NCBI GenBank assembly: GCA_903844735.1
Contig: CAIMUX010000080.1
Location: 18,820 to 82,819 of the forward strand
Direction of reading: 5' to 3'
Source: Candidatus Eiseniibacteriota bacterium
GTDB lineage: Bacteria; Eisenbacteria; RBG-16-71-46; CAIMUX01
Length of the DNA: 64,000 bases
The notes below the pieces were generated by a model. The model made no database searches. It saw only the letters and a list, made by a program, of their open reading frames with translations, and was not told where the DNA came from. Shown here one piece after another: positions 1 through 64,000 of the stretch. A program made the translations under genes and the position numbers. Positions within the stretch are counted from its first letter, which is position 1. Every line of letters starts with the position of its first letter.

Positions 1-929
1 GTGGGCCAAGCCTGGCTCCGGGCGACGCGCTGCGAGTCCTGCGCGAGATCCGAGAGCGGTACGATCCCCGCACCATCACCGTGGCCCTATCCGGCGGAGA
101 ACCTCTGTGTTATCCGGAGCTCTTCTCGCTGGGACGCGCAATCACCGACCTCGAGTTCCCGTGGGGCATGGTGACCAACGGCTATGGCTGGACCCCCACC
201 AAGGTCTTGCAAGCCCGCGCTGCGGGGATGCAGTCGATTTCGGTCAGCCTTGACGGGCTTGAGGCGGAGCACGACTGGCTGCGCGGGCGCACCGGGTCAT
301 TCCGACGGGCGGTCGACGCCATTTCGATGTTGCTCCGCGATCCGTCCCGGCAGGCGATGGATGTCGTCACGTGCGTACACCCGCGCAATCTGCCTGTTCT
401 CGAGAAGCTGCAAGGACTCCTGCGGGCGCTGGGCGTGCGGGACTGGCGACTCTTCACTATTTCGCCGATCGGTCGGGCGGCGCGCGATCCCGAGCTTCTC
501 CTCGATCCGCCGCAGTTCCGGGAGCTTCTGGCGACAATCGAGCGCCTGCGGGACCGCGACGGCATCCACGTCAATTTCTCGGAATCCGGCTACCTGGGTC
601 CCCGGTACGAGTGCCGGGTGCGCGACACGGCCTACTTCTGCCGGGCCGGAATCACGGTTGCGGGAATCATGGCCAACGGCGACATCCTCGCCTGTCCCAA
701 CATCGATCGGAGCCTTCGGCAGGGAAACATCGCCGTCGACTCGTTTGTGGAAACCTGGGAGACGCGCTACCAGCCGTTTCGCGAGCGATCCTGGATGCGC
801 ACCGGCGACTGCGTGTCCTGTGGCGAGTGGTCGCACTGTCAGGGGAACTCACTCCACCTGTGGGATCCCGAGGCGCGTCGGACACGACTGTGCCACTACC
901 GGGCCTACGGGTTGCTCGAACAGGGATAA
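1..929 (+). CDS. radical SAM / SPASM-domain enzyme, 5' partial (anSME- or peptide-maturase-like)
   Basis: Reading frame is open to window position 1. Motifs ALSGGEPL, VSLDG..EHD..RG and a Cys-rich C-terminal SPASM-like segment (CPNID…CVSCGEWSHC). GTG at 81 is internal. Confidence 0.7.
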   Translation, partial: GPSLAPGDALRVLREIRERYDPRTITVALSGGEPLCYPELFSLGRAITDLEFPWGMVTNGYGWTPTKVLQARAAGMQSISVSLDGLEAEHDWLRGRTGSFRRAVDAISMLLRDPSRQAMDVVTCVHPRNLPVLEKLQGLLRALGVRDWRLFTISPIGRAARDPELLLDPPQFRELLATIERLRDRDGIHVNFSESGYLGPRYECRVRDTAYFCRAGITVAGIMANGDILACPNIDRSLRQGNIAVDSFVETWETRYQPFRERSWMRTGDCVSCGEWSHCQGNSLHLWDPEARRTRLCHYRAYGLLEQG

Positions 930-1090
930 GAGGCGGCGGCCCGCCCGTCGCTATCACGGCGGACATGGACTCATCCGAGGCCGACATGCGACACGCCGTA
1001 CGGTGATGGTTTCAGCAAGGAAGAACTGCATGCGCTGTTCACAGAGAGCGGGCTGGTGGGGGCGGACAGCTTCGTGTCTCCCGGATCCGG

Positions 1091-2110
1091 CTAGTCCGGC
1101 CGCCGCTCGACCGTCGGATTCCTGCCGGGCGTCCACGTCCGGCTGGCTCCGTTGGCCCACTCAGTACGCTGGCCACCGTCGCGATAGGTCGTTCGTTTGT
1201 CTCCGTTGGAGAAGAGGTAGGTTTCCGTCCCGTCGGCTTGGGTCGATCTTCGGTCGCCGCTCGGGTAGCTGACCTGCTCCGTGCCATCGGTCGCTTGGAC
1301 CACGCGGCTCCCGTCGGCGTATCGGATTTCTTCTCTACCATCGGGCCCCGTGATTCTCTCGTACCCATCCCGGGGCGCGGACCTGAACTTCCGCCTGCCG
1401 TCCGGATAGCGGACCTCCTGGGCGCCACTTTGGTAGGCGAGCTCGCGCCGGCCGTCGGGGAAGAATCGGTACTGTCCGTCGCGCGCTTCCCGCTGCACGA
1501 TCCGAGGGGGATACCAGGCGGCCTCGGCCTCCACGAGGCGGTAGTTGCTCGCGGAGTCGAAGATCTCGCGGTCTCCCCAGACCCAGAGGAACTCCCGCCT
1601 CCCATCGCGTGAAGAGACCACTCGGTCGCCCAGCGCCCCCACGTACACGAACGAGCCGTCCATGCGGCGATGGCCAAACGTGTACGGAACCCATAGACAC
1701 GTGTCGGGGCCACCGTTCCGCAGGATGGCGCTCCATCGCAAGAGGTCCGGCTCCCGGAACATGGCTGCCCGTTGCGTGGAGTCGTCGTCCTCCAGCAGTT
1801 TGAAGTCGAGGGTCTCATATCCCAAAGAGGCCCCCTTGCCGTAGATCCTGGTTACCAGATGAAACGTGTCGACGAAGTGAAACGAGCGGAGCGGGTCGGA
1901 GGGGAGCCCGCCGACATCGGCATAGTAGGTCTCGATGAAGGCGTGACGACCGCCTCGGCCGAGCCTTCCCCAACCGCAGTCCGGAGGCACGACACAGCCC
2001 ATCCGGCGCGCGGAGAGAGTCGGATGTTTGCGTTCATCCATCCACCGCTCTTGTTCCCCCCTCGCGCGGTCTCGCAATCTTGGTGCCTTGCCGGATCCGC
2101 CCGCTCCCAC
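1091..2110 (-). CDS. hypothetical protein with tandem ~11-aa Y-x-DG-type repeats
   Basis: Long ORF downstream of the KAS gene on the same strand. C-terminal half consists of reiterated 'YPDGRRE / YADGSR / YRDGGQ' units. True start probably near 2041 (MDERKH…). Confidence 0.45.
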   Translation of the reverse strand: MGAGGSGKAPRLRDRARGEQERWMDERKHPTLSARRMGCVVPPDCGWGRLGRGGRHAFIETYYADVGGLPSDPLRSFHFVDTFHLVTRIYGKGASLGYETLDFKLLEDDDSTQRAAMFREPDLLRWSAILRNGGPDTCLWVPYTFGHRRMDGSFVYVGALGDRVVSSRDGRREFLWVWGDREIFDSASNYRLVEAEAAWYPPRIVQREARDGQYRFFPDGRRELAYQSGAQEVRYPDGRRKFRSAPRDGYERITGPDGREEIRYADGSRVVQATDGTEQVSYPSGDRRSTQADGTETYLFSNGDKRTTYRDGGQRTEWANGASRTWTPGRNPTVERRPD

Positions 2111-2311
2111 TGGTTCTTGCGTCCGGCGAGGCGACCGTCAACCACGATCCCGCTCCCCGTCCCGGTCCCGACGAACAACCCAAAGACGACGCGTGATCAC
2201 GCGGCAGCGCCTTCCACCGTGCTTCTTGGGGGGGGTCTCCGAGAGGGCGGATCTGTCAAGTGAGGGTGTGATCCAAGCGCGTGAAACCATCGGCCTCGGC
2301 GGCTGAAAAGG

Positions 2312-3550
2312 TTACGCCCTCGAAAACAACAGGACGCTGTTCTGACCACCGAAGCCGAAAGAGTTGGACACGGCCGCTTTGACCTTCACCTTTCTGGCCT
2401 CGTTCGGAACAATGTCCAGATCGCAATCTGGATCCAATGCTTGGTAGTTGATCGTCGGCGGGAGAACGCCGTAGTAGATCGAAAGGACTGTGGCTGCCGC
2501 TTCAATCCCGCCGGCGGCCCCGAGCGTGTGGCCGATCATGGATTTGGTCGAACTGATCGGTATTTGATAGGCGCTGCTACCAAAACACCTCTTGATGGCA
2601 ATCGTTTCTGTTTTGTCGTTCACTCTTGTCGAGGTTCCGTGCGCATTGATATAGCCGATATCCGATCCTTTGACACCGGATCCATCGATGGCATTTTCTA
2701 TCGCTCGGGCGGCCCAGATTCCTTCCGGTTCTGGAATTGCGATGCTATAAGCGTCTGACGTCATGCCGAAACCCGACAGGACCGCCAGGGGCTCGGCACC
2801 GCGCTTTCTTGCGCTTTCGTACTTTTCCAGGACGAGCACGCCGGAACCTTCCCCAATTACGAAACCGTCCCTTCCGGCGTCGAAAGGTCTTGAAGCGGTT
2901 TCAGGGTCGTCATTCCTCGAGGTCAGCACCCCCATGCAAGCATACGCGTCTACGACCAACGGTGTGATCGTGGACTCCGAACCTCCGGCCAGCATGATGT
3001 CGGCCTGCCCCAGTCTGAGCATACCCATCGCGATGCCGATGGCATGAGAACCGGAGGAGCATGCGGTCGCGACGCCGATATTCGGGCCGTGGATTCCAAG
3101 ATCGATTGCGATATTCGCCGAAGACATATTGGGTATGATCTTGGGAACAGCAAACGGTTTGCAGAATCCCGGTCCTTTCTCTAAGAATACTTTGTGTTGG
3201 GACTCGATGTCCTCATAGTCTCCGGCGGCCGAACCTATGACACAACCGATCCGTGCCGAATTCTCTCTATCCAGTTGTATACCCGCGTCCGCTATTGCCT
3301 GAAAGGCCGCGCAAACCGCCAACTGGGAAAACCGCCCCATCCTGCCCGCCCTCTTGCCCGTCACATATTTCAGCGGGTCGAAGTTCTTGACTTCGGAAGC
3401 GACCTGGCATTTCTGCCCGGCTGGATCAAAGGCACGAATCGTGTCGGCACCGGAAACCCCGCTGGTCAGAGCTTCCCAGAACTCTTTCCGATTCTGGCCA
3501 ATAGAGGTATAGACACCGATTCCAGTAACAACAATGTCTTCCGGTTTCAT
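2312..3550 (-). CDS. fabF: 3-oxoacyl-ACP synthase II (KAS I/II family)
   Basis: Active-site Cys in ATACSSGSHAIG and the His-His pair (NAHGTSTRVND…MIGHTLGAAG) typical of FabF/FabB. C-terminal GFGGQNS. Gene is visibly lower in GC than its neighbours. Confidence 0.9.
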   Translation of the reverse strand: MKPEDIVVTGIGVYTSIGQNRKEFWEALTSGVSGADTIRAFDPAGQKCQVASEVKNFDPLKYVTGKRAGRMGRFSQLAVCAAFQAIADAGIQLDRENSARIGCVIGSAAGDYEDIESQHKVFLEKGPGFCKPFAVPKIIPNMSSANIAIDLGIHGPNIGVATACSSGSHAIGIAMGMLRLGQADIMLAGGSESTITPLVVDAYACMGVLTSRNDDPETASRPFDAGRDGFVIGEGSGVLVLEKYESARKRGAEPLAVLSGFGMTSDAYSIAIPEPEGIWAARAIENAIDGSGVKGSDIGYINAHGTSTRVNDKTETIAIKRCFGSSAYQIPISSTKSMIGHTLGAAGGIEAAATVLSIYYGVLPPTINYQALDPDCDLDIVPNEARKVKVKAAVSNSFGFGGQNSVLLFSRA

Positions 3551-3611
3551 GGTCTAATCATCCCCCGAGAATGACCCGGCATGTGCAGGACATGGTCGAA
3601 CTCTGCTCGCC

Positions 3612-4679
3612 TCACAACCACCTGTTCAGGCGGTACCAGTTCAGGGTCCCTTCGAGCCCGCGCGCCAAGGAATAGCGCGGGGCGAACCCCCACTCCCGAC
3701 GGGCCTTTTCCGGCAGACAGACCCAATGTGCCTGCCAGAGGTCCTCGACCTTGGCCCGGCTGAAGACGGCCGGGTTGCGGGCGATTGCCCCCCAGGCTTC
3801 CCCCAGGGAAGCTACCAACTTCGCCGCGAAGTGCGACACCCGTACCGTCCGCACCTGGGCCGCCATCAACTGGGCGGCCAGTTCACCCACCTCGTTCCAG
3901 GAGTACTCATCGCCGTCGGAGACGTAGTAGGTCCCGCGCGCACCGACCTCCGCGGCCTTGAGTGCTGCGTCGACTAAGTCCTCGACATGGATGAGGCTGA
4001 AACGCGTCGTCGTCCCGCGGGGCATCGGCAGGATGCCGTGGTGAATCCAGCGAAAGAGGACGATCAGCCCCTCGTCTCGCGGACCGTAGACGACAGGAGG
4101 GCGTAGAATGACGTATCGAAACCGGGTGTGAGCGTCGGCCACCTCTCGCAGCGCGATCTCCCCCTGTAGCTTGCTGCGTCCGTAGGGAGTCACCGGGGTC
4201 GGTGGATCGCCCTCGGTCCGCACGGGTGCGGGGTCGCGCTCCACTGGGATCCCCGGCCCCCCGGCCGCCATGCTGCTGCAATAGACGAAAAAGGCGCCCG
4301 GCACGGCGCGCTCGGCCACCGCCTCGGCGAGATTGCGCGTCCCCTGGGCGTTTGCCTCCATGAACTCGGAGGAACTGAGCGCCCGTGTCAGGCCACCGAA
4401 GTGGAAGACCCCGCGCACGCCCACGCAGGCCCCAGCCAGCGAAGCCTTGTCGCGGATGTCGCCATAGGCGTACTCGACCGGCTGCCCCTCCAACCATCGC
4501 AGGCTGCTGGACTTGCGGAGGAGGAGCCGCACCCGCCAGCCGCGTTGCACCAGCCTCTCCACGAGGTGCGAGCCGACGAAGCCGGTCCCGCCAGTGACGA
4601 GAACTCGCCCCGGCTTGGCGAAGAGGTCGTCCTGCTTGCCGGTGGCGCCCGGCGTGATGCGGGTATCCGGGATCGACAT
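3612..4679 (-). CDS. NAD(P)-dependent epimerase/dehydratase-fold protein (SDR extended family; CerR-like reductase candidate)
   Basis: N-terminal Rossmann motif VLVTGGTGFVGSHLV and catalytic YGRSK. Co-oriented and immediately downstream of the alpha-oxoamine synthase. Confidence 0.8.
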   Translation of the reverse strand: MSIPDTRITPGATGKQDDLFAKPGRVLVTGGTGFVGSHLVERLVQRGWRVRLLLRKSSSLRWLEGQPVEYAYGDIRDKASLAGACVGVRGVFHFGGLTRALSSSEFMEANAQGTRNLAEAVAERAVPGAFFVYCSSMAAGGPGIPVERDPAPVRTEGDPPTPVTPYGRSKLQGEIALREVADAHTRFRYVILRPPVVYGPRDEGLIVLFRWIHHGILPMPRGTTTRFSLIHVEDLVDAALKAAEVGARGTYYVSDGDEYSWNEVGELAAQLMAAQVRTVRVSHFAAKLVASLGEAWGAIARNPAVFSRAKVEDLWQAHWVCLPEKARREWGFAPRYSLARGLEGTLNWYRLNRWL

Positions 4680-4698
4680 GGTTCCCCCGGTTACCCGG

Positions 4699-5982
4699 TT
4701 AGATGAGGCCGACCTGACGACCTGCCCGGCCGAAGATCTCCAGGGCCTCGTCGATCAAAGCGGCGGTGTGTGTGGCCATGAGGCTGGTGCGAATGCGCGC
4801 GCTATTCTCCGGCACCGCAGGCGCGATCACCGGGTTGGTGAAGATTCCCATCTCGAAGAGAACCTTCCAAAAGAAGAAGGTGCGCACGTTGTCTCCCACG
4901 ATGATGGGGATGATAGGGGTAACAGAGAGCCCGGTATCGAATCCGAGCGATTGCAGCCCGGCCTTCAGCCGATCGGCGTTGCGCCACAACCGTTCCCGCC
5001 GGTCCGGCTCGCTCTTCAAGATGCGCAGGCACTCCCGCACCGTGGCCACCGCGTAGGGGGGCATGGAGGCGCTGAAGATCATGGTGCGGGCCATGTGCTT
5101 GATGTAGTGGATGACATTCTCGTCAGCCGCGGCCACCCCTCCGATGGAGGCGAACGACTTGCTGAACGTCCCCATCAGGAGGTCGGATTGAGGGGTCAGG
5201 CCGAAGTGCTCGTGCACACCCGCCCCGGTGGCGCCGATGACACCCATGGAGTGCGCTTCATCGATGAGGATGCGGCCCCCGAAACGGTGCACCAGAGGCA
5301 CAAGGTGCGGCAGGTCGGCCAGATCGCCCTCCATGCTGAAGATACCGTCGACGACAATGAGCAGGCCGGCGACCGGGTGCTCGCGCCGCGCCCGCTCCAG
5401 CACGCGTTCGAGGTGCGTCATGTCGTTGTGGTTGTACCGATACACCCTCGCCTGGGAAAGGATGGCGCCGTCGACGATGCAAGCGTGGTCAAGCTTGTCG
5501 ATGATGATGACATCGCCCCGTCCGGCCAGCGAGGAAATGATGCCGAGGTTGGTCTGGAAGCCGGTGGAGAAGACCAGGGCCGCCTCCTTCCCCAGGAAAC
5601 CGGCCAGCTCCGCCTCGAGCTTCTCGTGGATGTCGAGGGTGCCGTTGAGGAAGCGGCTCCCGGTGCACCCGGTGCCGTACCGGCGGGCCGCCTTTTGCGC
5701 CGCTTCCATCACCCTCGGGTCGTGCGTCAGTCCGAGGTAGTTGTTCGAGCCGAGCATGATCTTCCGCCGGCCCTCGACGTGGACCTCGGTTCCCTCCGAT
5801 CCCATGATGGGAACGAAGTAGGGATACAGCCCGGCCGCCTGGGCCTCGCGGGCCCGGGTGAAGCGGCGACACTTCTCGAAGAGATCTTCGGGGGCGGCGG
5901 TCGGATCGGGCACCACCTGCCCGCCCCTGGGCTGTCTGACTCCCATGCCTATCCCTTCTTTCTGGTTGAATCGTCGCGTCAT
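4699..5982 (-). CDS. alpha-oxoamine synthase family PLP enzyme (serine palmitoyltransferase / 8-amino-7-oxononanoate synthase-like)
   Basis: PLP-lysine region GTFSKSFASIGG and glycine-rich SNNYLGL motif. The ORF extends to 6126. Likely starts are ATG at 5982 (MTRRFNQ) or ATG near 5946 (MGVRQ, preceded by AAGGGA). Confidence 0.85.
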   Translation of the reverse strand: MTRRFNQKEGIGMGVRQPRGGQVVPDPTAAPEDLFEKCRRFTRAREAQAAGLYPYFVPIMGSEGTEVHVEGRRKIMLGSNNYLGLTHDPRVMEAAQKAARRYGTGCTGSRFLNGTLDIHEKLEAELAGFLGKEAALVFSTGFQTNLGIISSLAGRGDVIIIDKLDHACIVDGAILSQARVYRYNHNDMTHLERVLERARREHPVAGLLIVVDGIFSMEGDLADLPHLVPLVHRFGGRILIDEAHSMGVIGATGAGVHEHFGLTPQSDLLMGTFSKSFASIGGVAAADENVIHYIKHMARTMIFSASMPPYAVATVRECLRILKSEPDRRERLWRNADRLKAGLQSLGFDTGLSVTPIIPIIVGDNVRTFFFWKVLFEMGIFTNPVIAPAVPENSARIRTSLMATHTAALIDEALEIFGRAGRQVGLI

Positions 5983-6024
5983 GCTAGGGTCCGAGCCCCG
6001 GTGAGTCAAGGCTGCGCGGTCCGT

Positions 6025-6124
6025 CTGAGATTCGGAGGGAACGAACACGAATGGCTTCGGACTTCGGGCTTCTGAATCCTGACTTCTGTCTGGGCCGCAG
6101 GGCATCGAGCCGTTTCTGGGGGCC
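6025..6124 (+). promoter_or_regulatory. conserved non-coding element copy 1 (CTGAGATTCGGAGGGAACGAA … GGCTTCGGACTTCGGGCTTC … GAGCCGTTTCTGGGGGCC) in the 5' region of the T9SS-cargo gene
   Basis: 21/21-nt identity with the inverted copy at 59999–60019. Second box 17/18 with 59932–59950. Confidence 0.5.
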
Positions 6125-6212
6125 ATGCGGATGGGGTGGTATCCTGTTTTCGGTCCCGGAGCCGCAGATTCGTCCCCGAGCCGGCCGCCGTCTCCTAACA
6201 GGAGCAGACCGC

Positions 6213-9200
6213 ATGCCGAAGCCCTGGCCCCTCATACTGACTCTTCTTCTGACGATCAGCGCCGGCCTCCGCCTCTTTGCCATCGACGTCGCCCGGGCCG
6301 TGGAGGACGCCGACGCCGACTGGCAGCCCGGCCTTAACGCCCCGGGAATGGACGGAAGGGCGATGGCTTTCTGTGAGTACCGCGGCGATCTGGTGATCGG
6401 CGGTTCGTTCCACACGATCGGCTCGCAGGTCATCGAACATGTCGCCCGCTGGGACGGCACGGCGTGGCGCGCGTGTGGCGCCGGGGTGAACGGCGCCGTG
6501 AGTCAACTGACCGTTCAGGGAGACAGACTGCTGGCCGCCGGGGATTTCACGGAGGCCGGGGGGGCGCCGGCGAACCACATCGCCTCTTGGGACGGGGCTG
6601 CCTGGCGTCCCCTAGGGGATGGAGTCGGTGGAACGCCACAGGCCTTGGCCGTTTATCGGGACACACTGTTCGTAGGCGGCTCGTTCAGCCGCGCGGGCCA
6701 CCTTGCGGTGAGGGGCATCGCACGGTGGGACGGGGAGACATGGCACGACGGGCTCGCCTTGGCTCCCGAAGGGCCGGACATCGCTATCACGAACCTGGCC
6801 GTCGCGGGTGGACACCTGGTCGCAACCTGGCAGGAAGTTCCCTCGGGCGATCCTGACGACGTTCCTGTGTTCGCTGAACCGCATCCGGTGCTCTGGAGCG
6901 GCAAGGGCTGGGACTCTATCTCCTACGGCCTCCGCAGCTATCCGGACCACCTGGCGGTCCTCGGCGACAGTTTGTATGCCGCCGGATACCACTCTCTTGA
7001 CGCGGAGGGGCTCCCGCCGGCCGGGTACTACGTCACTCGCTGGACTGGCACGGAGTGGCTGCCCCTCGGCCGCGAGTGGGGGGGCGATCCGGGCATCCCG
7101 GTTGGGCACGCCGGCAATCTCTACCTGGCTCGCCGGGGCGCTCTCTACCAGTGGACGGGCACGGAATGGATCGTCGCGTCGCGGCCCCAATCTGCCAACT
7201 TCGACGTGCTCTTCTCGGGAAGCGACGGCCTCTATTCCGGCGGCGCCTGGGTCGTGGACGGCCTCGGAACCGACACCCGGACAGCGCGCGGGCTCGCTCG
7301 CTGGGACGGCACTGCGTGGCTGGGGGTGGGCGACCAGGCGGGAGGCGGCCTCAACCTCTGGCAGGGCACACCGCAGGTGATCCTCGCGGCCGCCGGCGAC
7401 GGATTCAGCGCCGCCGGAACCTTCCTACGGGTCGGCGATCTCCAGGCTTTCGGCCTGGCCCAGTGGGATGGGTCGTCCTGGTGGCTGCTACCCGACGGTG
7501 CTGGCCCGTTTCGAGCAAACGCCTTCTTTGATCTCGGTGGGCGCCTCACGGCGGTCGCGGACGAACTCTTCGGCACCGGATGCTGGGTCCGCACCCTCGA
7601 AGATTCCCGGTGGAAAGACCTTGCCTGGTTCCAGGGGCGGGTGCTCTCCATCACGCCGTGGCGGGAACATCTCGTCGTCGGCGGCGATTTCGCCCCCGAA
7701 CACATCCAGGTCGCCCCGCAGGTGATCATCGACCCCGATATCGTGCTGCAATCGCTGGGTGGTGGGCTCAACGGGACCGTCCGCGCAACCTGCCCACTCG
7801 AAGCGTCCGTGGTCGCCTCCGGAGATTTCAGTGCCACCACCGACGGCCGGGTTCAACTCCGGAATGTCGGTCTTTGGGACGGCTCGACCTGGCAGCCGCT
7901 GGGTGATGGGCTCCCGACCTCCGCCATCACGCTCGAACCGTTCGCGGGCGGTGTTGCCGCAGCCTTGGGCGACGGCGTGCTTCACTGGAACGGGGCCGCC
8001 TGGGTGAGGCTGGGGGATATCTTCGACGGACCCGTCCTGGCGCTCGCCGTGTTCGAAGGTGAGCTGATAGCGGGCGGCGCATTCGCGCACGCTGAGGGCG
8101 TGCGTCTGGGCGGACTGGCGCGCTGGCGAGATGGCCGGTGGCAGCCGATCGGCTCCGGGATGAACGGTGATGTCCAGGACCTGCTCGTGAACGGCGAAGA
8201 ATTCTGGGCAAGCGGCGCCTTCACCGCGGCCGGGAGCGTTCCCTCGTCCGGCATCGCGAACTGGCGGGAGTTGCGCGCCGGAGTCGAGAGCTTCTACGCC
8301 CATGTGCTGCAGGATTCGGTGACTCTCTCGTGGCGCGATCCGGAGAGCTCCACCCACCGGTCCACCGTGGTGCGCTGGTCGCCCTACCGGTATCCCGCCG
8401 ACCCACAGGACGGTACTCCACTGCCCTTCGGTGGGGATGGACTGTTCCCGGCCTCCTCCGGCACCGTGCATTCATTCCGCCTCGCGTTACCGCTCGATGG
8501 CGGGCGCGCGCTCTACAGCGTCTTTGCGATCCATGCCGACGGACGCTCCTCGGCGCCGGGGCACGCACGTGTGCGGATGCCGGACCGGACACCTCCGGCG
8601 ATCCTCCTGCGGATTCAGCGACTCGCGGACGGTGCGCCCCGGCTGGCCATTGCCGTGCGTTGCAGCGAGCCACTCGTTCCGACAGGAGTGGCGGTCAGGC
8701 TTGGCTCGACGATCGTGCAGATGGCACGGGGAGACGACACCGGTACGCTCTGGACCGGGACGGCGACAGTTGTTGCTCCTAGTTCGAGCCTCCTCACCGT
8801 CTGCGTCCACGACTCGTCTGGCAACGAGACCTGCGCGGAACGGGGCGTAGCCGTGGCCATCGGTCGTCCGTTTAAGGCCGGGCGTTGCCTGGTCCCCGAC
8901 GGGAGCTTGCTCGTCGAGTGGTCCGCGGACACGTTCGCGTCGGAAGGTCTGGTGACTGTGATCTGCCGGGAGTCCGTCCCTCCGGCCTTCGAGGTGATAG
9001 CACACGAAATGCCGTTCACACCCCTCATCCTGTCGTTCCGCTTCCGCCCTGACGACTCAGGAAACGACGACCCTCGGCGTCTCGGTGTTCTCACGCCCAA
9101 CGGCTCTGTACAAGGCGGGGTTTACGACCGCGATTCCGGACGGTTAGTCCTCCGCGCACCCTCTCCGGGCATCTATCAGCTCGTCTGGGCCCCGGAGGAA

Positions 9201-9671
9201 CTGAGCACCCTCGCCGATCCGCGCTTCCTCGTCGTCGCACCACCCGCCCCGAACCCTTTCCGTAGCGGGACATCGATCCGACTCGACCTGCTGGCGCGCC
9301 GACGGGTGCGCGTCACGGTACACGATGTCGGGGGACGCACCGTGGCCGTACTCTTCGACGGCCTGGCGGGTCCGGGCGAGGAGACGATTCGGTGGGATGG
9401 GCGCCGGCGAGAGAACGCGAACGCGTCAGGCGCCGAGTGCGGGACCGCCGGACTCGCCCGATTCCCTAGCCTCGGGCTCTCTGACGCCGGGCTCTCCGGT
9501 GCCGGGCGGTCTGACGTCGGGCCCACCGCCCCCGGGTCACCTGGCGTCGGTTTCGCCGGGACCGGGATCAATGGCGCCGGCAACGGGCGCGCCCTTCCCT
9601 CCGGGGTCTACTTCGCCCGCGTGCAGACCGACTTCACGACCCGGACGGTGCGATTGGTCAAAGTGCGCTGA
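6213..9671 (+). CDS. secreted beta-propeller repeat protein with T9SS-type C-terminal sorting domain (FlgD Ig-like/CTD)
   Basis: Signal peptide MPKPWPLILTLLLTISAG after an AGGAG RBS. About 45–50-aa repeats W(D/E)G..W..LGDG…GG.F throughout. C-terminus PNPFRSGTSIRLDL…VTVHDVGGRTVAVLFDG…GVYFARVQTDFTTRTVRLVKVR matches the T9SS CTD pattern. Confidence 0.8.
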   Translation: MPKPWPLILTLLLTISAGLRLFAIDVARAVEDADADWQPGLNAPGMDGRAMAFCEYRGDLVIGGSFHTIGSQVIEHVARWDGTAWRACGAGVNGAVSQLTVQGDRLLAAGDFTEAGGAPANHIASWDGAAWRPLGDGVGGTPQALAVYRDTLFVGGSFSRAGHLAVRGIARWDGETWHDGLALAPEGPDIAITNLAVAGGHLVATWQEVPSGDPDDVPVFAEPHPVLWSGKGWDSISYGLRSYPDHLAVLGDSLYAAGYHSLDAEGLPPAGYYVTRWTGTEWLPLGREWGGDPGIPVGHAGNLYLARRGALYQWTGTEWIVASRPQSANFDVLFSGSDGLYSGGAWVVDGLGTDTRTARGLARWDGTAWLGVGDQAGGGLNLWQGTPQVILAAAGDGFSAAGTFLRVGDLQAFGLAQWDGSSWWLLPDGAGPFRANAFFDLGGRLTAVADELFGTGCWVRTLEDSRWKDLAWFQGRVLSITPWREHLVVGGDFAPEHIQVAPQVIIDPDIVLQSLGGGLNGTVRATCPLEASVVASGDFSATTDGRVQLRNVGLWDGSTWQPLGDGLPTSAITLEPFAGGVAAALGDGVLHWNGAAWVRLGDIFDGPVLALAVFEGELIAGGAFAHAEGVRLGGLARWRDGRWQPIGSGMNGDVQDLLVNGEEFWASGAFTAAGSVPSSGIANWRELRAGVESFYAHVLQDSVTLSWRDPESSTHRSTVVRWSPYRYPADPQDGTPLPFGGDGLFPASSGTVHSFRLALPLDGGRALYSVFAIHADGRSSAPGHARVRMPDRTPPAILLRIQRLADGAPRLAIAVRCSEPLVPTGVAVRLGSTIVQMARGDDTGTLWTGTATVVAPSSSLLTVCVHDSSGNETCAERGVAVAIGRPFKAGRCLVPDGSLLVEWSADTFASEGLVTVICRESVPPAFEVIAHEMPFTPLILSFRFRPDDSGNDDPRRLGVLTPNGSVQGGVYDRDSGRLVLRAPSPGIYQLVWAPEELSTLADPRFLVVAPPAPNPFRSGTSIRLDLLARRRVRVTVHDVGGRTVAVLFDGLAGPGEETIRWDGRRRENANASGAECGTAGLARFPSLGLSDAGLSGAGRSDVGPTAPGSPGVGFAGTGINGAGNGRALPSGVYFARVQTDFTTRTVRLVKVR

Positions 9672-9795
9672 CCGGGAATGACGCCTCAGTCCAGCGCTCT
9701 GACCCACAACGGCAAGAATCACCGCTGCGCTGATCAGCCCGCTCCGCTATCCTGTGCCCGGCCCGCCCGCGGGATACCAGTTGGAGGAATGTCTC

Positions 9796-11328
9796 ATGAT
9801 GGATCGTCCTCTTCACCGGCGCGAATTTCTCGGCGTCCTCGGGGGCGCCGCCGCGACCGGTGCCGTGTTCCTGTTGCCCGAACCGCTGGGCGACCTGTTT
9901 CGGCCGGGCAAGGCCGAGGCTGCCCTGCGCGGAATGTCGTTCCCCGTGAACGAGCCGATGGCCGGACGCATCCTGGCCGCTGCCCGCGCGCGGGGGGCGG
10001 ACTTTGCCGATCTGTACTGCGAGACGCGTGTCGTCACGCGGATCACCCTCGCCGACGGCCGCATCGAATCTTGCGAGCAGGGGGTCTACGCCGGCACCGG
10101 CGTGCGCGCGATGGACGACGACCGCACCGGCTACGCCTTCGCCGACTCGTTCGAGGAAGCGCCCCTCCTCTCGGCCGCGCGCGACGCGGCCGCCATCGCC
10201 TCCACGGGTGGCTGGGGGCGCTCCGCCTTCTCCTTCCGGCGCCCGTCACCCGGCTCCATCGTCCGAGTGCGGCGCCCGTTCGATGAGGTTTCGGTGGAGG
10301 AGCGGATTTCCTGGTTACGCCGCATCGATGCCACGGCCCGCGCCGCCGACCCGTCGATCCAGGTGGTGAACCTTGAATACAACGACGAGATGCAACGTTT
10401 CCTCGTGGCCACCACCGACGGCGCGTGGGCAGAGGACCTGCTGCCCAACATGTACCTTCGGATTAATGTGGTGGCGCTGAAGAACGGCCACCGCGGTCTG
10501 GGCAACGAAAGGATCAGCTTCCGAATGGGTGCGGAGCAGATGGACGGCGACGCCCCGGAGAGGGGAGCGCGCGAAGCGGCCCGGATGGCCATCGCGATGT
10601 GTGAGGCCGGCGACTCCCCGGCGGGTGAGATGCCCGTGGTTCTCGGCGCCGGCGGCGGAGTGCTGTTCCATGAGGCCGTAGGGCATGGGCTCGAGGCCGA
10701 CGCCGTCTGCCGCGGCACCTCCATGTTCGCGGGGAGGATCGGAGAGAAGGTCGCCTCCGATCGCGTGTCGGTCATCGATGCCGGCTCCCTGCCGAACCTG
10801 CGCGGTTCGTACAACTACGACGACGAGGGGCAGCCTCCACAGCGAAGCGTACTCATCGAGAACGGAATCCTGCGCGGCTTCATGAACGACCGCACGACAG
10901 CTCGACGGCTCAAGGTTCCGCGCACCGGCAACGGGCGGCGTCAGTCGTATCGTTTCCCACCGATCCCGCGGATGAGCAACACGTTCCTCGCCGAGGGTAC
11001 CGACACCGTGGAGGAGATCATCCAGAGCACCAGAAGTGGCATCTACGCACGCGTCCTGGGGGGCGGCGAGGTCGACACCACCACCGGCAACTTCACCTTC
11101 GGGATCCTCGAAGCCTACCGGATCGAGAGCGGAAAGGTGGGCGCTCCTGTGCGGGGCGCCACCCTGGTCGGCAACGGGCCGGAAACAATGAAGCGCATCG
11201 ACCGCGTGGCCGCGGACCAGAAGTTCTGGAACGGTACCTGCGGCAAGGGACAGTGGGTGCCCGTGACATCGGGCGCGCCGACGCTGCGCATTTCGGCGAT
11301 GACCGTGGGCGGCTCGGGACAAGCGTGA
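9796..11328 (+). CDS. tldD: TldD family metalloprotease with twin-arginine (Tat) signal
   Basis: RREFLGVLGGAAATGAV Tat motif after a GGAGGA RBS. Conserved HEAVGHGLE zinc motif. TldD/PmbA-family C-terminus. Confidence 0.85.
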   Translation: MMDRPLHRREFLGVLGGAAATGAVFLLPEPLGDLFRPGKAEAALRGMSFPVNEPMAGRILAAARARGADFADLYCETRVVTRITLADGRIESCEQGVYAGTGVRAMDDDRTGYAFADSFEEAPLLSAARDAAAIASTGGWGRSAFSFRRPSPGSIVRVRRPFDEVSVEERISWLRRIDATARAADPSIQVVNLEYNDEMQRFLVATTDGAWAEDLLPNMYLRINVVALKNGHRGLGNERISFRMGAEQMDGDAPERGAREAARMAIAMCEAGDSPAGEMPVVLGAGGGVLFHEAVGHGLEADAVCRGTSMFAGRIGEKVASDRVSVIDAGSLPNLRGSYNYDDEGQPPQRSVLIENGILRGFMNDRTTARRLKVPRTGNGRRQSYRFPPIPRMSNTFLAEGTDTVEEIIQSTRSGIYARVLGGGEVDTTTGNFTFGILEAYRIESGKVGAPVRGATLVGNGPETMKRIDRVAADQKFWNGTCGKGQWVPVTSGAPTLRISAMTVGGSGQA

Positions 11329-11338
11329 GGAGGATGCA

Positions 11339-12814
11339 ATGAGCGGACAGCACCAAACCTGGAAGCGCCCCCACGGTGACGCCGCCGATCCGAGAACGAC
11401 CGGCGCGCTTGCGGCGGATCGCACACGCGCGGACATCGGGGGCCGTGACCCTCAAGCAACTCTCAACGCCGCGCTTTCGGTCCTGCGGGCCCAGGGAGCG
11501 CAGGGGGATGCCTTTCTTGAAAGCCGCCGCACGCTCGACCTCCGCGTTCGCGACGGAAAGCAGGATTCCATCACCCGCTCCGAGGTCCGCGGCCTGGCTG
11601 TGCGGGCCATGATGAACGGCCAGCTCGGCTTCTGCCACACCGGCAAGGCGACCCCATCGGGGGCTGCGGAGGCCGCGCGGCAGGCTTGCGATCTCGCGCG
11701 GGCAGCCTCCCCGCGCGACGACCTCGTCCTCGCCGAACCGGCGGGACCGGGCGACGGCAGCGACGAGGGGTTGGCATTGCAGCGCTGCGACGATTCGCTC
11801 GACGCTATGTCGATCGAAGAGAAGCTCGATTTCATTCGCCGGTGTGAATCGGCCGGTCGCGGCTTCGATCCGAAGATCAAACGCACCGATGGAGCAAGCT
11901 GGAACGAGGGGCTGTCCGCCAACTGGACCGCCAACACCAGCGGGCTCTTCCGTCACTACCGCGCCAGCTTCCTCTCGGCAAACCTCGGAGTGATCGCCGA
12001 GGAGAAAGGTGAGATGCAGCCGGGAGAGGTCGGCTGGGAGGGTGTTCGGCGGGCCGACCTTCCTTCCCCCGACGTCCTGGGGCGACGCGCCGGCGAGCGC
12101 GCCGTGCGCCTCCTGGGCGGCGCCCCGGTGGCCACCGGCCGCTTCCCGATCATCTTCAGCCCCGAGGCCGGGTGGGCTCTTCTCGTGTACCTCGCGAGTG
12201 CACTGAACGGGAACAGTCTTGCGCAACGCCGGAGCTGGCTCTCATCCATGCTGGAAGGCGGCGCCCAGCCGATCATCGGAAGTTCCTTGGTGACCGTTCG
12301 GGACGCCGGCCGCCTGCCGCAGGGACCGGGCCGCGCTCCCTACGACGGCGAGGGGGTGGACACCCGCTCAAACGTCCTGCTCGATAAGGGCCGGGTGACG
12401 GGCGTACTGTGTGACCTCGCCTCAGCGAAGCGACTCGGTCGAATCTCCACCGGAAACGCCAACCGCAACGGCTATGAAGCTCTGCCCCAGATCGGCGCGC
12501 ACAACCTGTATCTCGAACCGGGAACAACCACCGCCGAGCAGGTCGTGGCCGGCGTCGAGCGTGGCCTCTGGGTCTGGGGCCTCACCGGCTGGTGGATCGG
12601 GCTCGACCCGGGCAATGACCAGTTCTCCAGTGCGGCCTTCGGGCTCTGGATCGAGAACGGAAAGCCGGTGCGCCCGGTATCGCGCGTCACCATCGCAGGC
12701 AAGCTGCCGGAGATCCTCGGCGCCGTGGACATGGTGGCCAACGACCTCACCTGGGACCACAGCACGAGGACACCAACCTTCCGCGTGAGGGAGATGGCGC
12801 TGTCAGGCACCTAG
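11339..12814 (+). CDS. pmbA: PmbA/TldE family protein (TldD partner)
   Basis: TldD/PmbA-family sequence immediately downstream of tldD (10-nt gap), same strand. Confidence 0.8.
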   Translation: MSGQHQTWKRPHGDAADPRTTGALAADRTRADIGGRDPQATLNAALSVLRAQGAQGDAFLESRRTLDLRVRDGKQDSITRSEVRGLAVRAMMNGQLGFCHTGKATPSGAAEAARQACDLARAASPRDDLVLAEPAGPGDGSDEGLALQRCDDSLDAMSIEEKLDFIRRCESAGRGFDPKIKRTDGASWNEGLSANWTANTSGLFRHYRASFLSANLGVIAEEKGEMQPGEVGWEGVRRADLPSPDVLGRRAGERAVRLLGGAPVATGRFPIIFSPEAGWALLVYLASALNGNSLAQRRSWLSSMLEGGAQPIIGSSLVTVRDAGRLPQGPGRAPYDGEGVDTRSNVLLDKGRVTGVLCDLASAKRLGRISTGNANRNGYEALPQIGAHNLYLEPGTTTAEQVVAGVERGLWVWGLTGWWIGLDPGNDQFSSAAFGLWIENGKPVRPVSRVTIAGKLPEILGAVDMVANDLTWDHSTRTPTFRVREMALSGT

Positions 12815-12850
12815 CGACCGATCCCGATTCGTCGATATGCTTGGGGGCTC

Positions 12851-14323
12851 ATGAGGCCTTTTCGTTCACTGAGGGTGCGACTCGGCCCGGTCGGCCTGAT
12901 CGCCCTTTTCGCGGCCGTTCTCGTGGGCCACGTTGTGCCTTCATCATGGCTGGTTTCTTCGGCTTGGGCCGAGGCGGGACTCTCGGCACCGCCGGCCGGC
13001 CCGGCCTCACCGGGTCCGGCCGTGCCCGTCCACCCATCCACGACGCACGCTCTCGGCGCCACGCTGCCGATCGGCTGGATCACCCCCTTCGCGTTGATGC
13101 TCCTCTCCGTCGCTATCCTGCCCCTGGCGGCGGGGCGCTGGTGGGAACGACTCGGAAGCAAGACGATGGTGGCGGCCGTGCTGGCTGCGCCGGTGGCCGG
13201 CTTCTTCCTCGCGCGCCAACCCCACGACTTGGTCTTGGTGGCGAAGGACTACGTCGCCTTCATCGCCCTGCTCGGCAGCCTCTTCGTGATCGCGGGCGGA
13301 ATCCTCATCCGGGGCGATCTGCGCGCCACGCCGGCCGTGAACACCGCCTTTCTTGCCATCGGTGCCGTGCTGGCCAACCTCATCGGGACCACCGGAGCGA
13401 GCATGCTCCTCATTCGGCTGGTGCTGGAAACCAACTCCGAGCGCAAGCAGATCTCGCACGTCCCGATCTTCTTCATCTTCCTGGTAAGCAATATCGGCGG
13501 CTGCCTGACGCCCCTGGGCGACCCGCCCCTTTTCCTCGGGTACCTCCAAGGGGTGCCGTTTTCCTGGACGCTGAGCCTCTTCCCAGAGTGGGCCTTCATG
13601 GTGATTTCGCTGCTGGCGATCTTCTACTTCGTGGACCTTTGGGCCGTGCGCCACGAGACCATGGCCGCTCTCCGCCGAGACCGAGAGCGGATTCGACCTT
13701 TGCGCATAACCGGGGCGCACAACTTCATCTTCCTGCTCGGCGTGCTGCTGACCGTGCTCCTGGTGCGCGCCGAGATGCCGCGTGTGCTCCTGATGCTGGC
13801 CATGGGGGTCGCCAGTTACATCGCCACCAAGCGAGAGATCCACCGCGGGAACCATTTCTCGTTCTACCCGATCAGCGAGGTGGCCATCGTCTTCGCCGGC
13901 ATCTTCGTCACCATGATACCGGCACTCCTCATTCTCGAAGCGCGCGGGGCGAGCTTGGGGATCGATAAGCCTTGGCAGTTTTTCTGGCTTACGGGCGGGC
14001 TCTCCTCGTTTCTCGACAACGCCCCGACGTATCTGACCTTTACGCGACTAGCACTCGGCGTGTCGGGCCTCACCCCGGAACCGTCTGCACCGCTCTCGGT
14101 ACTCGTCCACCACGAGACGGGGGCGGCGCTTTTGCGCGCCATCGGCCTCGGGGCTGTCTTCATGGGGGCGAGCACCTACATTGGGAACGGCCCGAACTTC
14201 ATGGTCAAAGCGATCGTCGAACACCGGAAGGTCCGGATGCCCAGTTTCTTCGGGTACATGCTGTGGTCGGTCGGGATCCTCGTGCCGCTCTTCCTTCTCG
14301 TCACGGTCATCTTTCTGCTCTAG
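12851..14323 (+). CDS. ion transporter superfamily membrane protein (NhaD / ArsB / CitMHS-like Na+/H+ antiporter candidate)
   Basis: About 12 predicted TM segments. Conserved 'NIGG.LTPLGDPPLF' and 'LSSFLDNAPTYL' motifs typical of the ArsB/NhaD permease superfamily. Confidence 0.7.
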   Translation: MRPFRSLRVRLGPVGLIALFAAVLVGHVVPSSWLVSSAWAEAGLSAPPAGPASPGPAVPVHPSTTHALGATLPIGWITPFALMLLSVAILPLAAGRWWERLGSKTMVAAVLAAPVAGFFLARQPHDLVLVAKDYVAFIALLGSLFVIAGGILIRGDLRATPAVNTAFLAIGAVLANLIGTTGASMLLIRLVLETNSERKQISHVPIFFIFLVSNIGGCLTPLGDPPLFLGYLQGVPFSWTLSLFPEWAFMVISLLAIFYFVDLWAVRHETMAALRRDRERIRPLRITGAHNFIFLLGVLLTVLLVRAEMPRVLLMLAMGVASYIATKREIHRGNHFSFYPISEVAIVFAGIFVTMIPALLILEARGASLGIDKPWQFFWLTGGLSSFLDNAPTYLTFTRLALGVSGLTPEPSAPLSVLVHHETGAALLRAIGLGAVFMGASTYIGNGPNFMVKAIVEHRKVRMPSFFGYMLWSVGILVPLFLLVTVIFLL

Positions 14324-14366
14324 AGTATTCCAGGTGGCTCATCGTCGCGGAAATGCGAGGAGTTCG

Positions 14367-15212
14367 ATGGAGTGGTACTACCTGAAGGACGGAAAGACCA
14401 TGGGGCCGGTGCCCGAGGGGTCGATCCGGGCCTGGCTCGAGTCCGGGTTCCTCGTGCCGGAGGACCTGCTCTGGCGAGCCGGGATGACGGGGTGGCTCCC
14501 GGTTGTTGAGTTGACCGAGTTCGGCGGATCTGGAGGAACGGAACACGCCGGGGGCCCGGCGGACGAGAGCCTGGCAAGCAGCGCCCACGCGAGCGGGCCG
14601 CCCAAGGGAAGCCCGGAAGGCCCTGATGGCGTGTCCCCCGCGATCGGCGGTTCCGGTGGCGCTCCCTCCTCTATCGGCGGCCCCCACGGCACGCCTTCCT
14701 CCGTCGGCGGCCCGGGCAACGGGTATGCCGACTCCGGACGCGGTCATTCCGGCGCATCCCCCTGGGGCCGCCCGCCCGCCGAGTGGCCCGAGGCGCCCGC
14801 AACGTATGCCAACATCTGGGCACGGGCAGGCGCTGCCGCTGTCGATCTGATGCTCCTCGTTGCGGCGGTGCTCGTGGCCTTCCGGCCCGAACTGCCGACC
14901 ACTGGCAACTTTGAGGACATGGCCAAGCTCAACCCGGCCATTACCCCGGTCTTCATGGCAGTCGCTTGGCTCTATTTCGGGCTGATGGAAGGCTCGGCGC
15001 TCCAGGCGTCCCTGGGAAAGCTCGCGTTCGGGCTCAAGGTTACCGACCTCGACGGCAACAGGTTGCTGCCTGGTCGCGCGCTGGTACGTGGGCTTCTCAA
15101 GGTCGTGCTGATGGAGATCACGGCGTTCTTGAGTTTCCTGCCCGCGGCATTCAACTCCCGCCGGCAGGCGCTGCATGACATGGTGGCGGGGTCGACGGTC
15201 TTGGTCCGATAA
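14367..15212 (+). CDS. DUF4339 (GYF-like) – RDD family membrane protein
   Basis: N-terminal MEWYYLKDGKTMGPVPEGSIRAWLESGFL (DUF4339-like). C-terminal 3-TM RDD domain ending ..RRQALHDMVAGSTVLV. GAGGAG RBS. The longer ORF starting at 14181 overlaps the upstream gene. Confidence 0.65.
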   Translation: MEWYYLKDGKTMGPVPEGSIRAWLESGFLVPEDLLWRAGMTGWLPVVELTEFGGSGGTEHAGGPADESLASSAHASGPPKGSPEGPDGVSPAIGGSGGAPSSIGGPHGTPSSVGGPGNGYADSGRGHSGASPWGRPPAEWPEAPATYANIWARAGAAAVDLMLLVAAVLVAFRPELPTTGNFEDMAKLNPAITPVFMAVAWLYFGLMEGSALQASLGKLAFGLKVTDLDGNRLLPGRALVRGLLKVVLMEITAFLSFLPAAFNSRRQALHDMVAGSTVLVR

Positions 15213-15228
15213 CGATCATCCGTCCTTC

Positions 15229-15507
15229 ACGCGTAACTCCGGTAGACAGAATTCCGGAAGAAGAGCGAGCCCGGGCGCTCACCGCCACGCCTCGCACGAC
15301 GATTACGAGCCGGGGCCCGCCGGTGTGTCTTTGCGCGCATCCGACCACGTGCTCGGATACGGAGCCCGCCGGAAACCGGAACAGCCCGCACACCCGCCCA
15401 CTGTGCGTGAACCCGGGCCACTCGCATCGGGCCACACTGGAGAGATGCTGGCCGAGGCCGTTGCTAACTAATACGTTAGACAGAATTCAGGCGTCAGAAT
15501 TCAGAAT
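15229..15507. repeat. two direct copies of a short intergenic repeat (GGTAGACAGAATTCCGG … GTTAGACAGAATTCAGGCGTCAGAATTCAGAATGG)
   Basis: Seen in the convergent spacer between the RDD gene and the ABC permease. Same family as 25001–25078 and 41908–42112. Confidence 0.5.
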
Positions 15508-15575
15508 GGCCGCGCACCGAAAGACTTCTGCACACCTGAGTCGTCACCTTCACGCTGGGACTCGCCCGGTCCCCG

Positions 15576-16724
15576 CTACCCCTCCACCCTCCGGTGCCTC
15601 CTCACCACCAACCAGACGAGAAACGGCGCGCCCAGCGCAGAGGTGACGGCTCCCACCGGCAATTCCAGCGGCGCCGCCACCGTCCGCGCCAGAGTATCCG
15701 CCACCACCGTGAGAATCGCCCCGAGCAGTGCCGATCCGGGCAAGACATAGCGATGATCCGCTGTCCGAAGAAAGCCGCGCGCGAGGTGCGGCACCATGAG
15801 CCCGACGAAGCCGACCACACCGCACGCCGCCACCGATGCCGCCGCCAGCAAGGACGAAAGGATGAGGATCCACCGCCGCACCGCACGGACCGGGCAGCCG
15901 AGGCTTTGCGCCACGTCATCTCCCCAAAGAAGAAGATTGAGGTCGCGTCCAAGCCACAGCGATCCCGCGCCGCCCACAACCAACGCACCGAGGAGCACCC
16001 ACACCTTTGACCACTCAGCGGCGGAGAAGGTCCCGAGCATCCACATCAGTGCCGCCTGGATCCCGTCGCGGCTGAAAACCAAGAAGACAGAGGTCAGGGC
16101 CGAGAAGACCGCCCCTACGGCAATGCCGATGAGCAGCAGCCCTTCCGATTGCAGAAATCGGATCCGGCGCGCCAGGGCGTAGACAAGAACCACCGAACCG
16201 ATCCCGCCGCCGAACGCCGCCAGGGCCACGAGATCAAACGGTCCACGGCGAAAGGTGAACCCCAGCGTCATCGCCGCGACGGCCGTCAACCCGGCACCCG
16301 AGCTCACGCCAACGACATAAGGCCCCGCCATCGGGTTCTGGAAAAAAGCCTGCAGAAGCGTGCCGCTCAGCGCCAGCGCCGCCCCCGCAAGCGCACCGAG
16401 AACCACGCGCGGGAGCCGCAACTCAAGCAGGATGTGATCGGTGGGATCCGCCGAGGCGGGGTGAAAAAGCGACGCAAAGAGCCGCCCCGGTGCGATACGC
16501 GCGGCCCCCACAAGGAGCGCCGCAATCGCGACCACCACGAGGAGCACCACCAGCAGGAAGAGGCGCGGGAACGGGGCCCCCCGGGGACGGGAAGCCTCCG
16601 CGTGCCCTTGGAGCCGCTGGCGGGCGGCGGCGATCGGGGTCCCGCGGACCGTGGCGCCGTCGACCATGGCCGGGTCGGCCGGGGATCCGACGGTCCCGCG
16701 GTCTTTCCCCCGCCCCGTGCTCAC
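15576..16724 (-). CDS. FecCD-family ABC transporter permease (iron-siderophore / cobalamin type)
   Basis: Typical FecCD/BtuC multi-TM sequence. A GTG at 16724 overlaps the upstream stop as GTGA. An ATG at 16667 is an alternative start. Confidence 0.85.
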   Translation of the reverse strand: MSTGRGKDRGTVGSPADPAMVDGATVRGTPIAAARQRLQGHAEASRPRGAPFPRLFLLVVLLVVVAIAALLVGAARIAPGRLFASLFHPASADPTDHILLELRLPRVVLGALAGAALALSGTLLQAFFQNPMAGPYVVGVSSGAGLTAVAAMTLGFTFRRGPFDLVALAAFGGGIGSVVLVYALARRIRFLQSEGLLLIGIAVGAVFSALTSVFLVFSRDGIQAALMWMLGTFSAAEWSKVWVLLGALVVGGAGSLWLGRDLNLLLWGDDVAQSLGCPVRAVRRWILILSSLLAAASVAACGVVGFVGLMVPHLARGFLRTADHRYVLPGSALLGAILTVVADTLARTVAAPLELPVGAVTSALGAPFLVWLVVRRHRRVEG

Positions 16725-17692
16725 CGCGTTCCCGCCGTCCGAACGATCCCGGCAGGATCCGCCACCACCGGACACGCCCGATCCGGATGCAGACACGCCG
16801 CCAGCTCCCCGAGCACCCCGACCAATCTCGGCCCCGGCCGCTGCAGGCGCGCGGCCGGGATCCAGCAGATGCGCCTCTCGCGCAGCGCCGCCAGGCCCGA
16901 CCAGCCAGGCTTGGCCATCAACTCCTTGTAGGCGCGCGCCGGATCCTGATCCCCGGGAAGGGCGAGAAGCAGGAAGCGCGGCTGGTCAAGGATGATCCGC
17001 TCCAGCGACATCTGGGGCCACCCCGGAAGTGCTCCGGCGAGGTTCACACCCCCGGCCATACGCATCAGATCGTCAATGTGCGAGCCGGCACCGGCGGTCC
17101 AAGTCGGGAACTCGGGATCGGCGTAGTAGACCGTCGGCCGTTCCGCTGGTGGGATCGCTGAGGCCCATGACTCGTACGCTGCGAGGGCACCGCGAAACCA
17201 GGCCACGACCGAGTCGGCGCGGGCCGGATCGTCGGGACACGACACGGCGGCCACCGTCTCCATCATCTCCCCGACCCCACGCAAGCCTGTGCGATCGTCG
17301 AATGCGAACACCGGCAAGCCCAGCCGCCCCAGTTGCCCGAGGAGCGGCCGGGGATTGCCGCGCACCGCAAGCACCAGATCGGGTCGCTGTACAAGGATCA
17401 CCTCCGGTGAAGGGTCCACGATGCCGCCCACGACCGGCCGACGCTGGGCTGCCGGTGGATAGTCACAGAATCTGGTCACGCCGACAATGCGGCTCGAATC
17501 GACGCCAAGGACGAAGAGGATCTCGGTGACGCTGGGCGAGAGCGAAACAATGCGCCGGGGGCACGGCCCGGCGGACAGCGTGTCACCCAGCACATCGACG
17601 ATGGCCTGGCGAGAACCAGCCAGTCCGGCACCGACAAGCAAGGCCATGGCCTGGGGCGGCGGTTGTACAAGCAGGAACAATAACGCCCCCAT
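16721..17692 (-). CDS. ABC transporter periplasmic substrate-binding protein (BtuF/TroA-like, class III SBP)
   Basis: Signal peptide MGALLFLLVQ…AMALLVGAGLAGS. Motif RIVSLSPSVTEILFVLG. The ORF is open upstream to 18091, but the signal peptide marks the start at 17692. Confidence 0.8.
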   Translation of the reverse strand: MGALLFLLVQPPPQAMALLVGAGLAGSRQAIVDVLGDTLSAGPCPRRIVSLSPSVTEILFVLGVDSSRIVGVTRFCDYPPAAQRRPVVGGIVDPSPEVILVQRPDLVLAVRGNPRPLLGQLGRLGLPVFAFDDRTGLRGVGEMMETVAAVSCPDDPARADSVVAWFRGALAAYESWASAIPPAERPTVYYADPEFPTWTAGAGSHIDDLMRMAGGVNLAGALPGWPQMSLERIILDQPRFLLLALPGDQDPARAYKELMAKPGWSGLAALRERRICWIPAARLQRPGPRLVGVLGELAACLHPDRACPVVADPAGIVRTAGTR

Positions 17693-17835
17693 GGCAGCTC
17701 GGTGCGGTCGCCTCGGCAGCGGCAGACGTGTCCAGCCCAGACGGGGCGTCACGGGACCGCCCGCCCCTACCGGCCGGGGAGTCGCGGGACTGTCCACCCG
17801 AAGCGCCCGGATGGTTCGGGCGATGCTCGATCGGC

Positions 17836-18714
17836 TCACGCCCCCCCTCCATCTCCCAACCCGTCCGCCTCGAATCGCCAACTGACACGCGGGCGTCCTG
17901 TCTCTGGATCGACCTGGACGCGCAACGGCGTCCGAAAGACGGACTCGAGGTTTGCCGAGGTCAACACTTGGGCAGGCGCCCCCTGGGCGATAACCCGCCC
18001 GCGATCCATGAGGACCAGTCTGTCGCAGAAGGCTGCGTGGAGTTCGATGTGGTGGTCTGCCACGATCGCTCCGACCCCGCGTTCCCGACAAAGGGACCTG
18101 ATCAGCTCGTAAATTCTCCTCTGGTATCCAAGGTCGAGGCTCGTGACCGGCTCATCGAGAAGAAGAACCCTGGCGTCCTGGGCGAGGGCCCGGCCGAGGA
18201 GAGCGCGCTGCCACTCGCCCCCGCTCAAGGTGCCTACCGCCCGATTGCGCAGTGTCGAAAGACCGACGCTCTCCAGCGCCTTCGCCACGACGTTTTGGTC
18301 CTCGGGCCGCTCCCGCCACGCCCGTCCGTGATGTGGATGCCTCCCCAGGGAGATCATCTCGCTAACTGTCCATTCAAACGGGGTTTCCGAGCGCTGGGGA
18401 ACCCAAGCCAAACATCGCGCCCTCGCTTCCGGAGACACCTTCTCCACTCGTTGTCCACAGATGTAGACAACTCCTCGCTGGGGTGTCGCCAATCCAGCCA
18501 TCAGTCGCAGATATGTCGACTTTCCGGCGCCGTTGGGACCGAGCAAACCAACGAGCTCCCCCGGCCAAACATCCAGCTTGTCGACATAGAGGAAGGTCGC
18601 GTGGCCGAACCCGAACTCGATTCCCTTGGCGCTGAGCAGAGGAGTCGCCGGGCTCTGGACGATGTCGTCACAATGCGCCGCAGGCGAGGGGGTTGTGCCT
18701 GATTCCAGCGGCAT
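17836..18714 (-). CDS. ABC transporter ATP-binding protein (FepC/BtuD-like)
   Basis: Walker A GPNGAGKST, signature LSGGEWQRALLGRAL, Walker B LLLDEP. Start at 18714 (MPLESG) or 18747. Confidence 0.85.
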   Translation of the reverse strand: MPLESGTTPSPAAHCDDIVQSPATPLLSAKGIEFGFGHATFLYVDKLDVWPGELVGLLGPNGAGKSTYLRLMAGLATPQRGVVYICGQRVEKVSPEARARCLAWVPQRSETPFEWTVSEMISLGRHPHHGRAWRERPEDQNVVAKALESVGLSTLRNRAVGTLSGGEWQRALLGRALAQDARVLLLDEPVTSLDLGYQRRIYELIRSLCRERGVGAIVADHHIELHAAFCDRLVLMDRGRVIAQGAPAQVLTSANLESVFRTPLRVQVDPETGRPRVSWRFEADGLGDGGGA

Positions 18715-18764
18715 CCGCAGGACGCGGGTTGAAGGTTTCCTCCGCATGGTGTAAACTAGAATCT

Positions 18765-19235
18765 ATGACGCAATCGGAAGCCACCATGCAGCGGTTCGGG
18801 GGCGATCGCAGACGGTGCCCGACGCCGGCCCTGAGCCGCTACACCTTCCTGGGTGGGCGGCGGCGCGGCCCTCGCCGAACGGCTGATCCCCAGTCTATTT
18901 ACGTCGACAGAGTTGGCTGGAGCCTGGCCTCGGTCCTCATCGTAATCTTCGTTTTCCATGTTCTCGACGCCTTGTTCACCCTGGCGCACATCGCTCGTGG
19001 AGGCGCCGAACTGAACCCGCTCATGGGTTTCTTCCTCAAGCAGGGCTCGGGAGCGTTTCTGACGGCGAAGCTCAGCATCGCGGGCCTGGGACTCCTCTTT
19101 CTTGGGTTCCACGGCCGCTTCCCCTTGGTTCGCAAGGGGATCGCCACGCTCTTCGTCCTCTATGCCTGCGTGGTCTGCTATCACGTCATCCTGATCTGGC
19201 AGACCGGTGTTCCGATCTGGCCAGCCCGCGGCTGA
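18765..19235 (+). CDS. small polytopic membrane protein (DUF5658-like)
   Basis: Four predicted TMs. ATG at 18765 (MTQSEATMQRF). Divergent from the ABC ATPase gene. Confidence 0.5.
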   Translation: MTQSEATMQRFGGDRRRCPTPALSRYTFLGGRRRGPRRTADPQSIYVDRVGWSLASVLIVIFVFHVLDALFTLAHIARGGAELNPLMGFFLKQGSGAFLTAKLSIAGLGLLFLGFHGRFPLVRKGIATLFVLYACVVCYHVILIWQTGVPIWPARG

Positions 19236-19317
19236 CCTCTTCCAGCCGAACGGCGCGCTCCCTAGGCCAGCGGCCATCCTCGCCATCTCGCGACGAGCGG
19301 CTCGAACCGCGCGTGCG

Positions 19318-19881
19318 CTAGAACTTCACCTTGGGAGCCTGCGCCGCACCCTCCTGCGCCTCGAAAAGGCTTGCGCCCTTGAAGCCAAGCATCCCCCCGA
19401 AGAGCACGGTGGGGAAGCTGCGAAGCTGGATGTTGTAGTCCCGGGCGATCTCGTTGTAGCGACGACGTTCCACCGCGATGCGGTTCTCCGTCCCGGCCAG
19501 CTCGTCCTGAAGCCGTAGGAACGTCTGATCGGCCTTCAGGTTAGGGTACTGCTCCACGACCACGAGCAGCCGCGAGAGAGCGCCGGAAAGCTGGTCGTTG
19601 GCGGCCATTTTCTCGCTCACCGAGCCGGCCCCGGCCACCCGCGAACGCGCCTGGATCACCGCCTCCAGCGTCTCACGCTCGTGGGACGCGTACCCTTTGA
19701 CCGTCTCGACCAAATTCGGGATGAGGTCCATCCGGCGTTGGAGCTGATTCTCCACTTGCGCCCAGGCCGCCTTCACCCCTTCGTCCCCTCTCACGAGGCG
19801 GTTATAGGTCTTGAAGCCGAAAATGGCGACAACAAGGACAAGGCCGATGAGAGCGGCCGCGAAACAGCCGAGTTTTTTCAT
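19318..19881 (-). CDS. lemA: LemA family protein
   Basis: N-terminal TM followed by the LemA core (VENQLQRRMDLIPNLVETVKGYASHERETLEAV…). RBS GGGGAGA before ATG at 19881. Confidence 0.85.
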   Translation of the reverse strand: MKKLGCFAAALIGLVLVVAIFGFKTYNRLVRGDEGVKAAWAQVENQLQRRMDLIPNLVETVKGYASHERETLEAVIQARSRVAGAGSVSEKMAANDQLSGALSRLLVVVEQYPNLKADQTFLRLQDELAGTENRIAVERRRYNEIARDYNIQLRSFPTVLFGGMLGFKGASLFEAQEGAAQAPKVKF

Positions 19882-20032
19882 TTGGTTTCTCCCCTGGATA
19901 TGGCTAACAACAGAGACGGCGACCGGCCGGCACACGCAGGGCGACACCGGGAGTGCCGACGGGTCGCGTCAGGCTGACAACAGCGCCGCGTGGGCACCGA
20001 AGTCCCGCGGCACCGCTGAGATTGACGATCTC

Positions 20033-20752
20033 TCACCACCGATCAACTTCCTCGGAGAGGCGACGCAAGGTCTCCAGCACTTGGTCAAACCGCGCGGTGA
20101 TCAGGCCGCGCGCGGGAGTCGAGCGAGAGAGCCGCATGGCGTGCAGCTCGGGGAGCAGATTCGGTGGCAAGGCCAGCAGGTCCGCGCTTGCCTTCCACGC
20201 AGGCTCGCCCTGGGCCTGCCACGGTCCACCCTTCAGGTAGAGCAGCCCGCGAAAAATCGCCAGTAGCGACGGCCAGCCGCGATCAAGGGCCTGCTTCAGG
20301 CGCTTCGGCGCACCCTCACACTCGATGTAAGCCTGGCGGAAGAGAATCAACTTCGAGCGAATCTCCCGCTCGCACTGAAGCCGGATGTGCTCTTGCTGGA
20401 ACGAGATGCCGGCCAGAGGGTCGTCTCCATAGAGCACCCGGTACTGTGCCGTCATGGAAAGAAACTCCAGTGGCCACGAGTCGAGAGCGCTAGCAATGAA
20501 AATCGGTCGCACAACCAGCGGCACAGAGATCCGACGCTTCCGCCACTTGCCCGCCAGTGTCGCGAGCCGCTCCAGAAGTGCCAAGTCAACTGGATCGGCC
20601 ACAAGGAGAAAATTGTAATCGGAGACGCCCGGGCGGAACTGCGGCCCCAGGGCGCTGCCATGAGCCACCACGGAAAGGAGCGGCGCCCCTGCGCGTCCCC
20701 GGACCTCCTCGACGAATCCGGCAAAGACCCTGTCGTGGTCTGCCATCCTCAC
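20033..20752 (-). CDS. nucleotidyltransferase-fold (Pol-beta-like) hypothetical protein
   Basis: Minimal NTase motif hGS-x11-D-x-N/D (VVAHGSALGPQFRPGVSDYNFLLVAD). Lies between the TPM and LemA genes on the same strand. Confidence 0.5.
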   Translation of the reverse strand: MRMADHDRVFAGFVEEVRGRAGAPLLSVVAHGSALGPQFRPGVSDYNFLLVADPVDLALLERLATLAGKWRKRRISVPLVVRPIFIASALDSWPLEFLSMTAQYRVLYGDDPLAGISFQQEHIRLQCEREIRSKLILFRQAYIECEGAPKRLKQALDRGWPSLLAIFRGLLYLKGGPWQAQGEPAWKASADLLALPPNLLPELHAMRLSRSTPARGLITARFDQVLETLRRLSEEVDRW

Positions 20753-20821
20753 GTACCTCCATCGTGCGGCTCATGGAATCCCTTGGCTCCCGCCTTCTGG
20801 GCCTGCGGTCGGAATCTGCGC

Positions 20822-21649
20822 TCAGAACCCGCGCCCGGCACCGCCCCCTCCACTCCCCCCACCTCCAAAGCCCCCGAACCCGCCGCCGCCCCCGCCACCA
20901 AAGCTTCCACCGCCGAAGCCGCCGAAGCCCCCGAAGCTCCCGCCCATGAAGCCTCCCTGGCCGCGGTAGCGCCGCCGATTCAGCAGCGACGACAGGATGA
21001 TCATGACCAGAATGACAAGCGGCTGGAGCCTGGTTCGGCCCGACTTGAGCGGCGCTCGCCGTCCGCTGTAACCTCCCGCCGCGAGCAACGCATCAAGCTG
21101 TGCCGGATCCTCGCCCATCTCCGAGAGAATCGGTCGCAGACAGGCCCGCGCCGCCGAGGCGATGGCCTGGGCCGGTTGGGCAAGCAGGAGAGGCACAACA
21201 TCGTCGTCCAGTATCTGGCCGATGCGGCCGTCGTTCAGCACACCCTCCAACCCATAGCCCACTTCGATCCAGGCGAAACTCTTCCCCGCCCCTCGGGCCA
21301 GATAGAAGAGAAGCAGGCCTCGGTTCGTCGTCTTGTTGCCGACCTTCCAGGTCTCGAACAGCCGGTTAGCGTAGTCACGAGGTTCCTCGTCACCGATGTC
21401 GGTCATGGTGACGATACTCATCTGGACGCCAAACCTCGCGTCGGCCGCCGTGAAGAAGGACTCCAGGCGCTCGCGCTCGGACTCCGACAGCACACCGGCG
21501 AAATCGTTCACGAAGCCGGTCGGACGCGGGTATTCCGGTGCACCCGCCGCAACCGGCCCAACCCACGAAAGGATGAGCCCTGCCAGGGCGGCCACGAGGA
21601 GGAGGCGTGTCCGCGCCCTGGCCGGCAGCCCTCGCCCGCGAGCCGGCAT
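20822..21649 (-). CDS. TPM-domain (YgcG/TLP18.3/DUF477) protein with glycine-rich C-terminal tail
   Basis: Signal/TM LLLVAALAGLILSW, TPM core FVNDFAGVLSESERERLE, C-terminal TM and (GGF/GGS)n tail. Classic LemA partner. Confidence 0.8.
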   Translation of the reverse strand: MPARGRGLPARARTRLLLVAALAGLILSWVGPVAAGAPEYPRPTGFVNDFAGVLSESERERLESFFTAADARFGVQMSIVTMTDIGDEEPRDYANRLFETWKVGNKTTNRGLLLFYLARGAGKSFAWIEVGYGLEGVLNDGRIGQILDDDVVPLLLAQPAQAIASAARACLRPILSEMGEDPAQLDALLAAGGYSGRRAPLKSGRTRLQPLVILVMIILSSLLNRRRYRGQGGFMGGSFGGFGGFGGGSFGGGGGGGFGGFGGGGSGGGGAGRGF

Positions 21650-22026
21650 GCGCCCCGGCAGTCCTCTCCAAATGCCGTCGGGTCTCACGCCTGCGTCCCT
21701 CGATACCTTGCCTGACATGGATAGAATCTGGCACACGGCCCCATCCTGTGTCAGCAAATTCGGCGTCCCGCCGGGGACTCTCTTGCCTCCGACCCGGATC
21801 CGGCACTCATCCGCGCCACGACTCATTGTCCCTCCCTTGTTCGGCGCCCGGCCGGGGCTAGAGTCGAACACCGGGAAAGTTGTGGCCGCCGATCGCCCGC
21901 ATCCGGGCTATGCTCCGGCGAAGCGGCTGTGTTCCCCTGGAATCGTCCCCCGGACAGGTCCACAGCGAGGGACAAGGCCGGTTCATCCGCGGTGGGGCGG
22001 CGCGCGCTCCGGCCACCCCAGGGAAA

Positions 22027-22812
22027 ATGAAGGAGTTGGTCATGCCGGTCGTTCCCACTCCGGGAGAAGTCGTCATCCGCCGGCAGATAGAGAACCCGCG
22101 CGCCTGCCTCATCGTTTCGGGTGATTTCGGCGACTTGCTCGCCGGTTGGTGGCATCACGCTTCTCTCTGGGGGGGTGAGCCGGACGGCTTGGCGTCCGTC
22201 CTCATGCGGCAGGGACTAGCCGCGGCGGTACTGCACCTGTCGAACCGCCCGCGCAACGAGACTGTCGCGTGGACCCTGAACCTGAAGCAGCCGCCGACAA
22301 ACCTTTTTCTAACCGGCAGCTCGGTCGAGGGGACGATCACCGGCCGGGTCATCACCCAGGGCGTCCGGACCGAAGAGTCCAGCCGTCTCTTTGTGCAAGT
22401 CGTGAAACCACGAGGCGAACCACAGACAAGCCGGCTGGACGTCGACGGGTTTGATGTCCTGGAGATCTTCGAGCAGTACTTCACCCGCTCTGAGCAGAAT
22501 CCGGCGCGTTTCTTCGCCATCGAGCAAGAGCGGTTTGCCGCGGTATTCGGCCTGCCCGGCGTTGACCCCGCCTGGCTGCACGGGCTGGCGGTCGGCGGGG
22601 CGCGGACGCTCCTGGACACGGCGGTGGCCCTTGACGAACGGTCGTTCCGTTTTGAGTGTGGCTGCTCCCCGGTGCGGATTGTTGAGGTCATGCGTTCCCT
22701 CTACGCGAAGGAGCCGAACGAACTCTTCCGCGATGAAACCCAGGTAGAAGTCTTCTGTCCCCGCTGTGGGCGACGCTGGTGGGTAGACCGGGAGCAATTC
22801 GATGCGGGTTGA
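22027..22812 (+). CDS. hslO: Hsp33 family redox-regulated chaperone
   Basis: C-terminal zinc centre C-x-C … C-x-x-C (FECGCS … FCPRCG) and Hsp33-like N-domain. ATG at 22042, preceded by AAGGAG, is an alternative start. Confidence 0.7.
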   Translation: MKELVMPVVPTPGEVVIRRQIENPRACLIVSGDFGDLLAGWWHHASLWGGEPDGLASVLMRQGLAAAVLHLSNRPRNETVAWTLNLKQPPTNLFLTGSSVEGTITGRVITQGVRTEESSRLFVQVVKPRGEPQTSRLDVDGFDVLEIFEQYFTRSEQNPARFFAIEQERFAAVFGLPGVDPAWLHGLAVGGARTLLDTAVALDERSFRFECGCSPVRIVEVMRSLYAKEPNELFRDETQVEVFCPRCGRRWWVDREQFDAG

Positions 22813-23590
22813 TAGCCTAGTTCTGGGTGGGTTGCGCTGCACGCTTGTGGGTGGCGGGGCCCCAACCCGTGCGGAAACGAACGACCGGGGCGGGCCACGA
22901 ACCGCCGCGGTCCTCCCATTTCCCCAACGCTTCGCCGTGGTCCTCTGTCACGGCTACGGTGCGCCCGGCGACGATCTCGTCTCCTTGGCCTCGGAGGTCA
23001 TTCGTGCGGCCCCAGAGCTCGACGCGCGCCTGCGCTTCGTATTCCCGGAGGCCCCGCTGGCCCTGTCGGCTGTTGGTCCTTGGGACTCCCGGGCCTGGTG
23101 GCCGTTGGACGAAAGCGTCCTCGACGCCGCGATCGCACGCGGCTCGCCCATCGAGACGGTGCGGGACGCGCCAGCCGAGCTGTCAGGGCTGCGCGAGACC
23201 ATGTATCGATTGCTCGGCGATCTTGAACACGCAGAGGGAGTCCCCGTTTCCCGCGTGGTGCTGGGCGGTTTCTCCCAGGGGGCAATGCTGGCCACCGACA
23301 TCGCGTTGCGCCTGCCCATCTCGCCCGCCGGGCTTGGTGTTTTCTCCGGCACCCTGCTCGACGCGAACGAATGGGCACTCCTGGCGCCCGCCCGGCGGGG
23401 CATGCCCACCCTCGTGTGCCACGGGCGGCAGGACCCCCTACTGTCGTTTAGAACAGCCGAGGCGCTGCGCGAATTGCTCGCGCGTGCCGGTGTCGCTGTG
23501 GAGTTCGTCCCTTTCGATGGCCCGCACACGATCTCACCCGAGGGGTTCACGGCATTCGTTGCGTTTCTGCGGGCGATCCTGGGGCCCTGA
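22802..23590 (+). CDS. alpha/beta hydrolase (phospholipase/carboxylesterase family)
   Basis: Nucleophile elbow GFSQGA. Downstream D and H (HGRQDP) match the carboxylesterase family layout. Confidence 0.7.
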   Translation: MRVDSLVLGGLRCTLVGGGAPTRAETNDRGGPRTAAVLPFPQRFAVVLCHGYGAPGDDLVSLASEVIRAAPELDARLRFVFPEAPLALSAVGPWDSRAWWPLDESVLDAAIARGSPIETVRDAPAELSGLRETMYRLLGDLEHAEGVPVSRVVLGGFSQGAMLATDIALRLPISPAGLGVFSGTLLDANEWALLAPARRGMPTLVCHGRQDPLLSFRTAEALRELLARAGVAVEFVPFDGPHTISPEGFTAFVAFLRAILGP

Positions 23591-23991
23591 CGGATCTCCC
23601 GGAAAGGATGGTCTCGCGTGTCGTACCCGGCAAGCGCTTCGAGTGCATCCATCTACTTTCTGATCTACTCGTTTGTTGAGGGCACGATGTCCAGAAGGTA
23701 CGTCCCGCGTGGTCCGAAAATGACCTTGATGTCGCCCCCAAGCCCGGCGACACTCGCCCGCGGCTAACTCGGAGTCGGTCGAGGGGCGTCCGGAGGCGAT
23801 GCAATGTTCTCCTGCCTGCAGAACTCGGTGAGTCTCGGCGATGTCTTGCGTGGCCCACAGATCGCGAAAATTCTCCTGGTGCCATGCCTCGCCGGATGGG
23901 ACTGGTGACACTGTCCGTGGGGCTGCTCGCCTTGCGCGGCGGCTTCTCCGTGTCAGCCCCATTTCGTGGCGTCCTGCGCGAGGGAGCGATC

Positions 23992-24996
23992 ATGCACCGC
24001 GCACTGCGCCCCCATCGATCCGGCTGGTCGTTGCTGCTGCTGCTGCTGCTGGCGCTGGCCGCGAGCGCCCTGGCCGGCGCCGGCCCGGGCCCGTTGCCGC
24101 GGCGACCCGCCGCATCTGCCGCCGACCCGCCAACTCCGGCGGCCGACCCCACCACGGATCGCGCCGACAGGACGGACGACGCCCTGCCCGTGCCCCCCTC
24201 CGGCGTGCGTGATCCGCTCCTCGAGCTGCTGTTCACGATCGCGGAAAACGATTCGCTGGGTACCTGGGACGGAGCGGCGCTCGCGCGCTACGCGGCGGCA
24301 TCAGGGCGGCGCAGTCGGCTGCCAGTGGACGACATTGTGCGGATCGTGAGGCGCCCGGCCACGATCGTCGAAGCGGAGCTCCGGCACGGCGCGCGCGTCA
24401 CGCGCGTGTGGGAACTCGAGTTGACGCACGCGCTGCGGATGCCGCTGCCCTGGGCATTCCTCGGCTATCACCCCGGCACGGTCGCCGCGGCCCGCACCTT
24501 CGTTTTCAGCGAGTGGCGTCTGGGGGATCGGGCTCTCCAGGTCGTCGTCGATGACCGCCCGGCCACGATCGCCCTGGCGGATGTCTGCGTGCTACGCCTG
24601 GACGCGGGGTGGTTCATGCTGGACGTCGATGCCTGGATCGACGCGTTGCTCGGCGGACTGCTTGACGACTACTGGGTCTGCGGCTACGTCTTCGGGAAGC
24701 ACGGGGGCCGGCCGATCGAGGTTTCGCTGCTGGTAAAGCGAGACGGGGCATCCGATTACGGCCAGTTCGATCTCGGTCTCGATCGTATCGTGGCGCATCC
24801 GGAGGCTGTGGCCCGCGAGCTGAATCTCCTGGCCCGGCCCTGGGTCGCCCCGCCGCCCGGATCGAAACGCGTACCGTGGCGCGTCGAGACCTGGGTGGAC
24901 GCGGCGCCGGAAGACGGCCGCCAGCCGTGGACGCCGGGGCCGCTCGACACCGAACAGAACCCGAAGGGCCGCAGTAACGACTCCGGTAGTCAATAG
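23992..24996 (+). CDS. hypothetical secreted protein
   Basis: Signal peptide MHRALRPHRSGWSLLLLLLLALAASALAGA after a GGGAG RBS. No recognisable family. Confidence 0.5.
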   Translation: MHRALRPHRSGWSLLLLLLLALAASALAGAGPGPLPRRPAASAADPPTPAADPTTDRADRTDDALPVPPSGVRDPLLELLFTIAENDSLGTWDGAALARYAAASGRRSRLPVDDIVRIVRRPATIVEAELRHGARVTRVWELELTHALRMPLPWAFLGYHPGTVAAARTFVFSEWRLGDRALQVVVDDRPATIALADVCVLRLDAGWFMLDVDAWIDALLGGLLDDYWVCGYVFGKHGGRPIEVSLLVKRDGASDYGQFDLGLDRIVAHPEAVARELNLLARPWVAPPPGSKRVPWRVETWVDAAPEDGRQPWTPGPLDTEQNPKGRSNDSGSQ

Positions 24997-25000
24997 TCAG

Positions 25001-25078
25001 TAGTCAGTAGACAGTAATCAGTAATCAGAATTCAGGAGCCTGGCGCCAGAACTCACGAGTCAGAATGAGAACACTCCT
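25001..25078. repeat. REP-like repeat cluster (CAGTAGTCAGTAGACAGTAATCAGTAATCAGAATTCAGG … GAGTCAGAATGAGAACAC)
   Basis: Tandem CAGTA / CAGAAT sub-repeats immediately 3' of the 23992–24996 gene and of ileS. Confidence 0.5.
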
Positions 25079-25178
25079 GGACGAGACTTGAGGACTTGGC
25101 GGTAAGGCAACAGGCCCGCCCGTTTGTGCTTGGGGCAGCACGAGCGTCACAAAGGCCGTCGCGATGCCCGCCTCATCC

Positions 25179-28100
25179 CTATCGCTTCACCCCCAACCGC
25201 ACCCCGCACCCCTTCTCGATTTCCAGCCCGGCATCCAGATCCGCCCCGTCGCACCCCTCGCGCAGCCCATGCGCCAGGGTCTCTTCGGCAATATACTTCC
25301 CAAAGGTCGAAATCACGGCCCGGACCCGTTCGTCGGCGGTGTCGTACAAGACCGTGATCCGGTCCTCAACGTTGTAACCGGCCTGCTTGCGCAGATCCTG
25401 CACCGCACGGATCATCTCGCGGGCGTACCCCTCGCGGAGCAGCTCCTCCGTGATAGCCGTGTCGATCACCACGAGAAGGTTCCGATCCCCGGCCACCGTG
25501 AGCCCGGCGCGCCCGGCGTACCGCAACTCGAACTCCCCTGGCACCAGCGTGTGACCGGCGATCTCGATGGTGCCCTCTTCGCTCTGCACCCACGCCCCGT
25601 CCTTCGCCGCTTTCGAGACATCTTTGATCGCGGCGCCAAGCTTGGTGCCCAGGACCGGGAAGTTGAGCTTCAGCTCGCGCGTGACCAAGGCTTCGGTGTC
25701 GCCACCCACCAGGACCTGCTTGATGTTCAACTCCTGGCCAACCTGAACGAGGAGATCGTCGTCGAGGTCGGGGGCGATGCCACCAAAGTCAAGAATCCAC
25801 ATCCGGCCCAGCGGCTGGCGAACCTTGATCTGCACCTTCTCGCGCGCGGCCCGGCCGAGGCTAACCGAGATGAGGACCCGCGCCATACGCGCGCTCAACG
25901 CTTCGTCCACGAGTTCCCGCCGCACCTCGGGATACGGCCGCAGGTGCACACTTTCGGGCCACCCGTCCGCATCTCCCGTCTCGCTGGTCCGCTCCGCCTC
26001 ACCCCGGGGGCTCGAGACCCTAGTCCCTGCCCTGGATCCCCCCCGAAGCGTCCCGGTCAGATTGCGGTAGATCTCCTCGGCCAGAAACGGCACCACCGGC
26101 GCCAACATCTCACTGAAGGTGACCAGCACATGAAAGAGCGTCCGGTACGCAAACTTCTTGTCCTCATCGGCGGTCGACTTCCAGAACCGACGGCGCGAGC
26201 GCCGGAGATACCAGGTGGAAAGCGCCTCCAGGAACGCGTCGGCGGCCCGCAGCGAGCCGGCCACGTCATATTCCTCCAGCCCCCGCGTGAAGATCTCCAG
26301 CGTCCGGTGAAGGTCGGAAAGGATCCAGCGGTCGAGCGGATTGGGGCTCTGCGAGAGCGTCTCCTCCACCTGCGCCTCCGCCGGATCGAACCCATCCAGC
26401 AGAGCATAGGTCACGAAGAATCCGTAGACGTTCCAGAGGGTGATGAGCCGGCGCCGGATGTCGTCAGCGGCGTGGTAACCGAAGCGAAGGTTGTTGTTCG
26501 GGTTGAAGGCGCAATAGAGCCAGCGCATGACGTCCGCGCCCATCTTCTCAACCGCCTCGGCCAACTCGAGGGCATTCCCCGCCGACTTGTGCATCGGCTT
26601 GCCCTTCTCGTCGAAGACCTTCTCATAGGAGAAGACGGCCTTGTACGGGGCGCGCCCTTCCAGCGTCACCGCGGTGAACATCATGGCGTAGAACCAGAGC
26701 CTCACCTGCTCGCGCATCTCCAGCACGAGCTCACAGGGGAACCATTTTTCCCAATAGGCCCGATCCTCGAAGTACTTCAGAGTGGAGAACCCGACGATCC
26801 CCGCGTCCAGCCAGCAATCGCCGACATCGAAGATGCGCTTCGCCTCGGCCCCACAGTGCACGCAGCGGATCCGCACTTCGTCGATCCAGGGCCGGTGCAA
26901 CTCGGGCAGTCCGTCCACGACGGCCGGGTCGAGGGCGCGCGCGCGCAGTTCGGCGCGGCTCTTGATCACGGTGAGGTGTCGCTGTGGACAAAAGTAGAAC
27001 GGCAGGGGCAGTCCCCAGTAGCGCTTCCGGGAGATGCACCAGTCTCCCATGTTGTTGTACCAGTCCTGGGTTCGCTTTCCCACCGACTCGGGGATCCAGC
27101 GCACGGTCTCCGCCGCCGCCTTCATCTGCGGACGGATCTCCGTCGAGGAAAGGAACCACTCATTCTCGACGCGAAAGACCAACTTCTCCTTGCAGCGCCA
27201 GCAGAACGGGTAGCGGTGCCGGTAGGTTTCCTGCCGGAACAGGACATCCTTCTCCTTTAGGCTGGCCAGGATCGGCTTCTCCACGTCGTGGACATCCATG
27301 CCCGTCAGCCAGCCGAAACCCTCCACGTAGAGTCCATAGCCGTCGAGCGGGGCGATGACCTTCAGCCCGTGTGTCTTTCCCAGTTCGTTGTCCTCGGCGC
27401 CGCACCCGGGTGCGATGTGGACGATTCCCGATCCGTCGGTTTCGCCGACCGCACTCCACGGGACAACGCGGTGGTCCATTCCTGCCGCCACCGGCAATTC
27501 GTCGAATGGGCCGTCGTAGGCCCAACCCACCATCTCGCTTCCCTTCAGCGTGCCCTGTTCCTCGGCTCCCCTCTTGAAGATCATCGGGTAGGTGCCGGCG
27601 CTGAGATAGTAGACGTGCCCTTCGTGGCGCACCCGCAGGTAGTCGAGATCGGGGTTGACCGCCGCCGCCACATTGCTGGTCAGCGTCCATGGCGTCGTCG
27701 TCCACACCAGAAGAGACTCCCCCGGCCGGTCCTTCAAGGGGAAGCGTAGAAAGACAGAGGTGTCGGCCACTTCCTCGTAGCCATCGGTCAGCTCGTGCTG
27801 GGAAAGCGAGGTCCCGCAGCGGGTGCACCATGGCATCGCCTGGTGCCCCTCGTACAACCAGCCCCTCTCGTGGCAGATCCCGAGAAAGTGCCAGATGTAC
27901 TCGATGTTGGTGTCGCTCATCGTGTAATAAGAGTCGTCCCAGCGCATCCACTGGCCGAGACGGAGCGATTGCCGGATCATGACGCTGCTATACTTGTCCA
28001 CGCGGGCACGGCAGGCGCGGGAAAACTTATCCAGGCCGTACTGCTCAATGTCCCGCTTGCTGTTGAAGCCGAGCTCCCGCTCCGTCTCCACCTCAAGCCA

Positions 28101-28379
28101 CAGGCCCTGGCAGTCGAATCCGTTCTGCCAGCGCTGGTCGAACCCGCGCATTGCCCTGTATCGCTGGAAGACGTCCTTGTAGGTGCGGCCCCAGGCGTGG
28201 TGCACACCCATCGGATTATTCGCCGTGATCGGCCCGTCGATAAACGACCAGGGTGCCCGTCCGGCATTGCGTTGCACCTGTTGCTCGAAGATGCGCCCAG
28301 ACCGCCAGAATTCGAGGATGCGGTGCTCCAACTCGATGAAGTCCTGCTTGGCGTTAACCGGGGCGAACGCTGGCTCCAC
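25179..28379 (-). CDS. ileS: isoleucine–tRNA ligase (type 2)
   Basis: HIGH-region variant ANNPMGVHHAWGRT, KMSKS (KMHKSAGN) and overall class-I IleS architecture (1066 aa). Confidence 0.95.
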   Translation of the reverse strand: MEPAFAPVNAKQDFIELEHRILEFWRSGRIFEQQVQRNAGRAPWSFIDGPITANNPMGVHHAWGRTYKDVFQRYRAMRGFDQRWQNGFDCQGLWLEVETERELGFNSKRDIEQYGLDKFSRACRARVDKYSSVMIRQSLRLGQWMRWDDSYYTMSDTNIEYIWHFLGICHERGWLYEGHQAMPWCTRCGTSLSQHELTDGYEEVADTSVFLRFPLKDRPGESLLVWTTTPWTLTSNVAAAVNPDLDYLRVRHEGHVYYLSAGTYPMIFKRGAEEQGTLKGSEMVGWAYDGPFDELPVAAGMDHRVVPWSAVGETDGSGIVHIAPGCGAEDNELGKTHGLKVIAPLDGYGLYVEGFGWLTGMDVHDVEKPILASLKEKDVLFRQETYRHRYPFCWRCKEKLVFRVENEWFLSSTEIRPQMKAAAETVRWIPESVGKRTQDWYNNMGDWCISRKRYWGLPLPFYFCPQRHLTVIKSRAELRARALDPAVVDGLPELHRPWIDEVRIRCVHCGAEAKRIFDVGDCWLDAGIVGFSTLKYFEDRAYWEKWFPCELVLEMREQVRLWFYAMMFTAVTLEGRAPYKAVFSYEKVFDEKGKPMHKSAGNALELAEAVEKMGADVMRWLYCAFNPNNNLRFGYHAADDIRRRLITLWNVYGFFVTYALLDGFDPAEAQVEETLSQSPNPLDRWILSDLHRTLEIFTRGLEEYDVAGSLRAADAFLEALSTWYLRRSRRRFWKSTADEDKKFAYRTLFHVLVTFSEMLAPVVPFLAEEIYRNLTGTLRGGSRAGTRVSSPRGEAERTSETGDADGWPESVHLRPYPEVRRELVDEALSARMARVLISVSLGRAAREKVQIKVRQPLGRMWILDFGGIAPDLDDDLLVQVGQELNIKQVLVGGDTEALVTRELKLNFPVLGTKLGAAIKDVSKAAKDGAWVQSEEGTIEIAGHTLVPGEFELRYAGRAGLTVAGDRNLLVVIDTAITEELLREGYAREMIRAVQDLRKQAGYNVEDRITVLYDTADERVRAVISTFGKYIAEETLAHGLREGCDGADLDAGLEIEKGCGVRLGVKR

Positions 28380-28544
28380 TCTGTTACTCCTCTAGACTCA
28401 GGCTCCGCTCGTGCGCTTCCTCGGGATCGCCCTCGGCCTGATCCTCGTCGGCGGTCAGGATCTGTCGCCCTTGCCTAGTCCTGGTTGCTCGACTTGGTCC
28501 TTGGTCTTCCGGCCGGGGCACTCTCCCCGACATCGTAATCAGGT

Positions 28545-31261
28545 CTAGTCGCCGCCCTCGCCGTCGTCTTCGGATTCGTCTTCGAACTCGTCCGCGGATT
28601 CCTCATCCTCGCTCTCGTCGTCCGCCGACTCGTCCCCGTCGTCCCCCTCGGCCTCTTCTTCTCCGAGCTCGGCGTCCTCGATCTCCGGCGGCTCCCCGGC
28701 AGGCCGCTCCTCGTCGCGCTCCGCGCTCGCATCCGCACCACCCGCGACGACACCCGCCGGAGGCGCCTCGCCGGCCTCCGCCGCGGGACCGACGCCCGGC
28801 ACCTCCTGCGGCAGGCGCGTCACGTCCCGGACATAGTCGTCGTCGCCGAGCTGGATCAGCTTGACCCCTTGCGTGGCCCGGCTCAGCACCGACACGGTGT
28901 TGATCTTGAGCCGGATGATGATCCCACCGGAGCTCATCACCATGAGCTCATCGGAGTCGGTAACAACAAGCAGAGCCACGATCGGACCGTTGCGCTCGGA
29001 CGCGCGGATGGTAAGCACCCCTTGCCCGCCCCGGCGGGTCACGCGGTACTCCTCGATCTGGCTGCGCTTGCCGAATCCCCGGTGCGTCACGACCAACAGG
29101 TGTTCCGCCGGGTCCCGCACCGCCACCATGCCGATCGCGGCGTCCTCGGGACCCTGGAGCCGCACGCCACGCACGCCCGCCGCGGAGCGGCCCATGGGGC
29201 GGACGTCGATCTCGGGAAAGCGAATGGCCCGGCCGCGCCGGGTGGCAATGATTACTTCCCAGCCCGGCTCAAGTTGTCGGGCGCCGATCAGCGCGTCTCC
29301 TTCCTTCAGCTCAAGGGCCACAATCCCTTTTCGCCGCGGGTGGCTGAAGCGGGAAAGGCGGATCTTCTTGATCAGTCCCCGCTGCGTGGCCAGCATCAGA
29401 AAGCGGTCCTCGCGGAACTCGCGCACCGGCAGGTAGGCCGTGATCCGCTCTTCCCTCTGCGCCCCAATGAGATTGAGGAGGGATCGCCCCTTCGCTGTCC
29501 GCCCGCCCTCCGGAATCTCGTGGACCTTCAGCCAGTAGGCCCGCCCTCGATCGGTGAACAGCAGCAGGTACGTGTGCGTCGAGGCGACAAAGAGGTGTTC
29601 GACGAAGTCGTCCTCCTTGGTCGTCGCGCCCCGCAGGCCCCGGCCCCCTCGCCCCTGGCTCCGGTACTCATTCACCCGCGTCCGCCGGATGTAGCCAGCG
29701 TGCGTGATGGTGATGATCATCTCCTCCTCAGGGATCAGGTCTTCGATGTCGAACCCCGCCTCCCCCTCAAGGATGCCGATCTCTGTCCGGCGGGCGTCCC
29801 CGAAACGCTCCTTCAGCGCCAGCATGTCGCCGCGGATCAGACCCAGCACGCGGCCTCGGTCGGCGAGAATCTCCCGCAGTTCGGCGATGCGCGCCACGAC
29901 CTGGGCATACTCCTGGTCGATCTTCTTCCGCTCGAGGCCGGTCAGCCGTTGCAGCCGCATCTCGAGAATCGCCTCGGCCTGCTTCTCAGAGAGGCCGAAC
30001 GTCCGCTGCAGTCCCTGCCGCGCCGCCTCCGGGTCGGGGCTGTGGCGGATCAGGGTGATCACGGCATCCAACTCGTCCAGCGCCCGGCGCAGCCCCTCGA
30101 GAATGTGAGCCCGCGCCTCCGCCTGGGCCAGCTCGAAACGACTTCGCCGGACGATCACCTCGAGTCGATGGTCGAGGAACGCCTGCAGCATTCCCCGCAG
30201 GCCGAAGACCACGGGCCGATTGTCCTTCAAGGCCAGGAGGTTTGCCCCGAACGTTGTCTGCATCTGGGTGTGTTTGTATAGTTGGTTCAGGACCACCCGC
30301 GGCTGGGCGTCTCGCCTCAACTCGATGACCACCCGCATGCCGCGCCGATCCGACTCGTCGCGGAGGTCGGAGATGCCGGTGATTTGTCCCGCCTTCACCA
30401 GACCGGCGATCTTCTCGATCATCGCCGCCTTGTTCACCTGATACGGAATCTCGGTGACGATGATGGCGTCCTTGCCGTTCTTTAGGGTATCGATCTCGGC
30501 CCGCGCACGCACAACAATGAGCCCCCGTCCGGTGGAGTAGGCGTCGCGAACTCCCTGCCGCCCGAGGATGATCCCTCCGGTCGGAAAGTCGGGGCCCGGC
30601 AGGAACCGCATCAGCTCCTCTACCGTGGCCTCGGGGGTGTCAATGAGGTGGACGAGGGCGTCAATCGTCTCACCCAGGTTGTGCGGCGGGATATTGGTCG
30701 CCATCCCGACGGCAATGCCTGTGGCTCCATTCACGAGAAGGTTAGGAAAGTTCGCGGGCAGGACAACCGGTTCCTCTCGCGTCTCGTCATAGTTGGGCCG
30801 GAAGTCGACGGTTTCCTTCTCCAGGTCGAGAAGCAACTCCTCCGCCACCGGATTCATGCGCGCCTCTGTGTAGCGCTCGGCCGCGGCGGCGTCGCCGTCC
30901 ACCGAACCGAAGTTACCCTGGCCTTCGATGAGCGGGTAGCGCAGCGAGAAGTCCTGGACCAGTCGCACCATGGTGTCGTAGACCGTGACGGTTCCGTGCG
31001 GGTGGTAATTGCCGGTGACGTCTCCGGTGATCTTGGCCGATTTCCGGTATGGTCGGTCGTGATAGAGAGAGAGATCGTTCATGGCGACGAGGATCCGGCG
31101 CTGCACCGGCTTCAGTCCGTCGCGAACATCGGGCAGCGCCCGGGAAACGATGACGCTCATCGAGTAGTCGATGTACGAAGACTTCATCTCGTCCTCGATG
31201 AGCACCGGGAGGATCCTCCCCGCGGGCCTGTCTGCTCCGGGCTTGTCCATATCCTCACTCA

Positions 31262-31262
<1 letters not shown>
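28545..31262 (-). CDS. gyrA: DNA gyrase subunit A
   Basis: Active-site region [11 protein letters not shown] and [11 protein letters not shown]. Acidic C-terminal tail. Start ATG overlaps the gyrB stop (ATGA). Confidence 0.95.
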
Positions 31263-33178
<1,916 letters not shown>

Positions 33179-33469
33179 TCATGGTTCCGGGTTCGGGGTG
33201 AACCGGATGCTGTCGATGGTGCTGCCGGGTGCAACCTCCCTCAGTCGCTCCAGCATCTTCGGTATAAGAAAGGAGAGGTGGTGCTGCAGCACCGCGTTCT
33301 CCACATACACCCAGAGGGTTCTCCCCTGGACCCGCAGCGGCTGCGTGCTCGCGGCCAGCGACTCGCCCACAACCTCGCGCCAGCGGGGAAAGGCGCGGTA
33401 GTTCCTCACCCCGGTCTCAAGGTCTCTGCCGCGCAGTACGGCCTGGAGGATTCCCGAAATGTGGTCCAT
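33179..33469 (-). CDS. DUF721 (DciA-like) protein
   Basis: Small ORF between dnaN and gyrB with DUF721-like sequence (…WREVVGESLAAST.P.RVQGRTLWVYVENAVL). Confidence 0.65.
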   Translation of the reverse strand: MDHISGILQAVLRGRDLETGVRNYRAFPRWREVVGESLAASTQPLRVQGRTLWVYVENAVLQHHLSFLIPKMLERLREVAPGSTIDSIRFTPNPEP

Positions 33470-33488
33470 GCCCGGCACGGGTGCCGAC

Positions 33489-34634
33489 TCAATTCGCCGC
33501 GACCGTCTCGCCGCCACGGGCGGGCTCGTCCTGCAGTCGCAGGGGCATGACGAGACAGAGCAGGTCCGGCTTGCCCTCGAGCGGGGTTGGCTCGAAGATG
33601 CTGGCTGCTCCCGACTCCTTGAAAGAGATCCGCACGCGGTCGGTCGTCATGGTTTTGAGCAAATCGAGGAGATAACCCCCGTTGAACCCGGTGCGGAATT
33701 GTGGCCCCTCGTAGTCGGCCGACACCGCCTCACTGGCCTCCCCGACATCATGCGCTTCGGCGGCCAGGCCCAGTCGGCCTGAATCGATGGTGACCTTCAC
33801 CATCCGGGTGGCTGACTCACTGAAAACTGTGACCCTCCGCAGAGCTGCCGCCAGAACCTCGCGGTCAAGATCCGCATGACTGTCGCATCCGCTCGGGATC
33901 GCCTGCTGATAGGGCGGGAACGGGCCATCCAGGAGGCGCGTGTACAGCCTCGTGCTACCCAAGTTGAACAGACAGTATCGCTTGTTCGCGGAAATCGATA
34001 CGGATTCCTGGGCCTCTGACAACAGCCGTTGCAAGACGGCCAGCGTCTTGGTCGGAACCAGAACATCGGCCCATGCCGGGTAGTCTGCGGCGTGAAATGC
34101 CATGGCCAGGCGATGGCCGTTCGTCGCTACGAACCGGAGATCGCCGCCAACCACATGCACAAAGACGGCAGTCTGCTCGGGTCGAGTGTAATCCGTACTT
34201 GCGGCATAGGCCGTCTGGGCGACCAATCGGGCAAGAACCGAACTGGAGACGGCGAAGATCTTCTCTTCATTCAGCTCCGGCAGGGGTGGAAATTCCTGCG
34301 GATCGGGTCCCACAATCCTAAAACGTCCGTTGCCACAATGAATGCTGATACCGCTGGCTGTGGATGAAATCTCGACGACGTCTCCGGGCAATTCCCGCAC
34401 TACCTCGAGAAGTCTCCGAGCGGGTATGGCGGCAATCCCTGGTTGCTCCACCGACGCGTGCAAGGAAGTGACGAGGAAGGCGTCGAGATCCGTCCCGGTG
34501 AACCTGAGCTCGCCGTTTTCGGTCGCTTCCACCAAGATCGAGGTCAGGTGCTGCGCCGCAGTCTTCGTGGGCACAACACCCGCGACCAACTGCAGACTCC
34601 TGTACAGCTCACTCTGAACCAGCGAGAACTTCAT
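33489..34634 (-). CDS. dnaN: DNA polymerase III beta sliding clamp
   Basis: MKFSLVQSEL… three-domain beta-clamp sequence. Start taken at the ATG at 34634. Confidence 0.9.
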   Translation of the reverse strand: MKFSLVQSELYRSLQLVAGVVPTKTAAQHLTSILVEATENGELRFTGTDLDAFLVTSLHASVEQPGIAAIPARRLLEVVRELPGDVVEISSTASGISIHCGNGRFRIVGPDPQEFPPLPELNEEKIFAVSSSVLARLVAQTAYAASTDYTRPEQTAVFVHVVGGDLRFVATNGHRLAMAFHAADYPAWADVLVPTKTLAVLQRLLSEAQESVSISANKRYCLFNLGSTRLYTRLLDGPFPPYQQAIPSGCDSHADLDREVLAAALRRVTVFSESATRMVKVTIDSGRLGLAAEAHDVGEASEAVSADYEGPQFRTGFNGGYLLDLLKTMTTDRVRISFKESGAASIFEPTPLEGKPDLLCLVMPLRLQDEPARGGETVAAN

Positions 34635-34849
34635 GACCCCTCCCGGCACCATGCAGGCGCACCCTTCGGCAATCATCACCCGGACCGCAATCCTCACGGC
34701 CCAGGGTCCTGCCCCTGATTTCTTTCTTCCGCAACCCGAAGACACCGTCCCGGAGACACCGGGGATGCGACTGGGAGGACTCTCCGACGCTGGCGCGTCG
34801 GTGGTCCCAGAGAGCACGTTCGGTGCTCGCCTAGAATAGGAAAGACCCT

Positions 34850-35170
34850 CTCCGAAGTAAAGTCGAAAGGCGGGGCAGGAGGTCGAGTGGATCGGCGTGG
34901 GATCCAGCGACTAGACGCGCTAGAAGATTCTTCTACCAGAGATAGATAGCAAGAGAGTCGTAGTAGTAGGTGTGTGGATAGCGTTGACACTGTTGGGAGC
35001 GTTCGCGAGGGTGGGGGGGCGTAGGGAGTTGGGTCTCTCCCGCCGTGGTGAAGATTCGGGGAGGGTCGGAGCGGATATCCACAATCCGGGCGTCGTCCTC
35101 GGCCTCCACATCGCAACCCCAGGAGGATGTGGAGAGGTGGCCAGGAACGATCCAAGCAACAGGATGGTCG
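34850..35170. promoter_or_regulatory. oriC: candidate oriC: AT-richer dnaN–dnaA spacer with DnaA boxes
   Basis: TGTGGATAG (34974–34982), ATATCCACA (35086–35094) and weaker GTGGATC / TGTGGAGAG boxes. Local AT-rich stretch ctagaagattcttctaccagagatagatagcaagagag. Confidence 0.6.
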
Positions 35171-35174
35171 AGGA

Positions 35175-36557
35175 CTACCTATTTTGTTCGAGGTTCGTTG
35201 TGAGATCCTTTCGGATCCGGTCGAGAGTGGAGGCAAAGGCGGGATCACGGGAGGCCTTCTCGGCAATCCGGGCGCAAGCATACAGCACCGTGCTGTGGTC
35301 CCTGTTGCCAAAGCGACGGCCGATCTCGACGAGCGTGAGGGGGGTCGCTTGTTTGGTCAGGTACATGGCAACCTGGCGCGCGAGGGCGACCGAACTTGTG
35401 CGGCGCCTCCCGCGGAGCGACTCTGGCTGCAACTCGAAATGAACAGCCACAACCTTTTGTATATCAGCGACATCCGGGATTCGCTGCTGTTGCCCCCGGA
35501 TGTAGTCGCCCAGCACTTCCCGGGCCAGGTCGACGGTGATGTCACTCCCCGTCAAGGAGCCAAGAGCAGAGAGCCTGACGAGCGAACCCTCCAACTCCCT
35601 AATGTTGGAGCGGATGTTCTCGGCGATGAAAAAAAACACCGCGTCGGGAATAGCCACCTGCGAACGCTCCGCCTTTCGGCGCAGAATAGCGACCCGCGTT
35701 TCCAGATCGGGGGGTTGGATATCCGTGACCAACCCCCAGTTGAACCGGGAGATCAAGCGCTCCTCCAAGTCCGGGATGTCTTTGGGAGCCCGGTCGCTGG
35801 TGACAACGACCTGCTTATTAGCGTCGTAGAGGCTGTTGAAAGTATGGAAGAACTCCTCTTGGGTGGATTCCTTCCCAGACATGAACTGAATGTCGTCGAT
35901 AAGCAGCAGGTCCAGATTCCGATATCGTTCCCGGAATTCCAGGGTATGGCCGCGCTGGATCGATTCGATCATCTCGTTCATGAACTTCTCTGACGAGACA
36001 TAGAAGACCTTCGCCGCCGCGTTGCGCTGTCTCACCTCGAAGCCAATTGCTTGCATGATATGAGTCTTGCCCAGGCCGACCCCACCGTGGATGAAGAGCG
36101 GGTTGTAAACCCGGGCTGGATCCTGGGCGACCGCGCGGCATGCGGCCGCGGTGAACTCATTTCCGCGCCCGACGACGAAGGTGTCGAACGTGAACTGGGA
36201 TTTGAGGTTCGTGGATGTTAAAACCGGCCCGGCGCGAGCGGACTCAGGAGCCGGCAGGTACTCCTCGCCGCGGACATTGGCACGGGAGAACTTGGAGTCG
36301 TAGCCATCAGCCACCGAAAATCGAATCTCTGGCGCCCGGCCAAAGTGAGCGGAGACCGCCGCCCTCAGTGTTGGGAGGTTATGCTCCTCGAACCAGTCCA
36401 CGAAGAACGGATTAGGGACCTCCAGCACGATTTTCTCCGCAGTGACCTCCAGGGGCAAGATCGGACGAAACCACGTGGCGTACTTCTGCTCAGAAACGGT
36501 ATTCCGCAGAACATCGAGGATCCGGGCCCATGCCTCAGCGGCCGCCGACTCATGCAA
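35175..36557 (-). CDS. dnaA: chromosomal replication initiator protein
   Basis: AAA+ Walker A GGVGLGKTH, sensor motifs and C-terminal DNA-binding domain (…VALARQVAMYLTKQ…). Confidence 0.95.
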   Translation of the reverse strand: MHESAAAEAWARILDVLRNTVSEQKYATWFRPILPLEVTAEKIVLEVPNPFFVDWFEEHNLPTLRAAVSAHFGRAPEIRFSVADGYDSKFSRANVRGEEYLPAPESARAGPVLTSTNLKSQFTFDTFVVGRGNEFTAAACRAVAQDPARVYNPLFIHGGVGLGKTHIMQAIGFEVRQRNAAAKVFYVSSEKFMNEMIESIQRGHTLEFRERYRNLDLLLIDDIQFMSGKESTQEEFFHTFNSLYDANKQVVVTSDRAPKDIPDLEERLISRFNWGLVTDIQPPDLETRVAILRRKAERSQVAIPDAVFFFIAENIRSNIRELEGSLVRLSALGSLTGSDITVDLAREVLGDYIRGQQQRIPDVADIQKVVAVHFELQPESLRGRRRTSSVALARQVAMYLTKQATPLTLVEIGRRFGNRDHSTVLYACARIAEKASRDPAFASTLDRIRKDLTTNLEQNR

Positions 36558-36589
36558 AGCTCAAGCCCCTTCAACGCGAGTGCGCATAA

Positions 36590-36862
36590 ACTTATTCACA
36601 AAACTGTCCACACAGGCCCCATCGCGGGGAATTGGCCCTTGGGGCTTTCGGATGCCACGGAGGCGGGGAGAAGTTTGAGCTCCGGGACCTCCGTCCACCA
36701 AGCAGGGCGAACACAAGCACATGCAGTGCATTCGGTTGCGACAACACCGATGAGGTTCTCCACAGGAAGGCCCAACATTTCCCCGGAAAATCGGGAGACC
36801 GCCGCGGTTGATGCGGTCCCTTGCATCCTCAGCGCGGGGCCAAGCGGCGCAAGTTATTCACA
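36590..36862. promoter_or_regulatory. DnaA-box cluster upstream of dnaA (autoregulatory / possible second origin half)
   Basis: TTATTCACA at 36592–36600 and again at 36853–36861; TGTCCACAC at 36605–36613. Confidence 0.45.
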
Positions 36863-37228
36863 GCCAACCGCGAGATCCGAAAACGGTGCGGATCCTAGCA
36901 TGAACCCCCGACGCAGACAATGGGATTCTGCCGCCCGGCGAAGTTTCCTTAACTCGCTGTGGGACAAGAGGATTCGGTGGCTTGTGCCTTTGGGGAAGAG
37001 GAGAGGCAAGATCGCTGGGGTTTGGGCGGCATCCGGTGGGATTTCCAGGGTTCGGGCGCGGTACCCGGAGCACCGAGGGTGACGCCCACCACACAGGGCA
37101 TCGTGGGAGGGGCGCCGGAATTGTGCTGTTGACCCCGCCGGGAGCATCCGCTAGCTTCATCAAGTATCCGAAGGTCGGGCTGAGCTGGCAGCCGCCGACT
37201 TGGCCAAGGAATGGAGACGAGGAGATCC

Positions 37229-37366
37229 ATGAAGAGGACATTTCAGCCGCACAACCGCCGCAAACTCAAGGTCCACGGCTTCCGCAAACGCATGAGCACC
37301 GCCAATGGACGCAAGGTCCTGAAGAACCGCCGGGCCAAGGGGCGGAAGCGGCTCGTGGTTTCGTGA
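37229..37366 (+). CDS. rpmH: 50S ribosomal protein L34
   Basis: Translation [45 protein letters not shown] with GGAG RBS. Too short for the ORF track (coordinates ±1). Confidence 0.9.
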
Positions 37367-37377
37367 CGTGAACCGGG

Positions 37378-37758
37378 GTGAGCCCCAGCGAAGTCCTCAT
37401 CAGGAAAGCCGATTTCCAGAGGATCCACAGTGAAGGTCGGGCGCTGCGGGGGCCGGACGTGGTGGTCGTGTACACCAGGACCGACCGGCCGGTGTATAGG
37501 TATGCTGTCGTGGCGAGCCGCAAGGTCGGGTCGGCAGTGCGCAGAAACCGGGCTAAGCGGGTTCTGCGGGAAGCCCAGCGGCAACTGTTTGGCGGGGCGG
37601 ATCTCGCCGGGATCGATATCCTGCTGATCGCAAAAAGCGGGGCGGTTGCCCAAACCAGCCGAGCCCTGCGGGATCAAGTCGAGTCCCTTCTGCTTCGCGA
37701 TGGAGTTCTCTCCGGGGGATCGCCGACCCGGCCGGGGGAGAGTCGAGATTTTTCCTGA
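37378..37758 (+). CDS. rnpA: ribonuclease P protein component
   Basis: GTG start. Conserved RNR basic motif [22 protein letters not shown]. Follows rpmH. Confidence 0.85.
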
Positions 37759-37777
37759 ACAGTACCGCACGGGCGCG

Positions 37778-38083
37778 ATGGGACCGACGAGCGTGTTCTT
37801 GACCGCCACCATCGCTCTGTACAGGCGGTTCGTGTCGCCTGTCTTGCCGCCGACGTGCCGTTTCACACCGACATGCTCAGCCTTTGCGCTCGAGGCGATC
37901 CGTGAGCACGGAGCGTGGCGGGGTTCCGGCCTGGCGATCCGCCGGATCCTGCGTTGCCACCCGTGGCATCTCGGCGGAAAGGATCCTGTGCCGCCGCGGG
38001 AAAGAAGGGTAGGGGAAAGGCCTGATGGACCGAAGGACGATCATCGCGTTTGCCATGATGGCAGGCGCGCTGCTGCTGTATAG
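37778..38083 (+). CDS. yidD: membrane protein insertion efficiency factor YidD
   Basis: Conserved [27 protein letters not shown]…GG.DPVP. Overlaps the yidC start. Confidence 0.8.
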
Positions 38084-39728
38084 TTCCCTGTTCCCGAGCA
38101 AACAGCAGGCGCCGCCGGCGCGCCCTGCCCCGATCGTCAGCGAGACGGGCACGGCGCCCGCGGTGCCGCGAGTGGGCGCGGCTTCCCGAGCAGCCGCGAC
38201 GGGGGCCCAGGGACAGCCCGACGGGCGAGTCTTCGGGACGGCCCGCGCGGGCCCGGACTCCCAGTCCCGGGTCTTTGATCTTCCGGACTATCGCGCGGTC
38301 ATCGACCCTGTCGGTGGACGCATCACCTCCTGGGTTCTAAAGAGATTCACCGATGCGGCGGAACAGCCCGCCGACATCGTTCCATCGGCAGGCCCCGGCC
38401 TCTTGGAGGTGGACATCCTGACCGGGGGAGAGGATCTGGACCTATCGAGAACCGCCTTCGACGTGGCCCCACGCGCGGAGGGGGCACCCCGGGGCCTGAC
38501 CCTTACGTCCCGGGACACCACCGGCGCCACCGTTCGTCTGGACTACGAGTTTCCGGGCAGTGGGAGCTACTCGACGCGCCTGCGCGTTTTCGTGAGTGGA
38601 GCGGCCGGCGACAACCGGGCCTCCTTTCTGCGCCTTGCATTTCCTCAGGGGGTAGCCCATCTCGAGAGGGATCCCAAGCTCGACCGGCTGGCCGCGGCCG
38701 GAGTGGCCCTGATCGGAACCCGCACGGTCAAGCACGCCTTTGGGGGCAAGCAGGGCTTCGGGTTCGGATCTGGCGGGGGAGACAAAGGCTGGAGTGAGGA
38801 TGCCGAGGGGGTCGTCCACTGGGCAGGGGTCCGGTCGAAGTACTTCCTGGCGGCGATCATGCCCCGGAATGCGGAATCGGGACAGCCGGGCGTGGATGCC
38901 CATGTGGGGATTCGCCGCGGGGCCGGCGAGAACCACATCCGGACCGAAGTTCTCCTTCCTCTCAACCTGAGCGGCCCGACCGAATATGTGGTCGATCTTT
39001 ACGCGGGCCCCATGGACTACGCCGAGCTTGCGCGGTTCAAGGTCGGTCTCGAAAAGGCCCGGGATCTCGGTTGGCGCTGGGTCGTCCCGGTCAGCAAGCT
39101 CCTCATCAAGTTCTTCCAGATGGTACACAGCGTGGTGCCCAACTACGGGCTCTGCATCATTATCCTCTCGATTCTCGTCAAGGTTGTCTTCTACCCCCTT
39201 TCCCGGAAGAGCGTGGAGAGCATGCGGGACATGCAGCGGCTCAAGCCCGAGATGGAGCGGCTCAACGAGAAGTTCAAGGACGATCCCCAGAAGAAGAACC
39301 AGGCAACCCTTGAGCTCTACAAGAAACACAAGGTGAACCCACTGGGGGGGTGTCTGCCCATTGTCGTGCAGATGCCGGTCTTTATCGCCCTGTACAACGT
39401 GCTCAGCTCGGCGGTCGAACTGCGCAAGGCGCCGTTCGGCCTGTGGATCGGAGACCTTTCCGCACCGGACAGGGTCGGGGCCGTTGCCGGTCTTCCCATC
39501 CACATCATGCCCCTGATCATGGCCGGGACCATGGTCTGGCAGCAGAAGCTGACCCCCACCGACCCGCGACAGGCCGCCATGGCCTACATCATGCCGGTCG
39601 TCATGACCGTGTTTTTCTACGCCATGCCGTCAGGGCTGGTCCTCTACTGGACCGTGACGAACCTCATGGCGATCGGCCAACAGATCTGGATCAACCGAAG
39701 CGTGGTGCAACCCACGGTCGCCGCCTGA
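38025..39728 (+). CDS. yidC: membrane protein insertase YidC
   Basis: N-terminal TM, large periplasmic domain, conserved C-terminal 5-TM core (…[29 protein letters not shown]…). Confidence 0.9.
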
Positions 39729-39750
39729 AGCGCGGCACGGAGACAAGAAG

Positions 39751-41176
39751 GATGAACAGAGAGAGATTTCGCCGGGCCACAGGCCCACTGTCAGTCGAGA
39801 TCGCAGGAAAGACCGTTGACGAAGCCATTCAGGCGGCACTTGGTCGCCTGCGCGCCCGCCGGGACGAGGTGGAGGTCGAGGTCTTACAGGAAGGCCGCGG
39901 TGGCCTCTTCGGCATAGGCTCTCGCGAGGCGCGAGTCCGGGTGAGGCGGCATGACAAGTCCGAACCAAGGGCGGATGGAAGAACCGAGCGCCGGCCACCG
40001 ATCTCGACCGGAGAATCCCCCGCCCGTCGGGGCGCGCCAAGCGGTCGTCGCGCGAGCGAAGACATCGACAGGCTCGAACGCGAGGTCGAAAAGCACCGCA
40101 CAGCACGCGGGGCTGCTCCTCGGGAGACCCGGGCCACACCGGCGGCGTCCGAGGCCCGCGCACCCGCCCAGAGTAGTGCTCCCCGGCGCCGCGAACCGGC
40201 GGCCGGCCCGCCGGATGTCCGGCTGCCTGCGCCCCGCGGAGATTCGGGAGGCCCCCGTCGGCGGAGCGGAGGCGGCGGTCGACCACCGGCCGGGGGGCGA
40301 TCCGAAGAGCGGCCGATCCCGTTGCCACGAGCGGCTGTGACGCGCTCGACCCCGCCGATGGTCGAGCCCTCGGTGCAGCCATCCTCCCCGACAACCGTGG
40401 AGCCGGCGATCCTGGCCGACTTCACGCTGGGCGTCTTGACGCGCATGGGCTACGCAGCCCGGGTGGAGGCCTCGTACGCGGATGATGCCTACGAGGTGAG
40501 GATCGACGCGGGCGAGCACAATGACATCCTCATCGGGAAGAAGGGCGAGACCATCGATGCCCTGCAGCATGTCTTGGCCAAGATGGCCAGCCGAGGCCTG
40601 GAAGAGCTTCTCCGCGTACGCGTCGACATCGCCGAGTACCGGCAGAAGCGGAGCTCTGAGCTGTCAGAGCGGGCGCTCGAAATGGCGCAGCAGGTCGTGG
40701 AGAACGGCCGTGAGATCATCACCGAGCCTCTGTCTGCGGCGGAGCGCCGGTCGATTCACCGGGCGCTTTCGGATCATCCCGAAGTCACAACCCAGAGTCT
40801 CGGTGACGGCCAGGTCAAGCCCGTCTGGATCGGCCTGAAGAGCTCGATGCCGGCCAAGCCGGAGGTCGCCCCCATCGTTGTGCATCGCGGCGGATCGTCC
40901 CGCCCGGCCCCATCTCGGGGGTATCCAGACGACGGCGCCCGGGAGGGCCGGATCGAACCGGCAGCTCCATCCACGCCGGGGCCCACCACGGTGCGTGCGC
41001 CCGCCGCGACGCCTGCTGCTACGCCCGCAGCGCCCGCGGCCCCCAGCGCCCCGGCCCCGCGGCCGCTCCCTGCTCCCAGGGAGGACTCTTCCGGAAACAA
41101 AGACAAGCCCGCGGTCATTGAGCAGGCGCCCGAGTGGGGCCGACGGCCGAAGCCTGCAAAGGGGCGTCGGAAGTGA
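39751..41176 (+). CDS. jag: Jag/KhpB-like R3H-KH RNA-binding protein with long Pro/Ala/Arg-rich low-complexity extensions
   Basis: Jag_N (MNRERFRRATGPLSVEIAGKTVDEAIQ), KH/R3H region (GKKGETIDALQHVL…SAAERRSIHRAL) and two disordered P/A/R-rich segments. AAGAAGGA RBS. Confidence 0.8.
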
Positions 41177-41304
41177 GACAAAGGCGCCGGCGTCGGGGCA
41201 ACACCCCGACACGGCGGCAATTACCGGAGGAGCCACGCCGGGGGCGGGATTTCGAGCCGGACTTGGCGTGGCTTCTCGCGGTCATTGAGCCCTATTCCAT
41301 TCCC

Positions 41305-41907
41305 ATGGAAGCCCGGGCCCCGGCCCGGCTCCGGGTCTTTGCGCAGGAACTGCTCGCCCGCAGCGATCGTCTCAACCTTCTCTCTCACGCGGATGCACCC
41401 CAAGTGATCCGCAAGCATGTGGCCGCATCGTTGGGCGTGTTCCTGGTTGCACACCCCACCGAGGGCGAGGAATGGATCGACGTTGGAACCGGCGCTGGCT
41501 TCCCGGGGCTAGTGCTAAAGATCGCCGAGCCGGGCTTGCGTATCACGCTGCTCGATTCCGCCCGCAAGCGCTGTCTGTTTCTGGAGAGCGTGGTGCGCAG
41601 CCTGGACTTGGGGCGTGTTCCGGTGATGCCACTACGGGTCGAGAACTTGGTGGCTCGAGGCGAAGACCTGGGGCGGTTTGCGGTCCTCACCGCACGCGCT
41701 GTGACATCGCTCGTGGAGACAGTGCGGGGCTTTGGCCCGCTCGTCATGCCCGGGGGGCGGATCGTGACATTCAAAGGACCAGGGTGGCCCGACGAGATCA
41801 AGGCGCTCGAGGCGGCGGGATTGATGGGGCGGGGTGGCGCCTCGCTCGACTCGGTGACCCGAATCCCATGGGTCGCCGGCCACATCGTGACCCTGCGGAA
41901 GTCGTAA
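41305..41907 (+). CDS. rsmG: 16S rRNA (guanine527-N7)-methyltransferase
   Basis: SAM motif VGTGAGFPGLVLKI. An in-frame GTG at 41173 overlaps the jag stop (GTGA) and is an alternative start. Confidence 0.8.
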   Translation: MEARAPARLRVFAQELLARSDRLNLLSHADAPQVIRKHVAASLGVFLVAHPTEGEEWIDVGTGAGFPGLVLKIAEPGLRITLLDSARKRCLFLESVVRSLDLGRVPVMPLRVENLVARGEDLGRFAVLTARAVTSLVETVRGFGPLVMPGGRIVTFKGPGWPDEIKALEAAGLMGRGGASLDSVTRIPWVAGHIVTLRKS

Positions 41908-42112
41908 CGACTCGGGTAGACAGGATTCAGAAGTCAGAACTCAATCGGGGCCTGTGCACGGGCCTTCAACAGCACGCGGACCGTTTCAGGCAATGGGCCC
42001 GGCCAGAAACAAACCGGTGGGACATTTGCCACGTCACCAAGCCCGCGAATCTCATCGAGGAACGTCCTCATTCTGACCCCTGGATTCCGATTTCTGACTA
42101 TCCGGGTAGTCA
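41908..42112. repeat. MITE-like element: inverted pair of the TAGACAGgATTCAGAAGTCAGAA repeat flanking ~150 nt
   Basis: Plus copy GGGTAGACAGGATTCAGAAGTCAGAACTCAATCGGGG at 41908–41948. Inverted copy (reverse complement of CATTCTGACCCCTGGATTCCGATTTCTGACTATCCGGGTAGTCACC) at 42060–42112. Located 3' of rsmG. Confidence 0.45.
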
Positions 42113-42350
42113 CCGGGCGCCTTTGCTTCCCACGGCCGCAGCCGGAATGAGTCGGGCCACCCCCGCCGTTGCGGGTGGCGACGGGGCGATCGGGCTCCAT
42201 CGCGGGCGCCCGCGGCGCCGGATTCGCGCAATGATCCATAATTGCCCCCCAGCCCTGCCAGCCCAAGCGCCCGTCCGCAGATGCGACCAAAACTCTCCTA
42301 TGCGACAGAACAAATTGCTAAAATGAGAGATATAGCCTTTTCCAAACCCA

Positions 42351-42368
42351 AGGTTCCACGTGGAACTT
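42351..42368. promoter_or_regulatory. parS: parS-like palindrome (GGTTCCACGTGGAACT)
   Basis: 14-bp perfect palindrome GTTCCACGTGGAAC, matching the core of the canonical parS tGTTtCACGTGaAACa. About 150 nt upstream of parA in an AT-richer stretch. Confidence 0.6.
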
Positions 42369-42519
42369 TCGAGTTGACCTTCCATCTGGGGTGATGCTAG
42401 CGTCCGGGAGGGCGCGGATGAATCGGCGGGTGGCGGCAAGCGGGGTGGGCCCGACCGCGCGACGTACAGCGGCGGAACCCGATGGAGAACATGGAGTTCT
42501 GGGGAGGGTGAGTCGCACG

Positions 42520-43281
42520 ATGGGGCGTGTCATTGCGATAGCGAATCAGAAGGGTGGCGTCGGGAAGACCACGACCGTCGTGAATCTGGGCGCCTCTATC
42601 GCGAAGAGCGGCCTCCGGGTGCTCCTGCTGGATCTGGACCCGCAGTCCAACGCCACCTCAGGCGTTGGTGTCTCGGGGGTCAGCCCCGATGATTCGACCT
42701 ACCCAATTCTGGTCATGGGTCACCCCGTGGCGCCGATCATTCGGCGGACATCGTGCGAGCGGCTCGATTTGGCTCCAGCTACCCCGGAGTTGGCGGCGGC
42801 GGAGCTGGAGTTGGTGGACCAAGAGGGCCGGGAGCTTCATCTCCGCAGTGCCCTGGAACATGTTCGCAACGAATACGACTATGTCCTGATCGACTGTCCC
42901 CCGTCGCTCGGCCTGCTGACCATAAATGCTCTGGTGGCAGCAGATTCGGTCTTGATTCCGCTGCAGTGTGAGTACTACGCGCTGGAAGGACTGGGCCACC
43001 TCATGGACACGGTTCGGCGAGTGCGGGAGCGGCTGAACCCCTGCCTCGATGTGGAGGGCGTTCTCCTGACCATGTTCGATGGCAGACTGAACCTGTCCAT
43101 GCAAGTGGCGGAAGAGGCGCGGCGGCACTTCGGCGGAAAAGTGTATGCCACCATGATACCGAGAAATGTGCGGATCGGAGAGGCGCCCAGCTTCGGCAGG
43201 CCGGTCGTAGCCTATGACCCTGCCTGCGTCGGCGCAGTTAGCTATGAGAACTTGGCAAGGGAGATTCTCGCAAATGGCTAA
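42520..43281 (+). CDS. parA: chromosome partitioning ATPase ParA/Soj
   Basis: Deviant Walker A KGGVGKTTT. GGAGGG RBS. Start at MGRVIAIANQKGG. Confidence 0.9.
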   Translation: MGRVIAIANQKGGVGKTTTVVNLGASIAKSGLRVLLLDLDPQSNATSGVGVSGVSPDDSTYPILVMGHPVAPIIRRTSCERLDLAPATPELAAAELELVDQEGRELHLRSALEHVRNEYDYVLIDCPPSLGLLTINALVAADSVLIPLQCEYYALEGLGHLMDTVRRVRERLNPCLDVEGVLLTMFDGRLNLSMQVAEEARRHFGGKVYATMIPRNVRIGEAPSFGRPVVAYDPACVGAVSYENLAREILANG

Positions 43282-44146
43282 GAAGGTTTTGGGGAGAGGG
43301 TTGGACGTGCTGATCCCGAGGGCCACGTCGGGGGCGGAGCCGCGTCGAGGCGACGTCGTCCAAAGCGTGCCCACCGCGAAGGTTCGCCCGAACCCCCGAC
43401 AACCGCGCCGGCAATTTAATGACGAACGATTGGCCGAGCTGGCCCATTCGATCCGGGAGAAGGGGATTATCGAGCCGCTCATCGTCCGGCAAGCGGAGGG
43501 TGACGAGTTCGAGCTCATTGCCGGGGAGCGACGTCTGCGCGCGGCACAATTGGCCGGACTCGAAGAGGTTCCAGTGCTGCTTCGGAGGTCGGCAGATCGA
43601 GAGAGCCTGGAGATCGCCCTAATCGAGAACCTCCAACGCGAGGACCTCAATCCGGTCGATGAAGCGCGGGCCTATCTCCGCTTATCCGAGGAGTTCGGGC
43701 GGACCCATGCCGAGATTTCCCAGGAGGTTGGCAAGGACCGCACGACCGTCACGAATTTGCTACGGATACTGCGACTGCCCCAGGGCGTGCTGAGCGACGT
43801 TTCACGTGGAACGTTGTCTGTTGGGCACGCGCGGGTTCTTCTCGGTGTGGAAGATCCGGGGCGCCAGGCGGATCTGGCCCGGCGCATGGTTGCGGAGGGC
43901 TGGAATGTCCGCCAGGCCGAGCGTTTTGTTTCTCAGATCAACAGGCCTGCGAAAACCCGGGGCAGCAAGTCGGGCACCCCAAGCCGGGGCGGGGATGTGG
44001 TTCGGATTGAAAAGGCGCTTCGGTATGCATTGGGAGCGGAGGTCCACCTCGACCACGGGGTGAGCGGCGGACGGATCGAAATCCGTTACGAGAGCGACGA
44101 AGAGCTAGAGCGGATTCTGGAAGTGCTTGGGATACAGATTCACTGA
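43274..44146 (+). CDS. parB: chromosome partitioning protein ParB/Spo0J
   Basis: ParB box GERRLRAA and HTH region. Start MAKKVLGRGLDVLI overlaps the parA stop. Confidence 0.9.
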   Translation: MAKKVLGRGLDVLIPRATSGAEPRRGDVVQSVPTAKVRPNPRQPRRQFNDERLAELAHSIREKGIIEPLIVRQAEGDEFELIAGERRLRAAQLAGLEEVPVLLRRSADRESLEIALIENLQREDLNPVDEARAYLRLSEEFGRTHAEISQEVGKDRTTVTNLLRILRLPQGVLSDVSRGTLSVGHARVLLGVEDPGRQADLARRMVAEGWNVRQAERFVSQINRPAKTRGSKSGTPSRGGDVVRIEKALRYALGAEVHLDHGVSGGRIEIRYESDEELERILEVLGIQIH

Positions 44147-44172
44147 GCGATGACTGTGTTGGCACTAATCGA

Positions 44173-44721
44173 GTGGGCGGTTTTCCGGTCGCACCGGGGA
44201 GTCCGCAGCTAGTGTTCGGCTCCAAGTTGGGGCGAAAGGGACACGCAACGGCGCGGAATCACACGGTTTCCGTCCATGTTGCTTCATCCCGCAGCGGAAG
44301 AGCGTTCCAGTGGACGTTCTCCTGGTGGGCCGTTCGTGCCCTAATCGGAGCCGGGGGCGGGCTTGTTCTCGTGGTGGTGACAGGGATCTGTGGGCTCATT
44401 GGCTGGATCGACTCGACCGAACGGATGTGCCGCCTTCAGGCGGAAAATGACTCGTTGCGGGTTCAATTTCGCCGACTTGGGGAACTGGAGGCCAGTCTGG
44501 CCCGGATGTCGGAGTTGAATGAACAGATGCAGAAAATGTTTGGGGCGGGCTTACCCGCGGTTGAGACTAACGCGGATTCGTCGGCCGCGAACCACGGCGC
44601 GACCCATGGCGGGGACCGGAGAAGTCCGGGCGACAGCAGCGAACACCGAGCGGGAGGCAATGTGGCTCACCCTAGTCGTACCGGGAGTGGGCCACCCAGG
44701 TGGGAAACGGGATCTGACTAA
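44173..44721 (+). CDS. hypothetical membrane-anchored coiled-coil protein
   Basis: One TM (LIGAGGGLVLVVVTGICGLIGWI) followed by a coiled coil (RLQAENDSLRVQFRRLGELEASLARMSELNEQMQKMF). Start uncertain. Confidence 0.4.
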   Translation: MGGFPVAPGSPQLVFGSKLGRKGHATARNHTVSVHVASSRSGRAFQWTFSWWAVRALIGAGGGLVLVVVTGICGLIGWIDSTERMCRLQAENDSLRVQFRRLGELEASLARMSELNEQMQKMFGAGLPAVETNADSSAANHGATHGGDRRSPGDSSEHRAGGNVAHPSRTGSGPPRWETGSD

Positions 44722-44762
44722 GTCTCGGGCGGCCGGGCTTGCCGGTGCCGAAGGAGGGTTCG

Positions 44763-45212
44763 ATGTTCGGAAAGAGAGACGAAACAGCCAGCGGAGACCG
44801 GCATGCCCATTCGATCCTTCAGGATGGGATGGTCGTTCAGGGGGTCGTGGATGCCAAAGGAGATGTCCGGCTGGACGGACATCTGGAGGGTAAACTTCAT
44901 GTGTCGGAGAGACTTACGGTTGGAGCCTCCGGGGTGCTGAACGCGGGCGTCGAGGCGGGTGAGGTCATCGTCATGGGAGCCATCGAAGGGACGATCCGAG
45001 CTCGCCGCCGCATCGAGCTTCGCAAGGGGGCCCGGGTCGTGGGGGACATCTCGGCGCCAATCCTGGTGATCGAAGAAGGTGTACATTTCCACGGGAACTG
45101 CAACATGCAACCAGGCGAGGCCCCATCGGCGGAGCCGGACCTCAAGACTCAGGCCTTGACCGTCGGTGAGGATCCCTTCGAGAAGAACAGGTATGAAAAG
45201 ATCTACCAGTAG
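44763..45212 (+). CDS. bactofilin (CcmA/DUF583)
   Basis: Beta-helical bactofilin repeats (VVQGVVDAKGDVRLDGHLEGKLHV…VIVMGAIEGTIRARRRIEL…VVGDISAPILVIEEGVHFHG) with GGAGGG RBS. Confidence 0.85.
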   Translation: MFGKRDETASGDRHAHSILQDGMVVQGVVDAKGDVRLDGHLEGKLHVSERLTVGASGVLNAGVEAGEVIVMGAIEGTIRARRRIELRKGARVVGDISAPILVIEEGVHFHGNCNMQPGEAPSAEPDLKTQALTVGEDPFEKNRYEKIYQ

Positions 45213-45331
45213 CCATCCTGGGTTCGCGGTGCCCGGACCAACGTGCCCATCATGACCCGAAACGCCCACAGCGCCTGGAGTCATCCTTTGGGATTGCCCG
45301 GTGCGGCAGTGGGCGTGGCGTGGGTGGCGAG

Positions 45332-45354
45332 TTGTGGATCGCGATGTGGATAAC
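45332..45354. promoter_or_regulatory. isolated DnaA-box pair (TTGTGGATC … TGTGGATAA) downstream of the bactofilin gene
   Basis: TGTGGATAA is a perfect reverse complement of TTATCCACA. A second 7/9 box lies 14 nt upstream. Confidence 0.4.
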
Positions 45355-45624
45355 CCGCGGGCAGGAACACCGGAATCTGGGATGCCACGGGCATAACGCA
45401 GTAACCGACTGTGGGACAGGCGACTATAGTCATCTGCCATGTGGAGTTTCAGGCACATGCTATGTTGATAGTTCACAAGAGGCGCAACACGCCCGCGCGG
45501 GGCCGTGAGATCGGCTGTCTCCCTTGTGGGCTTTCTGTTTGACACGTATCTGGGGCTGCTCTAACTTCAATGCGGGCTCGGTGCTCGGGGGGTGTGGTTA
45601 GTTTCCAAGAGGGGGTCAGATCCG

Positions 45625-47448
45625 ATGCGGCGGCTGTTTTTCGTCCTATTTGTCCTAGCCTCTCCTCTCCTCTGGAGCTGCTCCGAGAACGATACGCCGG
45701 CGGTTGTGGACCAGAGCGAGCCCGAGGTTCGCATCTGCTACCCCTATGACTCGGAGCCGACGACCTTCGTCGTTAACGATTCGATCAATGTCTACTTTGC
45801 TGCCCATGATCTGGGCCCGAACGGCCGCCAGGCTGAGCCGGCGAAGGTTGAGCTCTGGTTCTCCCGTCCCGGTACTCTCTCCGATACCACCGACCGCGTG
45901 TTGATCGGGATAGCGGGTAGGCCCATTTCCATCGACCAGGTGCCGGAGATGGACTCCAACCGGGTGGACTCCGTCCGGGCGATTGTCGAGCGCTCCCTGC
46001 CCGCGGGGTGGAGCTTGTACACGCGACCGTGGTTTACTGGGCCGACGCCTCTACCACCGATCGGCACACCGATCAACACGGGCACAGATGTGCAACTCTT
46101 TGCTGTCGCGTACGACGCGGCTGAAAATGTCGGGCGGACACCCGGTGTCGTTCGGGTTCACGTGACCAATTTCGGGGACGACATTGGACCACCCACGCCA
46201 CGCTTCACAGTCAACCCGCAATCGGGATCGACCGCCACCACGTTCGTCTTTGACGCATCCACGTCTACGGACCGGATCGACCGCGAGACCCACAAGATCA
46301 GTGTGAGATGGGATTTCGATGGTAATCCTGCGAACGGCTGGGACATCCCCTGGACCGCGAATGCCCGCGCCGACGAGAAGCAGAGTTGGCAGTATGCGGT
46401 GCCACGCACCTACCGCGCGACCCTGCAGGCCCACAATTCGTACCTCCCTGGCTCGGACAGCACGGTGACCCGCGACATCCTCGTGACATCGCTCGGGGGC
46501 TCTCCGCGACCGCCGGAGGAGAGCAACTACTGTGACATCCCCGCCGGAACCTATGTGATTGGTGACTCGATCTACGTTTCGGACGGCCAGACGTATCAGA
46601 CCGATGCCGTCGAGCGGCCGGTCCACGAGGTCGCATTCACCTCGACCTATCGGATCGAGAAGACGGAAGTCACAAACCGGCTCTATCTGGACTATCTACG
46701 TGCGGAACTGTATCCCGATACGGCGTCGATTGAGTACCGTGAAGGCGAGCGCCTCGTCTACTCATGGGATCCCGCGCACCCCGATGCACCGCGCGTGGTT
46801 TATTTTGACCCCAGCCTCTCCGAAATTTACTACAGCCTGGACAGCCGGACCTTCGCCATCAGGCAGGGTTACGAGGATCATCCGGTCACCGGCGTGACTT
46901 GGTTTGGCGCCAGCGCCTACGCCTTGGCGTACGGGTTGCGTCTGCCTACCGAGGCGGAGTGGGAGGTCGCGGCGCGTGGCGCCAACGGGGCCTGGAGCTA
47001 TCCGTTTGTTGGCGGGACAGAGCTGACCCTGGCCGCGGGGCCATACCGGGTGAACTATTTCGGGAGTCGAAACGGGACCGATCCGTTCATCGGCGGCACG
47101 GGGCCCACGACGCCGCGGGGTTTCTACAACGGACAGGTCTACGAAGGTTTCCAGACCCTGGACACGCCGAGCGCATTCGGGACATACGACATGGCCGGCA
47201 ATGTCGCTGAATGGGTGGGCGATTGGCTCCCAGCCTCGCCTCCTTTCTATCCCGAGTATCTTGACTCCGATCCGCAGGGGGCGTCGTCGGGGACGCATCG
47301 AGTGGTTCGGGGAGGCAGCTACCTGTCCAGCCGCGCCGGAGTGCGTTGCACGGCCCGCAAGGGTTCGCTGCCCACGGAGTGCTTTGCATCTGTCGGGTTT
47401 CGGACTGCGTACATCCGCCCCGTGGCCGCGCCTCCGCTCGGGCGGTAG
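45625..47448 (+). CDS. lipoprotein with PKD-like Ig domain(s) and C-terminal FGE-sulfatase (SUMF1) domain; GldJ/GldK/PorK-like
   Basis: Lipobox LLWS-C. PKD-like FDASTSTDRIDRETHKISVRWDFDGN. FGE-sulfatase motifs (HPVTGVTWFGASAYA…RLPTEAEWE…RVVRGGSYLS). Promoter-like TTGACA-N17-TAACTT at 45539–45567. Confidence 0.8.
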   Translation: MRRLFFVLFVLASPLLWSCSENDTPAVVDQSEPEVRICYPYDSEPTTFVVNDSINVYFAAHDLGPNGRQAEPAKVELWFSRPGTLSDTTDRVLIGIAGRPISIDQVPEMDSNRVDSVRAIVERSLPAGWSLYTRPWFTGPTPLPPIGTPINTGTDVQLFAVAYDAAENVGRTPGVVRVHVTNFGDDIGPPTPRFTVNPQSGSTATTFVFDASTSTDRIDRETHKISVRWDFDGNPANGWDIPWTANARADEKQSWQYAVPRTYRATLQAHNSYLPGSDSTVTRDILVTSLGGSPRPPEESNYCDIPAGTYVIGDSIYVSDGQTYQTDAVERPVHEVAFTSTYRIEKTEVTNRLYLDYLRAELYPDTASIEYREGERLVYSWDPAHPDAPRVVYFDPSLSEIYYSLDSRTFAIRQGYEDHPVTGVTWFGASAYALAYGLRLPTEAEWEVAARGANGAWSYPFVGGTELTLAAGPYRVNYFGSRNGTDPFIGGTGPTTPRGFYNGQVYEGFQTLDTPSAFGTYDMAGNVAEWVGDWLPASPPFYPEYLDSDPQGASSGTHRVVRGGSYLSSRAGVRCTARKGSLPTECFASVGFRTAYIRPVAAPPLGR

Positions 47449-47662
47449 GTCGCGCGGCCCATGTCTGGCGGGAGGCCGCCTCGATATCAAGGGATCGAGC
47501 GCCCCGGAACCGGTTGGCCGAAGACTGCCCCGAGGCTCGGACCGTTGTTGGGCGCAGCTCTTGTCTTCCTCTCCGGTTGCTTGAAGAAATCAGCAAGCTG
47601 TTGGACTCCTGGACGGCTCAAACCGCCGACACCGCTCACGCCACTTATACAGCCCGCACCGC

Positions 47663-50296
47663 TCACGCCGCTCGGAACCGCCCGGACTCGCCCTCCCAGG
47701 TCGTCAGTAGTTCTTCCAGCATGGGGGCGGGGACTGGTCGGCTGAAGTAGAATCCCTGGATCGCATCGCACTCCTCGTCGCGCAGGAAACTCAACAGCGG
47801 CAGGTTGTCGACCCCCTCGGCCACCACGCGCATTCGCAGTGTGTGCGCCATGGAGATGAGAGCGCGGGCGATGGCAGCGTCGCGCGGATCGCGGGTCGTC
47901 TTGCGGACGAAGGATCGGTCGATCTTGACCGTCTCGATGGGCAGTTCCCGCAAATGGTTGAGCGACGAATGGCCATGCCCGAAGTCATCGAGCGAGAGGC
48001 AGAGTCCCATCTCCTTGACCTCGATGATGGTGCTCCGGTGGTTGCGAATGGAACGGATCGCGACCTTTTCGTTGATCTCCAGGTCGAGCAGGCGGGGGTC
48101 GGCCCCGGTTTCCTCGAGAATTTCGCGAATCCTGGACGCCAGATCGGACTGTTGGAACTGGCGCAGGGAAACGTTCACCGCGATTTTCACCGGGGGTAGG
48201 CCCGCGCGTTTCCAGGCCACGAGGTCGAGGCAGGCCTGTCGAAACACGAACAGGTCGATCGGGACAATGAGACCGGTCTGCTCGGCGATGCGCAAGAACG
48301 ATAGCGGGAGCAGCAGTCCTCGCGTCGGGTGGCGCCAGCGGATGAGAGCCTCCACGCACTCGATGCGGTTGGAGGCAAGCGTGAGCTGTGGTTGGTAGTA
48401 GACGACGAACTCGCCGCTGCGGAGGGCGCGGTGCAACTCTCCCTCGATCCCCAGTCGTTCGGTGGCGCGGCGCGTCATGGCCGGCGTGAAGATCCGGAAA
48501 ACATCGCCGCCCAAGCTCTTGGCGCGGGACAGGGCGGTATCGGCGTGGTGAAGCAGGGCTTCCCCGTCGGTGCCGTCGACGGGATAGACGCTGGCGCCGA
48601 TGCTGGCGGTAGTGAAGATCTCACGTTGGTCCAGTTCATACGGGCGGGCGAGGTTGTCCAGGATCTTGCGCGCCACGCGGCCGACGTCCTCCACCAGGCG
48701 GATCTCGCCCAAGAGTATGACGAACTCATCGCCGCCGAGACGAACCACTGTGTCGCAGGCGCGCACAGAACGGACCAGCCGCTCGGCCACGCGGCGGAGA
48801 AAGCGGTCGCCAACTGCATGCCCCAGACTGTCGTTCACCACCCTGAAGCGGTCGATGTCCAGGAACAGGATCCCCAGCATGTGCCCCTGCCGACGCGAGC
48901 GCAGGATGGCCAGGTCGAACCGGTCTTGAAAGAGCAGTCGGTTGGGCAGGCCGGTCAGCGAGTCGTGGTACGCGAGGTGTGTGATCAGCTTTTCTGCCCG
49001 GCGGGTCTCCGTGACGTCACGCAGACTGGAGAGGAACCGCCGAACACCGCCGATCTCGATGATCTCGGCGCTGAATCGGCAGTCGCGTTCCTCGCCGGAC
49101 TTGGTCCGCACGACGAGCTCGACCTCCGAGAAGCTACCGTTCTGGAGGAGGGTGTCCCTCATCCGTTCACGCTCCTGGAGGCTTGGGAAGATCCCCAATT
49201 CCCAGGATGCCCGGCCGATCACCTCGTCGCGGGTGAAGCCGAGCTGGCGAGGGAAGGCGTCGTTGACCACAAGGTAACGGCCCTCCTCTACGGTGCTGAT
49301 CGCCAGGCAGAGGGAACTCGAGTTGAACGCCTTGGCGAAGGTCTCCTCGCTCTCTCGGAGAGCGGCAGTGCGTTGATCCACGCGCAACTCCAGTTCGTTG
49401 CGGGAGAGTCGCAGATCGGCTTCGGCCCGGTGGCGCTCCGCCACGAGGGAGGAGACCGCGAGGCCAGTGAAGGAGAGGACGGCGACAAACGCCTGTAGCT
49501 CGATGAGCGATCGGCTCTGGTCTGGCCCGCGAAACGGCCCGAGCCCGTGCAGGGTGCCGGTGATGGCGGCGGCTGAGAGAATGGCCAAAGGAGTCAAGAC
49601 CTTGCGGCGGTCAAGGTAGAAGGCGGCCCATACAACCAGCGCCAATAGAACGTGAGGAGCGATCTTGTGGGCGGGGGCCGACTCGCGGCTGAAGAACAGC
49701 AGCAGACCGAGGGGGATGGTGGCGACGAGCAGAAGGATGTCGCCGCGAAGGGACAGCCCTGACGGCCCACCCCGGAGCACCGCCTGCCAGGTCAGGACGA
49801 GTGGGGTCAGGATGAGAATGCTGGTCCAGTCGCCGAGCCACCAGCTGCACCAATTCTGTGCCGCCATGCCCGCCGGGACAAGGTGAACCAGTCCAAGGGC
49901 GGAGACTTCAACCGAGGCGGCGATCGCGCTTCCCAACGAGGAGACGGCACCGAACACGAAGACACTCTTCGCGGTGTGGAGCGGCTCGACCGGATCGCAG
50001 ATGCGGCGGAGAAGAGATTCCGCGATGACCACCTCGAGGGTGGAGCCGATTCCAATGGCGGCCGCGGCGTAGAGCGGGACCCCGGTGCTGAGGGCGACGA
50101 GCGACGCGCCCAGCCAGACCCCGGGCCAGACCGCGGGCCCGAGCATAAGGAGAACAGCCAAACTCAGCCCCGGCGGTGGCCAGAGTGGGGTCGTGTGGCC
50201 GCCGGTCGTCGCGAGGAGGAGACCGAGCTTCGCAGCAACGAAATAAGCCATTGCAAGCAGGCCGATTCTGGCCAGACGGATCTCGGCACCCCTCAT
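47663..50296 (-). CDS. membrane sensor diguanylate cyclase/phosphodiesterase (multi-TM MASE-like N-domain – PAS – GGDEF – EAL)
   Basis: About 9 N-terminal TMs. PAS segment. GGDEF (RLGGDEFVILL). EAL domain with ECVEALIRW…, DDFGHGHSSL, KIDRSFV. Confidence 0.9.
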   Translation of the reverse strand: MRGAEIRLARIGLLAMAYFVAAKLGLLLATTGGHTTPLWPPPGLSLAVLLMLGPAVWPGVWLGASLVALSTGVPLYAAAAIGIGSTLEVVIAESLLRRICDPVEPLHTAKSVFVFGAVSSLGSAIAASVEVSALGLVHLVPAGMAAQNWCSWWLGDWTSILILTPLVLTWQAVLRGGPSGLSLRGDILLLVATIPLGLLLFFSRESAPAHKIAPHVLLALVVWAAFYLDRRKVLTPLAILSAAAITGTLHGLGPFRGPDQSRSLIELQAFVAVLSFTGLAVSSLVAERHRAEADLRLSRNELELRVDQRTAALRESEETFAKAFNSSSLCLAISTVEEGRYLVVNDAFPRQLGFTRDEVIGRASWELGIFPSLQERERMRDTLLQNGSFSEVELVVRTKSGEERDCRFSAEIIEIGGVRRFLSSLRDVTETRRAEKLITHLAYHDSLTGLPNRLLFQDRFDLAILRSRRQGHMLGILFLDIDRFRVVNDSLGHAVGDRFLRRVAERLVRSVRACDTVVRLGGDEFVILLGEIRLVEDVGRVARKILDNLARPYELDQREIFTTASIGASVYPVDGTDGEALLHHADTALSRAKSLGGDVFRIFTPAMTRRATERLGIEGELHRALRSGEFVVYYQPQLTLASNRIECVEALIRWRHPTRGLLLPLSFLRIAEQTGLIVPIDLFVFRQACLDLVAWKRAGLPPVKIAVNVSLRQFQQSDLASRIREILEETGADPRLLDLEINEKVAIRSIRNHRSTIIEVKEMGLCLSLDDFGHGHSSLNHLRELPIETVKIDRSFVRKTTRDPRDAAIARALISMAHTLRMRVVAEGVDNLPLLSFLRDEECDAIQGFYFSRPVPAPMLEELLTTWEGESGRFRAA

Positions 50297-50518
50297 GCGG
50301 CGACTCCCCCCCGTCTCTGGTGCTCGGAGCGTGATCAACCTACATTGCTCTCACTAGGCTTTCGGCCACCCGGAGTGCGAGGTGAAGAAATCTTGGAATT
50401 GTGACCGGTCCACGCCTCCGCCTATGATGAAGAAAGTGGCCTCAGATGTGGTTTCCGTGCGCCGAGAGACGCGGACGACCAAGGATAGACGATGCTGCCG
50501 GCTCGCCACGGAGCCAGC

Positions 50519-50527
50519 GGGGGGGGG
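50519..50527. repeat. G9 homopolymeric tract in the 5' leader of cassette copy 1
   Basis: gcGGGGGGGGGcacgggaaggagatgcctGGTG; about 20 nt upstream of the GTG start. Confidence 0.6.
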
Positions 50528-50546
50528 CACGGGAAGGAGATGCCTG

Positions 50547-51797
50547 GTGACAGACCGATCGAATTTCCGCCGACAGGCGCCCGTCCGAGCGGTAGATCCT
50601 CCCCGCCTGTTCCTGCTCTTCGCCGTCCATCTCGTCTTGGCCGCGGTCGCGGTGTCGGCCAGACCTGCAAGCGCGCAGGGCTCCGCCCTGGTCGGAATCC
50701 CGGACTCGTCCGCGGTCGAGGCTCAGAACCTCCGGGCGATTGACACCCCGAACGATCGCGGCGAGAGCGTGAACCTCTCGTGGGAGCCGGCCGCGATAGA
50801 AGCGAAGGATCCCGCGGCGGTCTTTGGCTACGTCATCGAGCGTGCTGAGTCCACGGACGGGCCGTTCCGTGAAGTGGGGCGCGTTGTCGCCGGGACCCGG
50901 GAATTCGTCGAAGCCGACAGCCTCCGGGACGGGGTTGCCTACTTCTACCGGGTGCGCACCGAGCGGCCCGGCGGGGTCCTGAGCGGCGTGGCTGCGATCG
51001 CCGGGCCGGTGATCTCGAAGGGACAGCTCTTCGACAAGCGCAAGACGGTCACCTGCATCGCCACCGTCCTGTTCTGCCTCACTGTCGTCTGGCTGATCCA
51101 GCACGCGCGTCGGGGCAAGGCGATGTATATCCGACCGATCCCCGGGCTCTCGGCCGTGGACGAGGCGATAGGGCGCGCTACCGAGATGGGGCGGCCCATA
51201 CTCTTCGTCCCCGGGCTCGGGGGCTCCAGTGACGTCGCCACGCTGGCAGCCTTCACGCTTCTGGGGCGGGTCGGGCTCAAGACCGCCGAGTACCAGTCGT
51301 CGCTCATTGTTCCCTGCTACGACCCGATCGTCATGACCATCGCCCAGGAAATCGTGAAGTCGTCCTACCTGGGTGCGGGACGTCCGGAGATGTACCGGCA
51401 GGACGACGTCTTCTTTGTTACCCAGGACCAGTTCAGTTACACCGCGGCGGTCAACGGCATCATGTTGCGCGAGCGTCCGGCCACGAACTTCTACATCGGA
51501 AAGTTCTATGCCGAGAGCCTGGTGCTGGCCGAGACAGGCAACCTCGCCGGGTCGATCCAGATTGCGGGGACCGACGAGATCACCCAGATCCCTTTCTTCG
51601 TGGCAGCGTGCGACTACACCCTCATCGGCGAGGAGCTGTATGCGTCGAGCGCCTATCTTTCGCAGGAGCCACCGCTGCTCGGGACCCTCAAGGCCCAAGA
51701 CTACGCCAAAGCTGTGACGGTACTCGTGTTGATCCTCGGGGTCATTGCGGCACTTCTACACCATGACTGGTTCGTCAAACTGTTCCTCGTCGAGTAG
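50547..51797 (+). CDS. cassette protein A, copy 1: signal peptide – FN3-like domain – TM – conserved ~250-aa domain of unknown function – TM
   Basis: GTG start 6 nt after GGAAGGAGA. Signal RLFLLFAVHLVLAAVAVSA. FN3-like (NLSWEPA…GYVIERAESTDGPFREV…YFYRVRTE). Conserved core (IRPIPGLSAVDEAIGR.TEMG.P.L.VPG… AGTDEITQIPFFVAACDYTLIGEELYA) shared with 61465–62691. Confidence 0.6.
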   Translation: MTDRSNFRRQAPVRAVDPPRLFLLFAVHLVLAAVAVSARPASAQGSALVGIPDSSAVEAQNLRAIDTPNDRGESVNLSWEPAAIEAKDPAAVFGYVIERAESTDGPFREVGRVVAGTREFVEADSLRDGVAYFYRVRTERPGGVLSGVAAIAGPVISKGQLFDKRKTVTCIATVLFCLTVVWLIQHARRGKAMYIRPIPGLSAVDEAIGRATEMGRPILFVPGLGGSSDVATLAAFTLLGRVGLKTAEYQSSLIVPCYDPIVMTIAQEIVKSSYLGAGRPEMYRQDDVFFVTQDQFSYTAAVNGIMLRERPATNFYIGKFYAESLVLAETGNLAGSIQIAGTDEITQIPFFVAACDYTLIGEELYASSAYLSQEPPLLGTLKAQDYAKAVTVLVLILGVIAALLHHDWFVKLFLVE

Positions 51798-51806
51798 GGA
51801 GAAAGC

Positions 51807-52421
51807 ATGCAGCGATTGCTGCCCCGCATCATCACCTTCGTCTGTGGGATGTTCCTGGCCATCCAGTACTTCATTCCGCACAAGAGCTCTGAGAAGGTCT
51901 ACGAGACATCCATCGACTGGTTGATCATCGTGGGCGTCTTCGCCATCGTGCTTGGGATCCTCAGCCTGGTGACCGTCAACCTGGAGAAGATCCGGCGAAA
52001 GAGCGCGGGGTATCGGCACGCCTGGGTTCTCCTGGCCGGCCTGGTCTTTATGGTCGTGGCCGGGATCGTGACCGGGACGGGGCAGGACGGCCTCTTCCTG
52101 CGACTGGGGTATAACGCGATCCTAAACCCGATCACCGCGACGATGTTCGCGTTGCTGGCGTTCTACATCGCCTCGGCGGCGTACCGGGCTTTCCGCGCCC
52201 GCTCCGTCCTGGCCACCATTCTGCTGCTCTCGGCGATCATCGTGATGCTCGGGCGGGTGCCCGCGGGCGAGGTGATCCCGGGAATCCCGTGGCTGACCGA
52301 CTGGTTGATCAACGTTCCGAACATGGCAGCCAAGCGGGCGATCACCATCGGCCTCGGCCTGGGCGGGAGCGCGACGGCGCTCAAGATCGTGCTGGGCATC
52401 GAAGCCCCGCACCTTCGCTAG
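51807..52421 (+). CDS. cassette protein B, copy 1: ~205-aa polytopic (5–6 TM) membrane protein, unknown family
   Basis: GGGAGA RBS. Paralogous to 62729–63355 (shared STMFALLAFY.ASAA.RAFR.RSV… PNMAAKRAI.IGLGLG.SATALK.VLG.E). Confidence 0.6.
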   Translation: MQRLLPRIITFVCGMFLAIQYFIPHKSSEKVYETSIDWLIIVGVFAIVLGILSLVTVNLEKIRRKSAGYRHAWVLLAGLVFMVVAGIVTGTGQDGLFLRLGYNAILNPITATMFALLAFYIASAAYRAFRARSVLATILLLSAIIVMLGRVPAGEVIPGIPWLTDWLINVPNMAAKRAITIGLGLGGSATALKIVLGIEAPHLR

Positions 52422-52430
52422 GAGGATGCC

Positions 52431-53258
52431 GTGGCCCGCTTCAATATTCTCGAGCTCGACCGGCGCTTCATCTTCCTGATGATCTTTCTGTCGGTTCTGA
52501 CGCCGCTCTTCTTGCCGGCACCGAAGACTGTCAAGGTCTCTCCCGAGGTCAAGAAGGTCTACGACCGGATCGAGGCGCTCCCGGCCGGGTGCATCGTCAT
52601 GCTCGCCTGCGAGTACGACCCGTCGATGAGTGCGGAGATGTCGCCAGTGAACATGGTGGTGCTCCGGCAGTGCTTTCGCAAAAACCTCAGGGTGCTCACC
52701 ACCTGTCTGATGTCCAACGGGGTCTCCCTGGTGGAGAGCGAGATCAACCTTGTGGCTGCTGAGTACGACAAGAAGAACGGGGTCGACTATGTCTACCTCG
52801 GCTACAAGCCCTATCCAGCCGCGATCATCCTCGCCATGGGAGAGGATTTCCGGCTGGCCTTCCCCAGCGATTTCTACAACACTCGCCTCGACGACATCCC
52901 CATGATGAAGGGCGTGAAGAACTACCAGGACGTCTCGTTGGTCCTCGCCATCACCTCCACCAGCGGCATCGACTATTGGATCACTTACGGACAGGGTAGG
53001 TATCGCTTCCCTCTGGCGGCCGCCGCGAGCGCGGTGATGGCGCCCAATTACTACAACTACCTTGACTCGGGACAGCTCTTCGGACTCATCGGAGGCCTGC
53101 GCGGGGCGGCCGAGTATGAGCAACTGGCAAAGAAACCGGCCGCGGCCACCAAAGGCATGTTGGTGCAGTCGGTATCCCACTTGTTGATCGTCGGATTGAT
53201 CGTTCTCGGCAACGTCTCGTTCTTCGTCGCTCGCCGCCGCCGCCGCGGCCAGGAGTAG
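52431..53258 (+). CDS. cassette protein C, copy 1: bitopic protein (N- and C-terminal TM flanking a ~190-aa soluble domain), unknown family
   Basis: GTG start after AGGAGGA. Paralogous to the truncated ORF beginning at 63359 (shared …CEYDPS.SAE..P….VLR.CF.K..RVL…GEDF…FP.D.Y). Confidence 0.6.
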   Translation: MARFNILELDRRFIFLMIFLSVLTPLFLPAPKTVKVSPEVKKVYDRIEALPAGCIVMLACEYDPSMSAEMSPVNMVVLRQCFRKNLRVLTTCLMSNGVSLVESEINLVAAEYDKKNGVDYVYLGYKPYPAAIILAMGEDFRLAFPSDFYNTRLDDIPMMKGVKNYQDVSLVLAITSTSGIDYWITYGQGRYRFPLAAAASAVMAPNYYNYLDSGQLFGLIGGLRGAAEYEQLAKKPAAATKGMLVQSVSHLLIVGLIVLGNVSFFVARRRRRGQE

Positions 53259-53260
53259 TC

Positions 53261-53932
53261 ATGGATCCCGTCGAGATGCTCCTCCGCACGCTGGCCGTCT
53301 TCTTCACCATGGCCATCTTCTCCTTCCTCTGGAAGGACAACATGATCTACAAGTTCGCGGAGCACCTCGTAGTGGGGATCTCCATGGGGTACTGGTGTGT
53401 GATCCTCTACCAGACATCGTTCCTCTCCAAGATGTGGGGGCCGTTGACGCGGACGCTGGCCGGGCACCCCGAAGGGATGCCCGACCGACTCGTCTTTGTG
53501 CCGATCGCGCTGGGGCTCCTGCTATTCACTCGGTTCTTCCCGAAAATCTCGTGGCTGGCGCGCATCCCGATGGCGTTCATTCTCGGCGTAGGCTCTGGGG
53601 TGGCAATTCCTTTGGGGATCCAGGCCTCGGTGATCCAACAGATCCATCCCACGATGGCGGCGTTCCAACCGGCAACCTGGACCGGCGTCGGCTCGTGGTT
53701 CAACGCAATTCTGGTGCTGATGGGCGTGGTCTGCGGGCTAGCCTACTTCTTCTTCTCGGCGAAGCACACCGGGATCCTGGGCGGGATGTCGAAGATAGGG
53801 ATCTGGGTGCTCATGATCGGGTTCGGCGCCAGCTTCGGGTACACCGTGATGAGCAGGATCAGCCTGCTCTATGGCCGGGTGAACTACCTGGTGTTCGAGT
53901 GGGCAGGGCCGCTGGTGAGGGGACTGTTCTAG
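53261..53932 (+). CDS. cassette protein D, copy 1: ~223-aa 6-TM membrane protein, unknown family
   Basis: AGGAG RBS. Two-nt gap from protein C. Six hydrophobic segments. Confidence 0.55.
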   Translation: MDPVEMLLRTLAVFFTMAIFSFLWKDNMIYKFAEHLVVGISMGYWCVILYQTSFLSKMWGPLTRTLAGHPEGMPDRLVFVPIALGLLLFTRFFPKISWLARIPMAFILGVGSGVAIPLGIQASVIQQIHPTMAAFQPATWTGVGSWFNAILVLMGVVCGLAYFFFSAKHTGILGGMSKIGIWVLMIGFGASFGYTVMSRISLLYGRVNYLVFEWAGPLVRGLF

Positions 53933-53940
53933 CCGACCAT

Positions 53941-54714
53941 TCAACCCTTTCGGCTCACCACTGTCGCACCGGCCTGGCAGGTCGGCATCAGCACCATTTC
54001 CGCGACATTCATGTGGGCCGGACGGGTGATGGCGTAGACGACGGCATCCGCGACGTCATCTGGGGTCAATGGTGTGAGCCCCAGATAGACGCTCTTTGCC
54101 CTGGATTCGTCACCGTGGAACCGGACAAGGGAGAACTCGGTCTCCACCATGCCGGGGTCGACGGTCGTAACGCGAATTTCGGTGCCGTTCAAGTCGAGGA
54201 GCATCCCTTTTGAGATCGCCCGCTCCGCGAACTTTGATGCGCAGTAGACACTCCCTCCGGGGTACACCTCGCGGCCCGCGACGGAGCCGATGTTCACGAC
54301 ATGCCCGCGGTTTCGCACCACCATGCCGGGGATGACGGCACGGCTCACATAGAGCAGTCCCTTCACGTTCGTGTCGAGCATCTCCTCCCAGTCTTGGAGC
54401 AGTCCCTCGTGGAACTTGTTAAGTCCACGGGAGAGACCGGCGTTGTTGACGAGGATGTCGATGGCCGCCCACTCCGGCGGCAAGGCACGCACCATCGCCT
54501 CTACGTCCGGCTGCCTGCGGACATCGAGGGAAGAGGTCAGCACATCGAGGCCATGGGCGGCGCGGATCTCTTCGGCGAGAACGTCGACGCGGTCCAGGCG
54601 CCGAGCGGCGAGGAGGAGGCGGGCCCCTTCGACGGCGAGCGCGCGGGCGATGGAGCGGCCGATGCCGCTGCTGGCTCCGGTGACGAATGCCGTGCGGCCG
54701 TCGAGACGCTTCAT
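53941..54714 (-). CDS. short-chain dehydrogenase/reductase (classical SDR)
   Basis: TGASSGIGRSIA cofactor motif, NNAG, catalytic YCASKFA. Confidence 0.85.
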   Translation of the reverse strand: MKRLDGRTAFVTGASSGIGRSIARALAVEGARLLLAARRLDRVDVLAEEIRAAHGLDVLTSSLDVRRQPDVEAMVRALPPEWAAIDILVNNAGLSRGLNKFHEGLLQDWEEMLDTNVKGLLYVSRAVIPGMVVRNRGHVVNIGSVAGREVYPGGSVYCASKFAERAISKGMLLDLNGTEIRVTTVDPGMVETEFSLVRFHGDESRAKSVYLGLTPLTPDDVADAVVYAITRPAHMNVAEMVLMPTCQAGATVVSRKG

Positions 54715-54816
54715 GAACGGAACTCCTGTCTTTGGCGCCGTCAGATCCCGGCGGAGAGTGCGACGCGAGGCTGTCTGCTTCGTGATGGTTCCTGTCAGTC
54801 GTGGCGGATCCGGCGA

Positions 54817-56361
54817 TCAAGGCGGGTCGAGCGGTCCGCGGGCGCGAGCCCGGCCATCCAGCAGGGTGAAGGGGAGAACATCCTGACGCCGCTGCCGATC
54901 CTCAGAAGCAAGGACGTCCAGCAACGAGCGCTGATCCCACGTTTCTCGCAATCCACGCGTGACATCGAAGACCAGCGTGTCGACCGTGGCCGCGGCGCTG
55001 GCGGCATGGGCGTCGAGCGGAGTGCCGACCCGACCGCCCCGAGCTGGACTGCCGGAGGCGGGGCCGCCAACCGAGGAACCGGAGGAAGCGGCGGCGTGGC
55101 TCCCACCGGGATCACGGCCTCCAGCGGCCATGCCGCCGGGCGGTCCCGTGAGGCTGGCGTAGACATCGAACACGCTGATCTTTTCCGGGTTGCGTGCCGG
55201 GACCAGGATCATCTCGCGGCGACCGGTGGCGACCTGGTGAAGCACACCGCCGTCGACCAGTGTTTCGGCCACGGTGCGCACGAGGCGCAGCGGTAGTCTC
55301 AGCCGGCGCGCCAGGTTGGTCAGCTCCGGCGGGTCGAGCTCATCGCGGTAGCAGCGAACGGCCTCGAGCGCGACATGCATGCCGGCACGGAAGCGCTCCT
55401 CCAGTCCTGCCTTGGCGGCGCCGACCTCCAGCCGGAAATCCTGCGCCGCCTCGCGGGCGAACGCGAGCTGCGCGCCAAAGAGTACCACCAGCCAACTGAC
55501 ATAAACCCAGATGAGAAAAAACGGGACCGCAGCCAGGGCGCCGTAAAGGGTGCCATAGTGAACAGCGGTGCGCATGTAGGCGCCATACCCGAGCTTCAGG
55601 ATCTCCCAGAGCGTGCCCGCCACCAACCCGGCGGGCAGTGAGGCGCGCAGGCTAACCCGCACATTGGGCAGAATCGTGTATACCAGCGTGAAAGCGATGC
55701 CGGTGAGGAGCGCGGGCGCCAGTTGAAAGACGACGCCGAGGAGTGTCTCGAATCCGGTCGGGAAGGAAGCCAGCCAGTTCTGGAGCGCGAGAGTCTCGAG
55801 GCTGGCGGTGGCCGAGAGCGAGAGGCCGATGAGGATGGGCCCGAACACCACCAGGGTGGTGTAGATGGAAAACCGCTGGAAGAGCGAACGGCCGCGGTGT
55901 ACCCCCCAGATGTCGTTGAATGCCTGTTCCAGCGAGCCGAGCAGCCCGACGACAGCTCCGGCGAGCACCAGGATGGAGACCTCCCGGAAGGCCCCTCGAT
56001 CGGCCGCCGCGAAGAAGGACCGCAGCCACTCCTGCACTTGGCCCTGACTCCCCGGGGCCAAATTGACGACCAGGAAGTCCTCGACCTGCTGCCGCAGTCC
56101 TTCAAGGGCACCAAAGGCACGGAAGACCGAGAGAGCCAGGACGAGGACCGGCCCCAGGGTGAGGAGCGTCGTGAAGGTCATGGCCGAGGCGCGCAACTGG
56201 ATGCGTCCACGCGCCAGGCCGGTGGCGAAGATCACCGTCACTCGGAGCTGCCGGAAGGCCCATCGTTGCAGTCGCGAGACCGCCAAGATGTCGGGCTCCC
56301 AGATGCGGTGACGCAGGAGGTCGGTCGCATGTCTGCGCCAAGTGTGGATTCGTGCGTTCAT
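54817..56361 (-). CDS. YihY/BrkB family membrane protein with ~180-aa C-terminal extension
   Basis: YihY-type 6-TM core (…FTTLLTLGPVLVLALSVF…LYGALAAVPFFLIWVYVSWLVVLFGA…) followed by a soluble C-terminal domain and a G/S/A-rich tail. Confidence 0.7.
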   Translation of the reverse strand: MNARIHTWRRHATDLLRHRIWEPDILAVSRLQRWAFRQLRVTVIFATGLARGRIQLRASAMTFTTLLTLGPVLVLALSVFRAFGALEGLRQQVEDFLVVNLAPGSQGQVQEWLRSFFAAADRGAFREVSILVLAGAVVGLLGSLEQAFNDIWGVHRGRSLFQRFSIYTTLVVFGPILIGLSLSATASLETLALQNWLASFPTGFETLLGVVFQLAPALLTGIAFTLVYTILPNVRVSLRASLPAGLVAGTLWEILKLGYGAYMRTAVHYGTLYGALAAVPFFLIWVYVSWLVVLFGAQLAFAREAAQDFRLEVGAAKAGLEERFRAGMHVALEAVRCYRDELDPPELTNLARRLRLPLRLVRTVAETLVDGGVLHQVATGRREMILVPARNPEKISVFDVYASLTGPPGGMAAGGRDPGGSHAAASSGSSVGGPASGSPARGGRVGTPLDAHAASAAATVDTLVFDVTRGLRETWDQRSLLDVLASEDRQRRQDVLPFTLLDGRARARGPLDPP

Positions 56362-56501
56362 GAAGCCGCGATTCTAGCCGAAAGCCGAGCGCCGGGTCGA
56401 GCAGGGATGACGGGCGCGCGGGCAAGCCACACGGGAAGGGGCGGGTGGCGCCTCGTCGCCCGGCCCACAGCTCGGCGTCCTCCAGCCCGACGCCCGACGC
56501 C

Positions 56502-56528
56502 CGAAGTCCGAAGCCCGAAGTCCGAAGC
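56502..56528. repeat. tandem GAAGTCCGAAGCCCGAAGTCCGAAGCC (reverse complement of the GGCTTCGGACTTCGGGCTTC box)
   Basis: Sits in the divergent spacer between YihY and the second FGE lipoprotein gene. Related to the box inside the 6-kb and 59.9-kb elements. Confidence 0.4.
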
Positions 56529-56625
56529 CGGTCTTATTCCTTCCAAGCTCCGAACCTCAGGCCTCTTTGCGGTCCTTGCACCAACGCGATCCTCCCGTAG
56601 AATCTCGACAGGAGGTGTGCCGCCC

Positions 56626-58566
56626 ATGAGACGACTCTTTGCAACCACGGTCATCGTGATGGCCCTGGCCGGCTGTGGCGGTGACAAGCCGCTCATCAAG
56701 TTCGTCAACACGCCGCCGGAAGCGGCGCTCACTGCCGACCCGGACACCCTGGCCTTGGCAGACAGCTCGATTGTCACCTGCCTGGTCGGCGATCCCGACT
56801 CGGATGTCCTTACGTTTCGTTGGAGTGCCAGCGCCGGGCGCTTCATCCGGCGCGATCCGTCGATGTCACAGGTTTCCTGGATCGCCCCGGCCGTGGAAGG
56901 CGTGGACACCATCCGCGTCACGGTTTTCGACAACACCGACTCGGTCGAGGCTGTGGTGTGTGTGACGGTGGTCGGGCACACCGGCACGGTCCTCGGCGTC
57001 GTGAAAGATGGGACATCCGGAGAGGGCCTGGCCGGCGCGCGGCTCGAGATCGCCGGGCGAGTCGGAACCTCGGGCATCAAGGGCTTCTTCCGTCTCGAGC
57101 TTGTGCCGCCGGGTGTCGACACCCTCCATGCCACACGAGATGGGTACGAGCCATATGCCCAGCTCCTGCCCGTGCGGGAGGGAACGAACGAACTGGAAAT
57201 TCCGCTGCAGCGGGCCGCGCCCAGGGCGCGCCTTTTCGGCGAGGTGACCAATGGCCACGGTCAGGCCGTGGCCGGCGCCGTCTGCGGCGTGGGGGAGGAC
57301 GAAGTATCTACCGACGCCACGGGACAGTATGACTTTGCCGGGGTGCCGGTGGGTCTTCGGGTGCTGCGGGTTCGGGCTGATGGATTCTACCCGTTTCAGG
57401 ACACTGTGGATGTCCAGCAGCCGGAAGTCCGATTCGACATCGTCCTGCACGCGGCGCCGCCTGCTCCCCCCGAGGGACAGCTCACGGTGACGAAGCTTGC
57501 CGACTATCGGCTGCGGGTAAGCTGGGTCCCGCAAAATCCGTCCGCGGCGATCGCCGGCTTCAACCTCATCATGATTGCGAGCGGCGAGAGCCAGGGGTTG
57601 CCGGAGCCAGTTCCCGGCGGGCCGCTTCTTCGAAGCGGCGGCACTCGAGAGGTGATAGGAGCCGAGGACGGCCGGTACCGGTTCGCCGTGGCCGCCGTGA
57701 GGAGCGACGGGGTGGTGGGGGCGGCCACGCCTTACACCCCGATCGCCGTGCTCACACAGCCGAGCTCTCTGGTAAACGTGCCGGCGGGGCCGGTGATCAT
57801 GGGTTCCTATCCCGGTGACTATGGCAGCGAGGTGCATCCGGGAAACCCGATTCAGGTCCAGGCCTTCGCCATCGAAGCGCGTGAGGTGACCAATCGCCAG
57901 GTCGTGGCTTTCCTTGTAGAAGCGCTGGCGCAAGGCCTCGTGCAGGTAGGCGACCTCGCGGTGCGGGCCGGTGCGGATACGCTGCTCTTCTTCTCGGGGA
58001 GCCAGGTTGACCGCGACCCGCTCAACGACGGTTTCTCCGTGCCTCCGGGGTTGAAGGACTACCCGGTGACGGGCATCACCTGGTTCGGCGCCGACGCTTA
58101 TGCTCGCTGGTATGGGCGGCGGCTGCCGAAGGAATCTGAGTGGGAGAAGGCGGCACGCGGCACAGCCGATTCCACCGGTATCTACCCAGGGACCACGGTT
58201 GGCGTGGGAACGATGTATCCGTGGGGCAGGGCGCTGCCGTCCGTGGAGCGCGCCAACTGCCAAAGCCTCTTCGGTGGAAAGCGACCGGTCGGCTCTTTCC
58301 CTGACGGCGCGGCGCTGTGGTGGGGCACGCCGGTCTATGACCTCGCGGGGAATGTCTGGGAGTGGTGTGACGACTGGTTTGCGGCGTACGCCAACCCGCA
58401 CCAGCCTCCGGCAATCGGGTCGCGCAGAGTGGTGCGCGGCGGCGCCTGGGATGGCTCGGACGCGGAGATCCGGGTCGGCCACCGGTGGTTTGTCGCGCCC
58501 GCGCTGAAAAGCACCAAGATCGGTTTTCGGTGCGCTGCGGACCCGGCGAAGGATGCGCCGGGCTAG
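56626..58566 (+). CDS. lipoprotein with Ig-like/CarboxypepD_reg-like and FN3-like domains and C-terminal FGE-sulfatase domain; GldJ/GldK/PorK-like
   Basis: Lipobox LAG-C. GGAGG RBS. Two beta-sandwich modules (GTVLGVVKDGTSGEGLAGARLEI… / LFGEVTNGHGQAVAGAVCGV…). FGE-sulfatase motifs (YPVTGITWFGADAYARWYGRRLPKESEWE…RVVRGGAWD). Confidence 0.8.
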   Translation: MRRLFATTVIVMALAGCGGDKPLIKFVNTPPEAALTADPDTLALADSSIVTCLVGDPDSDVLTFRWSASAGRFIRRDPSMSQVSWIAPAVEGVDTIRVTVFDNTDSVEAVVCVTVVGHTGTVLGVVKDGTSGEGLAGARLEIAGRVGTSGIKGFFRLELVPPGVDTLHATRDGYEPYAQLLPVREGTNELEIPLQRAAPRARLFGEVTNGHGQAVAGAVCGVGEDEVSTDATGQYDFAGVPVGLRVLRVRADGFYPFQDTVDVQQPEVRFDIVLHAAPPAPPEGQLTVTKLADYRLRVSWVPQNPSAAIAGFNLIMIASGESQGLPEPVPGGPLLRSGGTREVIGAEDGRYRFAVAAVRSDGVVGAATPYTPIAVLTQPSSLVNVPAGPVIMGSYPGDYGSEVHPGNPIQVQAFAIEAREVTNRQVVAFLVEALAQGLVQVGDLAVRAGADTLLFFSGSQVDRDPLNDGFSVPPGLKDYPVTGITWFGADAYARWYGRRLPKESEWEKAARGTADSTGIYPGTTVGVGTMYPWGRALPSVERANCQSLFGGKRPVGSFPDGAALWWGTPVYDLAGNVWEWCDDWFAAYANPHQPPAIGSRRVVRGGAWDGSDAEIRVGHRWFVAPALKSTKIGFRCAADPAKDAPG

Positions 58567-59032
58567 GAAAGCGAGCGGATTCGATGTCGGAGCAGAGCGC
58601 CTGTGAATCATGCGGGTTTGGCCGCGCAGCGAATCGAAGGAGAAAAGTGTGAGGGTCCGGGGCTCCGGCGTTTGACTCAGTCGCGCGAAGCGGATGCTGA
58701 CCTCGGGGGCGGCGCCTTTCGATGTGTGCCCTGCTGCGTATCCCAGCCTGCCCCAGTGGAGGTGTCGATACCACGGACCCTCAGCTCGACCGAACGCGGA
58801 GCATTTGTCTCTCGCGTTCAGTCCCTAGATCGGTTCGGGCTGGGCATCACTTGAGCCTCCCGTGCGATGAAAACGAAGAGGATCCCGAGTGGCGAACGAA
58901 AGAAGCCGGGCTTGCGGTGAACGGCAGTGCATCGTGCGTGCGGGTCGTGCTGCATGCACGAAGGGTGGCTGCGCGCCGTCAGCCCGGAGTGGCGGATTCG
59001 GAGTCGTAGCAGAGCGGAAGGAACAATGCGGG

Positions 59033-59788
59033 TCAGCCCGCCACCGTCCCCCCGAGGTGCCGCCGCATCGTGGCCAGCGCCAGGGAGAGGTGCTTCTCCA
59101 ACCCGTCGATTGGCTCATCCGCGGGCTCGAAGATGACGAAGAGAAGCCCGGTGGTCGCTTCGGTAACTCTCGTGCGGGCGGAATCGGCCGAAGGGTTGCC
59201 GAAAGGACCGAGGCGGTCAAGGAGCGCGGGGCGTCCCTCTAGGTGGATCATCTCCTTGCCGATGCCGGGGTATTCCTCGGTCGCCGTCCCCAGCCGTAGA
59301 GTGACCACCGAGACGCCTGGATCGGGACGACCGTTCGCTTCGCTCGCGTCCACCGGGTGGACCTTGTCCGCGTCGTAGAGCCCCACCGGTCGCAGAATCG
59401 ACATCGAGGCCAGGTTCGCCGCGTCGACCGCTGTGTTAACGCGCGCGAGTCCCTTCCCCTGAAGGACACGCCGGACCAGCGCCTCCGATGAGGGACGCAC
59501 TTTGGAGGGGTCGAGCCCACAGGCGTGATACATCCGCCGTGCAGCGGAGAAGGCCGGCAAGGCCGCGGCCGGGTCCGGGTAGTGCGCCATCAACTCGCCG
59601 CCGCGGGTGGACAGCTCTTGCTGCAAGGCGTCCGATTTCGGGCGAACGGTCACACCCTGAAGCGCGAACCAGGTGGGGTGGATGCGGTCGGCCAACAGGT
59701 TCCGGATGATCCAGTGCACGGGGCCTCCTTGGACGGGACGGTAGGATCTGACCTGGGTAGTTGTACGACCTTCCGCCGCCGTGGTCAA
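59033..59788 (-). CDS. B3/4 domain-containing protein
   Basis: Similarity to the B3/B4 tRNA-binding-like domain (…RPSSEALVRRVLQGKGLARVNTAVDAANLASMSILRPVGLYDADKV…VVTLRLG…GKEMIHLEGRP…). Confidence 0.55.
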   Translation of the reverse strand: MTTAAEGRTTTQVRSYRPVQGGPVHWIIRNLLADRIHPTWFALQGVTVRPKSDALQQELSTRGGELMAHYPDPAAALPAFSAARRMYHACGLDPSKVRPSSEALVRRVLQGKGLARVNTAVDAANLASMSILRPVGLYDADKVHPVDASEANGRPDPGVSVVTLRLGTATEEYPGIGKEMIHLEGRPALLDRLGPFGNPSADSARTRVTEATTGLLFVIFEPADEPIDGLEKHLSLALATMRRHLGGTVAG

Positions 59789-59899
59789 CCCGCCAAGTCA
59801 ACCCAGCGAGAACTCCGGGCGCGCCGGCGGATGTCTCTCCCCACGGCGAGGACGGCCCGCCCACCGGCGGGGGGTATCTCCTTGCTGCAGACCACGCAT

Positions 59900-60019
59900 C
59901 TGAGATTCAGAGGCTTCGGACTTCAACTCTCGGCCACCAGAAACGGCTTGACGCTCTCCGGCCCGAAGCCCGAGGCCTGAAGCCCGATGCCAGTCAAATT
60001 CGTTCCCTCCGAATCTCAG
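59900..60019. promoter_or_regulatory. conserved non-coding element copies 2 and 3 in the divergent spacer between the B3/4 gene and the TSUP gene
   Basis: Minus-strand copy TTCGTTCCCTCCGAATCTCAG at 59999–60019 plus CCAGAAACGGCTTG at 59936–59949, oriented toward the B3/4 gene. Plus-strand partial copy CTGAGATTCAGAGGCTTCGGACTTC at 59900–59924, oriented toward TSUP. Confidence 0.5.
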
Positions 60020-60120
60020 CACGCGCACAAGCGGTGGTATCTCCGAGCCTGACCCGCTACGATGGGGCGTTCGCCGCAAAAACCGCGGCCGACGGTCGTT
60101 GGCAGATGCAGTGAAGGCAG

Positions 60121-60915
60121 ATGAACACTCTTACCGCCCAGAATCTCCACTGGTTTCTCTTCTCCGGGGCGGCCGCCGGCTTCTTCGGCTCGATTCTGGG
60201 CGTGGGCGGCGGGATCATTCTTGTCCCTCTTCTGGTGCTCGTTTTTCATATCCCGATGCACTTTGCGATCGGGACCAGCATCATGACGGTCATCGCTACG
60301 TCGAGCATGGCCGGGACGTTCAACCTGGAACGCGGTACCGTGAACATTCGGCTCGGGATGGTCCTCGAGGTGGCGACCGCCATCGGCGCGCTCTTCGGCG
60401 GGACGCTCGCCGGGCTCGTCCGGGGAGACGTCCTAACTGTGGTCTTCGGAGGCATACTCCCGCCCATCGCCTGGCTGATGTGGCGAAAAGGGAACGAACG
60501 GCGTCCGGCTGGACCGATCTCGGAAACCGACTACCAGATGCGCCGCCTGCCATTAGCGATGGGGATGTCGCTGGGCGCAGGGACGGTCTCCGGACTTCTT
60601 GGCATTGGTGGCGGGATCATCAAGGTTCCGGTCATGACAGTCTTTTGCGGCATTCCGGCGAAGATCGCCACGGCTACTTCGACGTTCATGATCGGTGTGA
60701 CCGCGGTGGCGAGCGCCTTCCTCTATTTCGGACGCGGGCAGGTTCGGCCCGCCATGACGGCAGTGGTGGTGTTGGGCGTGCTGGGGGGCAGCGCCACCGG
60801 CACCCAGGTGGCGAAGCGACTCCACAGCAACCATCTCATCAGGCTCTTCGCGGTTCTGTTGAGCCTTGCGGCGGTACAGATGGTGTATCGCGGCATCAAG
60901 GGGTTGACCCATTGA
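60121..60915 (+). CDS. TSUP (TauE/SafE) family anion exporter
   Basis: Two-repeat 4+4 TM architecture with GxGGG motifs (ILGVGGGIILVPLL / LLGIGGGIIKVPVM). Confidence 0.85.
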   Translation: MNTLTAQNLHWFLFSGAAAGFFGSILGVGGGIILVPLLVLVFHIPMHFAIGTSIMTVIATSSMAGTFNLERGTVNIRLGMVLEVATAIGALFGGTLAGLVRGDVLTVVFGGILPPIAWLMWRKGNERRPAGPISETDYQMRRLPLAMGMSLGAGTVSGLLGIGGGIIKVPVMTVFCGIPAKIATATSTFMIGVTAVASAFLYFGRGQVRPAMTAVVVLGVLGGSATGTQVAKRLHSNHLIRLFAVLLSLAAVQMVYRGIKGLTH

Positions 60916-61307
60916 TGGAGAAGAAGAGCCTCCTCGACAGGATCTATCGCGAAGTCGACGCCCGGGCCAGCCAGGGAGACCACGCCGAGAAGCCGGCCCG
61001 CCGAGCCCTACTCACCGGGGTCTTCTTGAGTGCCGCGATGCTTGCGGTGGGTCTATGGATCGTGTGGATCCGGCAAGAGGCGCGGCCCAACGAGCCACCG
61101 GCGCTGTCGGAGATCACGCGCGGGCTTCAGCAGGGGCGCGGCACCTCTCTTCTCTACGCAGGTCTGCTGTTTCTCGCGGCCACGCCGATCCTGCGGGTGG
61201 TGGTGATGGTGGGCGTGTATCTCCGTCGCCGCGAACTCTTCATGGCTGCGGTCTCGATCATCGTTCTCGGGCTGCTGGCGGTCGGCGTGCTGATGGGGTC
61301 CGGGTGA
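60915..61307 (+). CDS. DUF1634 membrane protein (usual TSUP partner)
   Basis: Start ATG overlaps the TSUP stop (TGATG). Three predicted TMs. Sequence characteristic of DUF1634. Confidence 0.65.
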   Translation: MEKKSLLDRIYREVDARASQGDHAEKPARRALLTGVFLSAAMLAVGLWIVWIRQEARPNEPPALSEITRGLQQGRGTSLLYAGLLFLAATPILRVVVMVGVYLRRRELFMAAVSIIVLGLLAVGVLMGSG

Positions 61308-61452
61308 GGGCGGCTCGACCGGCGGCTTGGTTGGCGGCGCCATTGGCAGATCGGTTCGTTGCCAGATGCGCTGTTTCGCGGGTATCCTATGTGGGGCCGG
61401 CGCGCCAGCGGGCGACGCGGGGACCGGGAGAAACGGCGGGAAGGTCACGACC

Positions 61453-61461
61453 GGGGGGGGG
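61453..61461. repeat. G9 homopolymeric tract in the 5' leader of cassette copy 2
   Basis: gaccGGGGGGGGGccgATG; 3 nt upstream of the ATG. Confidence 0.6.
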
Positions 61462-61464
61462 CCG

Positions 61465-62691
61465 ATGGGGGAGATAGTTGCGACGCTGACCGCCCGTCGT
61501 TCGTTCGTAGGTTCGCTCTGCTTTCTCGCAGTGCTGTCTCTGTTCCTCCTGCCGGCATCGGCCTGGGCTGTGGAGCCGGCCTTGGACCTCACCGTGAAGG
61601 ACAAGCCACTCGACGCGGGCGAGGTGCTCAAGATCGCATTCAGCCGCGCGTCCGGTGATTCCCTCGGCCGCACGGGGATCGTCCGTTACGAGCTGCTGCG
61701 GCAAGCCCCGGGCGAGGCGGTCTTCAAGGTTGCTCGCTCCTTTGCCGCCAGCCAGAGGCTCGGCCGGTTCACGTACGACGACACCGGGCTCAAGCCAGGG
61801 AAGCACTACCAGTACAAGGTCCGCACCGTCGGCGCTGATGGCTTTACCGCCGAAACCGCCCCCTGCCCACCCACAGCGCCGCGGCGGCAATGGTTCTTCA
61901 CCAACAAGCTCAATACCCTTGTGGCCACGGCGATCTTCTGCGCCTTTGTTCTCGGCTTCATCCACGCGGCACGCCGGGGGCGGCCGATGTTCATTCGCCG
62001 CATCGCCGGACTTGACGCCATCGACGAGGCGGTCGGCCGCTGCACCGAAATGGGCAAGCCGACGCTGTATGTTCCGGGTATCAGCACGATATCGGACGTG
62101 GCCACCATTGCCAGCCTGAACATTCTCGGGCAGGTGGCGAAGAAGATAGCCCAGTACCAGACTCGCATTCTCGTGCCCAATCGGGACCCCATCGTCTTCC
62201 CGGTGGCCCAGGACGTGGTGAAGGAAGCGTTCATCGAGGCCGGCTATCCCCACAACTACCGAAGTGATGACGTTTACTTTGTCACCAACGATCAGTTCGC
62301 CTACGCTGCCGCCGTCTGCGGCACCATGGTGCGCGAGAAGCCCGGGGCCAACCTCTTCCTCGGCATGTTCTACGCCGAATCGCTGGTGCTGGCGGAGACC
62401 GGCGCCTCGGTGGGGGCGATTCAGATCGCCGGCACCGACGCCATCTCGCAGTTGCCGTTCTTCGTGACCGCTTGCGACTACACCATCATCGGTGAGGAGC
62501 TCTACGCAGCCAGCGCCTACATCGGGCGTGAGCCGACGCTGTTGGGCACACTCAAGGGGCAGGACCTTTTCAAGATGGTCTGCCTCGGGGTCATCTGCCT
62601 GGGGGTTCTCCTCATGACACTCGGGGTGATTTTCCGGGGCAAGCCCTACGACGACATCCTTCAGCTCATCACCGTAAGGTCCGGGTCATGA
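61465..62691 (+). CDS. cassette protein A, copy 2 (paralogue of 50547–51797)
   Basis: Signal SLCFLAVLSLFLLPASAWA. FN3-like segment. Same conserved core (FIRRIAGLDAIDEAVGRCTEMGKP.LYVPG… AGTDAISQLPFFVTACDYTIIGEELYAAS). G9 tract immediately upstream. Confidence 0.6.
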   Translation: MGEIVATLTARRSFVGSLCFLAVLSLFLLPASAWAVEPALDLTVKDKPLDAGEVLKIAFSRASGDSLGRTGIVRYELLRQAPGEAVFKVARSFAASQRLGRFTYDDTGLKPGKHYQYKVRTVGADGFTAETAPCPPTAPRRQWFFTNKLNTLVATAIFCAFVLGFIHAARRGRPMFIRRIAGLDAIDEAVGRCTEMGKPTLYVPGISTISDVATIASLNILGQVAKKIAQYQTRILVPNRDPIVFPVAQDVVKEAFIEAGYPHNYRSDDVYFVTNDQFAYAAAVCGTMVREKPGANLFLGMFYAESLVLAETGASVGAIQIAGTDAISQLPFFVTACDYTIIGEELYAASAYIGREPTLLGTLKGQDLFKMVCLGVICLGVLLMTLGVIFRGKPYDDILQLITVRSGS

Positions 62692-62728
62692 CGGCGCGGC
62701 CGCAGTTCATCACCGAGAGGTCCGGGTC

Positions 62729-63355
62729 ATGAAGACGCAGATCCCGCTCCTCATCTGCCTGGTGGCCGGGCTCTTCATGGGCTTGCAGTACTTCATCCCG
62801 GCGGCGTTGCCGGTCTACAACCGCGTGAACGACTACATCCAGGTGGTGACGGCGTTCTCGCTGGTGCTCGGGGTGGTCAACCTCATCCACCGACACATCG
62901 GGCGCATGCGGCCGAGCGGCCCACAGCGGCGGCGGCACAGGGACTGGCCATTTAGTCTCGCGGCGCTCGTCGGTCTGGTTGTCATGCTGTTTGCGGGGTT
63001 CGGGACCCAGCGCGGACCGATCTTCCAGTCGCTCTTCAACTCGATCCTCCTGCCGGTCCAATCGACGATGTTTGCGCTTCTGGCCTTCTACCTCGCGTCC
63101 GCGGCGTTCCGCGCCTTCCGCGTGCGCAGCGTGGACGCGGTGGTGCTGCTGGTGTCGGCGGTTGTGGTGATGGTTGGACGACTCGACGATGGCGGCGCCC
63201 TCGGGATTCCCTGGCTGTCACGGCAGATCCTCAACGGCCCGAACCTGGTGGCCAAGCGCGCCATCATCCTCGGGGTCGGACTCGGGATGGCCGCGACCGC
63301 TCTCAAGGTGGTGCTGGGGCTGGAACGGTCCTACCTCGGGTCGGGAAAGGAGTAG
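62729..63355 (+). CDS. cassette protein B, copy 2
   Basis: Paralogue of 51807–52421; 5–6 TMs. Confidence 0.6.
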   Translation: MKTQIPLLICLVAGLFMGLQYFIPAALPVYNRVNDYIQVVTAFSLVLGVVNLIHRHIGRMRPSGPQRRRHRDWPFSLAALVGLVVMLFAGFGTQRGPIFQSLFNSILLPVQSTMFALLAFYLASAAFRAFRVRSVDAVVLLVSAVVVMVGRLDDGGALGIPWLSRQILNGPNLVAKRAIILGVGLGMAATALKVVLGLERSYLGSGKE

Positions 63356-63358
63356 GCC

Positions 63359-64000
63359 GTGACAACCGTTGACCTGCTCCAGAGGTTACTGGTCCTGGAC
63401 CGGAGAATCATCTACGCCCTGCTCCTGGTCTGCGCGGTGGTGCCGTTCTACATGAACTGGCCGCCGATCAAGATGGAGGTCTCGAAAGAGACCCAGGACG
63501 CCTACGACGCCATCGACGCCATTCCGCCCGACGGGAACCCGCTGGTGCTCTCCTTCGACTACGACCCGGCCTCCGCGGCGGAGCTGACGCCGATGGCCGA
63601 AGCTGTGCTCCGGCACTGCTTCGCCAAGAAGATCCGCGTGCTCGGGATCAGCCTGCAGTACAGCGGCCAGGGAGCCGGGATCGCCGCGGAGGTGATGCCG
63701 CGGATCGCGCGCGAGTTCGGCCGCGAGCAGAATGTCGACTGGGCGTTCATGGGCTTCCAGCCGAATGCCGTGGTCGCCATGCTCCAGATGGGCGAAGACT
63801 TCAAGAAGACGTTTCCGACCGACTACTACGGCACGGCCGTCGACAAGATAGCGCTCATGGAGAACATCCAGAACTACGACCAGGTGCCGGCCGTGCTCAC
63901 GCTGGCCGGGACCGCCGTGGCCGAGAGCTGGGTGACCTATCCCGGCATGCGCTACGGCGTGACGATCCTGACCGGCCTGACCGCCGTCTATGTCGCCGAC
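63359..64000 (+). CDS. cassette protein C, copy 2 (3' truncated by window end)
   Basis: GTG start 3 nt after the B2 stop. Translation VTTVDLLQRLLVLDRRIIYALLLVCAVVPFY… paralogous to 52431–53258. No stop before the window end. Confidence 0.55.
   Translation, partial: MTTVDLLQRLLVLDRRIIYALLLVCAVVPFYMNWPPIKMEVSKETQDAYDAIDAIPPDGNPLVLSFDYDPASAAELTPMAEAVLRHCFAKKIRVLGISLQYSGQGAGIAAEVMPRIAREFGREQNVDWAFMGFQPNAVVAMLQMGEDFKKTFPTDYYGTAVDKIALMENIQNYDQVPAVLTLAGTAVAESWVTYPGMRYGVTILTGLTAVYVAD

Follow-up and report, generated by a model that had tools for sequence, protein, structure and literature searches.

Three operon genes in the window (the whole stretch of DNA analysed, 64,000 nucleotides from a Candidatus Eiseniibacteriota bacterium) are best explained, with a probability that we put at roughly 0.6, as a truncated and remodelled version of the sphingolipid operon of related Eisenbacteria, in which the order is PMT-AsnS-Spt-bCerS-like GNAT-CerR-like SDR, mostly with a PAP2 phosphotransferase as well. 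What it encodes is a variation on an established pathway rather than a novel one. Its genes for an alpha-oxoamine synthase (AOS), a short-chain-type reductase (SDR) and a beta-ketoacyl-ACP synthase (KAS II) form a tight minus-strand operon with intergenic gaps of 19 bp and 61 bp. An earlier note on this DNA had assigned these reading frames and families, and the family models agree with it. The features are as follows.

4699..5946, minus strand: Spt-like AOS, 415 aa; the other start, 5982, gives 427 aa
3612..4679, minus strand: CerR-like extended SDR with an NAD-epimerase fold, 355 aa; GGTGFVG and YGRSK motifs
2312..3550, minus strand: FabF-type KAS II, 412 aa; foreign composition
4638..4679, minus strand: deletion scar at the 5' end of the SDR gene, from blastn against L181 and alignments of the junction and N-terminus
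5981..6009, minus strand: promoter-like site TTGACT-17-TAGCAT, 5' of the AOS start at 5946; 1 found, 0.8 expected by chance
2190..2203, minus strand: terminator-like hairpin about 110 bp 3' of the KAS stop; 4 found in the region, 3.4 expected by chance
6010..6127, no strand: upstream junction, about 118 bp in place of about 4.1 kb of L181 and L008
1091..2110, minus strand: Tcp10_C-repeat protein (PF07202, 64 bits), called as 316 aa from 2041
1..929, plus strand: radical SAM/SPASM protein (TIGR04133, 308 bits), 5' end cut by the window edge

The AOS start at 5946 is that of the majority of homologues and of the ENA and Logan gene calls; 5982 is the JGI call. With counts so near to chance, the promoter-like site gives a faint hint of what might drive the operon, and the hairpin an equally faint one of where transcription might end.

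Deletions relative to the operons of related Eisenbacteria

We found Spt, GNAT and SDR genes together in six distinct Eisenbacterial clusters (L006, L008, which is the same as L012, L009, L010, L013 and L181), followed by PAP2 in every one except L181. The same three genes are co-localised in 27 non-Eisenbacterial loci, from Nitrospirota, Elusimicrobiota, Bacteroidota, Chloroflexota, Alpha- and Gammaproteobacteria and others. The closest relatives of the window locus, L181 (AOS 90% identical) and L008 (88%), both have the order PMT-AsnS-Spt-GNAT-SDR with a bCerS-like GNAT, and L008 also has PAP2. Because a PmbA/TldD-Rax2 flank is common to the window, L181 and L008, the three loci are orthologous. 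The relatives' operons place a complete candidate Spt-bCerS-CerR cluster, with PAP2, AsnS and PMT as further members, in the Candidatus Eisenbacteria. These canonical operons fit the metagenomic Spt clusters predicted for about 40 phyla by Ding et al. (ISME J 2024, PMC11334938), which likewise rest on membership of an Spt-like clade and on co-localised bCerS and CerR; Eisenbacteria are not named in the main text or two supplementary files of that paper. Our literature search returned no paper tying this uncultured phylum of soil and sediment to sphingolipid synthesis.

When the window is aligned to L181 by blastn, L181 positions 8676-10042 match window positions 6010-4638, and L181 11155-12211 match 4662-3608. 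The start codon and about the first ten codons of the SDR gene (MSIPDTRITP) come from the 5' end of the bCerS-like GNAT gene (MPIPDVRITP in L181), and this remnant is joined in frame to about codon 9 of the SDR (GATGKQDD). In L174, a 91-92% identical relative with the same AOS-SDR-KAS arrangement, the remnant differs: it reads MPIPDVDMVP and a stop codon, after which comes the native GTG start of the SDR. The bCerS-like gene has been excised in this lineage, leaving a scar. Upstream of the AOS, the roughly 4.1 kb missing at the junction, as judged from the boundaries of the blastn blocks, codes in L181 and L008 for a PMT/ArnT-like glycosyltransferase and an Asn-synthase-like amidotransferase. 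PMT and AsnS are thus deleted at the window locus, and PAP2 is absent.

The arrangement is not an assembly artefact, because the AOS-SDR-KAS order, whole or partial and at 100% amino acid identity, is repeated in at least six independent assemblies or samples (L001-L005, L011) and recurs in L174. Missing bCerS and CerR genes have been put down to rearrangement or poor assembly (PMC11334938); here, by contrast, the loss of bCerS is documented by a scar at an orthologous locus.

The earlier note had proposed a search for a bCerS-type acyltransferase and a dedicated ACP, and neither turned up in the window. Using tblastn with the GNAT of L006 we obtained no match in the window. A profile built from 17 spt-linked proteobacterial GNATs gives those of L181 and L008 340-355 bits, yet found none at E ≤ 1 in the window, in about 7 kb of left flank (from L011) or in L174, a scope of about 71 kb around the locus plus L174. 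A GxDS motif scan found no ACP gene in the window. As encoded, this is an incomplete ceramide locus: the sphingolipid locus suggested by the earlier note stands as regards Spt and the CerR-like SDR, but not as a complete ceramide locus. Like the ceramide pathway of Caulobacter, reportedly described by Stankeviciute et al. 2022 and Olea-Ozuna et al., it has an Spt-like AOS beside a CerR-family extended SDR, and its Eisenbacterial relatives have all three genes in one operon. Unlike that pathway, it has lost bCerS, has a FabF appended and is without a dedicated AcpR or AasR.

A FabF-type gene of foreign composition

The KAS scores 529.5 bits on the fabF model TIGR03150, over the cutoff of 493.75. 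It is 44% identical to E. coli FabF, against which its catalytic residues (Cys164, His304, His341, Lys336, Phe400) are intact. Its GC content is 55.4% against 65%, with a GC3 of 0.63, giving z-scores of -4.4 (GC) and -4.9 (GC3) against 22 window genes, and its nearest named relatives, at 62-68% identity, belong to Chloroflexota and Spirochaetota, with no named Eisenbacteria among them. Because it is a compositional outlier with relatives in those phyla, the gene was probably acquired horizontally. It lies at the synteny breakpoint with L181 seen by blastn. A similar pattern appears in the sister locus L175, where a 46%-GC methyltransferase, of the mycobacterial type and lipid O-methyltransferase-like, and a 53%-GC KAS stand behind a 65.5%-GC SDR.

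Compared with housekeeping FabF (E. coli b1095; TIGR03150), the KAS shares the fold, the Cys-His-His triad and the Lys and Phe residues, and scores as an equivalog. It differs in motif subfamily, with DAY(S/N)IA(I/L)P replacing DAYHMT(A/S)P, in composition, and in lying in an spt operon, with no acpP or fab genes near it within the window. Metagenomic FabFs that are linked to acpP are merely 44-52% identical to it. The enzyme is an ordinary intact FabF, and a special role in acyl supply is unproven; its adjacency to Spt suggests that the two may be functionally coupled.

Purifying selection acts on each of the three genes. Between the window and L174 (dS 0.32-0.40), dN/dS is 0.136 for AOS, 0.139 for SDR and 0.099 for KAS, similar to the 0.10-0.13 measured between canonical, GNAT-containing genomes.

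A different account of the same genes would have the organism make complete ceramides by means of an unlinked bCerS (a second copy or an acyltransferase that is not its orthologue) together with head-group enzymes encoded elsewhere, with the FabF a horizontally acquired, housekeeping-type enzyme of no role in the pathway. We consider this improbable, though it deserves serious weight. Because the genome is incomplete, another bCerS could sit outside the part sequenced. Nor do Spt, bCerS and CerR have to be clustered: in some genomes, such as those of Bacteroidota and Cloacimonadota, they are not (PMC11334938). The magnetotactic Nitrospirota loci L022-L025 likewise have SDR-Spt with no GNAT in flanks of up to 8 kb on each side (shorter at the contig end in L022 and L024). 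For the FabF, KAS homologues at 60-76% identity lie in unrelated or housekeeping-like contexts, such as FabK-FabF-PNP in L183 (about 76%), and synteny breaks at the KAS. Against a bCerS elsewhere stand the deletion of the ancestral gene, with remnants that differ between two sister lineages, and the empty search of about 71 kb; the lack of three more cluster genes, two deleted and PAP2 not found, points to truncation over relocation. Against a FabF without a role, SDR and KAS have stayed together in three diverged genomes (those of the window, L174 and L175), with the AOS in the two that can be checked, and selection has preserved the KAS.

Identity of the synthase and the reductase

Several comparisons support the AOS as Spt-like, as the earlier note had held in judging BioF the less likely assignment. 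Among NCBIfam models it scores highest on SerpalmtaseCFB (NF047600; 522.5 bits), followed by bioF (388) and Kbl (368); on Pfam PF00155 (Aminotran_1_2) it scores 199 bits. Among solved structures the best match is S. multivorum SPT (3a2b/8guh; 433 bits), far ahead of Kbl (253-275), CapB (28eh; 228), BioF (226) and the SulA-like 7u7h (217). The match to S. multivorum SPT spans residues 22-409 at about 51-55% identity (about 51% over the trimmed alignment) and shares all motif regions, although the two proteins come from different phyla and the substrate of the AOS is read from sequence. In a neighbour-joining tree, which could have placed the AOS with BioF or Kbl, it falls with S. multivorum SPT in clade A, with 87% bootstrap support, and the wider grouping of clades A and B, which excludes E. 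coli BioF and Kbl, has 90.5%; HemA and CqsA were compared by scores only. By subgroup, the Spt is of the Bacteroidota/delta-proteobacterial kind and not the rhodobacterial kind (PMC9386255).

The AOS contains the motifs GSNNYLGL, DHACIVDG, DEAHS, GTFSKS and PAVP..IRTS, with the PLP-binding lysine in its T-F-S-K-S context and the conserved His/Asp/His and Arg, and retains 120 of 121 clade-conserved positions. We take these motifs to correspond to the S. paucimobilis residue numbers to which we mapped them.

That the AOS is instead a BioF, a Kbl, a cysteate acyltransferase (CapB/SulA) or a CqsA-type enzyme is very improbable. Its score lies under the 640-bit equivalog cutoff of the Spt model, and its homologues bear the name '8-amino-7-oxononanoate synthase' at JGI. 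Yet the bioF and Kbl scores are below those models' own cutoffs too and far beneath the Spt score. Canonical Eisenbacterial orthologues beside bCerS and CerR score just as low on NF047600 (526.5 bits), so the shortfall reflects the distance of the phylum and not this variant. The structure scores, the tree, the lysine motif and the conserved residues all argue the same way, as does gene context: orthologues in relatives lie between AsnS and the bCerS-like GNAT, and the surroundings lack bio and tdh genes. The capnine/sulfonolipid pathway (CapB/SulA with the CapC reductase) follows the same logic, an AOS and then an NAD(P)H reductase giving an amino-alcohol lipid base, but the AOS is far nearer to Spt than to its enzymes, and no cysteate synthase is found in the window.

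The SDR matches the Pfam families Epimerase and 3Beta_HSD, with a Rossmann motif (GxxGxxG) at residue 30 and a catalytic YxxxK motif at residue 166. Against a profile of 14 alpha- and gammaproteobacterial spt-adjacent SDRs, whose orthology to Caulobacter CerR (the CC_1164 position) rests on synteny, it scores 219.8 bits (E 2e-66), which bears out its earlier description as CerR-like; every other ORF in the window scores at most 21 bits. Its score on the HpnA model, 142 bits, falls far short of the 368 required. The SDRs of the canonical clusters L008 and L181 share 83-87% identity with it, and the family adjoins spt in at least seven phyla, sphingomonads included. In Caulobacter the genes are CC_1162 (spt), CC_1163 (acpR), CC_1164 (cerR) and CC_1154 (cerS) (PMC11324152). 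Sphingomicrobium L035 mirrors this layout (SDR, a gap, Spt, then LptF/G-like and GNAT genes further along), and because of such synteny we regard the sphingomonad spt-adjacent SDR as CerR. The window SDR has no room for a signal peptide, in contrast to Caulobacter CerR, which has been reported as periplasmic (PMC11087976).

Predicted product and neighbouring genes

The product of the locus is likely a sphingoid base. On the truncated-operon reading, the lineage of the window, L174 and L175 would have lost PMT, AsnS and PAP2 and, by excision of the bCerS-like gene, fused its start codon to the SDR, while a lower-GC FabF would have been inserted 3' of the SDR, accompanied in L175 by the methyltransferase-like gene. 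The Spt-like enzyme would condense L-serine with a long-chain acyl thioester (acyl-ACP or acyl-CoA) to 3-ketosphinganine, whose 3-keto group the SDR, presumably cytoplasmic and NAD(P)H-dependent, would reduce to a sphinganine-type long-chain base. The FabF, presumably co-transcribed, could elongate acyl-ACP and might determine either how much acyl donor is available or the length of its chain. To form ceramide by N-acylation, the cell would need an unlinked acyltransferase. In Caulobacter, genetics and localisation place CerR after bCerS, acting on an N-acylated keto intermediate (PMC11087976), so the action of a CerR-type enzyme on free 3-ketosphinganine is unproven.

Only tentatively do we go further and suggest that this sublineage turned a ceramide operon into one for long-chain bases only, shedding the genes for ceramide synthase and for head groups, keeping Spt and a CerR-type reductase under selection and capturing a foreign FabF. 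If so, the end products would be free or O-methylated sphingoid bases. That the locus is a functionless remnant, decaying since the ceramide pathway was lost, is highly improbable: four ancestral cluster genes are gone, but the three ORFs are intact with their catalytic residues, and their dN/dS matches that of canonical genomes.

Bacterial sphingolipid synthesis has only been worked out recently, and its step order is in dispute: reduction may precede N-acylation or follow it (PMC11324152 vs PMC11087976). The present lineage, in which bCerS loss is documented and purifying selection still maintains both Spt and the reductase, offers a direct test of that order; if its genome truly lacks bCerS, it would be a natural experiment in which a CerR-family reductase acts directly on 3-ketosphinganine. 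Metagenome surveys may take the locus as a warning against reading a ceramide pathway from the mere presence of an Spt-like gene.

Two neighbouring genes lie beyond the KAS. The nearer, on the same strand, encodes the Tcp10_C-repeat protein (316-339 aa, depending on the start at 2041 or 2110); its gap from the KAS is at least 201 bp, or about 270 bp from the called start. No tie between this gene and lipid genes was seen in relatives, and it is probably outside the pathway. The radical SAM gene, truncated in the window and therefore below the TIGR04133 cutoff of 425 bits, had been described as divergent from the operon, beside it and linked to acyl-chain supply or modification. It is instead convergent with the minus-strand genes, tail-to-tail with the Tcp10_C gene, which separates it from the KAS. 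Because of this placement, and because it is paired with a lipoprotein gene of its own, it is unrelated to the sphingolipid locus. That partner, a TIGR04134 radical SAM-associated lipoprotein of 139 aa (L011 7800-8219; 53.8 bits against a cutoff of 39.8), adjoins it just outside the window, in the adjacency that characterises the TIGR04133/TIGR04134 pair.

Gene content of the operon and identity of its enzymes

The earlier note placed a candidate sphingolipid or amino-lipid locus at the left end of the window, whose GC content is approximately 65%. The genes found there are as follows.

Genes at the left end of the window
5946..4699, minus strand: AOS, alpha-oxoamine synthase, 415 aa, or 427 aa, as in the earlier note, from an upstream ATG at 5982
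4679..3612, minus strand: SDR, NAD-epimerase-fold extended SDR, 355 aa, 19-bp gap to AOS
3550..2312, minus strand: KAS, beta-ketoacyl-ACP synthase II, 412 aa, 61-bp gap to SDR
2110/2041..1091, minus strand: Tcp10_C-repeat gene, between KAS and the radical SAM gene
1-929, plus strand: radical SAM/SPASM gene (TIGR04133), tail-to-tail with the Tcp10_C-repeat gene

Pfam and NCBIfam bear out the families of the first three, and contigs from at least six independent assemblies (L001-L005, L011) carry part or all of the arrangement at 100% amino-acid identity, four of them spanning the AOS-SDR-KAS or SDR-KAS junctions. Because independent assemblies agree in this way, we regard the arrangement as real, and the three minus-strand genes stand as originally described. 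The radical SAM gene, by contrast, had been described as divergent from the operon, but it lies on the plus strand, ends at 929 and is neither divergent nor adjacent. The gene directly upstream of it, outside the window (7800-8219 of contig L011), matches TIGR04134, 'radical SAM-associated putative lipoprotein', above cutoff. Its orientation, the gene in between and its own lipoprotein partner rule it out as a member of the locus; the two genes are a separate conserved module unrelated to the lipid operon. The intervening gene (1091-2110) encodes a Tcp10_C-type repeat protein (YPDGRR.., YADGSR.., YPSGDR..) directly 3' of KAS. No such gene was seen beside sphingolipid genes in the relatives fetched with flanks; two contigs with a KAS after the SDR, L174 and L175, end at that KAS. 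There were no Rfam matches to riboswitches or other RNAs, and no tRNAs, across the window.

The alpha-oxoamine synthase is a serine palmitoyltransferase (Spt)-like enzyme rather than BioF, as had been proposed. The top NCBIfam model is that for CFB-type serine palmitoyltransferase, at 522 bits, ahead of bioF (388), Kbl (368), HemA (244) and the CqsA type (216); the score is under the equivalog cutoff of 640, as are those of orthologues in related genomes (526 bits). Among solved structures, the best match is the S. multivorum SPT (433 bits), followed by the Sphingomonas SPT (293), Thermus and E. coli Kbl (253-275), the cysteate acyltransferase CapB (228), BioF (226) and the SulA-like 7u7h (217). 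In a neighbor-joining tree (55 sequences, 200 bootstraps), the protein falls in a clade (87% support) with the S. multivorum SPT and sequences from Rhabdobacter (Bacteroidota), Nitrospirota, Elusimicrobiota and Chloroflexota. This clade joins the proteobacterial and sphingomonad Spt clade, with E. coli BioF and Kbl outside, at 90.5%, the same split as the two bacterial Spt subgroups already known (PMC9386255). The lysine motif GTFSKS is present, and of the 121 positions with 90% or higher conservation in the clade, 120 are retained.

For the reductase, we fetched 80 loci around alpha-oxoamine synthases with flanks of up to 8 kb and scored them for homologues of the SDR and of an approximately 380-aa GNAT. 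Both partners occur within 8 kb of an Spt-like gene in 27 non-Eisenbacterial loci from several phyla, usually directly adjacent. Neither occurs in 33 of the 80, mostly Planctomycetota and cyanobacteria whose synthases lie outside the Spt clades; an Erythrobacter locus and three short contigs account for the others. Sphingomicrobium (L035) has SDR and Spt separated by a short gap, then LptF/G-like genes and GNAT, an order that agrees with the Caulobacter region containing spt (CC_1162), acpR (CC_1163), cerR (CC_1164) and cerS (CC_1154) with lptF2/G2 in between (PMC11324152). The window SDR scores 219.8 bits (E 2e-66) against a profile of 14 such proteobacterial SDRs and 142 bits against the HpnA model; on the CerR-type profile, every other open reading frame of the window stays at or below 21 bits. 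With its Rossmann and YxxxK motifs intact, it is best described as CerR-like, in keeping with the original assignment; the CerR and bCerS labels used here derive from synteny-defined proteobacterial orthologues, as opposed to direct comparison with the characterized Caulobacter sequences.

Two other groups of loci differ in their composition. In a gammaproteobacterial MAG (L063, 8001-11351), the synthase gene has a bCerS-like GNAT and a CerR-like SDR immediately after it, and the synthase lies outside both Spt clades in the tree, grouped with Legionella, Streptomyces and cyanobacterial sequences; it may be a third Spt-like lineage or a tree artefact. Magnetotactic Nitrospirota (L022-L025) carry an SDR-Spt pair, as in Ca. 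Magnetobacterium casense (L023, 387-9224), with no bCerS-like GNAT in the fetched flanks (up to 8 kb per side, less at the contig ends of L022 and L024). In L023, methyltransferase, FabG-like, ACP, KAS and flippase genes lie 2-7 kb upstream. We considered the KAS of L023 and L025 as a further link between KAS and Spt and rejected it, since an opposite-strand scpB separates the two and the KAS belongs to an ACP-KAS-FabG-flippase group.

Deletion of the ceramide-synthase gene

NCBI assigns homologues of the synthase and the GNAT at 50-72% identity to Candidatus Eisenbacteria. Six distinct clusters from this group (L006, L008, which equals L012, L009, L010, L013 and L181) contain Spt, a GNAT of 382-446 aa and SDR, an arrangement that we call canonical; their synthases are 69-90% identical to that of the window, and PAP2_3 comes next in all except L181. 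A scan of a genome collection for the synthase with exact peptide patterns recovered two Eisenbacterial species. The GNATs of L181 and L008, the two tested, are considered bCerS-like because they score 340-355 bits against a profile of proteobacterial spt-linked GNATs.

These two are also the closest canonical relatives of the window (L181: AOS 90%, SDR 87%; L008: AOS 88%, SDR 83%). Both have the order PmbA/TldD, Rax2-like large protein, PMT/ArnT-like glycosyltransferase, Asn-synthase-like gene, Spt, GNAT, SDR. Because the PmbA/TldD-Rax2 flank is common to L181, L008 and the window, the window holds the orthologous locus, and it does so without the PMT, Asn-synthase, GNAT and PAP2 genes. In the canonical clusters (L006, 6108-14662; L008, 3764-12620; L181, 4705-12207), the glycosyltransferase and the Asn-synthase-like amidotransferase lie upstream of Spt, and the PAP2_3 downstream in L006 and L008, not L181, bears a faint likeness to the Bacteroides phosphoinositol dihydroceramide synthase (NF052609, 25 bits). 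These extra genes hint at a complex phospho- or glyco-sphingolipid.

The missing GNAT has left a scar. In nucleotide alignment, L181 8676-10042 corresponds to window 6010-4638 and L181 11155-12211 to window 4662-3608. Specifically, codons 1-10 of the window SDR (MSIPDTRITP) match the start of the GNAT (MPIPDVRITP in L181) and are fused in frame to approximately codon 9 of the SDR (GATGKQDD). The relative L174 (AOS 91%, SDR 92% and KAS 92% identical to the window) has a different remnant, a ten-codon open reading frame, MPIPDVDMVP*, made of the first and last GNAT codons; the SDR then begins at its native GTG. The two forms may have independent origins, or two further small deletions may have turned one into the other; under either origin, the alignments indicate that deletion removed the ceramide-synthase gene. 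A search of the window, of the 7 kb past its left end and of L174 found no bCerS-like open reading frame.

Between the window and L174, both without the GNAT, dN/dS is 0.136 for AOS, 0.139 for SDR and 0.099 for KAS, at dS of 0.32-0.40. Since dN/dS between canonical genomes is 0.10-0.13, the retained genes appear to be functional and not decaying. Neofunctionalization of the synthase after the loss was also considered and set aside, because only one conservative change (E315D) was found among the 121 clade-conserved positions. The L174 synthase has Ile at the site aligned to window position 97, a Ser invariant across the Spt clade (GSRFLNG), a difference that may be genuine or may reflect a sequencing error, as coverage of this contig is low.

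Origin of the condensing enzyme

The KAS scores above the fabF equivalog cutoff, is 44% identical to E. coli FabF, and has the Cys-His-His triad, Lys336 and Phe400. Its composition is foreign: GC is 55.4% (z = -4.4) and GC3 is 0.63 (z = -4.9), whereas 22 other genes average 65.4% and 0.80. Orthologues follow the SDR in L174 (GC 57%) and L175 (GC 53%). In L175, a 46%-GC gene for a 256-aa methyltransferase (575-1345) lies between SDR and KAS. Two mycobacterial enzymes are similar to it, the phthiotriol/phenolphthiotriol dimycocerosate methyltransferase (237 bits) and Mtf2, a fatty-acid O-methyltransferase (225 bits), and neither the window nor L174 has this gene. We looked for direct repeats around it as a sign of excision and found none convincing.

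Beyond L174 and L175, the nearest named KAS homologues (62-68%) come from Chloroflexota and Spirochaetota, none from named Eisenbacteria; among unnamed homologues, the closest four (P0123-P0126, 68-76%) are, where fetched, on contigs of 51-61% GC. A metagenome scan with KAS gave no close relatives (best 65%), and metagenomic FabFs linked to acpP reach only 44-52% identity to it. Canonical FabF has DAYHMT(A/S)P at a site that reads DA(Y/H/F)(S/N/G)(I/V)A(I/L)P in all 120 of the best homologues (P0121-P0240, 62-92%). These homologues seem to form a separate FabF subfamily, frequent in Chloroflexota and Spirochaetota and mostly not adjacent to acpP. We conclude that the KAS, with the methyltransferase in L175, was probably acquired horizontally before the lineages of the window, L174 and L175 split. 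Window-L175 dS is 0.78 for KAS versus 0.44 for SDR; the higher value fits ongoing compositional adjustment to the host genome.

A KAS homologue at 75% in an unrelated organism (L092, approximately 51% GC) raised the idea of a clade dedicated to alpha-oxoamine synthase partners, since it comes after a different synthase (32% identical to the window Spt) and before a methyltransferase. Housekeeping-like or unrelated contexts elsewhere weaken the idea, which remains a lead only: FabK-like, KAS, PNP (L183); helicase, KAS, PEPCK (L096); and KAS, FabK-like, GNAT (L094). The L092 group (3-6082) comprises an HAE3/MMPL-type transporter, an opposite-strand PIN-like gene, a divergent 446-aa synthase (best model bioF, 266 bits), the KAS and a 313-aa methyltransferase, and may be a separate amino-lipid cassette.

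Predicted pathway and genomic setting

In the proposed pathway, Spt would join serine and a long-chain acyl thioester to give 3-ketosphinganine, and the SDR would reduce the keto group to yield a sphinganine-type base. The SDR is presumably cytoplasmic, because there is no space for a signal peptide ahead of the Rossmann fold. FabF would elongate acyl-ACP and may tune the acyl donor, while an unlinked acyltransferase would be required to make ceramide. The main rival explanation is that such an acyltransferase is encoded elsewhere in the genome and the KAS is a mere neighbor; we consider this rather unlikely, at somewhat over one chance in four. It is disputed whether the free keto base is a substrate of CerR-type reductases (PMC11324152 versus PMC11087976), and the main value of the window locus is as a natural test of that question.

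The Spt/bCerS/CerR pathway itself is known, with Spt-like clusters predicted in about 40 phyla (PMC11334938). That paper's text and available supplementary files make no mention of Eisenbacteria. Our literature search found nothing tying the group to sphingolipids, the sole paper mentioning both being an unrelated sheep-gut study, nor any description of a ceramide locus with a FabF. In its canonical form, the Eisenbacterial operon is thus a known pathway type in a new group. New in the window version are the deletion of bCerS with a scar, the disappearance of the head-group genes, the addition of a foreign FabF, and selection on the genes retained.

A borderline match to a T9SS sorting domain at the end of a neighboring 1,206-aa protein fits the FCB superphylum. 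Further along, the window holds the chromosomal replication-origin region (25179-41907), with the minimum of cumulative GC skew at approximately 32-34 kb.

Genes of the origin neighborhood
25179-28379, minus strand: ileS
28545-31262, minus strand: gyrA
31262-33172, minus strand: gyrB
35175-36557, minus strand: dnaA
38025-39728, plus strand: yidC
41134-41907, plus strand: gidB/rsmG

A cassette led by DUF6754 is present in two copies (50382-53932 and 61327-64000), with DUF6754 proteins of 471 and 454 aa followed by small proteins (one copy roughly 204/275/223 aa, the other 208/213+ aa); a Pfam scan of the three small genes of the first copy gave no match. Two large proteins (45592-47448 and 55723-58566) have C-terminal FGE-sulfatase (SUMF1-like) domains, and one of them also contains CarboxypepD_reg domains.

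Follow-up and report, generated by a model that had tools for sequence, protein, structure and literature searches.

Two genes on the forward strand of a 64,000-nucleotide stretch of DNA (the window), FGE1 (45625-47448) and FGE2 (56626-58566), encode lipoproteins in which N-terminal beta-sandwich domains precede a formylglycine-generating enzyme (FGE) fold that has lost both catalytic cysteines. In the reading that we favor, at a probability of roughly 0.6, they would be envelope lipoproteins using a pseudo-enzyme FGE/C-type-lectin-like domain as a binding module, with FGE1 located in an origin-proximal gene block and, in relatives, paired with a TPR protein as its probable partner, and FGE2 belonging to a separate family.

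Architecture of the two lipoproteins

ORFs, Pfam and AlphaFold2 (AF2) agree with the preliminary description of both products as lipoproteins that combine beta-sandwich modules at the N-terminus with an FGE domain at the C-terminus. The FGE1 product (607 aa) is the same as the public gene call on a sister contig. Translation of the ORF at 45625-47448 gives the N-terminus MRRLFFVLFVLASPLLWS-C, and the signal peptide, the lipobox L-W-S-C (Cys19) and the acidic mature start C-S-E-N-D span positions 45625-45693 (+). We read the mature start of 34 orthologues and found Ser at +2 in 30, Glu or Asp at +3 in 33 and Asp or Glu at +4 in 17. This C-S-E-(D/E) start resembles the Bacteroidota lipoprotein export signals (LES) SDDDD and SDDFE (PMC5080379), and FGE1 may thus face the cell surface. 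In the AF2 model (pLDDT 86.6), two beta-sandwich (Ig-like/PKD-like) domains at residues ~33-180 and 190-290 (45721-46494, +), delimited from the predicted secondary structure, are followed by the FGE fold. Two conserved motifs are specific to the family, DxAGNxGRSD and the PKD-like VRWDFDG, the latter located in the second beta-sandwich (~190-290), and orthologues gave weak Pfam matches to Big_7 and PKD. The FGE-sulfatase (C-type-lectin-like) domain covers residues 304-595 (46534-47409, +; PF03781, 139 bits). Full-length orthologues number at least 40, with identities down to 31%.

FGE2 (646 aa), likewise the same as the public gene call on a sister contig, starts with MRRLFATTVIVMALAG-C in the translation of 56626-58566. 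Its signal peptide, lipobox L-A-G-C (Cys17) and conserved mature start C-G-x-D-K-P-L lie at 56626-56697 (+) and, in contrast to FGE1, the mature start carries no acidic run. From translation, Pfam, AF2 and orthologues, we delimited an N-terminal array of beta-sandwiches at residues 30-367 (56713-57726, +; AF2 blocks mostly at pLDDT 72-94) comprising one Ig-like, two CarboxypepD_reg (two stretches, 65 bits in Pfam) and one FN3-like domain, with a weak Pfam fn3 match in the distant orthologue P0082. The AF2 model has four confident beta-sandwich domains (residues 30-370) and a poorly modelled FGE part. The FGE-sulfatase domain, placed by Pfam (PF03781, 145 bits) and alignment at residues 381-637 (57766-58536, +), contains a family-specific 12-residue insertion after AARG. 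The two proteins share 33% identity, confined to the FGE domain, and theirs are the only FGE-domain genes in the window.

Loss of the catalytic site and comparison with other FGE-fold proteins

We compared the catalytic site of FGE1 using a phmmer alignment to 2q17, 6muj and 6s07 and a MAFFT alignment with six orthologues. The equivalent of the catalytic CxxxxC reads RGGSYLSSRA---GVR in FGE1 (47308-47346, +), with both cysteines missing and three residues deleted, and the cysteines are missing in all six orthologues. In FGE2 it reads RGGAWDGSDA---EIR (58435-58473, +), with both cysteines missing and a shortened loop; orthologues at 44% and 36% identity also lack the cysteines. Both domains retain the fold and the structural motifs VTN, RLPTEAEWE, GNVxEW, RGGS and GFR, a fold and core motifs in common with catalytic FGEs (human SUMF1; S. 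coelicolor 2q17; T. curvata 6s07). True FGEs are the best PDB matches by sequence (88 bits for FGE1 and 70 bits for FGE2, against 35 and 39 bits for PorK), and 2q17 is the top match of FGE1 by sequence and by fold (Foldseek E-value 7e-17, TMt 0.70; best PorK chain at rank 29, TMt 0.41). Unlike these enzymes, FGE1 and FGE2 lack the copper-binding cysteine pair, have a loop three residues shorter, are lipid-anchored on beta-sandwich stalks and have no sulfatase genes nearby.

The Pfam and JGI labels, together with catalytic FGEs as top PDB matches, would make FGE1 and FGE2 genuine formylglycine-generating enzymes maturing periplasmic sulfatases, a reading to which we give almost no credence. The preliminary description had named intact catalytic residues and nearby sulfatase genes as marks of such a role. 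However, both cysteines are gone from FGE1, FGE2 and all aligned orthologues, on top of the three-residue deletion in the window proteins, and no sulfatase gene was found within the 64-kb window or the neighborhoods examined. Since both cysteines are missing in the orthologues, true FGE activity is excluded at the level of sequence. What stands is the alternative also raised in that description, that the FGE fold serves another purpose here.

PMC8195603 describes PF03781 domains as lectin-fold modules for sensing or binding that are joined to many effectors, and the list of homologues includes fusions to kinase, TIR, caspase and vWA domains. Variable proteins of DGRs (such as T. denticola TvpA, 2y3c, which is among the PDB matches of FGE1 and FGE2) and the kinase/TIR/caspase sensor domains carry a Cys-less FGE fold as a displayed ligand-binding module (PMC8195603). 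FGE1 and FGE2 differ from the sensor fusions in having no fused effector domain, and from the DGR proteins in that their C-terminal region is conserved among close orthologues rather than hypervariable; no DGR parts (template repeat, reverse transcriptase) were found in the 64-kb window. As the fold is kept and the copper-binding cysteine pair lost, a pseudo-enzyme, the FGE domain is most likely a binding module, which the beta-sandwich stalk would hold away from the membrane. Fold, motifs and gene order together point to non-catalytic, lectin-like binding lipoproteins as the most likely identity of both proteins.

The cysteine pair is also missing from pFGE/SUMF2, PvdO and the C-domains of EgtB/OvoA, which match FGE1 and FGE2 weakly. 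The two proteins could accordingly have an accessory or redox role like that of PvdO/NirV, in which a Cys-less FGE fold helps to mature a metabolite or metalloprotein in the periplasm. Weak matches to the PvdO, EgtB, SenA and OvoA models, the presence of PvdO and EgtB structures among the fold matches, and the existence of Cys-less members with enzymatic or accessory roles (the NCBIfam PvdO model is named "dihydropyoverdine dehydrogenase") speak for this reading. We nevertheless consider it unlikely: every such score is far under its family cut-off, there is no DinB-type iron domain, pathway genes (pyoverdine, ergothioneine, nirK) were not found nearby, and the lipoprotein architecture differs, long beta-sandwich stalks on a lipid anchor being more in keeping with a binding module on display than with an accessory enzyme in solution. 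PvdO and the EgtB C-domain are Cys-less and yet needed for redox chemistry, so FGE1 and FGE2 are only probably non-catalytic.

Comparison with the T9SS and gliding lipoproteins

The preliminary description had likened both proteins to GldJ, GldK and PorK, reasoning from Bacteroidota; GyrB places the uncultured source organism in Candidatus Eisenbacteria, not in Bacteroidota, and the likeness did not hold. The NCBIfam GldK model scored 69 bits on FGE1 and 62 bits on FGE2 (cut-off 350) and the GldJ model 32 and 22 bits (cut-off 458), with EgtB model scores equal to or exceeding these. The GldK/PorK family is marked by an invariant disulfide-forming cysteine (PorK C356/GldK C343) and by insertions of ~130 aa and 17 aa (PMC12635249). 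In our alignments, an equivalent of this cysteine is missing in all aligned members of the FGE1 and FGE2 families, and both insertions are missing from FGE1 and FGE2. GldK/PorK and GldJ are, like FGE1 and FGE2, lipoproteins with an FGE fold stripped of its catalytic cysteines, but their FGE domain directly follows the lipid anchor, whereas in FGE1 and FGE2 beta-sandwich domains totalling 280-370 residues come before it. As the preliminary description had noted, no L/M/N-like gene follows FGE1 or FGE2 in the window, and GldL/M/N-type Pfam families were found in none of the ~12 orthologue neighborhoods. FGE-domain proteins equally similar to FGE1 and FGE2 occur in other phyla, in which we know of no T9SS.

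It is therefore very unlikely that either protein is a divergent GldK/PorK/GldJ-like T9SS or gliding subunit whose L/M/N partners lie elsewhere or are replaced by the DUF6754 (A-B-C-D) cassette found downstream. Beyond the Cys-less FGE-fold lipoprotein itself and the weak, partial GldK matches (69 and 62 bits), such a reading could invoke the phylum, as Eisenbacteria are commonly classified close to the FCB group, in which T9SS is found, and the TPR protein encoded after FGE1 in relatives, which loosely recalls the TPR lipoprotein PorW/SprE. Against this, the scores are five to twenty times under the cut-offs with EgtB as high or higher, the invariant cysteine and both insertions are missing, canonical FGE is nearer than PorK in sequence and fold, the host belongs to another phylum with no porLMN context, and the TPR neighbor, a membrane protein that spans the membrane ~10 times, is no lipoprotein of the PorW kind. 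The cassette, too, is without linkage to either protein. Its copies do begin 2934 bp (FGE1) and 2761 bp (FGE2) downstream, confirming the spacing of a few kb given in the preliminary description; a functional tie did not hold up. The intervals contain genes on the opposite strand and unrelated genes, a close relative in which the order FGE1, GGDEF-EAL, SDR, BrkB, FGE2 is kept has no cassette 1, and where the distant FGE1 orthologues have 10 kb of flanking sequence, no DUF6754 gene was found in it. The link is positional only, and FGE1 and FGE2 are not cassette partners. Judging from sequence, we conclude that neither is a T9SS or gliding component.

Genomic context of FGE2 and the parAB-proximal block of FGE1

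FGE2 is monocistronic in all loci seen, often divergent to a BrkB/YihY-family membrane protein gene (Pfam; 54817-56361 on the reverse strand in the window, with a 264-bp shared upstream region). This neighbor is kept in L005/L010, L011, L003 and next to the 44%-identity orthologue (L174), and is absent in L175. FGE2 is a family separate from, and narrower than, that of FGE1.

The order parA-parB-M23 peptidase-bactofilin-FGE1-polytopic TPR membrane protein recurs across the phylum, and we found the parA-parB-(M23)-bactofilin-FGE1-TPR block in L005, L007, L009, L092/93, L094, L095, L096, L098, L172, L173 and the P0017 contig. In the window, the chromosome-partitioning genes parA-parB (42418-44146, +; Pfam, gene calls and synteny) form the upstream anchor. 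It is followed by an ORF (44173-44721, +) that by eye resembles the N-terminal transmembrane/coiled-coil part of the L009 M23 peptidase, as well as a 93-aa ORF of L005, with the catalytic domain lost (no Pfam M23 match); the full M23 gene, which in distant relatives is placed between parB and bactofilin, is present in L009, L092-L096, L098 and L173. The bactofilin gene (149 aa, Pfam Bactofilin; 44763-45212, +) precedes FGE1 in every lineage examined but L096. The spacer between bactofilin and FGE1 (412 bp, 45213-45624) measures 300-700 bp across lineages, a length at which the two genes are probably transcribed separately. In the window, this spacer has a degenerate DnaA box at 45332-45340 and a perfect one, TGTGGATAA, at 45345-45353; no other perfect box exists in the 64 kb. 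Of 11 orthologous lineages, 9 have DnaA boxes with no more than one mismatch in this spacer (expected ~0.03 per 500 bp). FGE1 may be controlled by DnaA.

The TPR gene, whose product has ~10 transmembrane segments and C-terminal TPRs, usually starts 13-230 bp after FGE1 in relatives, a spacing that suggests co-transcription in most lineages. Gene order beyond it differs between lineages; the preservation of the FGE1-TPR pair while downstream order is not preserved argues for selection on the pair, and from gene order the TPR membrane protein is probably the closest partner of FGE1. In the lineage of the window itself the TPR gene is lost; as FGE1 is kept there without this gene and without the M23 catalytic domain, it is not strictly dependent on either in cis. 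Divergence of FGE1 far outpaces that of GyrB: the genomes assigned to L005, L007 and L009 have GyrB identities to the window of 92%, 80% and 69%, and FGE1 identity falls to 31-37% in these loci.

Conservation of gene order around the origin and parAB may have causes other than function. FGE1 could act on its own as a fast-evolving adhesin or receptor at the surface, functionally unrelated to bactofilin, M23 and the TPR protein and held by history in a rarely rearranged region. The long upstream spacer with its own DnaA-box region, the retention of FGE1 in a lineage that lacks the TPR gene as well as the M23 domain, the loss of bactofilin in L096, the rapid divergence and the LES-like N-terminus would all fit, and we regard this as a real but distinctly less probable possibility, given that the FGE1-TPR pair is kept where downstream synteny varies, at a spacing suggestive of co-transcription. 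FGE1 belongs to a fast-evolving family spread across Candidatus Eisenbacteria, and its gene lies within an origin-proximal parAB block.

Known bactofilin-M23 modules include CcmA-Csd1/2 of H. pylori and BacA-LmdC of Hyphomonas, and M. xanthus has the parAB-adjacent bactofilins BacNOP. The Eisenbacteria relatives also pair M23 and bactofilin genes side by side, directly after parAB. We know of no described bactofilin-M23 module in which a polytopic TPR protein or a lipoprotein of FGE fold takes part, and a literature search for bactofilin and formylglycine together gave no match. FGE1 and FGE2 are proteins of an ordinary kind, and it is their conserved genomic context that is new.

Architecture and catalytic residues of FGE1 and FGE2

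The lipoproteins FGE1 (607 aa, gene at 45625-47448 on the plus strand) and FGE2 (646 aa, 56626-58566, plus strand) each have an N-terminal signal peptide with a lipobox, which reads LLWS-C in FGE1 and LAG-C in FGE2; exactly the same two proteins are present in public gene calls on sister contigs. A Pfam search placed an FGE-sulfatase domain (PF03781) at both C-termini, with 139 bits for FGE1 and 145 bits for FGE2 (gathering cut-off 23.3). In FGE2 it also recognised a pair of CarboxypepD_reg domains. With 40 orthologues as input, AlphaFold2 modelled FGE1 at pLDDT 86.6 as two beta-sandwiches followed by the FGE fold, and a Foldseek search with this model returned the S. coelicolor FGE structure as best match (2q17, E-value 7e-17, TMt 0.70). 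The AlphaFold model of FGE2 contains four beta-sandwich domains and an FGE domain that is unreliable (mostly pLDDT <50), so that the FGE fold of FGE2 is supported by sequence and the fold search concerns the FGE1 model alone. Translations, gene calls, Pfam and models thus bear out the layout proposed in the preliminary description, namely two lipoproteins with N-terminal beta-sandwiches and a C-terminal FGE domain.

The same description had singled out the FGE catalytic cysteines for inspection, on the grounds that intact FGE residues together with nearby sulfatases would favour a role in sulfatase maturation. Both proteins were aligned to the FGEs of S. coelicolor and T. curvata. Opposite the catalytic stretch of S. 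coelicolor FGE, RGGSYLCHDSYCNRYR, FGE1 has RGGSYLSSRA---GVR and FGE2 has RGGAWDGSDA---EIR: neither cysteine of the Cu(I)/substrate-binding CxxxxC motif is present, and three residues of the loop are missing. Every FGE1 and FGE2 orthologue aligned likewise lacks the cysteine pair and has the shortened loop, and no sulfatase gene was found among the ORFs scanned in the window. FGE1 and FGE2 therefore share the fold of SUMF1-type catalytic FGEs (by Pfam, and by Foldseek for FGE1) but not their cysteine pair, and a sulfatase-maturing FGE is ruled out at the sequence level for both families.

We searched 5.8 billion proteins and retrieved about 45-50 homologues covering most of the length of FGE1, down to 31% identity; those that carry names belong to Eisenbacteria. 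The N-terminal module of FGE1 is conserved and family-specific, and a metagenome scan with this module added seven further FGE1 loci. A scan of contigs with the full-length FGE1 alignment keyed on generic FGE motifs, with no FGE1 orthologues among the matches listed. FGE domains with about 30% identity to FGE1 residues 300-595 came, among the matches listed, from Chlamydiae, Nitrospira, Actinomycetota, Chloroflexi, Planctomycetota and numerous further groups, which shows how widespread the fold is. For FGE2, a word-indexed search yielded 17 orthologues (identity of at least 49%), and an exhaustive profile search with the family gave 77,424 clusters at an E-value of 1e-10 or better, about ten of them full-length at the 50% level. 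FGE1 and FGE2 align with each other only over the FGE domain, at 33% identity. Compared with housekeeping proteins, FGE1 diverges much faster, its identity being 68%, 37% and 33% where that of GyrB is 92%, 80% and 69%, a behaviour typical of exposed envelope proteins.

Comparison with GldK/PorK, GldJ and other FGE-fold families

The label given to both proteins in the preliminary description, GldJ/GldK/PorK-like, took the fold to mark these proteins as it does in Bacteroidota. This premise falls here, because the phylum is Eisenbacteria and not Bacteroidota: GyrB of the window is 65-77% identical to that of its named relatives, all of them Candidatus Eisenbacteria except Desulfovirgula thermocuniculi (66%), and in the NCBI taxonomy the phylum is one of the candidate phyla, under the name Candidatus Eiseniibacteriota. 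It is not known to have cultured members. The NCBIfam GldK/PorK model (TIGR03525, cut-off 350) scored 68.7 bits on FGE1 and 62.1 bits on FGE2, in both cases with the C-terminal half of the model only, and the two GldJ models gave 32.0 and 22.1 bits (TIGR03524, cut-off 458) and 17.2 and 30.4 bits (TIGR03530, cut-off 383) respectively. Among solved structures compared by sequence, true FGEs reached 88 bits with FGE1 and 70 bits with FGE2, as against 35 and 39 bits for PorK, and in the fold search with the FGE1 model PorK ranked 29th (TMt 0.41).

One cysteine (GldK C343, PorK C356) is invariant in GldK/PorK and forms a disulfide to SprF or PorG (PMC12635249). We obtained the PorK sequence near C356 by querying the PDB with the GldK of a Bacteroidales locus (L091, 350 bits to PorK), and aligned it with the FGE1 and FGE2 families. 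RGCFLGN of PorK and KGCFLAN of the Bacteroidales GldK align with AGPYRVN in FGE1 and VERAN in FGE2; at the position of the invariant cysteine, members of the FGE1 family have Pro or Gly and those of the FGE2 family have Val, Gly, Glu, Thr or Ala, with Cys in none of the orthologues aligned. The window's FGE2 does have a Cys five columns further on, right after the aligned Asn, where its orthologues have Tyr or Phe. Canonical FGE lacks two insertions of GldK/PorK, of about 130 residues after VTN and of 17 residues before RLPTE, and so do FGE1, FGE2 and their orthologues. The Pfam families of porL/gldL, porM/gldM and porN/gldN had no member in the window, nor in the roughly 12 orthologue neighbourhoods searched, which extend up to 10 kb to either side, in agreement with the earlier remark that neither gene is followed by L/M/N homologues. 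What FGE1 and FGE2 do have in common with GldK/PorK and GldJ, a lipoprotein signal and the loss of the FGE catalytic cysteines, is found in many other family members and has no discriminating value.

After the lipidated Cys, the FGE1 family continues, nearly without exception, with S-E-(D/E/N)-(D/G), whereas PorK/GldK (C-G-S-S...) and FGE2 (C-G-x-D-K-P-L) have no such acidic run. This start is near the SDDDD and SDDFE surface-export signals of Bacteroidota (PMC5080379), in which the lipidated Cys is followed by a polar residue and then several acidic ones. FGE1 would be surface-exposed if a similar export pathway exists in Eisenbacteria, and such exposure, if true, would count against a periplasmic PorK-like role.

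With scores far under the cut-offs, no invariant cysteine, neither insertion, FGE closer than PorK in sequence (and, for FGE1, in fold) and no GldL/M/N neighbours, we rejected the GldJ/GldK/PorK identity, and a T9SS-like reading of FGE1 and FGE2 is not supported; literature searches gave no paper on T9SS or type IX secretion in Eisenbacteria. The sulfoxide synthases EgtB, OvoA and SenA fare no better: the EgtB model scores on FGE1 and FGE2 as high as, or above, the GldK and GldJ models, but the match covers the C-terminal FGE part only (72-84 bits against cut-offs of 360-420), Pfam found no DinB-type iron domain in either protein and their N-terminal regions are beta-sandwiches. The idea that FGE1 and FGE2 are DGR variable proteins was ruled out since the template repeat is absent, with no direct repeat touching either gene in 40000-64000; the Pfam matches of the window also contain no reverse transcriptase. 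The other possibility raised in the preliminary description, a different use of the FGE fold, stands, given that the catalytic cysteines are gone and the GldK/PorK features absent. FGE1 and FGE2 are best described as lipid-anchored, beta-sandwich-stalked, cysteine-less proteins of the FGE/C-type-lectin fold, and are probably binding modules, which fits both a domain widely used for lectin-like sensing (PMC8195603) and the many different fusions seen among the homologues.

A Bacteroidales MAG also encodes a 467-aa lipoprotein (L013:1930-3330) with acidic residues after the cysteine (C-D-K-E-D-D), an N-terminal extension of unclassified fold and an FGE domain at the C-terminus. As it bears no obvious likeness to GldK, Bacteroidota too probably have FGE-fold lipoproteins outside GldJ/K/PorK. 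The two Eisenbacteria families are a clear case in which "FGE-sulfatase lipoprotein" need not mean GldJ, GldK or PorK, the discriminators being the invariant cysteine, the two insertions and the HMM cut-off.

The FGE2 locus and the DUF6754 cassettes

FGE2 is flanked by two opposite-strand genes, BrkB/YihY (54817-56361, minus strand) on one side and a B3/4-domain gene on the other, and in all loci seen it is alone between opposite-strand genes. The BrkB/YihY gene is divergent to FGE2, with a common upstream region of 264 bp, and the pairing is kept down to the orthologue of 44% identity (L174) and not in that of 36% (L175); the contigs of these two orthologues are short and carry no cassette.

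The preliminary description had tied each FGE gene to one copy of a downstream unknown gene cassette, A-B-C-D, a DUF6754 cassette located at 50382-53932 (cassette 1, after FGE1) and 61327-64000 (cassette 2, after FGE2), all four proteins of which are membrane proteins. The tie did not hold across relatives. The loci L005 and L010, with 92% GyrB identity, carry FGE1, a TPR protein, GGDEF-EAL, SDR, BrkB, FGE2, B3/4, TauE, DUF1634 and cassette 2 in this order and lack cassette 1, which is present in L172 and L011 and so comes and goes among close relatives. Cassette 2 always lies after TauE-DUF1634 and before an EamA gene, and is separated from FGE2 by one opposite-strand gene and two unrelated transporter genes. 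Among FGE1 orthologues of 31-38% identity, the flanks, which in the longer loci reach 10 kb in both directions, contain no DUF6754 gene. The absence of cassette 1, the flanks of the distant orthologues and the intervening genes indicate that the FGE-cassette symmetry is a local gene order common to close relatives. Segmental duplication of an FGE gene with its cassette was also rejected, because FGE1 and FGE2 align at 33% in the FGE domain alone, the intervening genes differ, and the cassettes are old paralogues (amino acid identity of 47% for A, 45% for B and 34% for C). A cassette-linked reading of the two proteins is thus not supported; a T9SS-like machine outside Bacteroidota around the cassette, as originally framed, would have been notable, and the evidence removes it. 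From the end of gene A to the start of gene B, cassette 2 contains a 41-nt tandem direct repeat (62662-62743, 78% identity).

The FGE1 gene block beside the replication origin

The window (G+C of about 65%) includes a replication-origin region, with gyrA, gyrB, dnaN and dnaA on the minus strand, then yidC, jag, gidB, parA, parB and bactofilin on the plus strand. Cumulative GC skew has its minimum at about 32-34 kb and, together with the gene-strand switch and a cluster of one-mismatch DnaA boxes, places the main origin at dnaN-dnaA-rpmH; the spacer that precedes FGE1 is about 9 kb away. The Rfam scan of the window gave no match, and promoter and terminator scans around the FGE1 and FGE2 genes stayed at chance level. 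A partial radical SAM/SPASM protein, of a broad class that includes anaerobic sulfatase-maturing enzymes, is encoded at 3-929 (plus strand), 45 kb from FGE1.

Aligning the spacers before FGE1 revealed repeated words of the TGTGGATAA type, the reverse complement of the DnaA box TTATCCACA. In the window, the spacer (45213-45624) holds a pair of boxes at 45332-45353, of which the one at 45345-45353 is the sole perfect TTATCCACA in the 64 kb. Of 11 lineages, 9 have boxes with at most one mismatch in this spacer, where chance would give about 0.03 per 500 bp. Judging by these sequences, the spacer may hold a titration site or a promoter regulated by DnaA; DnaA boxes conserved outside oriC could be the mark of such a promoter.

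The order parA, parB, M23 peptidase, bactofilin, FGE1, TPR-annotated protein is kept in every locus with enough flank, with three exceptions: L096 is without bactofilin; the clade of the window appears to keep just the N-terminal part of the M23 protein, with its transmembrane segment and coiled coil (ORF 44173-44721, plus strand), the peptidase domain being lost; and in the lineage of the window the TPR gene is deleted (absent from 47449-47662), a relative of 72% identity retaining it. The TPR gene lies downstream of FGE1 at L005:11768-13678, L007:12015-14255, L009:11717-13759, L172:11965-13878 and L173:11832-13763. It follows FGE1 by 13-230 bp in most loci, and bactofilin and FGE1 are separated by 300-700 bp (412 bp in the window). 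Past the TPR gene the lineages differ: L007 has a sigma-54 regulator, L009 and L173 have a GGT/glycosyltransferase cluster and the clade of the window has GGDEF-EAL, so that the conserved block ends at the TPR gene.

The TPR protein has about 10 hydrophobic or transmembrane segments, a conserved acidic first-loop motif, an HPxxxE..GRxELL motif and C-terminal TPRs, features that give it a putative resemblance to GT-C/TMTC-type glycosyltransferases. Its TPRs alone were recognised, the membrane part having no match in Pfam, NCBIfam or PDB sequence searches. The cluster that follows FGE1 and the TPR gene in two loci of distant relatives (L009:13863-21665 and L173:13756-21758) encodes a hypothetical protein, a gamma-glutamyltranspeptidase, a GT4 glycosyltransferase, a class I/II aminotransferase, a faintly acetyltransferase-like protein, an NAD-dependent epimerase/reductase and a PAP2 protein, a set reminiscent of genes for ceramide or glycolipid synthesis in bacteria. 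An aminotransferase-epimerase pair is present elsewhere in the window, at 3612-6231 (minus strand).

This context suggests that FGE1 works with the polytopic TPR membrane protein, beside the bactofilin-M23 pair and parAB. A literature search combining bactofilin with formylglycine or the FGE fold found no paper linking them. Our fullest reading of the block, which we put forward as unlikely (a probability of roughly 15%), is that FGE1, the TPR protein (possibly a GT-C/TMTC-like glycosyltransferase), M23 and bactofilin form an undescribed, Eisenbacteria-wide envelope module wired to replication and segregation, in which FGE1 would be the lectin-like part at the outer membrane or surface, or else a glycosylated substrate of the TPR protein; the wiring is read from the placement directly after parAB and from the conserved DnaA boxes before FGE1. 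The conserved, uncharacterised parAB-adjacent block of bactofilin/M23, FGE-fold lipoprotein and TPR membrane protein is a testable lead on the envelope biology of Eisenbacteria.

Follow-up and report, generated by a model that had tools for sequence, protein, structure and literature searches.

Two runs of nine G (G9) lie in the leaders of two paralogous operons, upstream of the genes A1 (cassette 1) and A2 (cassette 2), within the 64,000-nt stretch of DNA analysed here (the window). They raise the question of whether such runs act as contingency loci, in which a change of length switches expression, or are part of the ordinary sequence for translation initiation. Phase variation had been proposed in a first-pass annotation, which located the runs about 20 nt before the GTG of A1 and 3 nt before the ATG of A2. 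Both are present there: 19 nt separate the first run from its GTG, namely CAC, the Shine-Dalgarno sequence (SD) GGGAAGGAG and 7 further nt, and CCG separates the second from its ATG. A1 and A2 encode envelope proteins whose FN3 domain is extracytoplasmic, a class of protein in which phase variation is frequent. A literature search for DUF6754 returned no match. The features of both leaders are collected in Table 1.

Table 1. Coordinates of the genes, runs and predicted elements in the window.
Feature	Position	Strand	Remarks
Third 9-mer, G9 within gyrB	31961..31969	-	codons GGG GGG GGG; C9 on the + strand
G7 run (GGGGGGGAG), SD of the divergent MASE1-PAS-GGDEF-EAL gene	50306..50312	-	7 nt before ATG
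Predicted sigma-70-like promoter TTGTGA-18-TATGAT, cassette 1	50399..50428	+	2 sites vs 0.0 in shuffles
Upstream ATG	50492..50494	+	in frame with A1 only at G8; probably no real start
Predicted hairpin, GGCUC / GAGCC core	50495..50520	+	adjoins A1 run; arms conserved in L177 and L178
A1 leader poly-G run	50519..50527	+	5' UTR, 3 nt 5' of SD GGGAAGGAG
A1 SD GGGAAGGAG	50531..50539	+	7 nt before GTG start
A1 gene (signal peptide, FN3-like domain, TM segment, DUF6754)	50547..51797	+	Pfam DUF6754 E = 9e-118; FN3/titin matches
Predicted sigma-70-like promoter TTGCCA-18-TATCCT, cassette 2	61359..61388	+	both hexamers identical in sister species L180
Second SD-like element GGGAAGG, A2 leader	61438..61444	+	8 nt upstream of run; kept in L180
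A2 poly-G run	61453..61461	+	at SD position, 3 nt before ATG
A2 gene, DUF6754 paralogue	61465..62691	+	48% identical to A1; start is the ATG at 61465

The start codons of both genes are supported by their orthologues. Translation of A1 begins at the GTG at 50547, since the orthologues P0007, P0008 and P0012 begin with M/V-T-D/V-R at that codon. In L017, a stop codon lies just 5' of the equivalent start, which is followed by MGYDRS. The ATG of A2 is backed by the N-termini of the orthologues P0126-P0137 (MG(V/L)G...). Longer gene calls of 434 and 441 aa suggested a coding run inside an N-terminal extension, and this reading was rejected in view of the orthologue N-termini and by the upstream ATG at 50492, which is ATT in L177 and missing in L179. 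The 434-aa form was picked by gene callers in all G8 contigs because this ATG joins the A1 frame when the run has eight G. The same ATG could make the A1 run a translational frameshift switch, where G8 yields the 434-aa extended protein and G9 an out-of-frame uORF that overlaps and hinders the A1 start. Indeed, AAGGA is found 6 nt before this ATG, and at G9 its frame crosses the SD and start of A1. However, the ATG is not conserved, the orthologues begin at the GTG-equivalent codon, the stop in L017 is in frame, and a strong conserved SD serves the GTG. We therefore regard such a switch as highly improbable.

The two runs occupy different places relative to the SD. At A1, the run covers -28 to -20 relative to the GTG and lies 5' of GGGAAGGAG, so that the SD-to-start spacing is unaffected by its length. 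This SD was unchanged in the three closest A1 leader alignments, and AAGGAG was retained in 5/5 sequences. At A2, the run covers -12 to -4 relative to the ATG and is itself the putative SD, with the gap to the start codon fixed at 3 nt. The variation of RBS spacing that had been proposed for the two runs is thus at odds with their anatomy. Nor do they sit at "the same place" in front of the two operons, as had been described. Homology of the two leaders was rejected, as pairwise alignment showed that they share CGGGAAGG only; this block follows the A1 run but precedes the A2 run. It seems rather probable that the two runs arose independently and in a lineage-specific manner, and do not descend from a shared regulatory repeat.

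Both cassettes are preceded by predicted sigma-70-like promoters. From these we infer the transcription start of each cassette. The TATGAT block of the cassette 1 promoter is invariant in the sister species. The predicted -10 elements lie upstream of the runs by about 85 nt (A1) and 58 nt (A2). Since both runs are 3' of conserved promoter-like sites, they would belong to the 5' UTR and not to a promoter spacer, and a one-G change in their length would alter neither promoter spacing nor the SD-to-start spacing, which is at odds with the suggested effect on promoter strength. Unusual fold stability was found in neither leader (fold z-scores of +0.68 for A1 and +0.75 for the other leader). An Rfam search gave no match that reached the gathering threshold or had a meaningful E-value, which speaks against a known RNA family or riboswitch beside the GGDEF-EAL gene. 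Neither leader thus resembles a structured cis-regulatory RNA of the riboswitch or leader type. A G-quadruplex inside the run was considered and set aside, as it was predicted at G11 or longer only and not at G8-G10.

The effect of run length was modelled for variants from G5 to G12, starting from the inferred transcription start. Unpaired values of the SD ranged from 0.15 to 0.35 at A1 and from 0.74 to 0.93 at A2, and the accessibility of SD and start codon together was approximately flat. A change in length would accordingly be expected to have little effect on expression: the runs lie outside the ORFs and 3' of the predicted promoters, they do not set the SD spacing, and modelled accessibility is nearly unchanged.

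The occurrence of long G runs was then compared with chance. The A1 and A2 runs are not the only 9-nt homopolymers in the window, as had been stated, because a C9 is present at 31961-31969 in gyrB. A total of three G9/C9 runs compares with 3.29 ± 2.85 in dinucleotide shuffles of the 64 kb, and at least three occurred in 56/100 shuffles. Long runs are thus not in excess over composition. A G9 inside the essential gene gyrB further indicates that such runs are tolerated here. Placement gives a different picture, as two of the three 9-mers fall in the leaders of paralogous operons. A run of at least nine is expected with a chance of about 0.9% in the A1 leader (local G 0.37) and about 4% in the A2 leader (local G 0.48), which under independence gives a joint, post hoc value of about 4e-4. 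The assertion that chance is an unlikely explanation therefore fails for the number of runs and holds nominally, and post hoc, for their placement.

G-rich sequence just 5' of start codons is common in the window. Runs of at least six G were found there at 4/27 called genes, with A1 taken from the GTG at 50547 and not from the 434-aa call, compared to 0.25 expected (35-nt leader). G-rich putative SDs are seen at the GGDEF-EAL gene (G7AG), a protease gene (G6AGAG), D2 (G5AGGAG) and an FGE-sulfatase gene (G5). The G7 run of the GGDEF-EAL gene was invariant in five assemblies and is G5-G6 in L177 and L178. An intergenic G8 is also present at 2228-2235.

In sister species, the position of the A1 run is occupied by G6 (L177), G6 (L178) and G3 (L179). 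The A2 position holds G5 in L180, where the leader reads ACC-GAGGGGGA-CCG-ATG. The corresponding window sequence GGGGGGGGG aligns to GAGGGGGA at an equal distance from the ATG, and a further leader (L020) reads GGGGGGAGG-CGC-ATG. In other species, 80 DUF6754 loci were compared, and none had a run of at least seven in its leader. The A1 and A2 runs are both expanded in the same species. A claim of species-wide G-run expansion was dropped, as the compared runs had been chosen from the window and were thereby biased.

Length heterogeneity, which the first-pass annotation had named as a check, was assessed between consensus assemblies. It was present at A1, where five independent metagenome assemblies have G8 and the window has G9, and absent at A2, where the window and six independent contigs all have G9 (7/7) and no indels. 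The A1 run is the sole difference of the window from L001 over 14,354 bases and from L016 over 5,162 bases. It is also the only indel among the near-identical assemblies, as comparison of the window with overlapping contigs over 21 kb gave no other. The assemblies agree at the remaining nine runs of at least six bases, including the A2 G9 and a C7. G8 at A1 was found both in assemblies with 0 SNPs relative to the window and in those with up to 14. Scans of JGI metagenomes and GTDB for further contigs of the same species returned other species only (≤71% amino-acid identity).

The G9 of the window at A1 might be a sequencing or assembly error, in which case the species has G8 and neither site varies biologically. 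Homopolymers are the commonest sites of indel errors. G8 stands in 5/5 of the other assemblies, and the 416-aa product of the G9 type is found on one contig only (94,820 bp). On the other hand, the remaining 21 kb of overlap is free of indels, and 9/9 other runs are concordant, with one of them, the A2 G9, being equally long. G8 is also the length in a sibling assembly that draws on the same sources (ENA/JGI/NCBI), and therefore no systematic bias is visible. We consider an error unlikely, while giving it some weight.

Alternatively, A1 and perhaps A2 could be true contingency loci, in which slipped-strand mispairing in the leader adjusts the DUF6754 operon by degrees, at the level of mRNA or of translation, in the manner of Moraxella catarrhalis uspA1. 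Both runs are long enough for high-rate slippage (A1 with G9 or G8, A2 with G9), taking a threshold of about 7-8 or more G/C from PMC7302503 and general knowledge, and eight to nine G is at the low end of the lengths reported to phase-vary (PMC7302503). Over the compared 14.3 kb and 5.2 kb, sequences that otherwise agree in every base differ in the A1 run alone (G8 or G9). The genes encode envelope or surface proteins, and a run in both paralogous operons is nominally improbable by chance. In uspA1, a G(n) run 5' of the ORF mediates graded phase variation at the mRNA level, and length variants within populations change mRNA more than 20-fold (PMC7302503), which sets a precedent for a leader run. 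However, A2 is G9 in 7/7 assemblies. At A1 only 1/6 assemblies differs and all more diverged strains have G8, so that one event, or one error, suffices. Moreover, neither run lies in the promoter spacer or determines the distance from SD to start codon, they are conserved neither in sister species (G6, G6, G3, G5) nor in 80 other species, long runs are not in excess and gyrB also carries a G9, and modelled accessibility is nearly flat over lengths. Taken together, a contingency locus appears improbable. Slightly less probable again is a working rheostat of the uspA1 type at A1, and possibly A2, where slippage by one G in the 5' UTR would adjust production of the DUF6754 envelope complex.

These results favour the explanation that both runs are ordinary G-rich translation-initiation sequence and not a demonstrated on/off switch, with the A1 run being slippage-prone or mis-assembled, and we hold this to be probable. 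At A2, the run would act as the SD element, with G at every position in place of the purine-rich GAGGGGGA; it is purine-rich, lies 4-12 nt before a confirmed start and is positionally conserved in the orthologue as GAGGGGGA. At A1, it would form a G-rich segment flanked by the conserved hairpin on its 5' side and by the canonical GGGAAGGAG SD on its 3' side, presumably lengthened from the G3 or G6 of the sister species to G8 or G9, and it may offer the ribosome an auxiliary or standby site of contact. The G8 and G9 forms in otherwise identical sequences would then exist because the long homopolymer slips in replication or mis-assembles. A one-G change would leave promoter spacing and SD-to-start spacing as they were, and its effect on expression is probably small. 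Several points speak against this explanation: the nominally improbable placement of two of the three 9-mers in paralogous leaders, the expansion of both runs in one species, the behaviour of A1 among near-identical assemblies, which is that of a hypermutable site, and the membership of the products in a class of protein that frequently phase-varies. At most, the evidence shows slippage proneness of one run. Of the proposal of phase variation, the variable length of one run stands, while functional phase variation at either run is unproven and unsupported by the anatomy.

The A2 run resembles G-rich or extended SDs, in that its place, 3-12 nt before the ATG, is taken by GAGGGGGA in the orthologue and by GGGGGGAGG in L020, and several other window genes have G5-G7 followed by AG(G) as SD. 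Unlike these, it is a pure G9 lacking A, and its pairing to CCUCC needs G-U wobble; the A1 run at -28 to -20 is beyond the usual SD window. An Rfam search of the window returned no rRNA. The organism would have a standard anti-SD, as implied by the canonical SDs (GGAGG type) of other genes.

Envelope-protein genes preceded by homopolymeric G/C runs are also known, namely Neisseria porA (poly-G) and opc (poly-C) and Bordetella fim (poly-C), where the runs belong to the promoter spacer, either between the -35 and -10 hexamers or adjoining them. The runs described here differ, being located well past the predicted -10 elements. With uspA1 they share a poly-G of similar length (8-12) upstream of a surface-protein ORF and not inside it, and a one-unit difference between strains. 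In contrast to uspA1, the difference here is a single one between assemblies at one site, known from sequence alone, and sister species lack the run.

If the contingency reading were true, simple-repeat phase variation would extend to Candidatus Eisenbacteria, a phylum that is environmental and uncultured, and the DUF6754 four-gene membrane cassette, which is uncharacterised and widespread, would gain its first regulatory handle. A true rheostat would represent rare contingency-locus behaviour in a free-living, non-pathogenic lineage. In a genome of 65% GC, a poly-G run near a start codon should be called a contingency locus only from read-level data. On the ordinary reading, the locus holds a lesson for annotation, as a one-G difference in the 5' UTR led to calls of 416, 434 and 386 aa for one protein.

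Both G9 runs reported by the first-pass annotation are present, and each is followed by a four-gene cassette. The products of the paralogous first genes, A1 and A2 (48% identity), carry a signal peptide, an FN3-like domain (assigned from titin FN3 matches), a TM segment and DUF6754 (Pfam E about 1e-117); genes B, C and D encode multi-pass membrane proteins, none of which matches a Pfam family. The cassette is widespread in Eisenbacteria, Zixibacteria, Ignavibacteria, WOR-3 and TA06, and the DUF6754 family in Zixibacteria, Ignavibacteria and related lineages. Among genomes, the nearest relatives are MAGs of Candidatus Eisenbacteria (65-71% identity). No paper mentioning DUF6754 was found in the literature. 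An FGE-sulfatase-domain gene lies a few kb upstream of each cassette, a hint that a larger segment may have been duplicated.

Features of the two cassettes, their leaders and related G/C runs
Feature	Position	Strand	Sequence	Basis or remark
C9 run in gyrB	31961-31969	minus	GGG GGG GGG on coding strand	gene identity by Pfam
SD of divergent GGDEF-EAL gene	50306-50312	minus	GGGGGGGAG	G7 in window
Sigma-70-like site, cassette 1	ends at 50428		TTGTGA-18-TATGAT	predicted
G9 run before A1	50519-50527		G9	direct sequence inspection
Paralogous cassette 1	50547-53932			
Sigma-70-like site, cassette 2	ends at 61388		TTGCCA-18-TATCCT	predicted
G9 run before A2	61453-61461		G9	direct sequence inspection
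Paralogous cassette 2	61465-64000			running on in L007 to about 12138

No further 9-nt homopolymer had been noticed in the window; a C9 run within gyrB was missed. The three G9/C9 runs (window GC, 65%) compare with 3.29 ± 2.85 expected from dinucleotide-preserving shuffles, 56 of 100 of which contained at least three. The number of runs is thus unremarkable and their placement alone is notable. Their co-occurrence in two paralogous leaders, initially judged unlikely to be chance, remains nominally improbable (probability ~4e-4, given local G content). We regard this figure as post hoc and attribute part of it to a strong bias towards G among the leaders here (A2 leader, 48% G and 2% T).

As judged by sequence comparison, the start codon of A1 is the GTG at 50547. 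Three sister-species orthologues (P0007, P0008 and P0012, 83-89% identity) start M/V-T-D/V-R at this codon, locus L017 has an in-frame stop immediately upstream of the start, then MGYDRS, and GGGAAGGAG, 7 nt before the GTG, is invariant across the closest alignments. The A2 start is assigned to the ATG at 61465 because A2 orthologues begin MG(V/L)G. Both runs therefore lie in 5' UTRs. Upstream ATGs are used as starts in the 434-aa and 441-aa calls of some assemblies; that of A1 is not conserved (ATT in the sister-species locus L177). Changing A1 between G8 and G9 has a single discrete effect: it shifts the reading frame opened by the ATG at 50492, a codon that is not conserved. We consider this effect a gene-calling artefact.

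Each run has a predicted sigma-70-like site upstream of it (zero expected in shuffles), with hexamers that are kept in sister species. Measured from the inferred transcription starts, the A1 run lies ~85 nt and the A2 run ~58 nt downstream, and hence neither is in a promoter spacer. The runs do not occupy the same place in both leaders, as had been claimed. From 5' to 3', the A1 leader consists of a predicted hairpin, the G run, CAC, the Shine-Dalgarno (SD) sequence, 7 nt and GTG, and the A2 leader of GGGAAGG, 8 nt, the G run, CCG and ATG; their sole alignable motif, CGGGAAGG, is 3' of the run in A1 and 5' of it in A2. The intergenic sequence that separates A1 from the MASE1-PAS-GGDEF-EAL gene (50339-50546) is unusually conserved in sister species (mean column identity 82-87% versus protein identity 82-89%). 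It includes long invariant blocks, e.g. GGTGAAG..AAT..TGGAATTG and CCTATGATG, has no Rfam match and may hold regulatory sites that the cassette shares with the divergent c-di-GMP gene.

At the A2 site, a 91%-identical orthologue reads ACC-GAGGGGGA-CCG-ATG, the window ACC-GGGGGGGGG-CCG-ATG and the more distant L020 GGGGGGAGG-CGC-ATG. The purine-rich sequence in orthologues puts the A2 run in SD position, as a version of a purine-rich SD that consists of G throughout. The A1 site is G6 in the sister-species loci L177 and L178 and GGGCGCG in L179. Across 80 DUF6754 loci of other species, no leader had a run of at least 7, and the syntenic 21-kb sister-species locus L179 has no run of that length. 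This organism often uses G runs as SDs (GGDEF-EAL gene, G7AG; protease gene, G6AGAG; D2, G5AGGAG; FGE-sulfatase gene, G5), and at least 6 G occur just before the start in 4 of 27 called genes versus 0.25 expected (35-nt leader; for A1, measured from the GTG and not from the 434-aa call). The GGDEF-EAL SD run is likewise longer in the window than in L177 and L178 (G5-G6). Where other assemblies cover the window (21 kb), there are three G/C runs of at least 7, and each is sense-oriented and lies in a translation-initiation region. The best-supported reading is that both runs are probably G-rich translation-initiation sequences lengthened in this species. The A2 run would be the SD, and the A1 run a G-rich stretch immediately 5' of the SD that may serve as an auxiliary contact for the ribosome; the instability of the A1 run would be as expected of a long homopolymer. 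In L177 (1599-1606), a G8 lies within the signal-peptide coding region of the A1 orthologue (…AAGGAS…), so long G runs arise at varied 5'-region places of this gene family, by species.

Run lengths were compared across consensus sequences of independent metagenome assemblies sharing these loci. The A1 run is G8 in five same-species contigs (L001, L003, L004, L005, L016) and G9 in the window only; it is the sole difference of any kind between the window and L001 (14,354 bases) or L016 (5,162 bases). G8 is likewise found in more diverged strains (5-14 SNPs), which makes it the species state and the window's G9 a singleton. The G9-type 416-aa product was found on only one 94.8-kb contig in the protein collection. 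The A2 run is G9 in the window and six independent contigs with zero indels, and none of the nine other homopolymers of at least 6 bases in the 21-kb overlap, which serve as controls, varies. Length heterogeneity between assemblies is thus seen at A1 and not at A2. The A1 difference reflects either a single genuine slippage event or a mistake in assembly, and consensus sequences cannot tell the two apart.

G5-G12 variants of both leaders were modelled, with transcripts taken to begin at the inferred starts. The modelled SD unpaired probability stayed at 0.15-0.35 for A1 and 0.74-0.93 for A2, start codons were similarly unaffected, and a G-quadruplex within the run was predicted only at G11 or longer. 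The leaders matched no Rfam family, and their fold stability was not unusual. A functional rheostat at the A1 run, comparable to the leader G run of uspA1 (PMC7302503), appears unlikely: the nominally improbable pairing in paralogous leaders would fit it, but the A2 run is invariant, the positions are unfavourable, the runs are not conserved and there is no excess of them. The initial observation is borne out in part. Of the slipped-strand phase variation proposed with it, slippage-proneness at one site remains, and no regulation is shown. We take the feature to be ordinary, unless within-population length mixtures appear at read level.

The gyrB G9, which encodes Gly-Gly-Gly directly ahead of the LPGKLADC motif, is prone to frameshifts although the gene is essential, and is well suited as an internal control when read data are examined for homopolymer errors or slippage. 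In the intergenic gap separating two minus-strand genes, a G8 run lies at 2228-2235 and reads C8 on the gene strand. The A2/B2 junction (62662-62743) carries a 41-nt tandem duplication, two copies of ...GGTCCGGGTCATGA... with 78% identity, where the sister-species A2 locus L180 has a plain ATGA stop/start overlap. The duplication yields a 14-codon mini-ORF (ATG ACG ... TCA TGA) from the A2 stop to the B2 start, with an ATGA overlap at each end, and is found in every same-species assembly.
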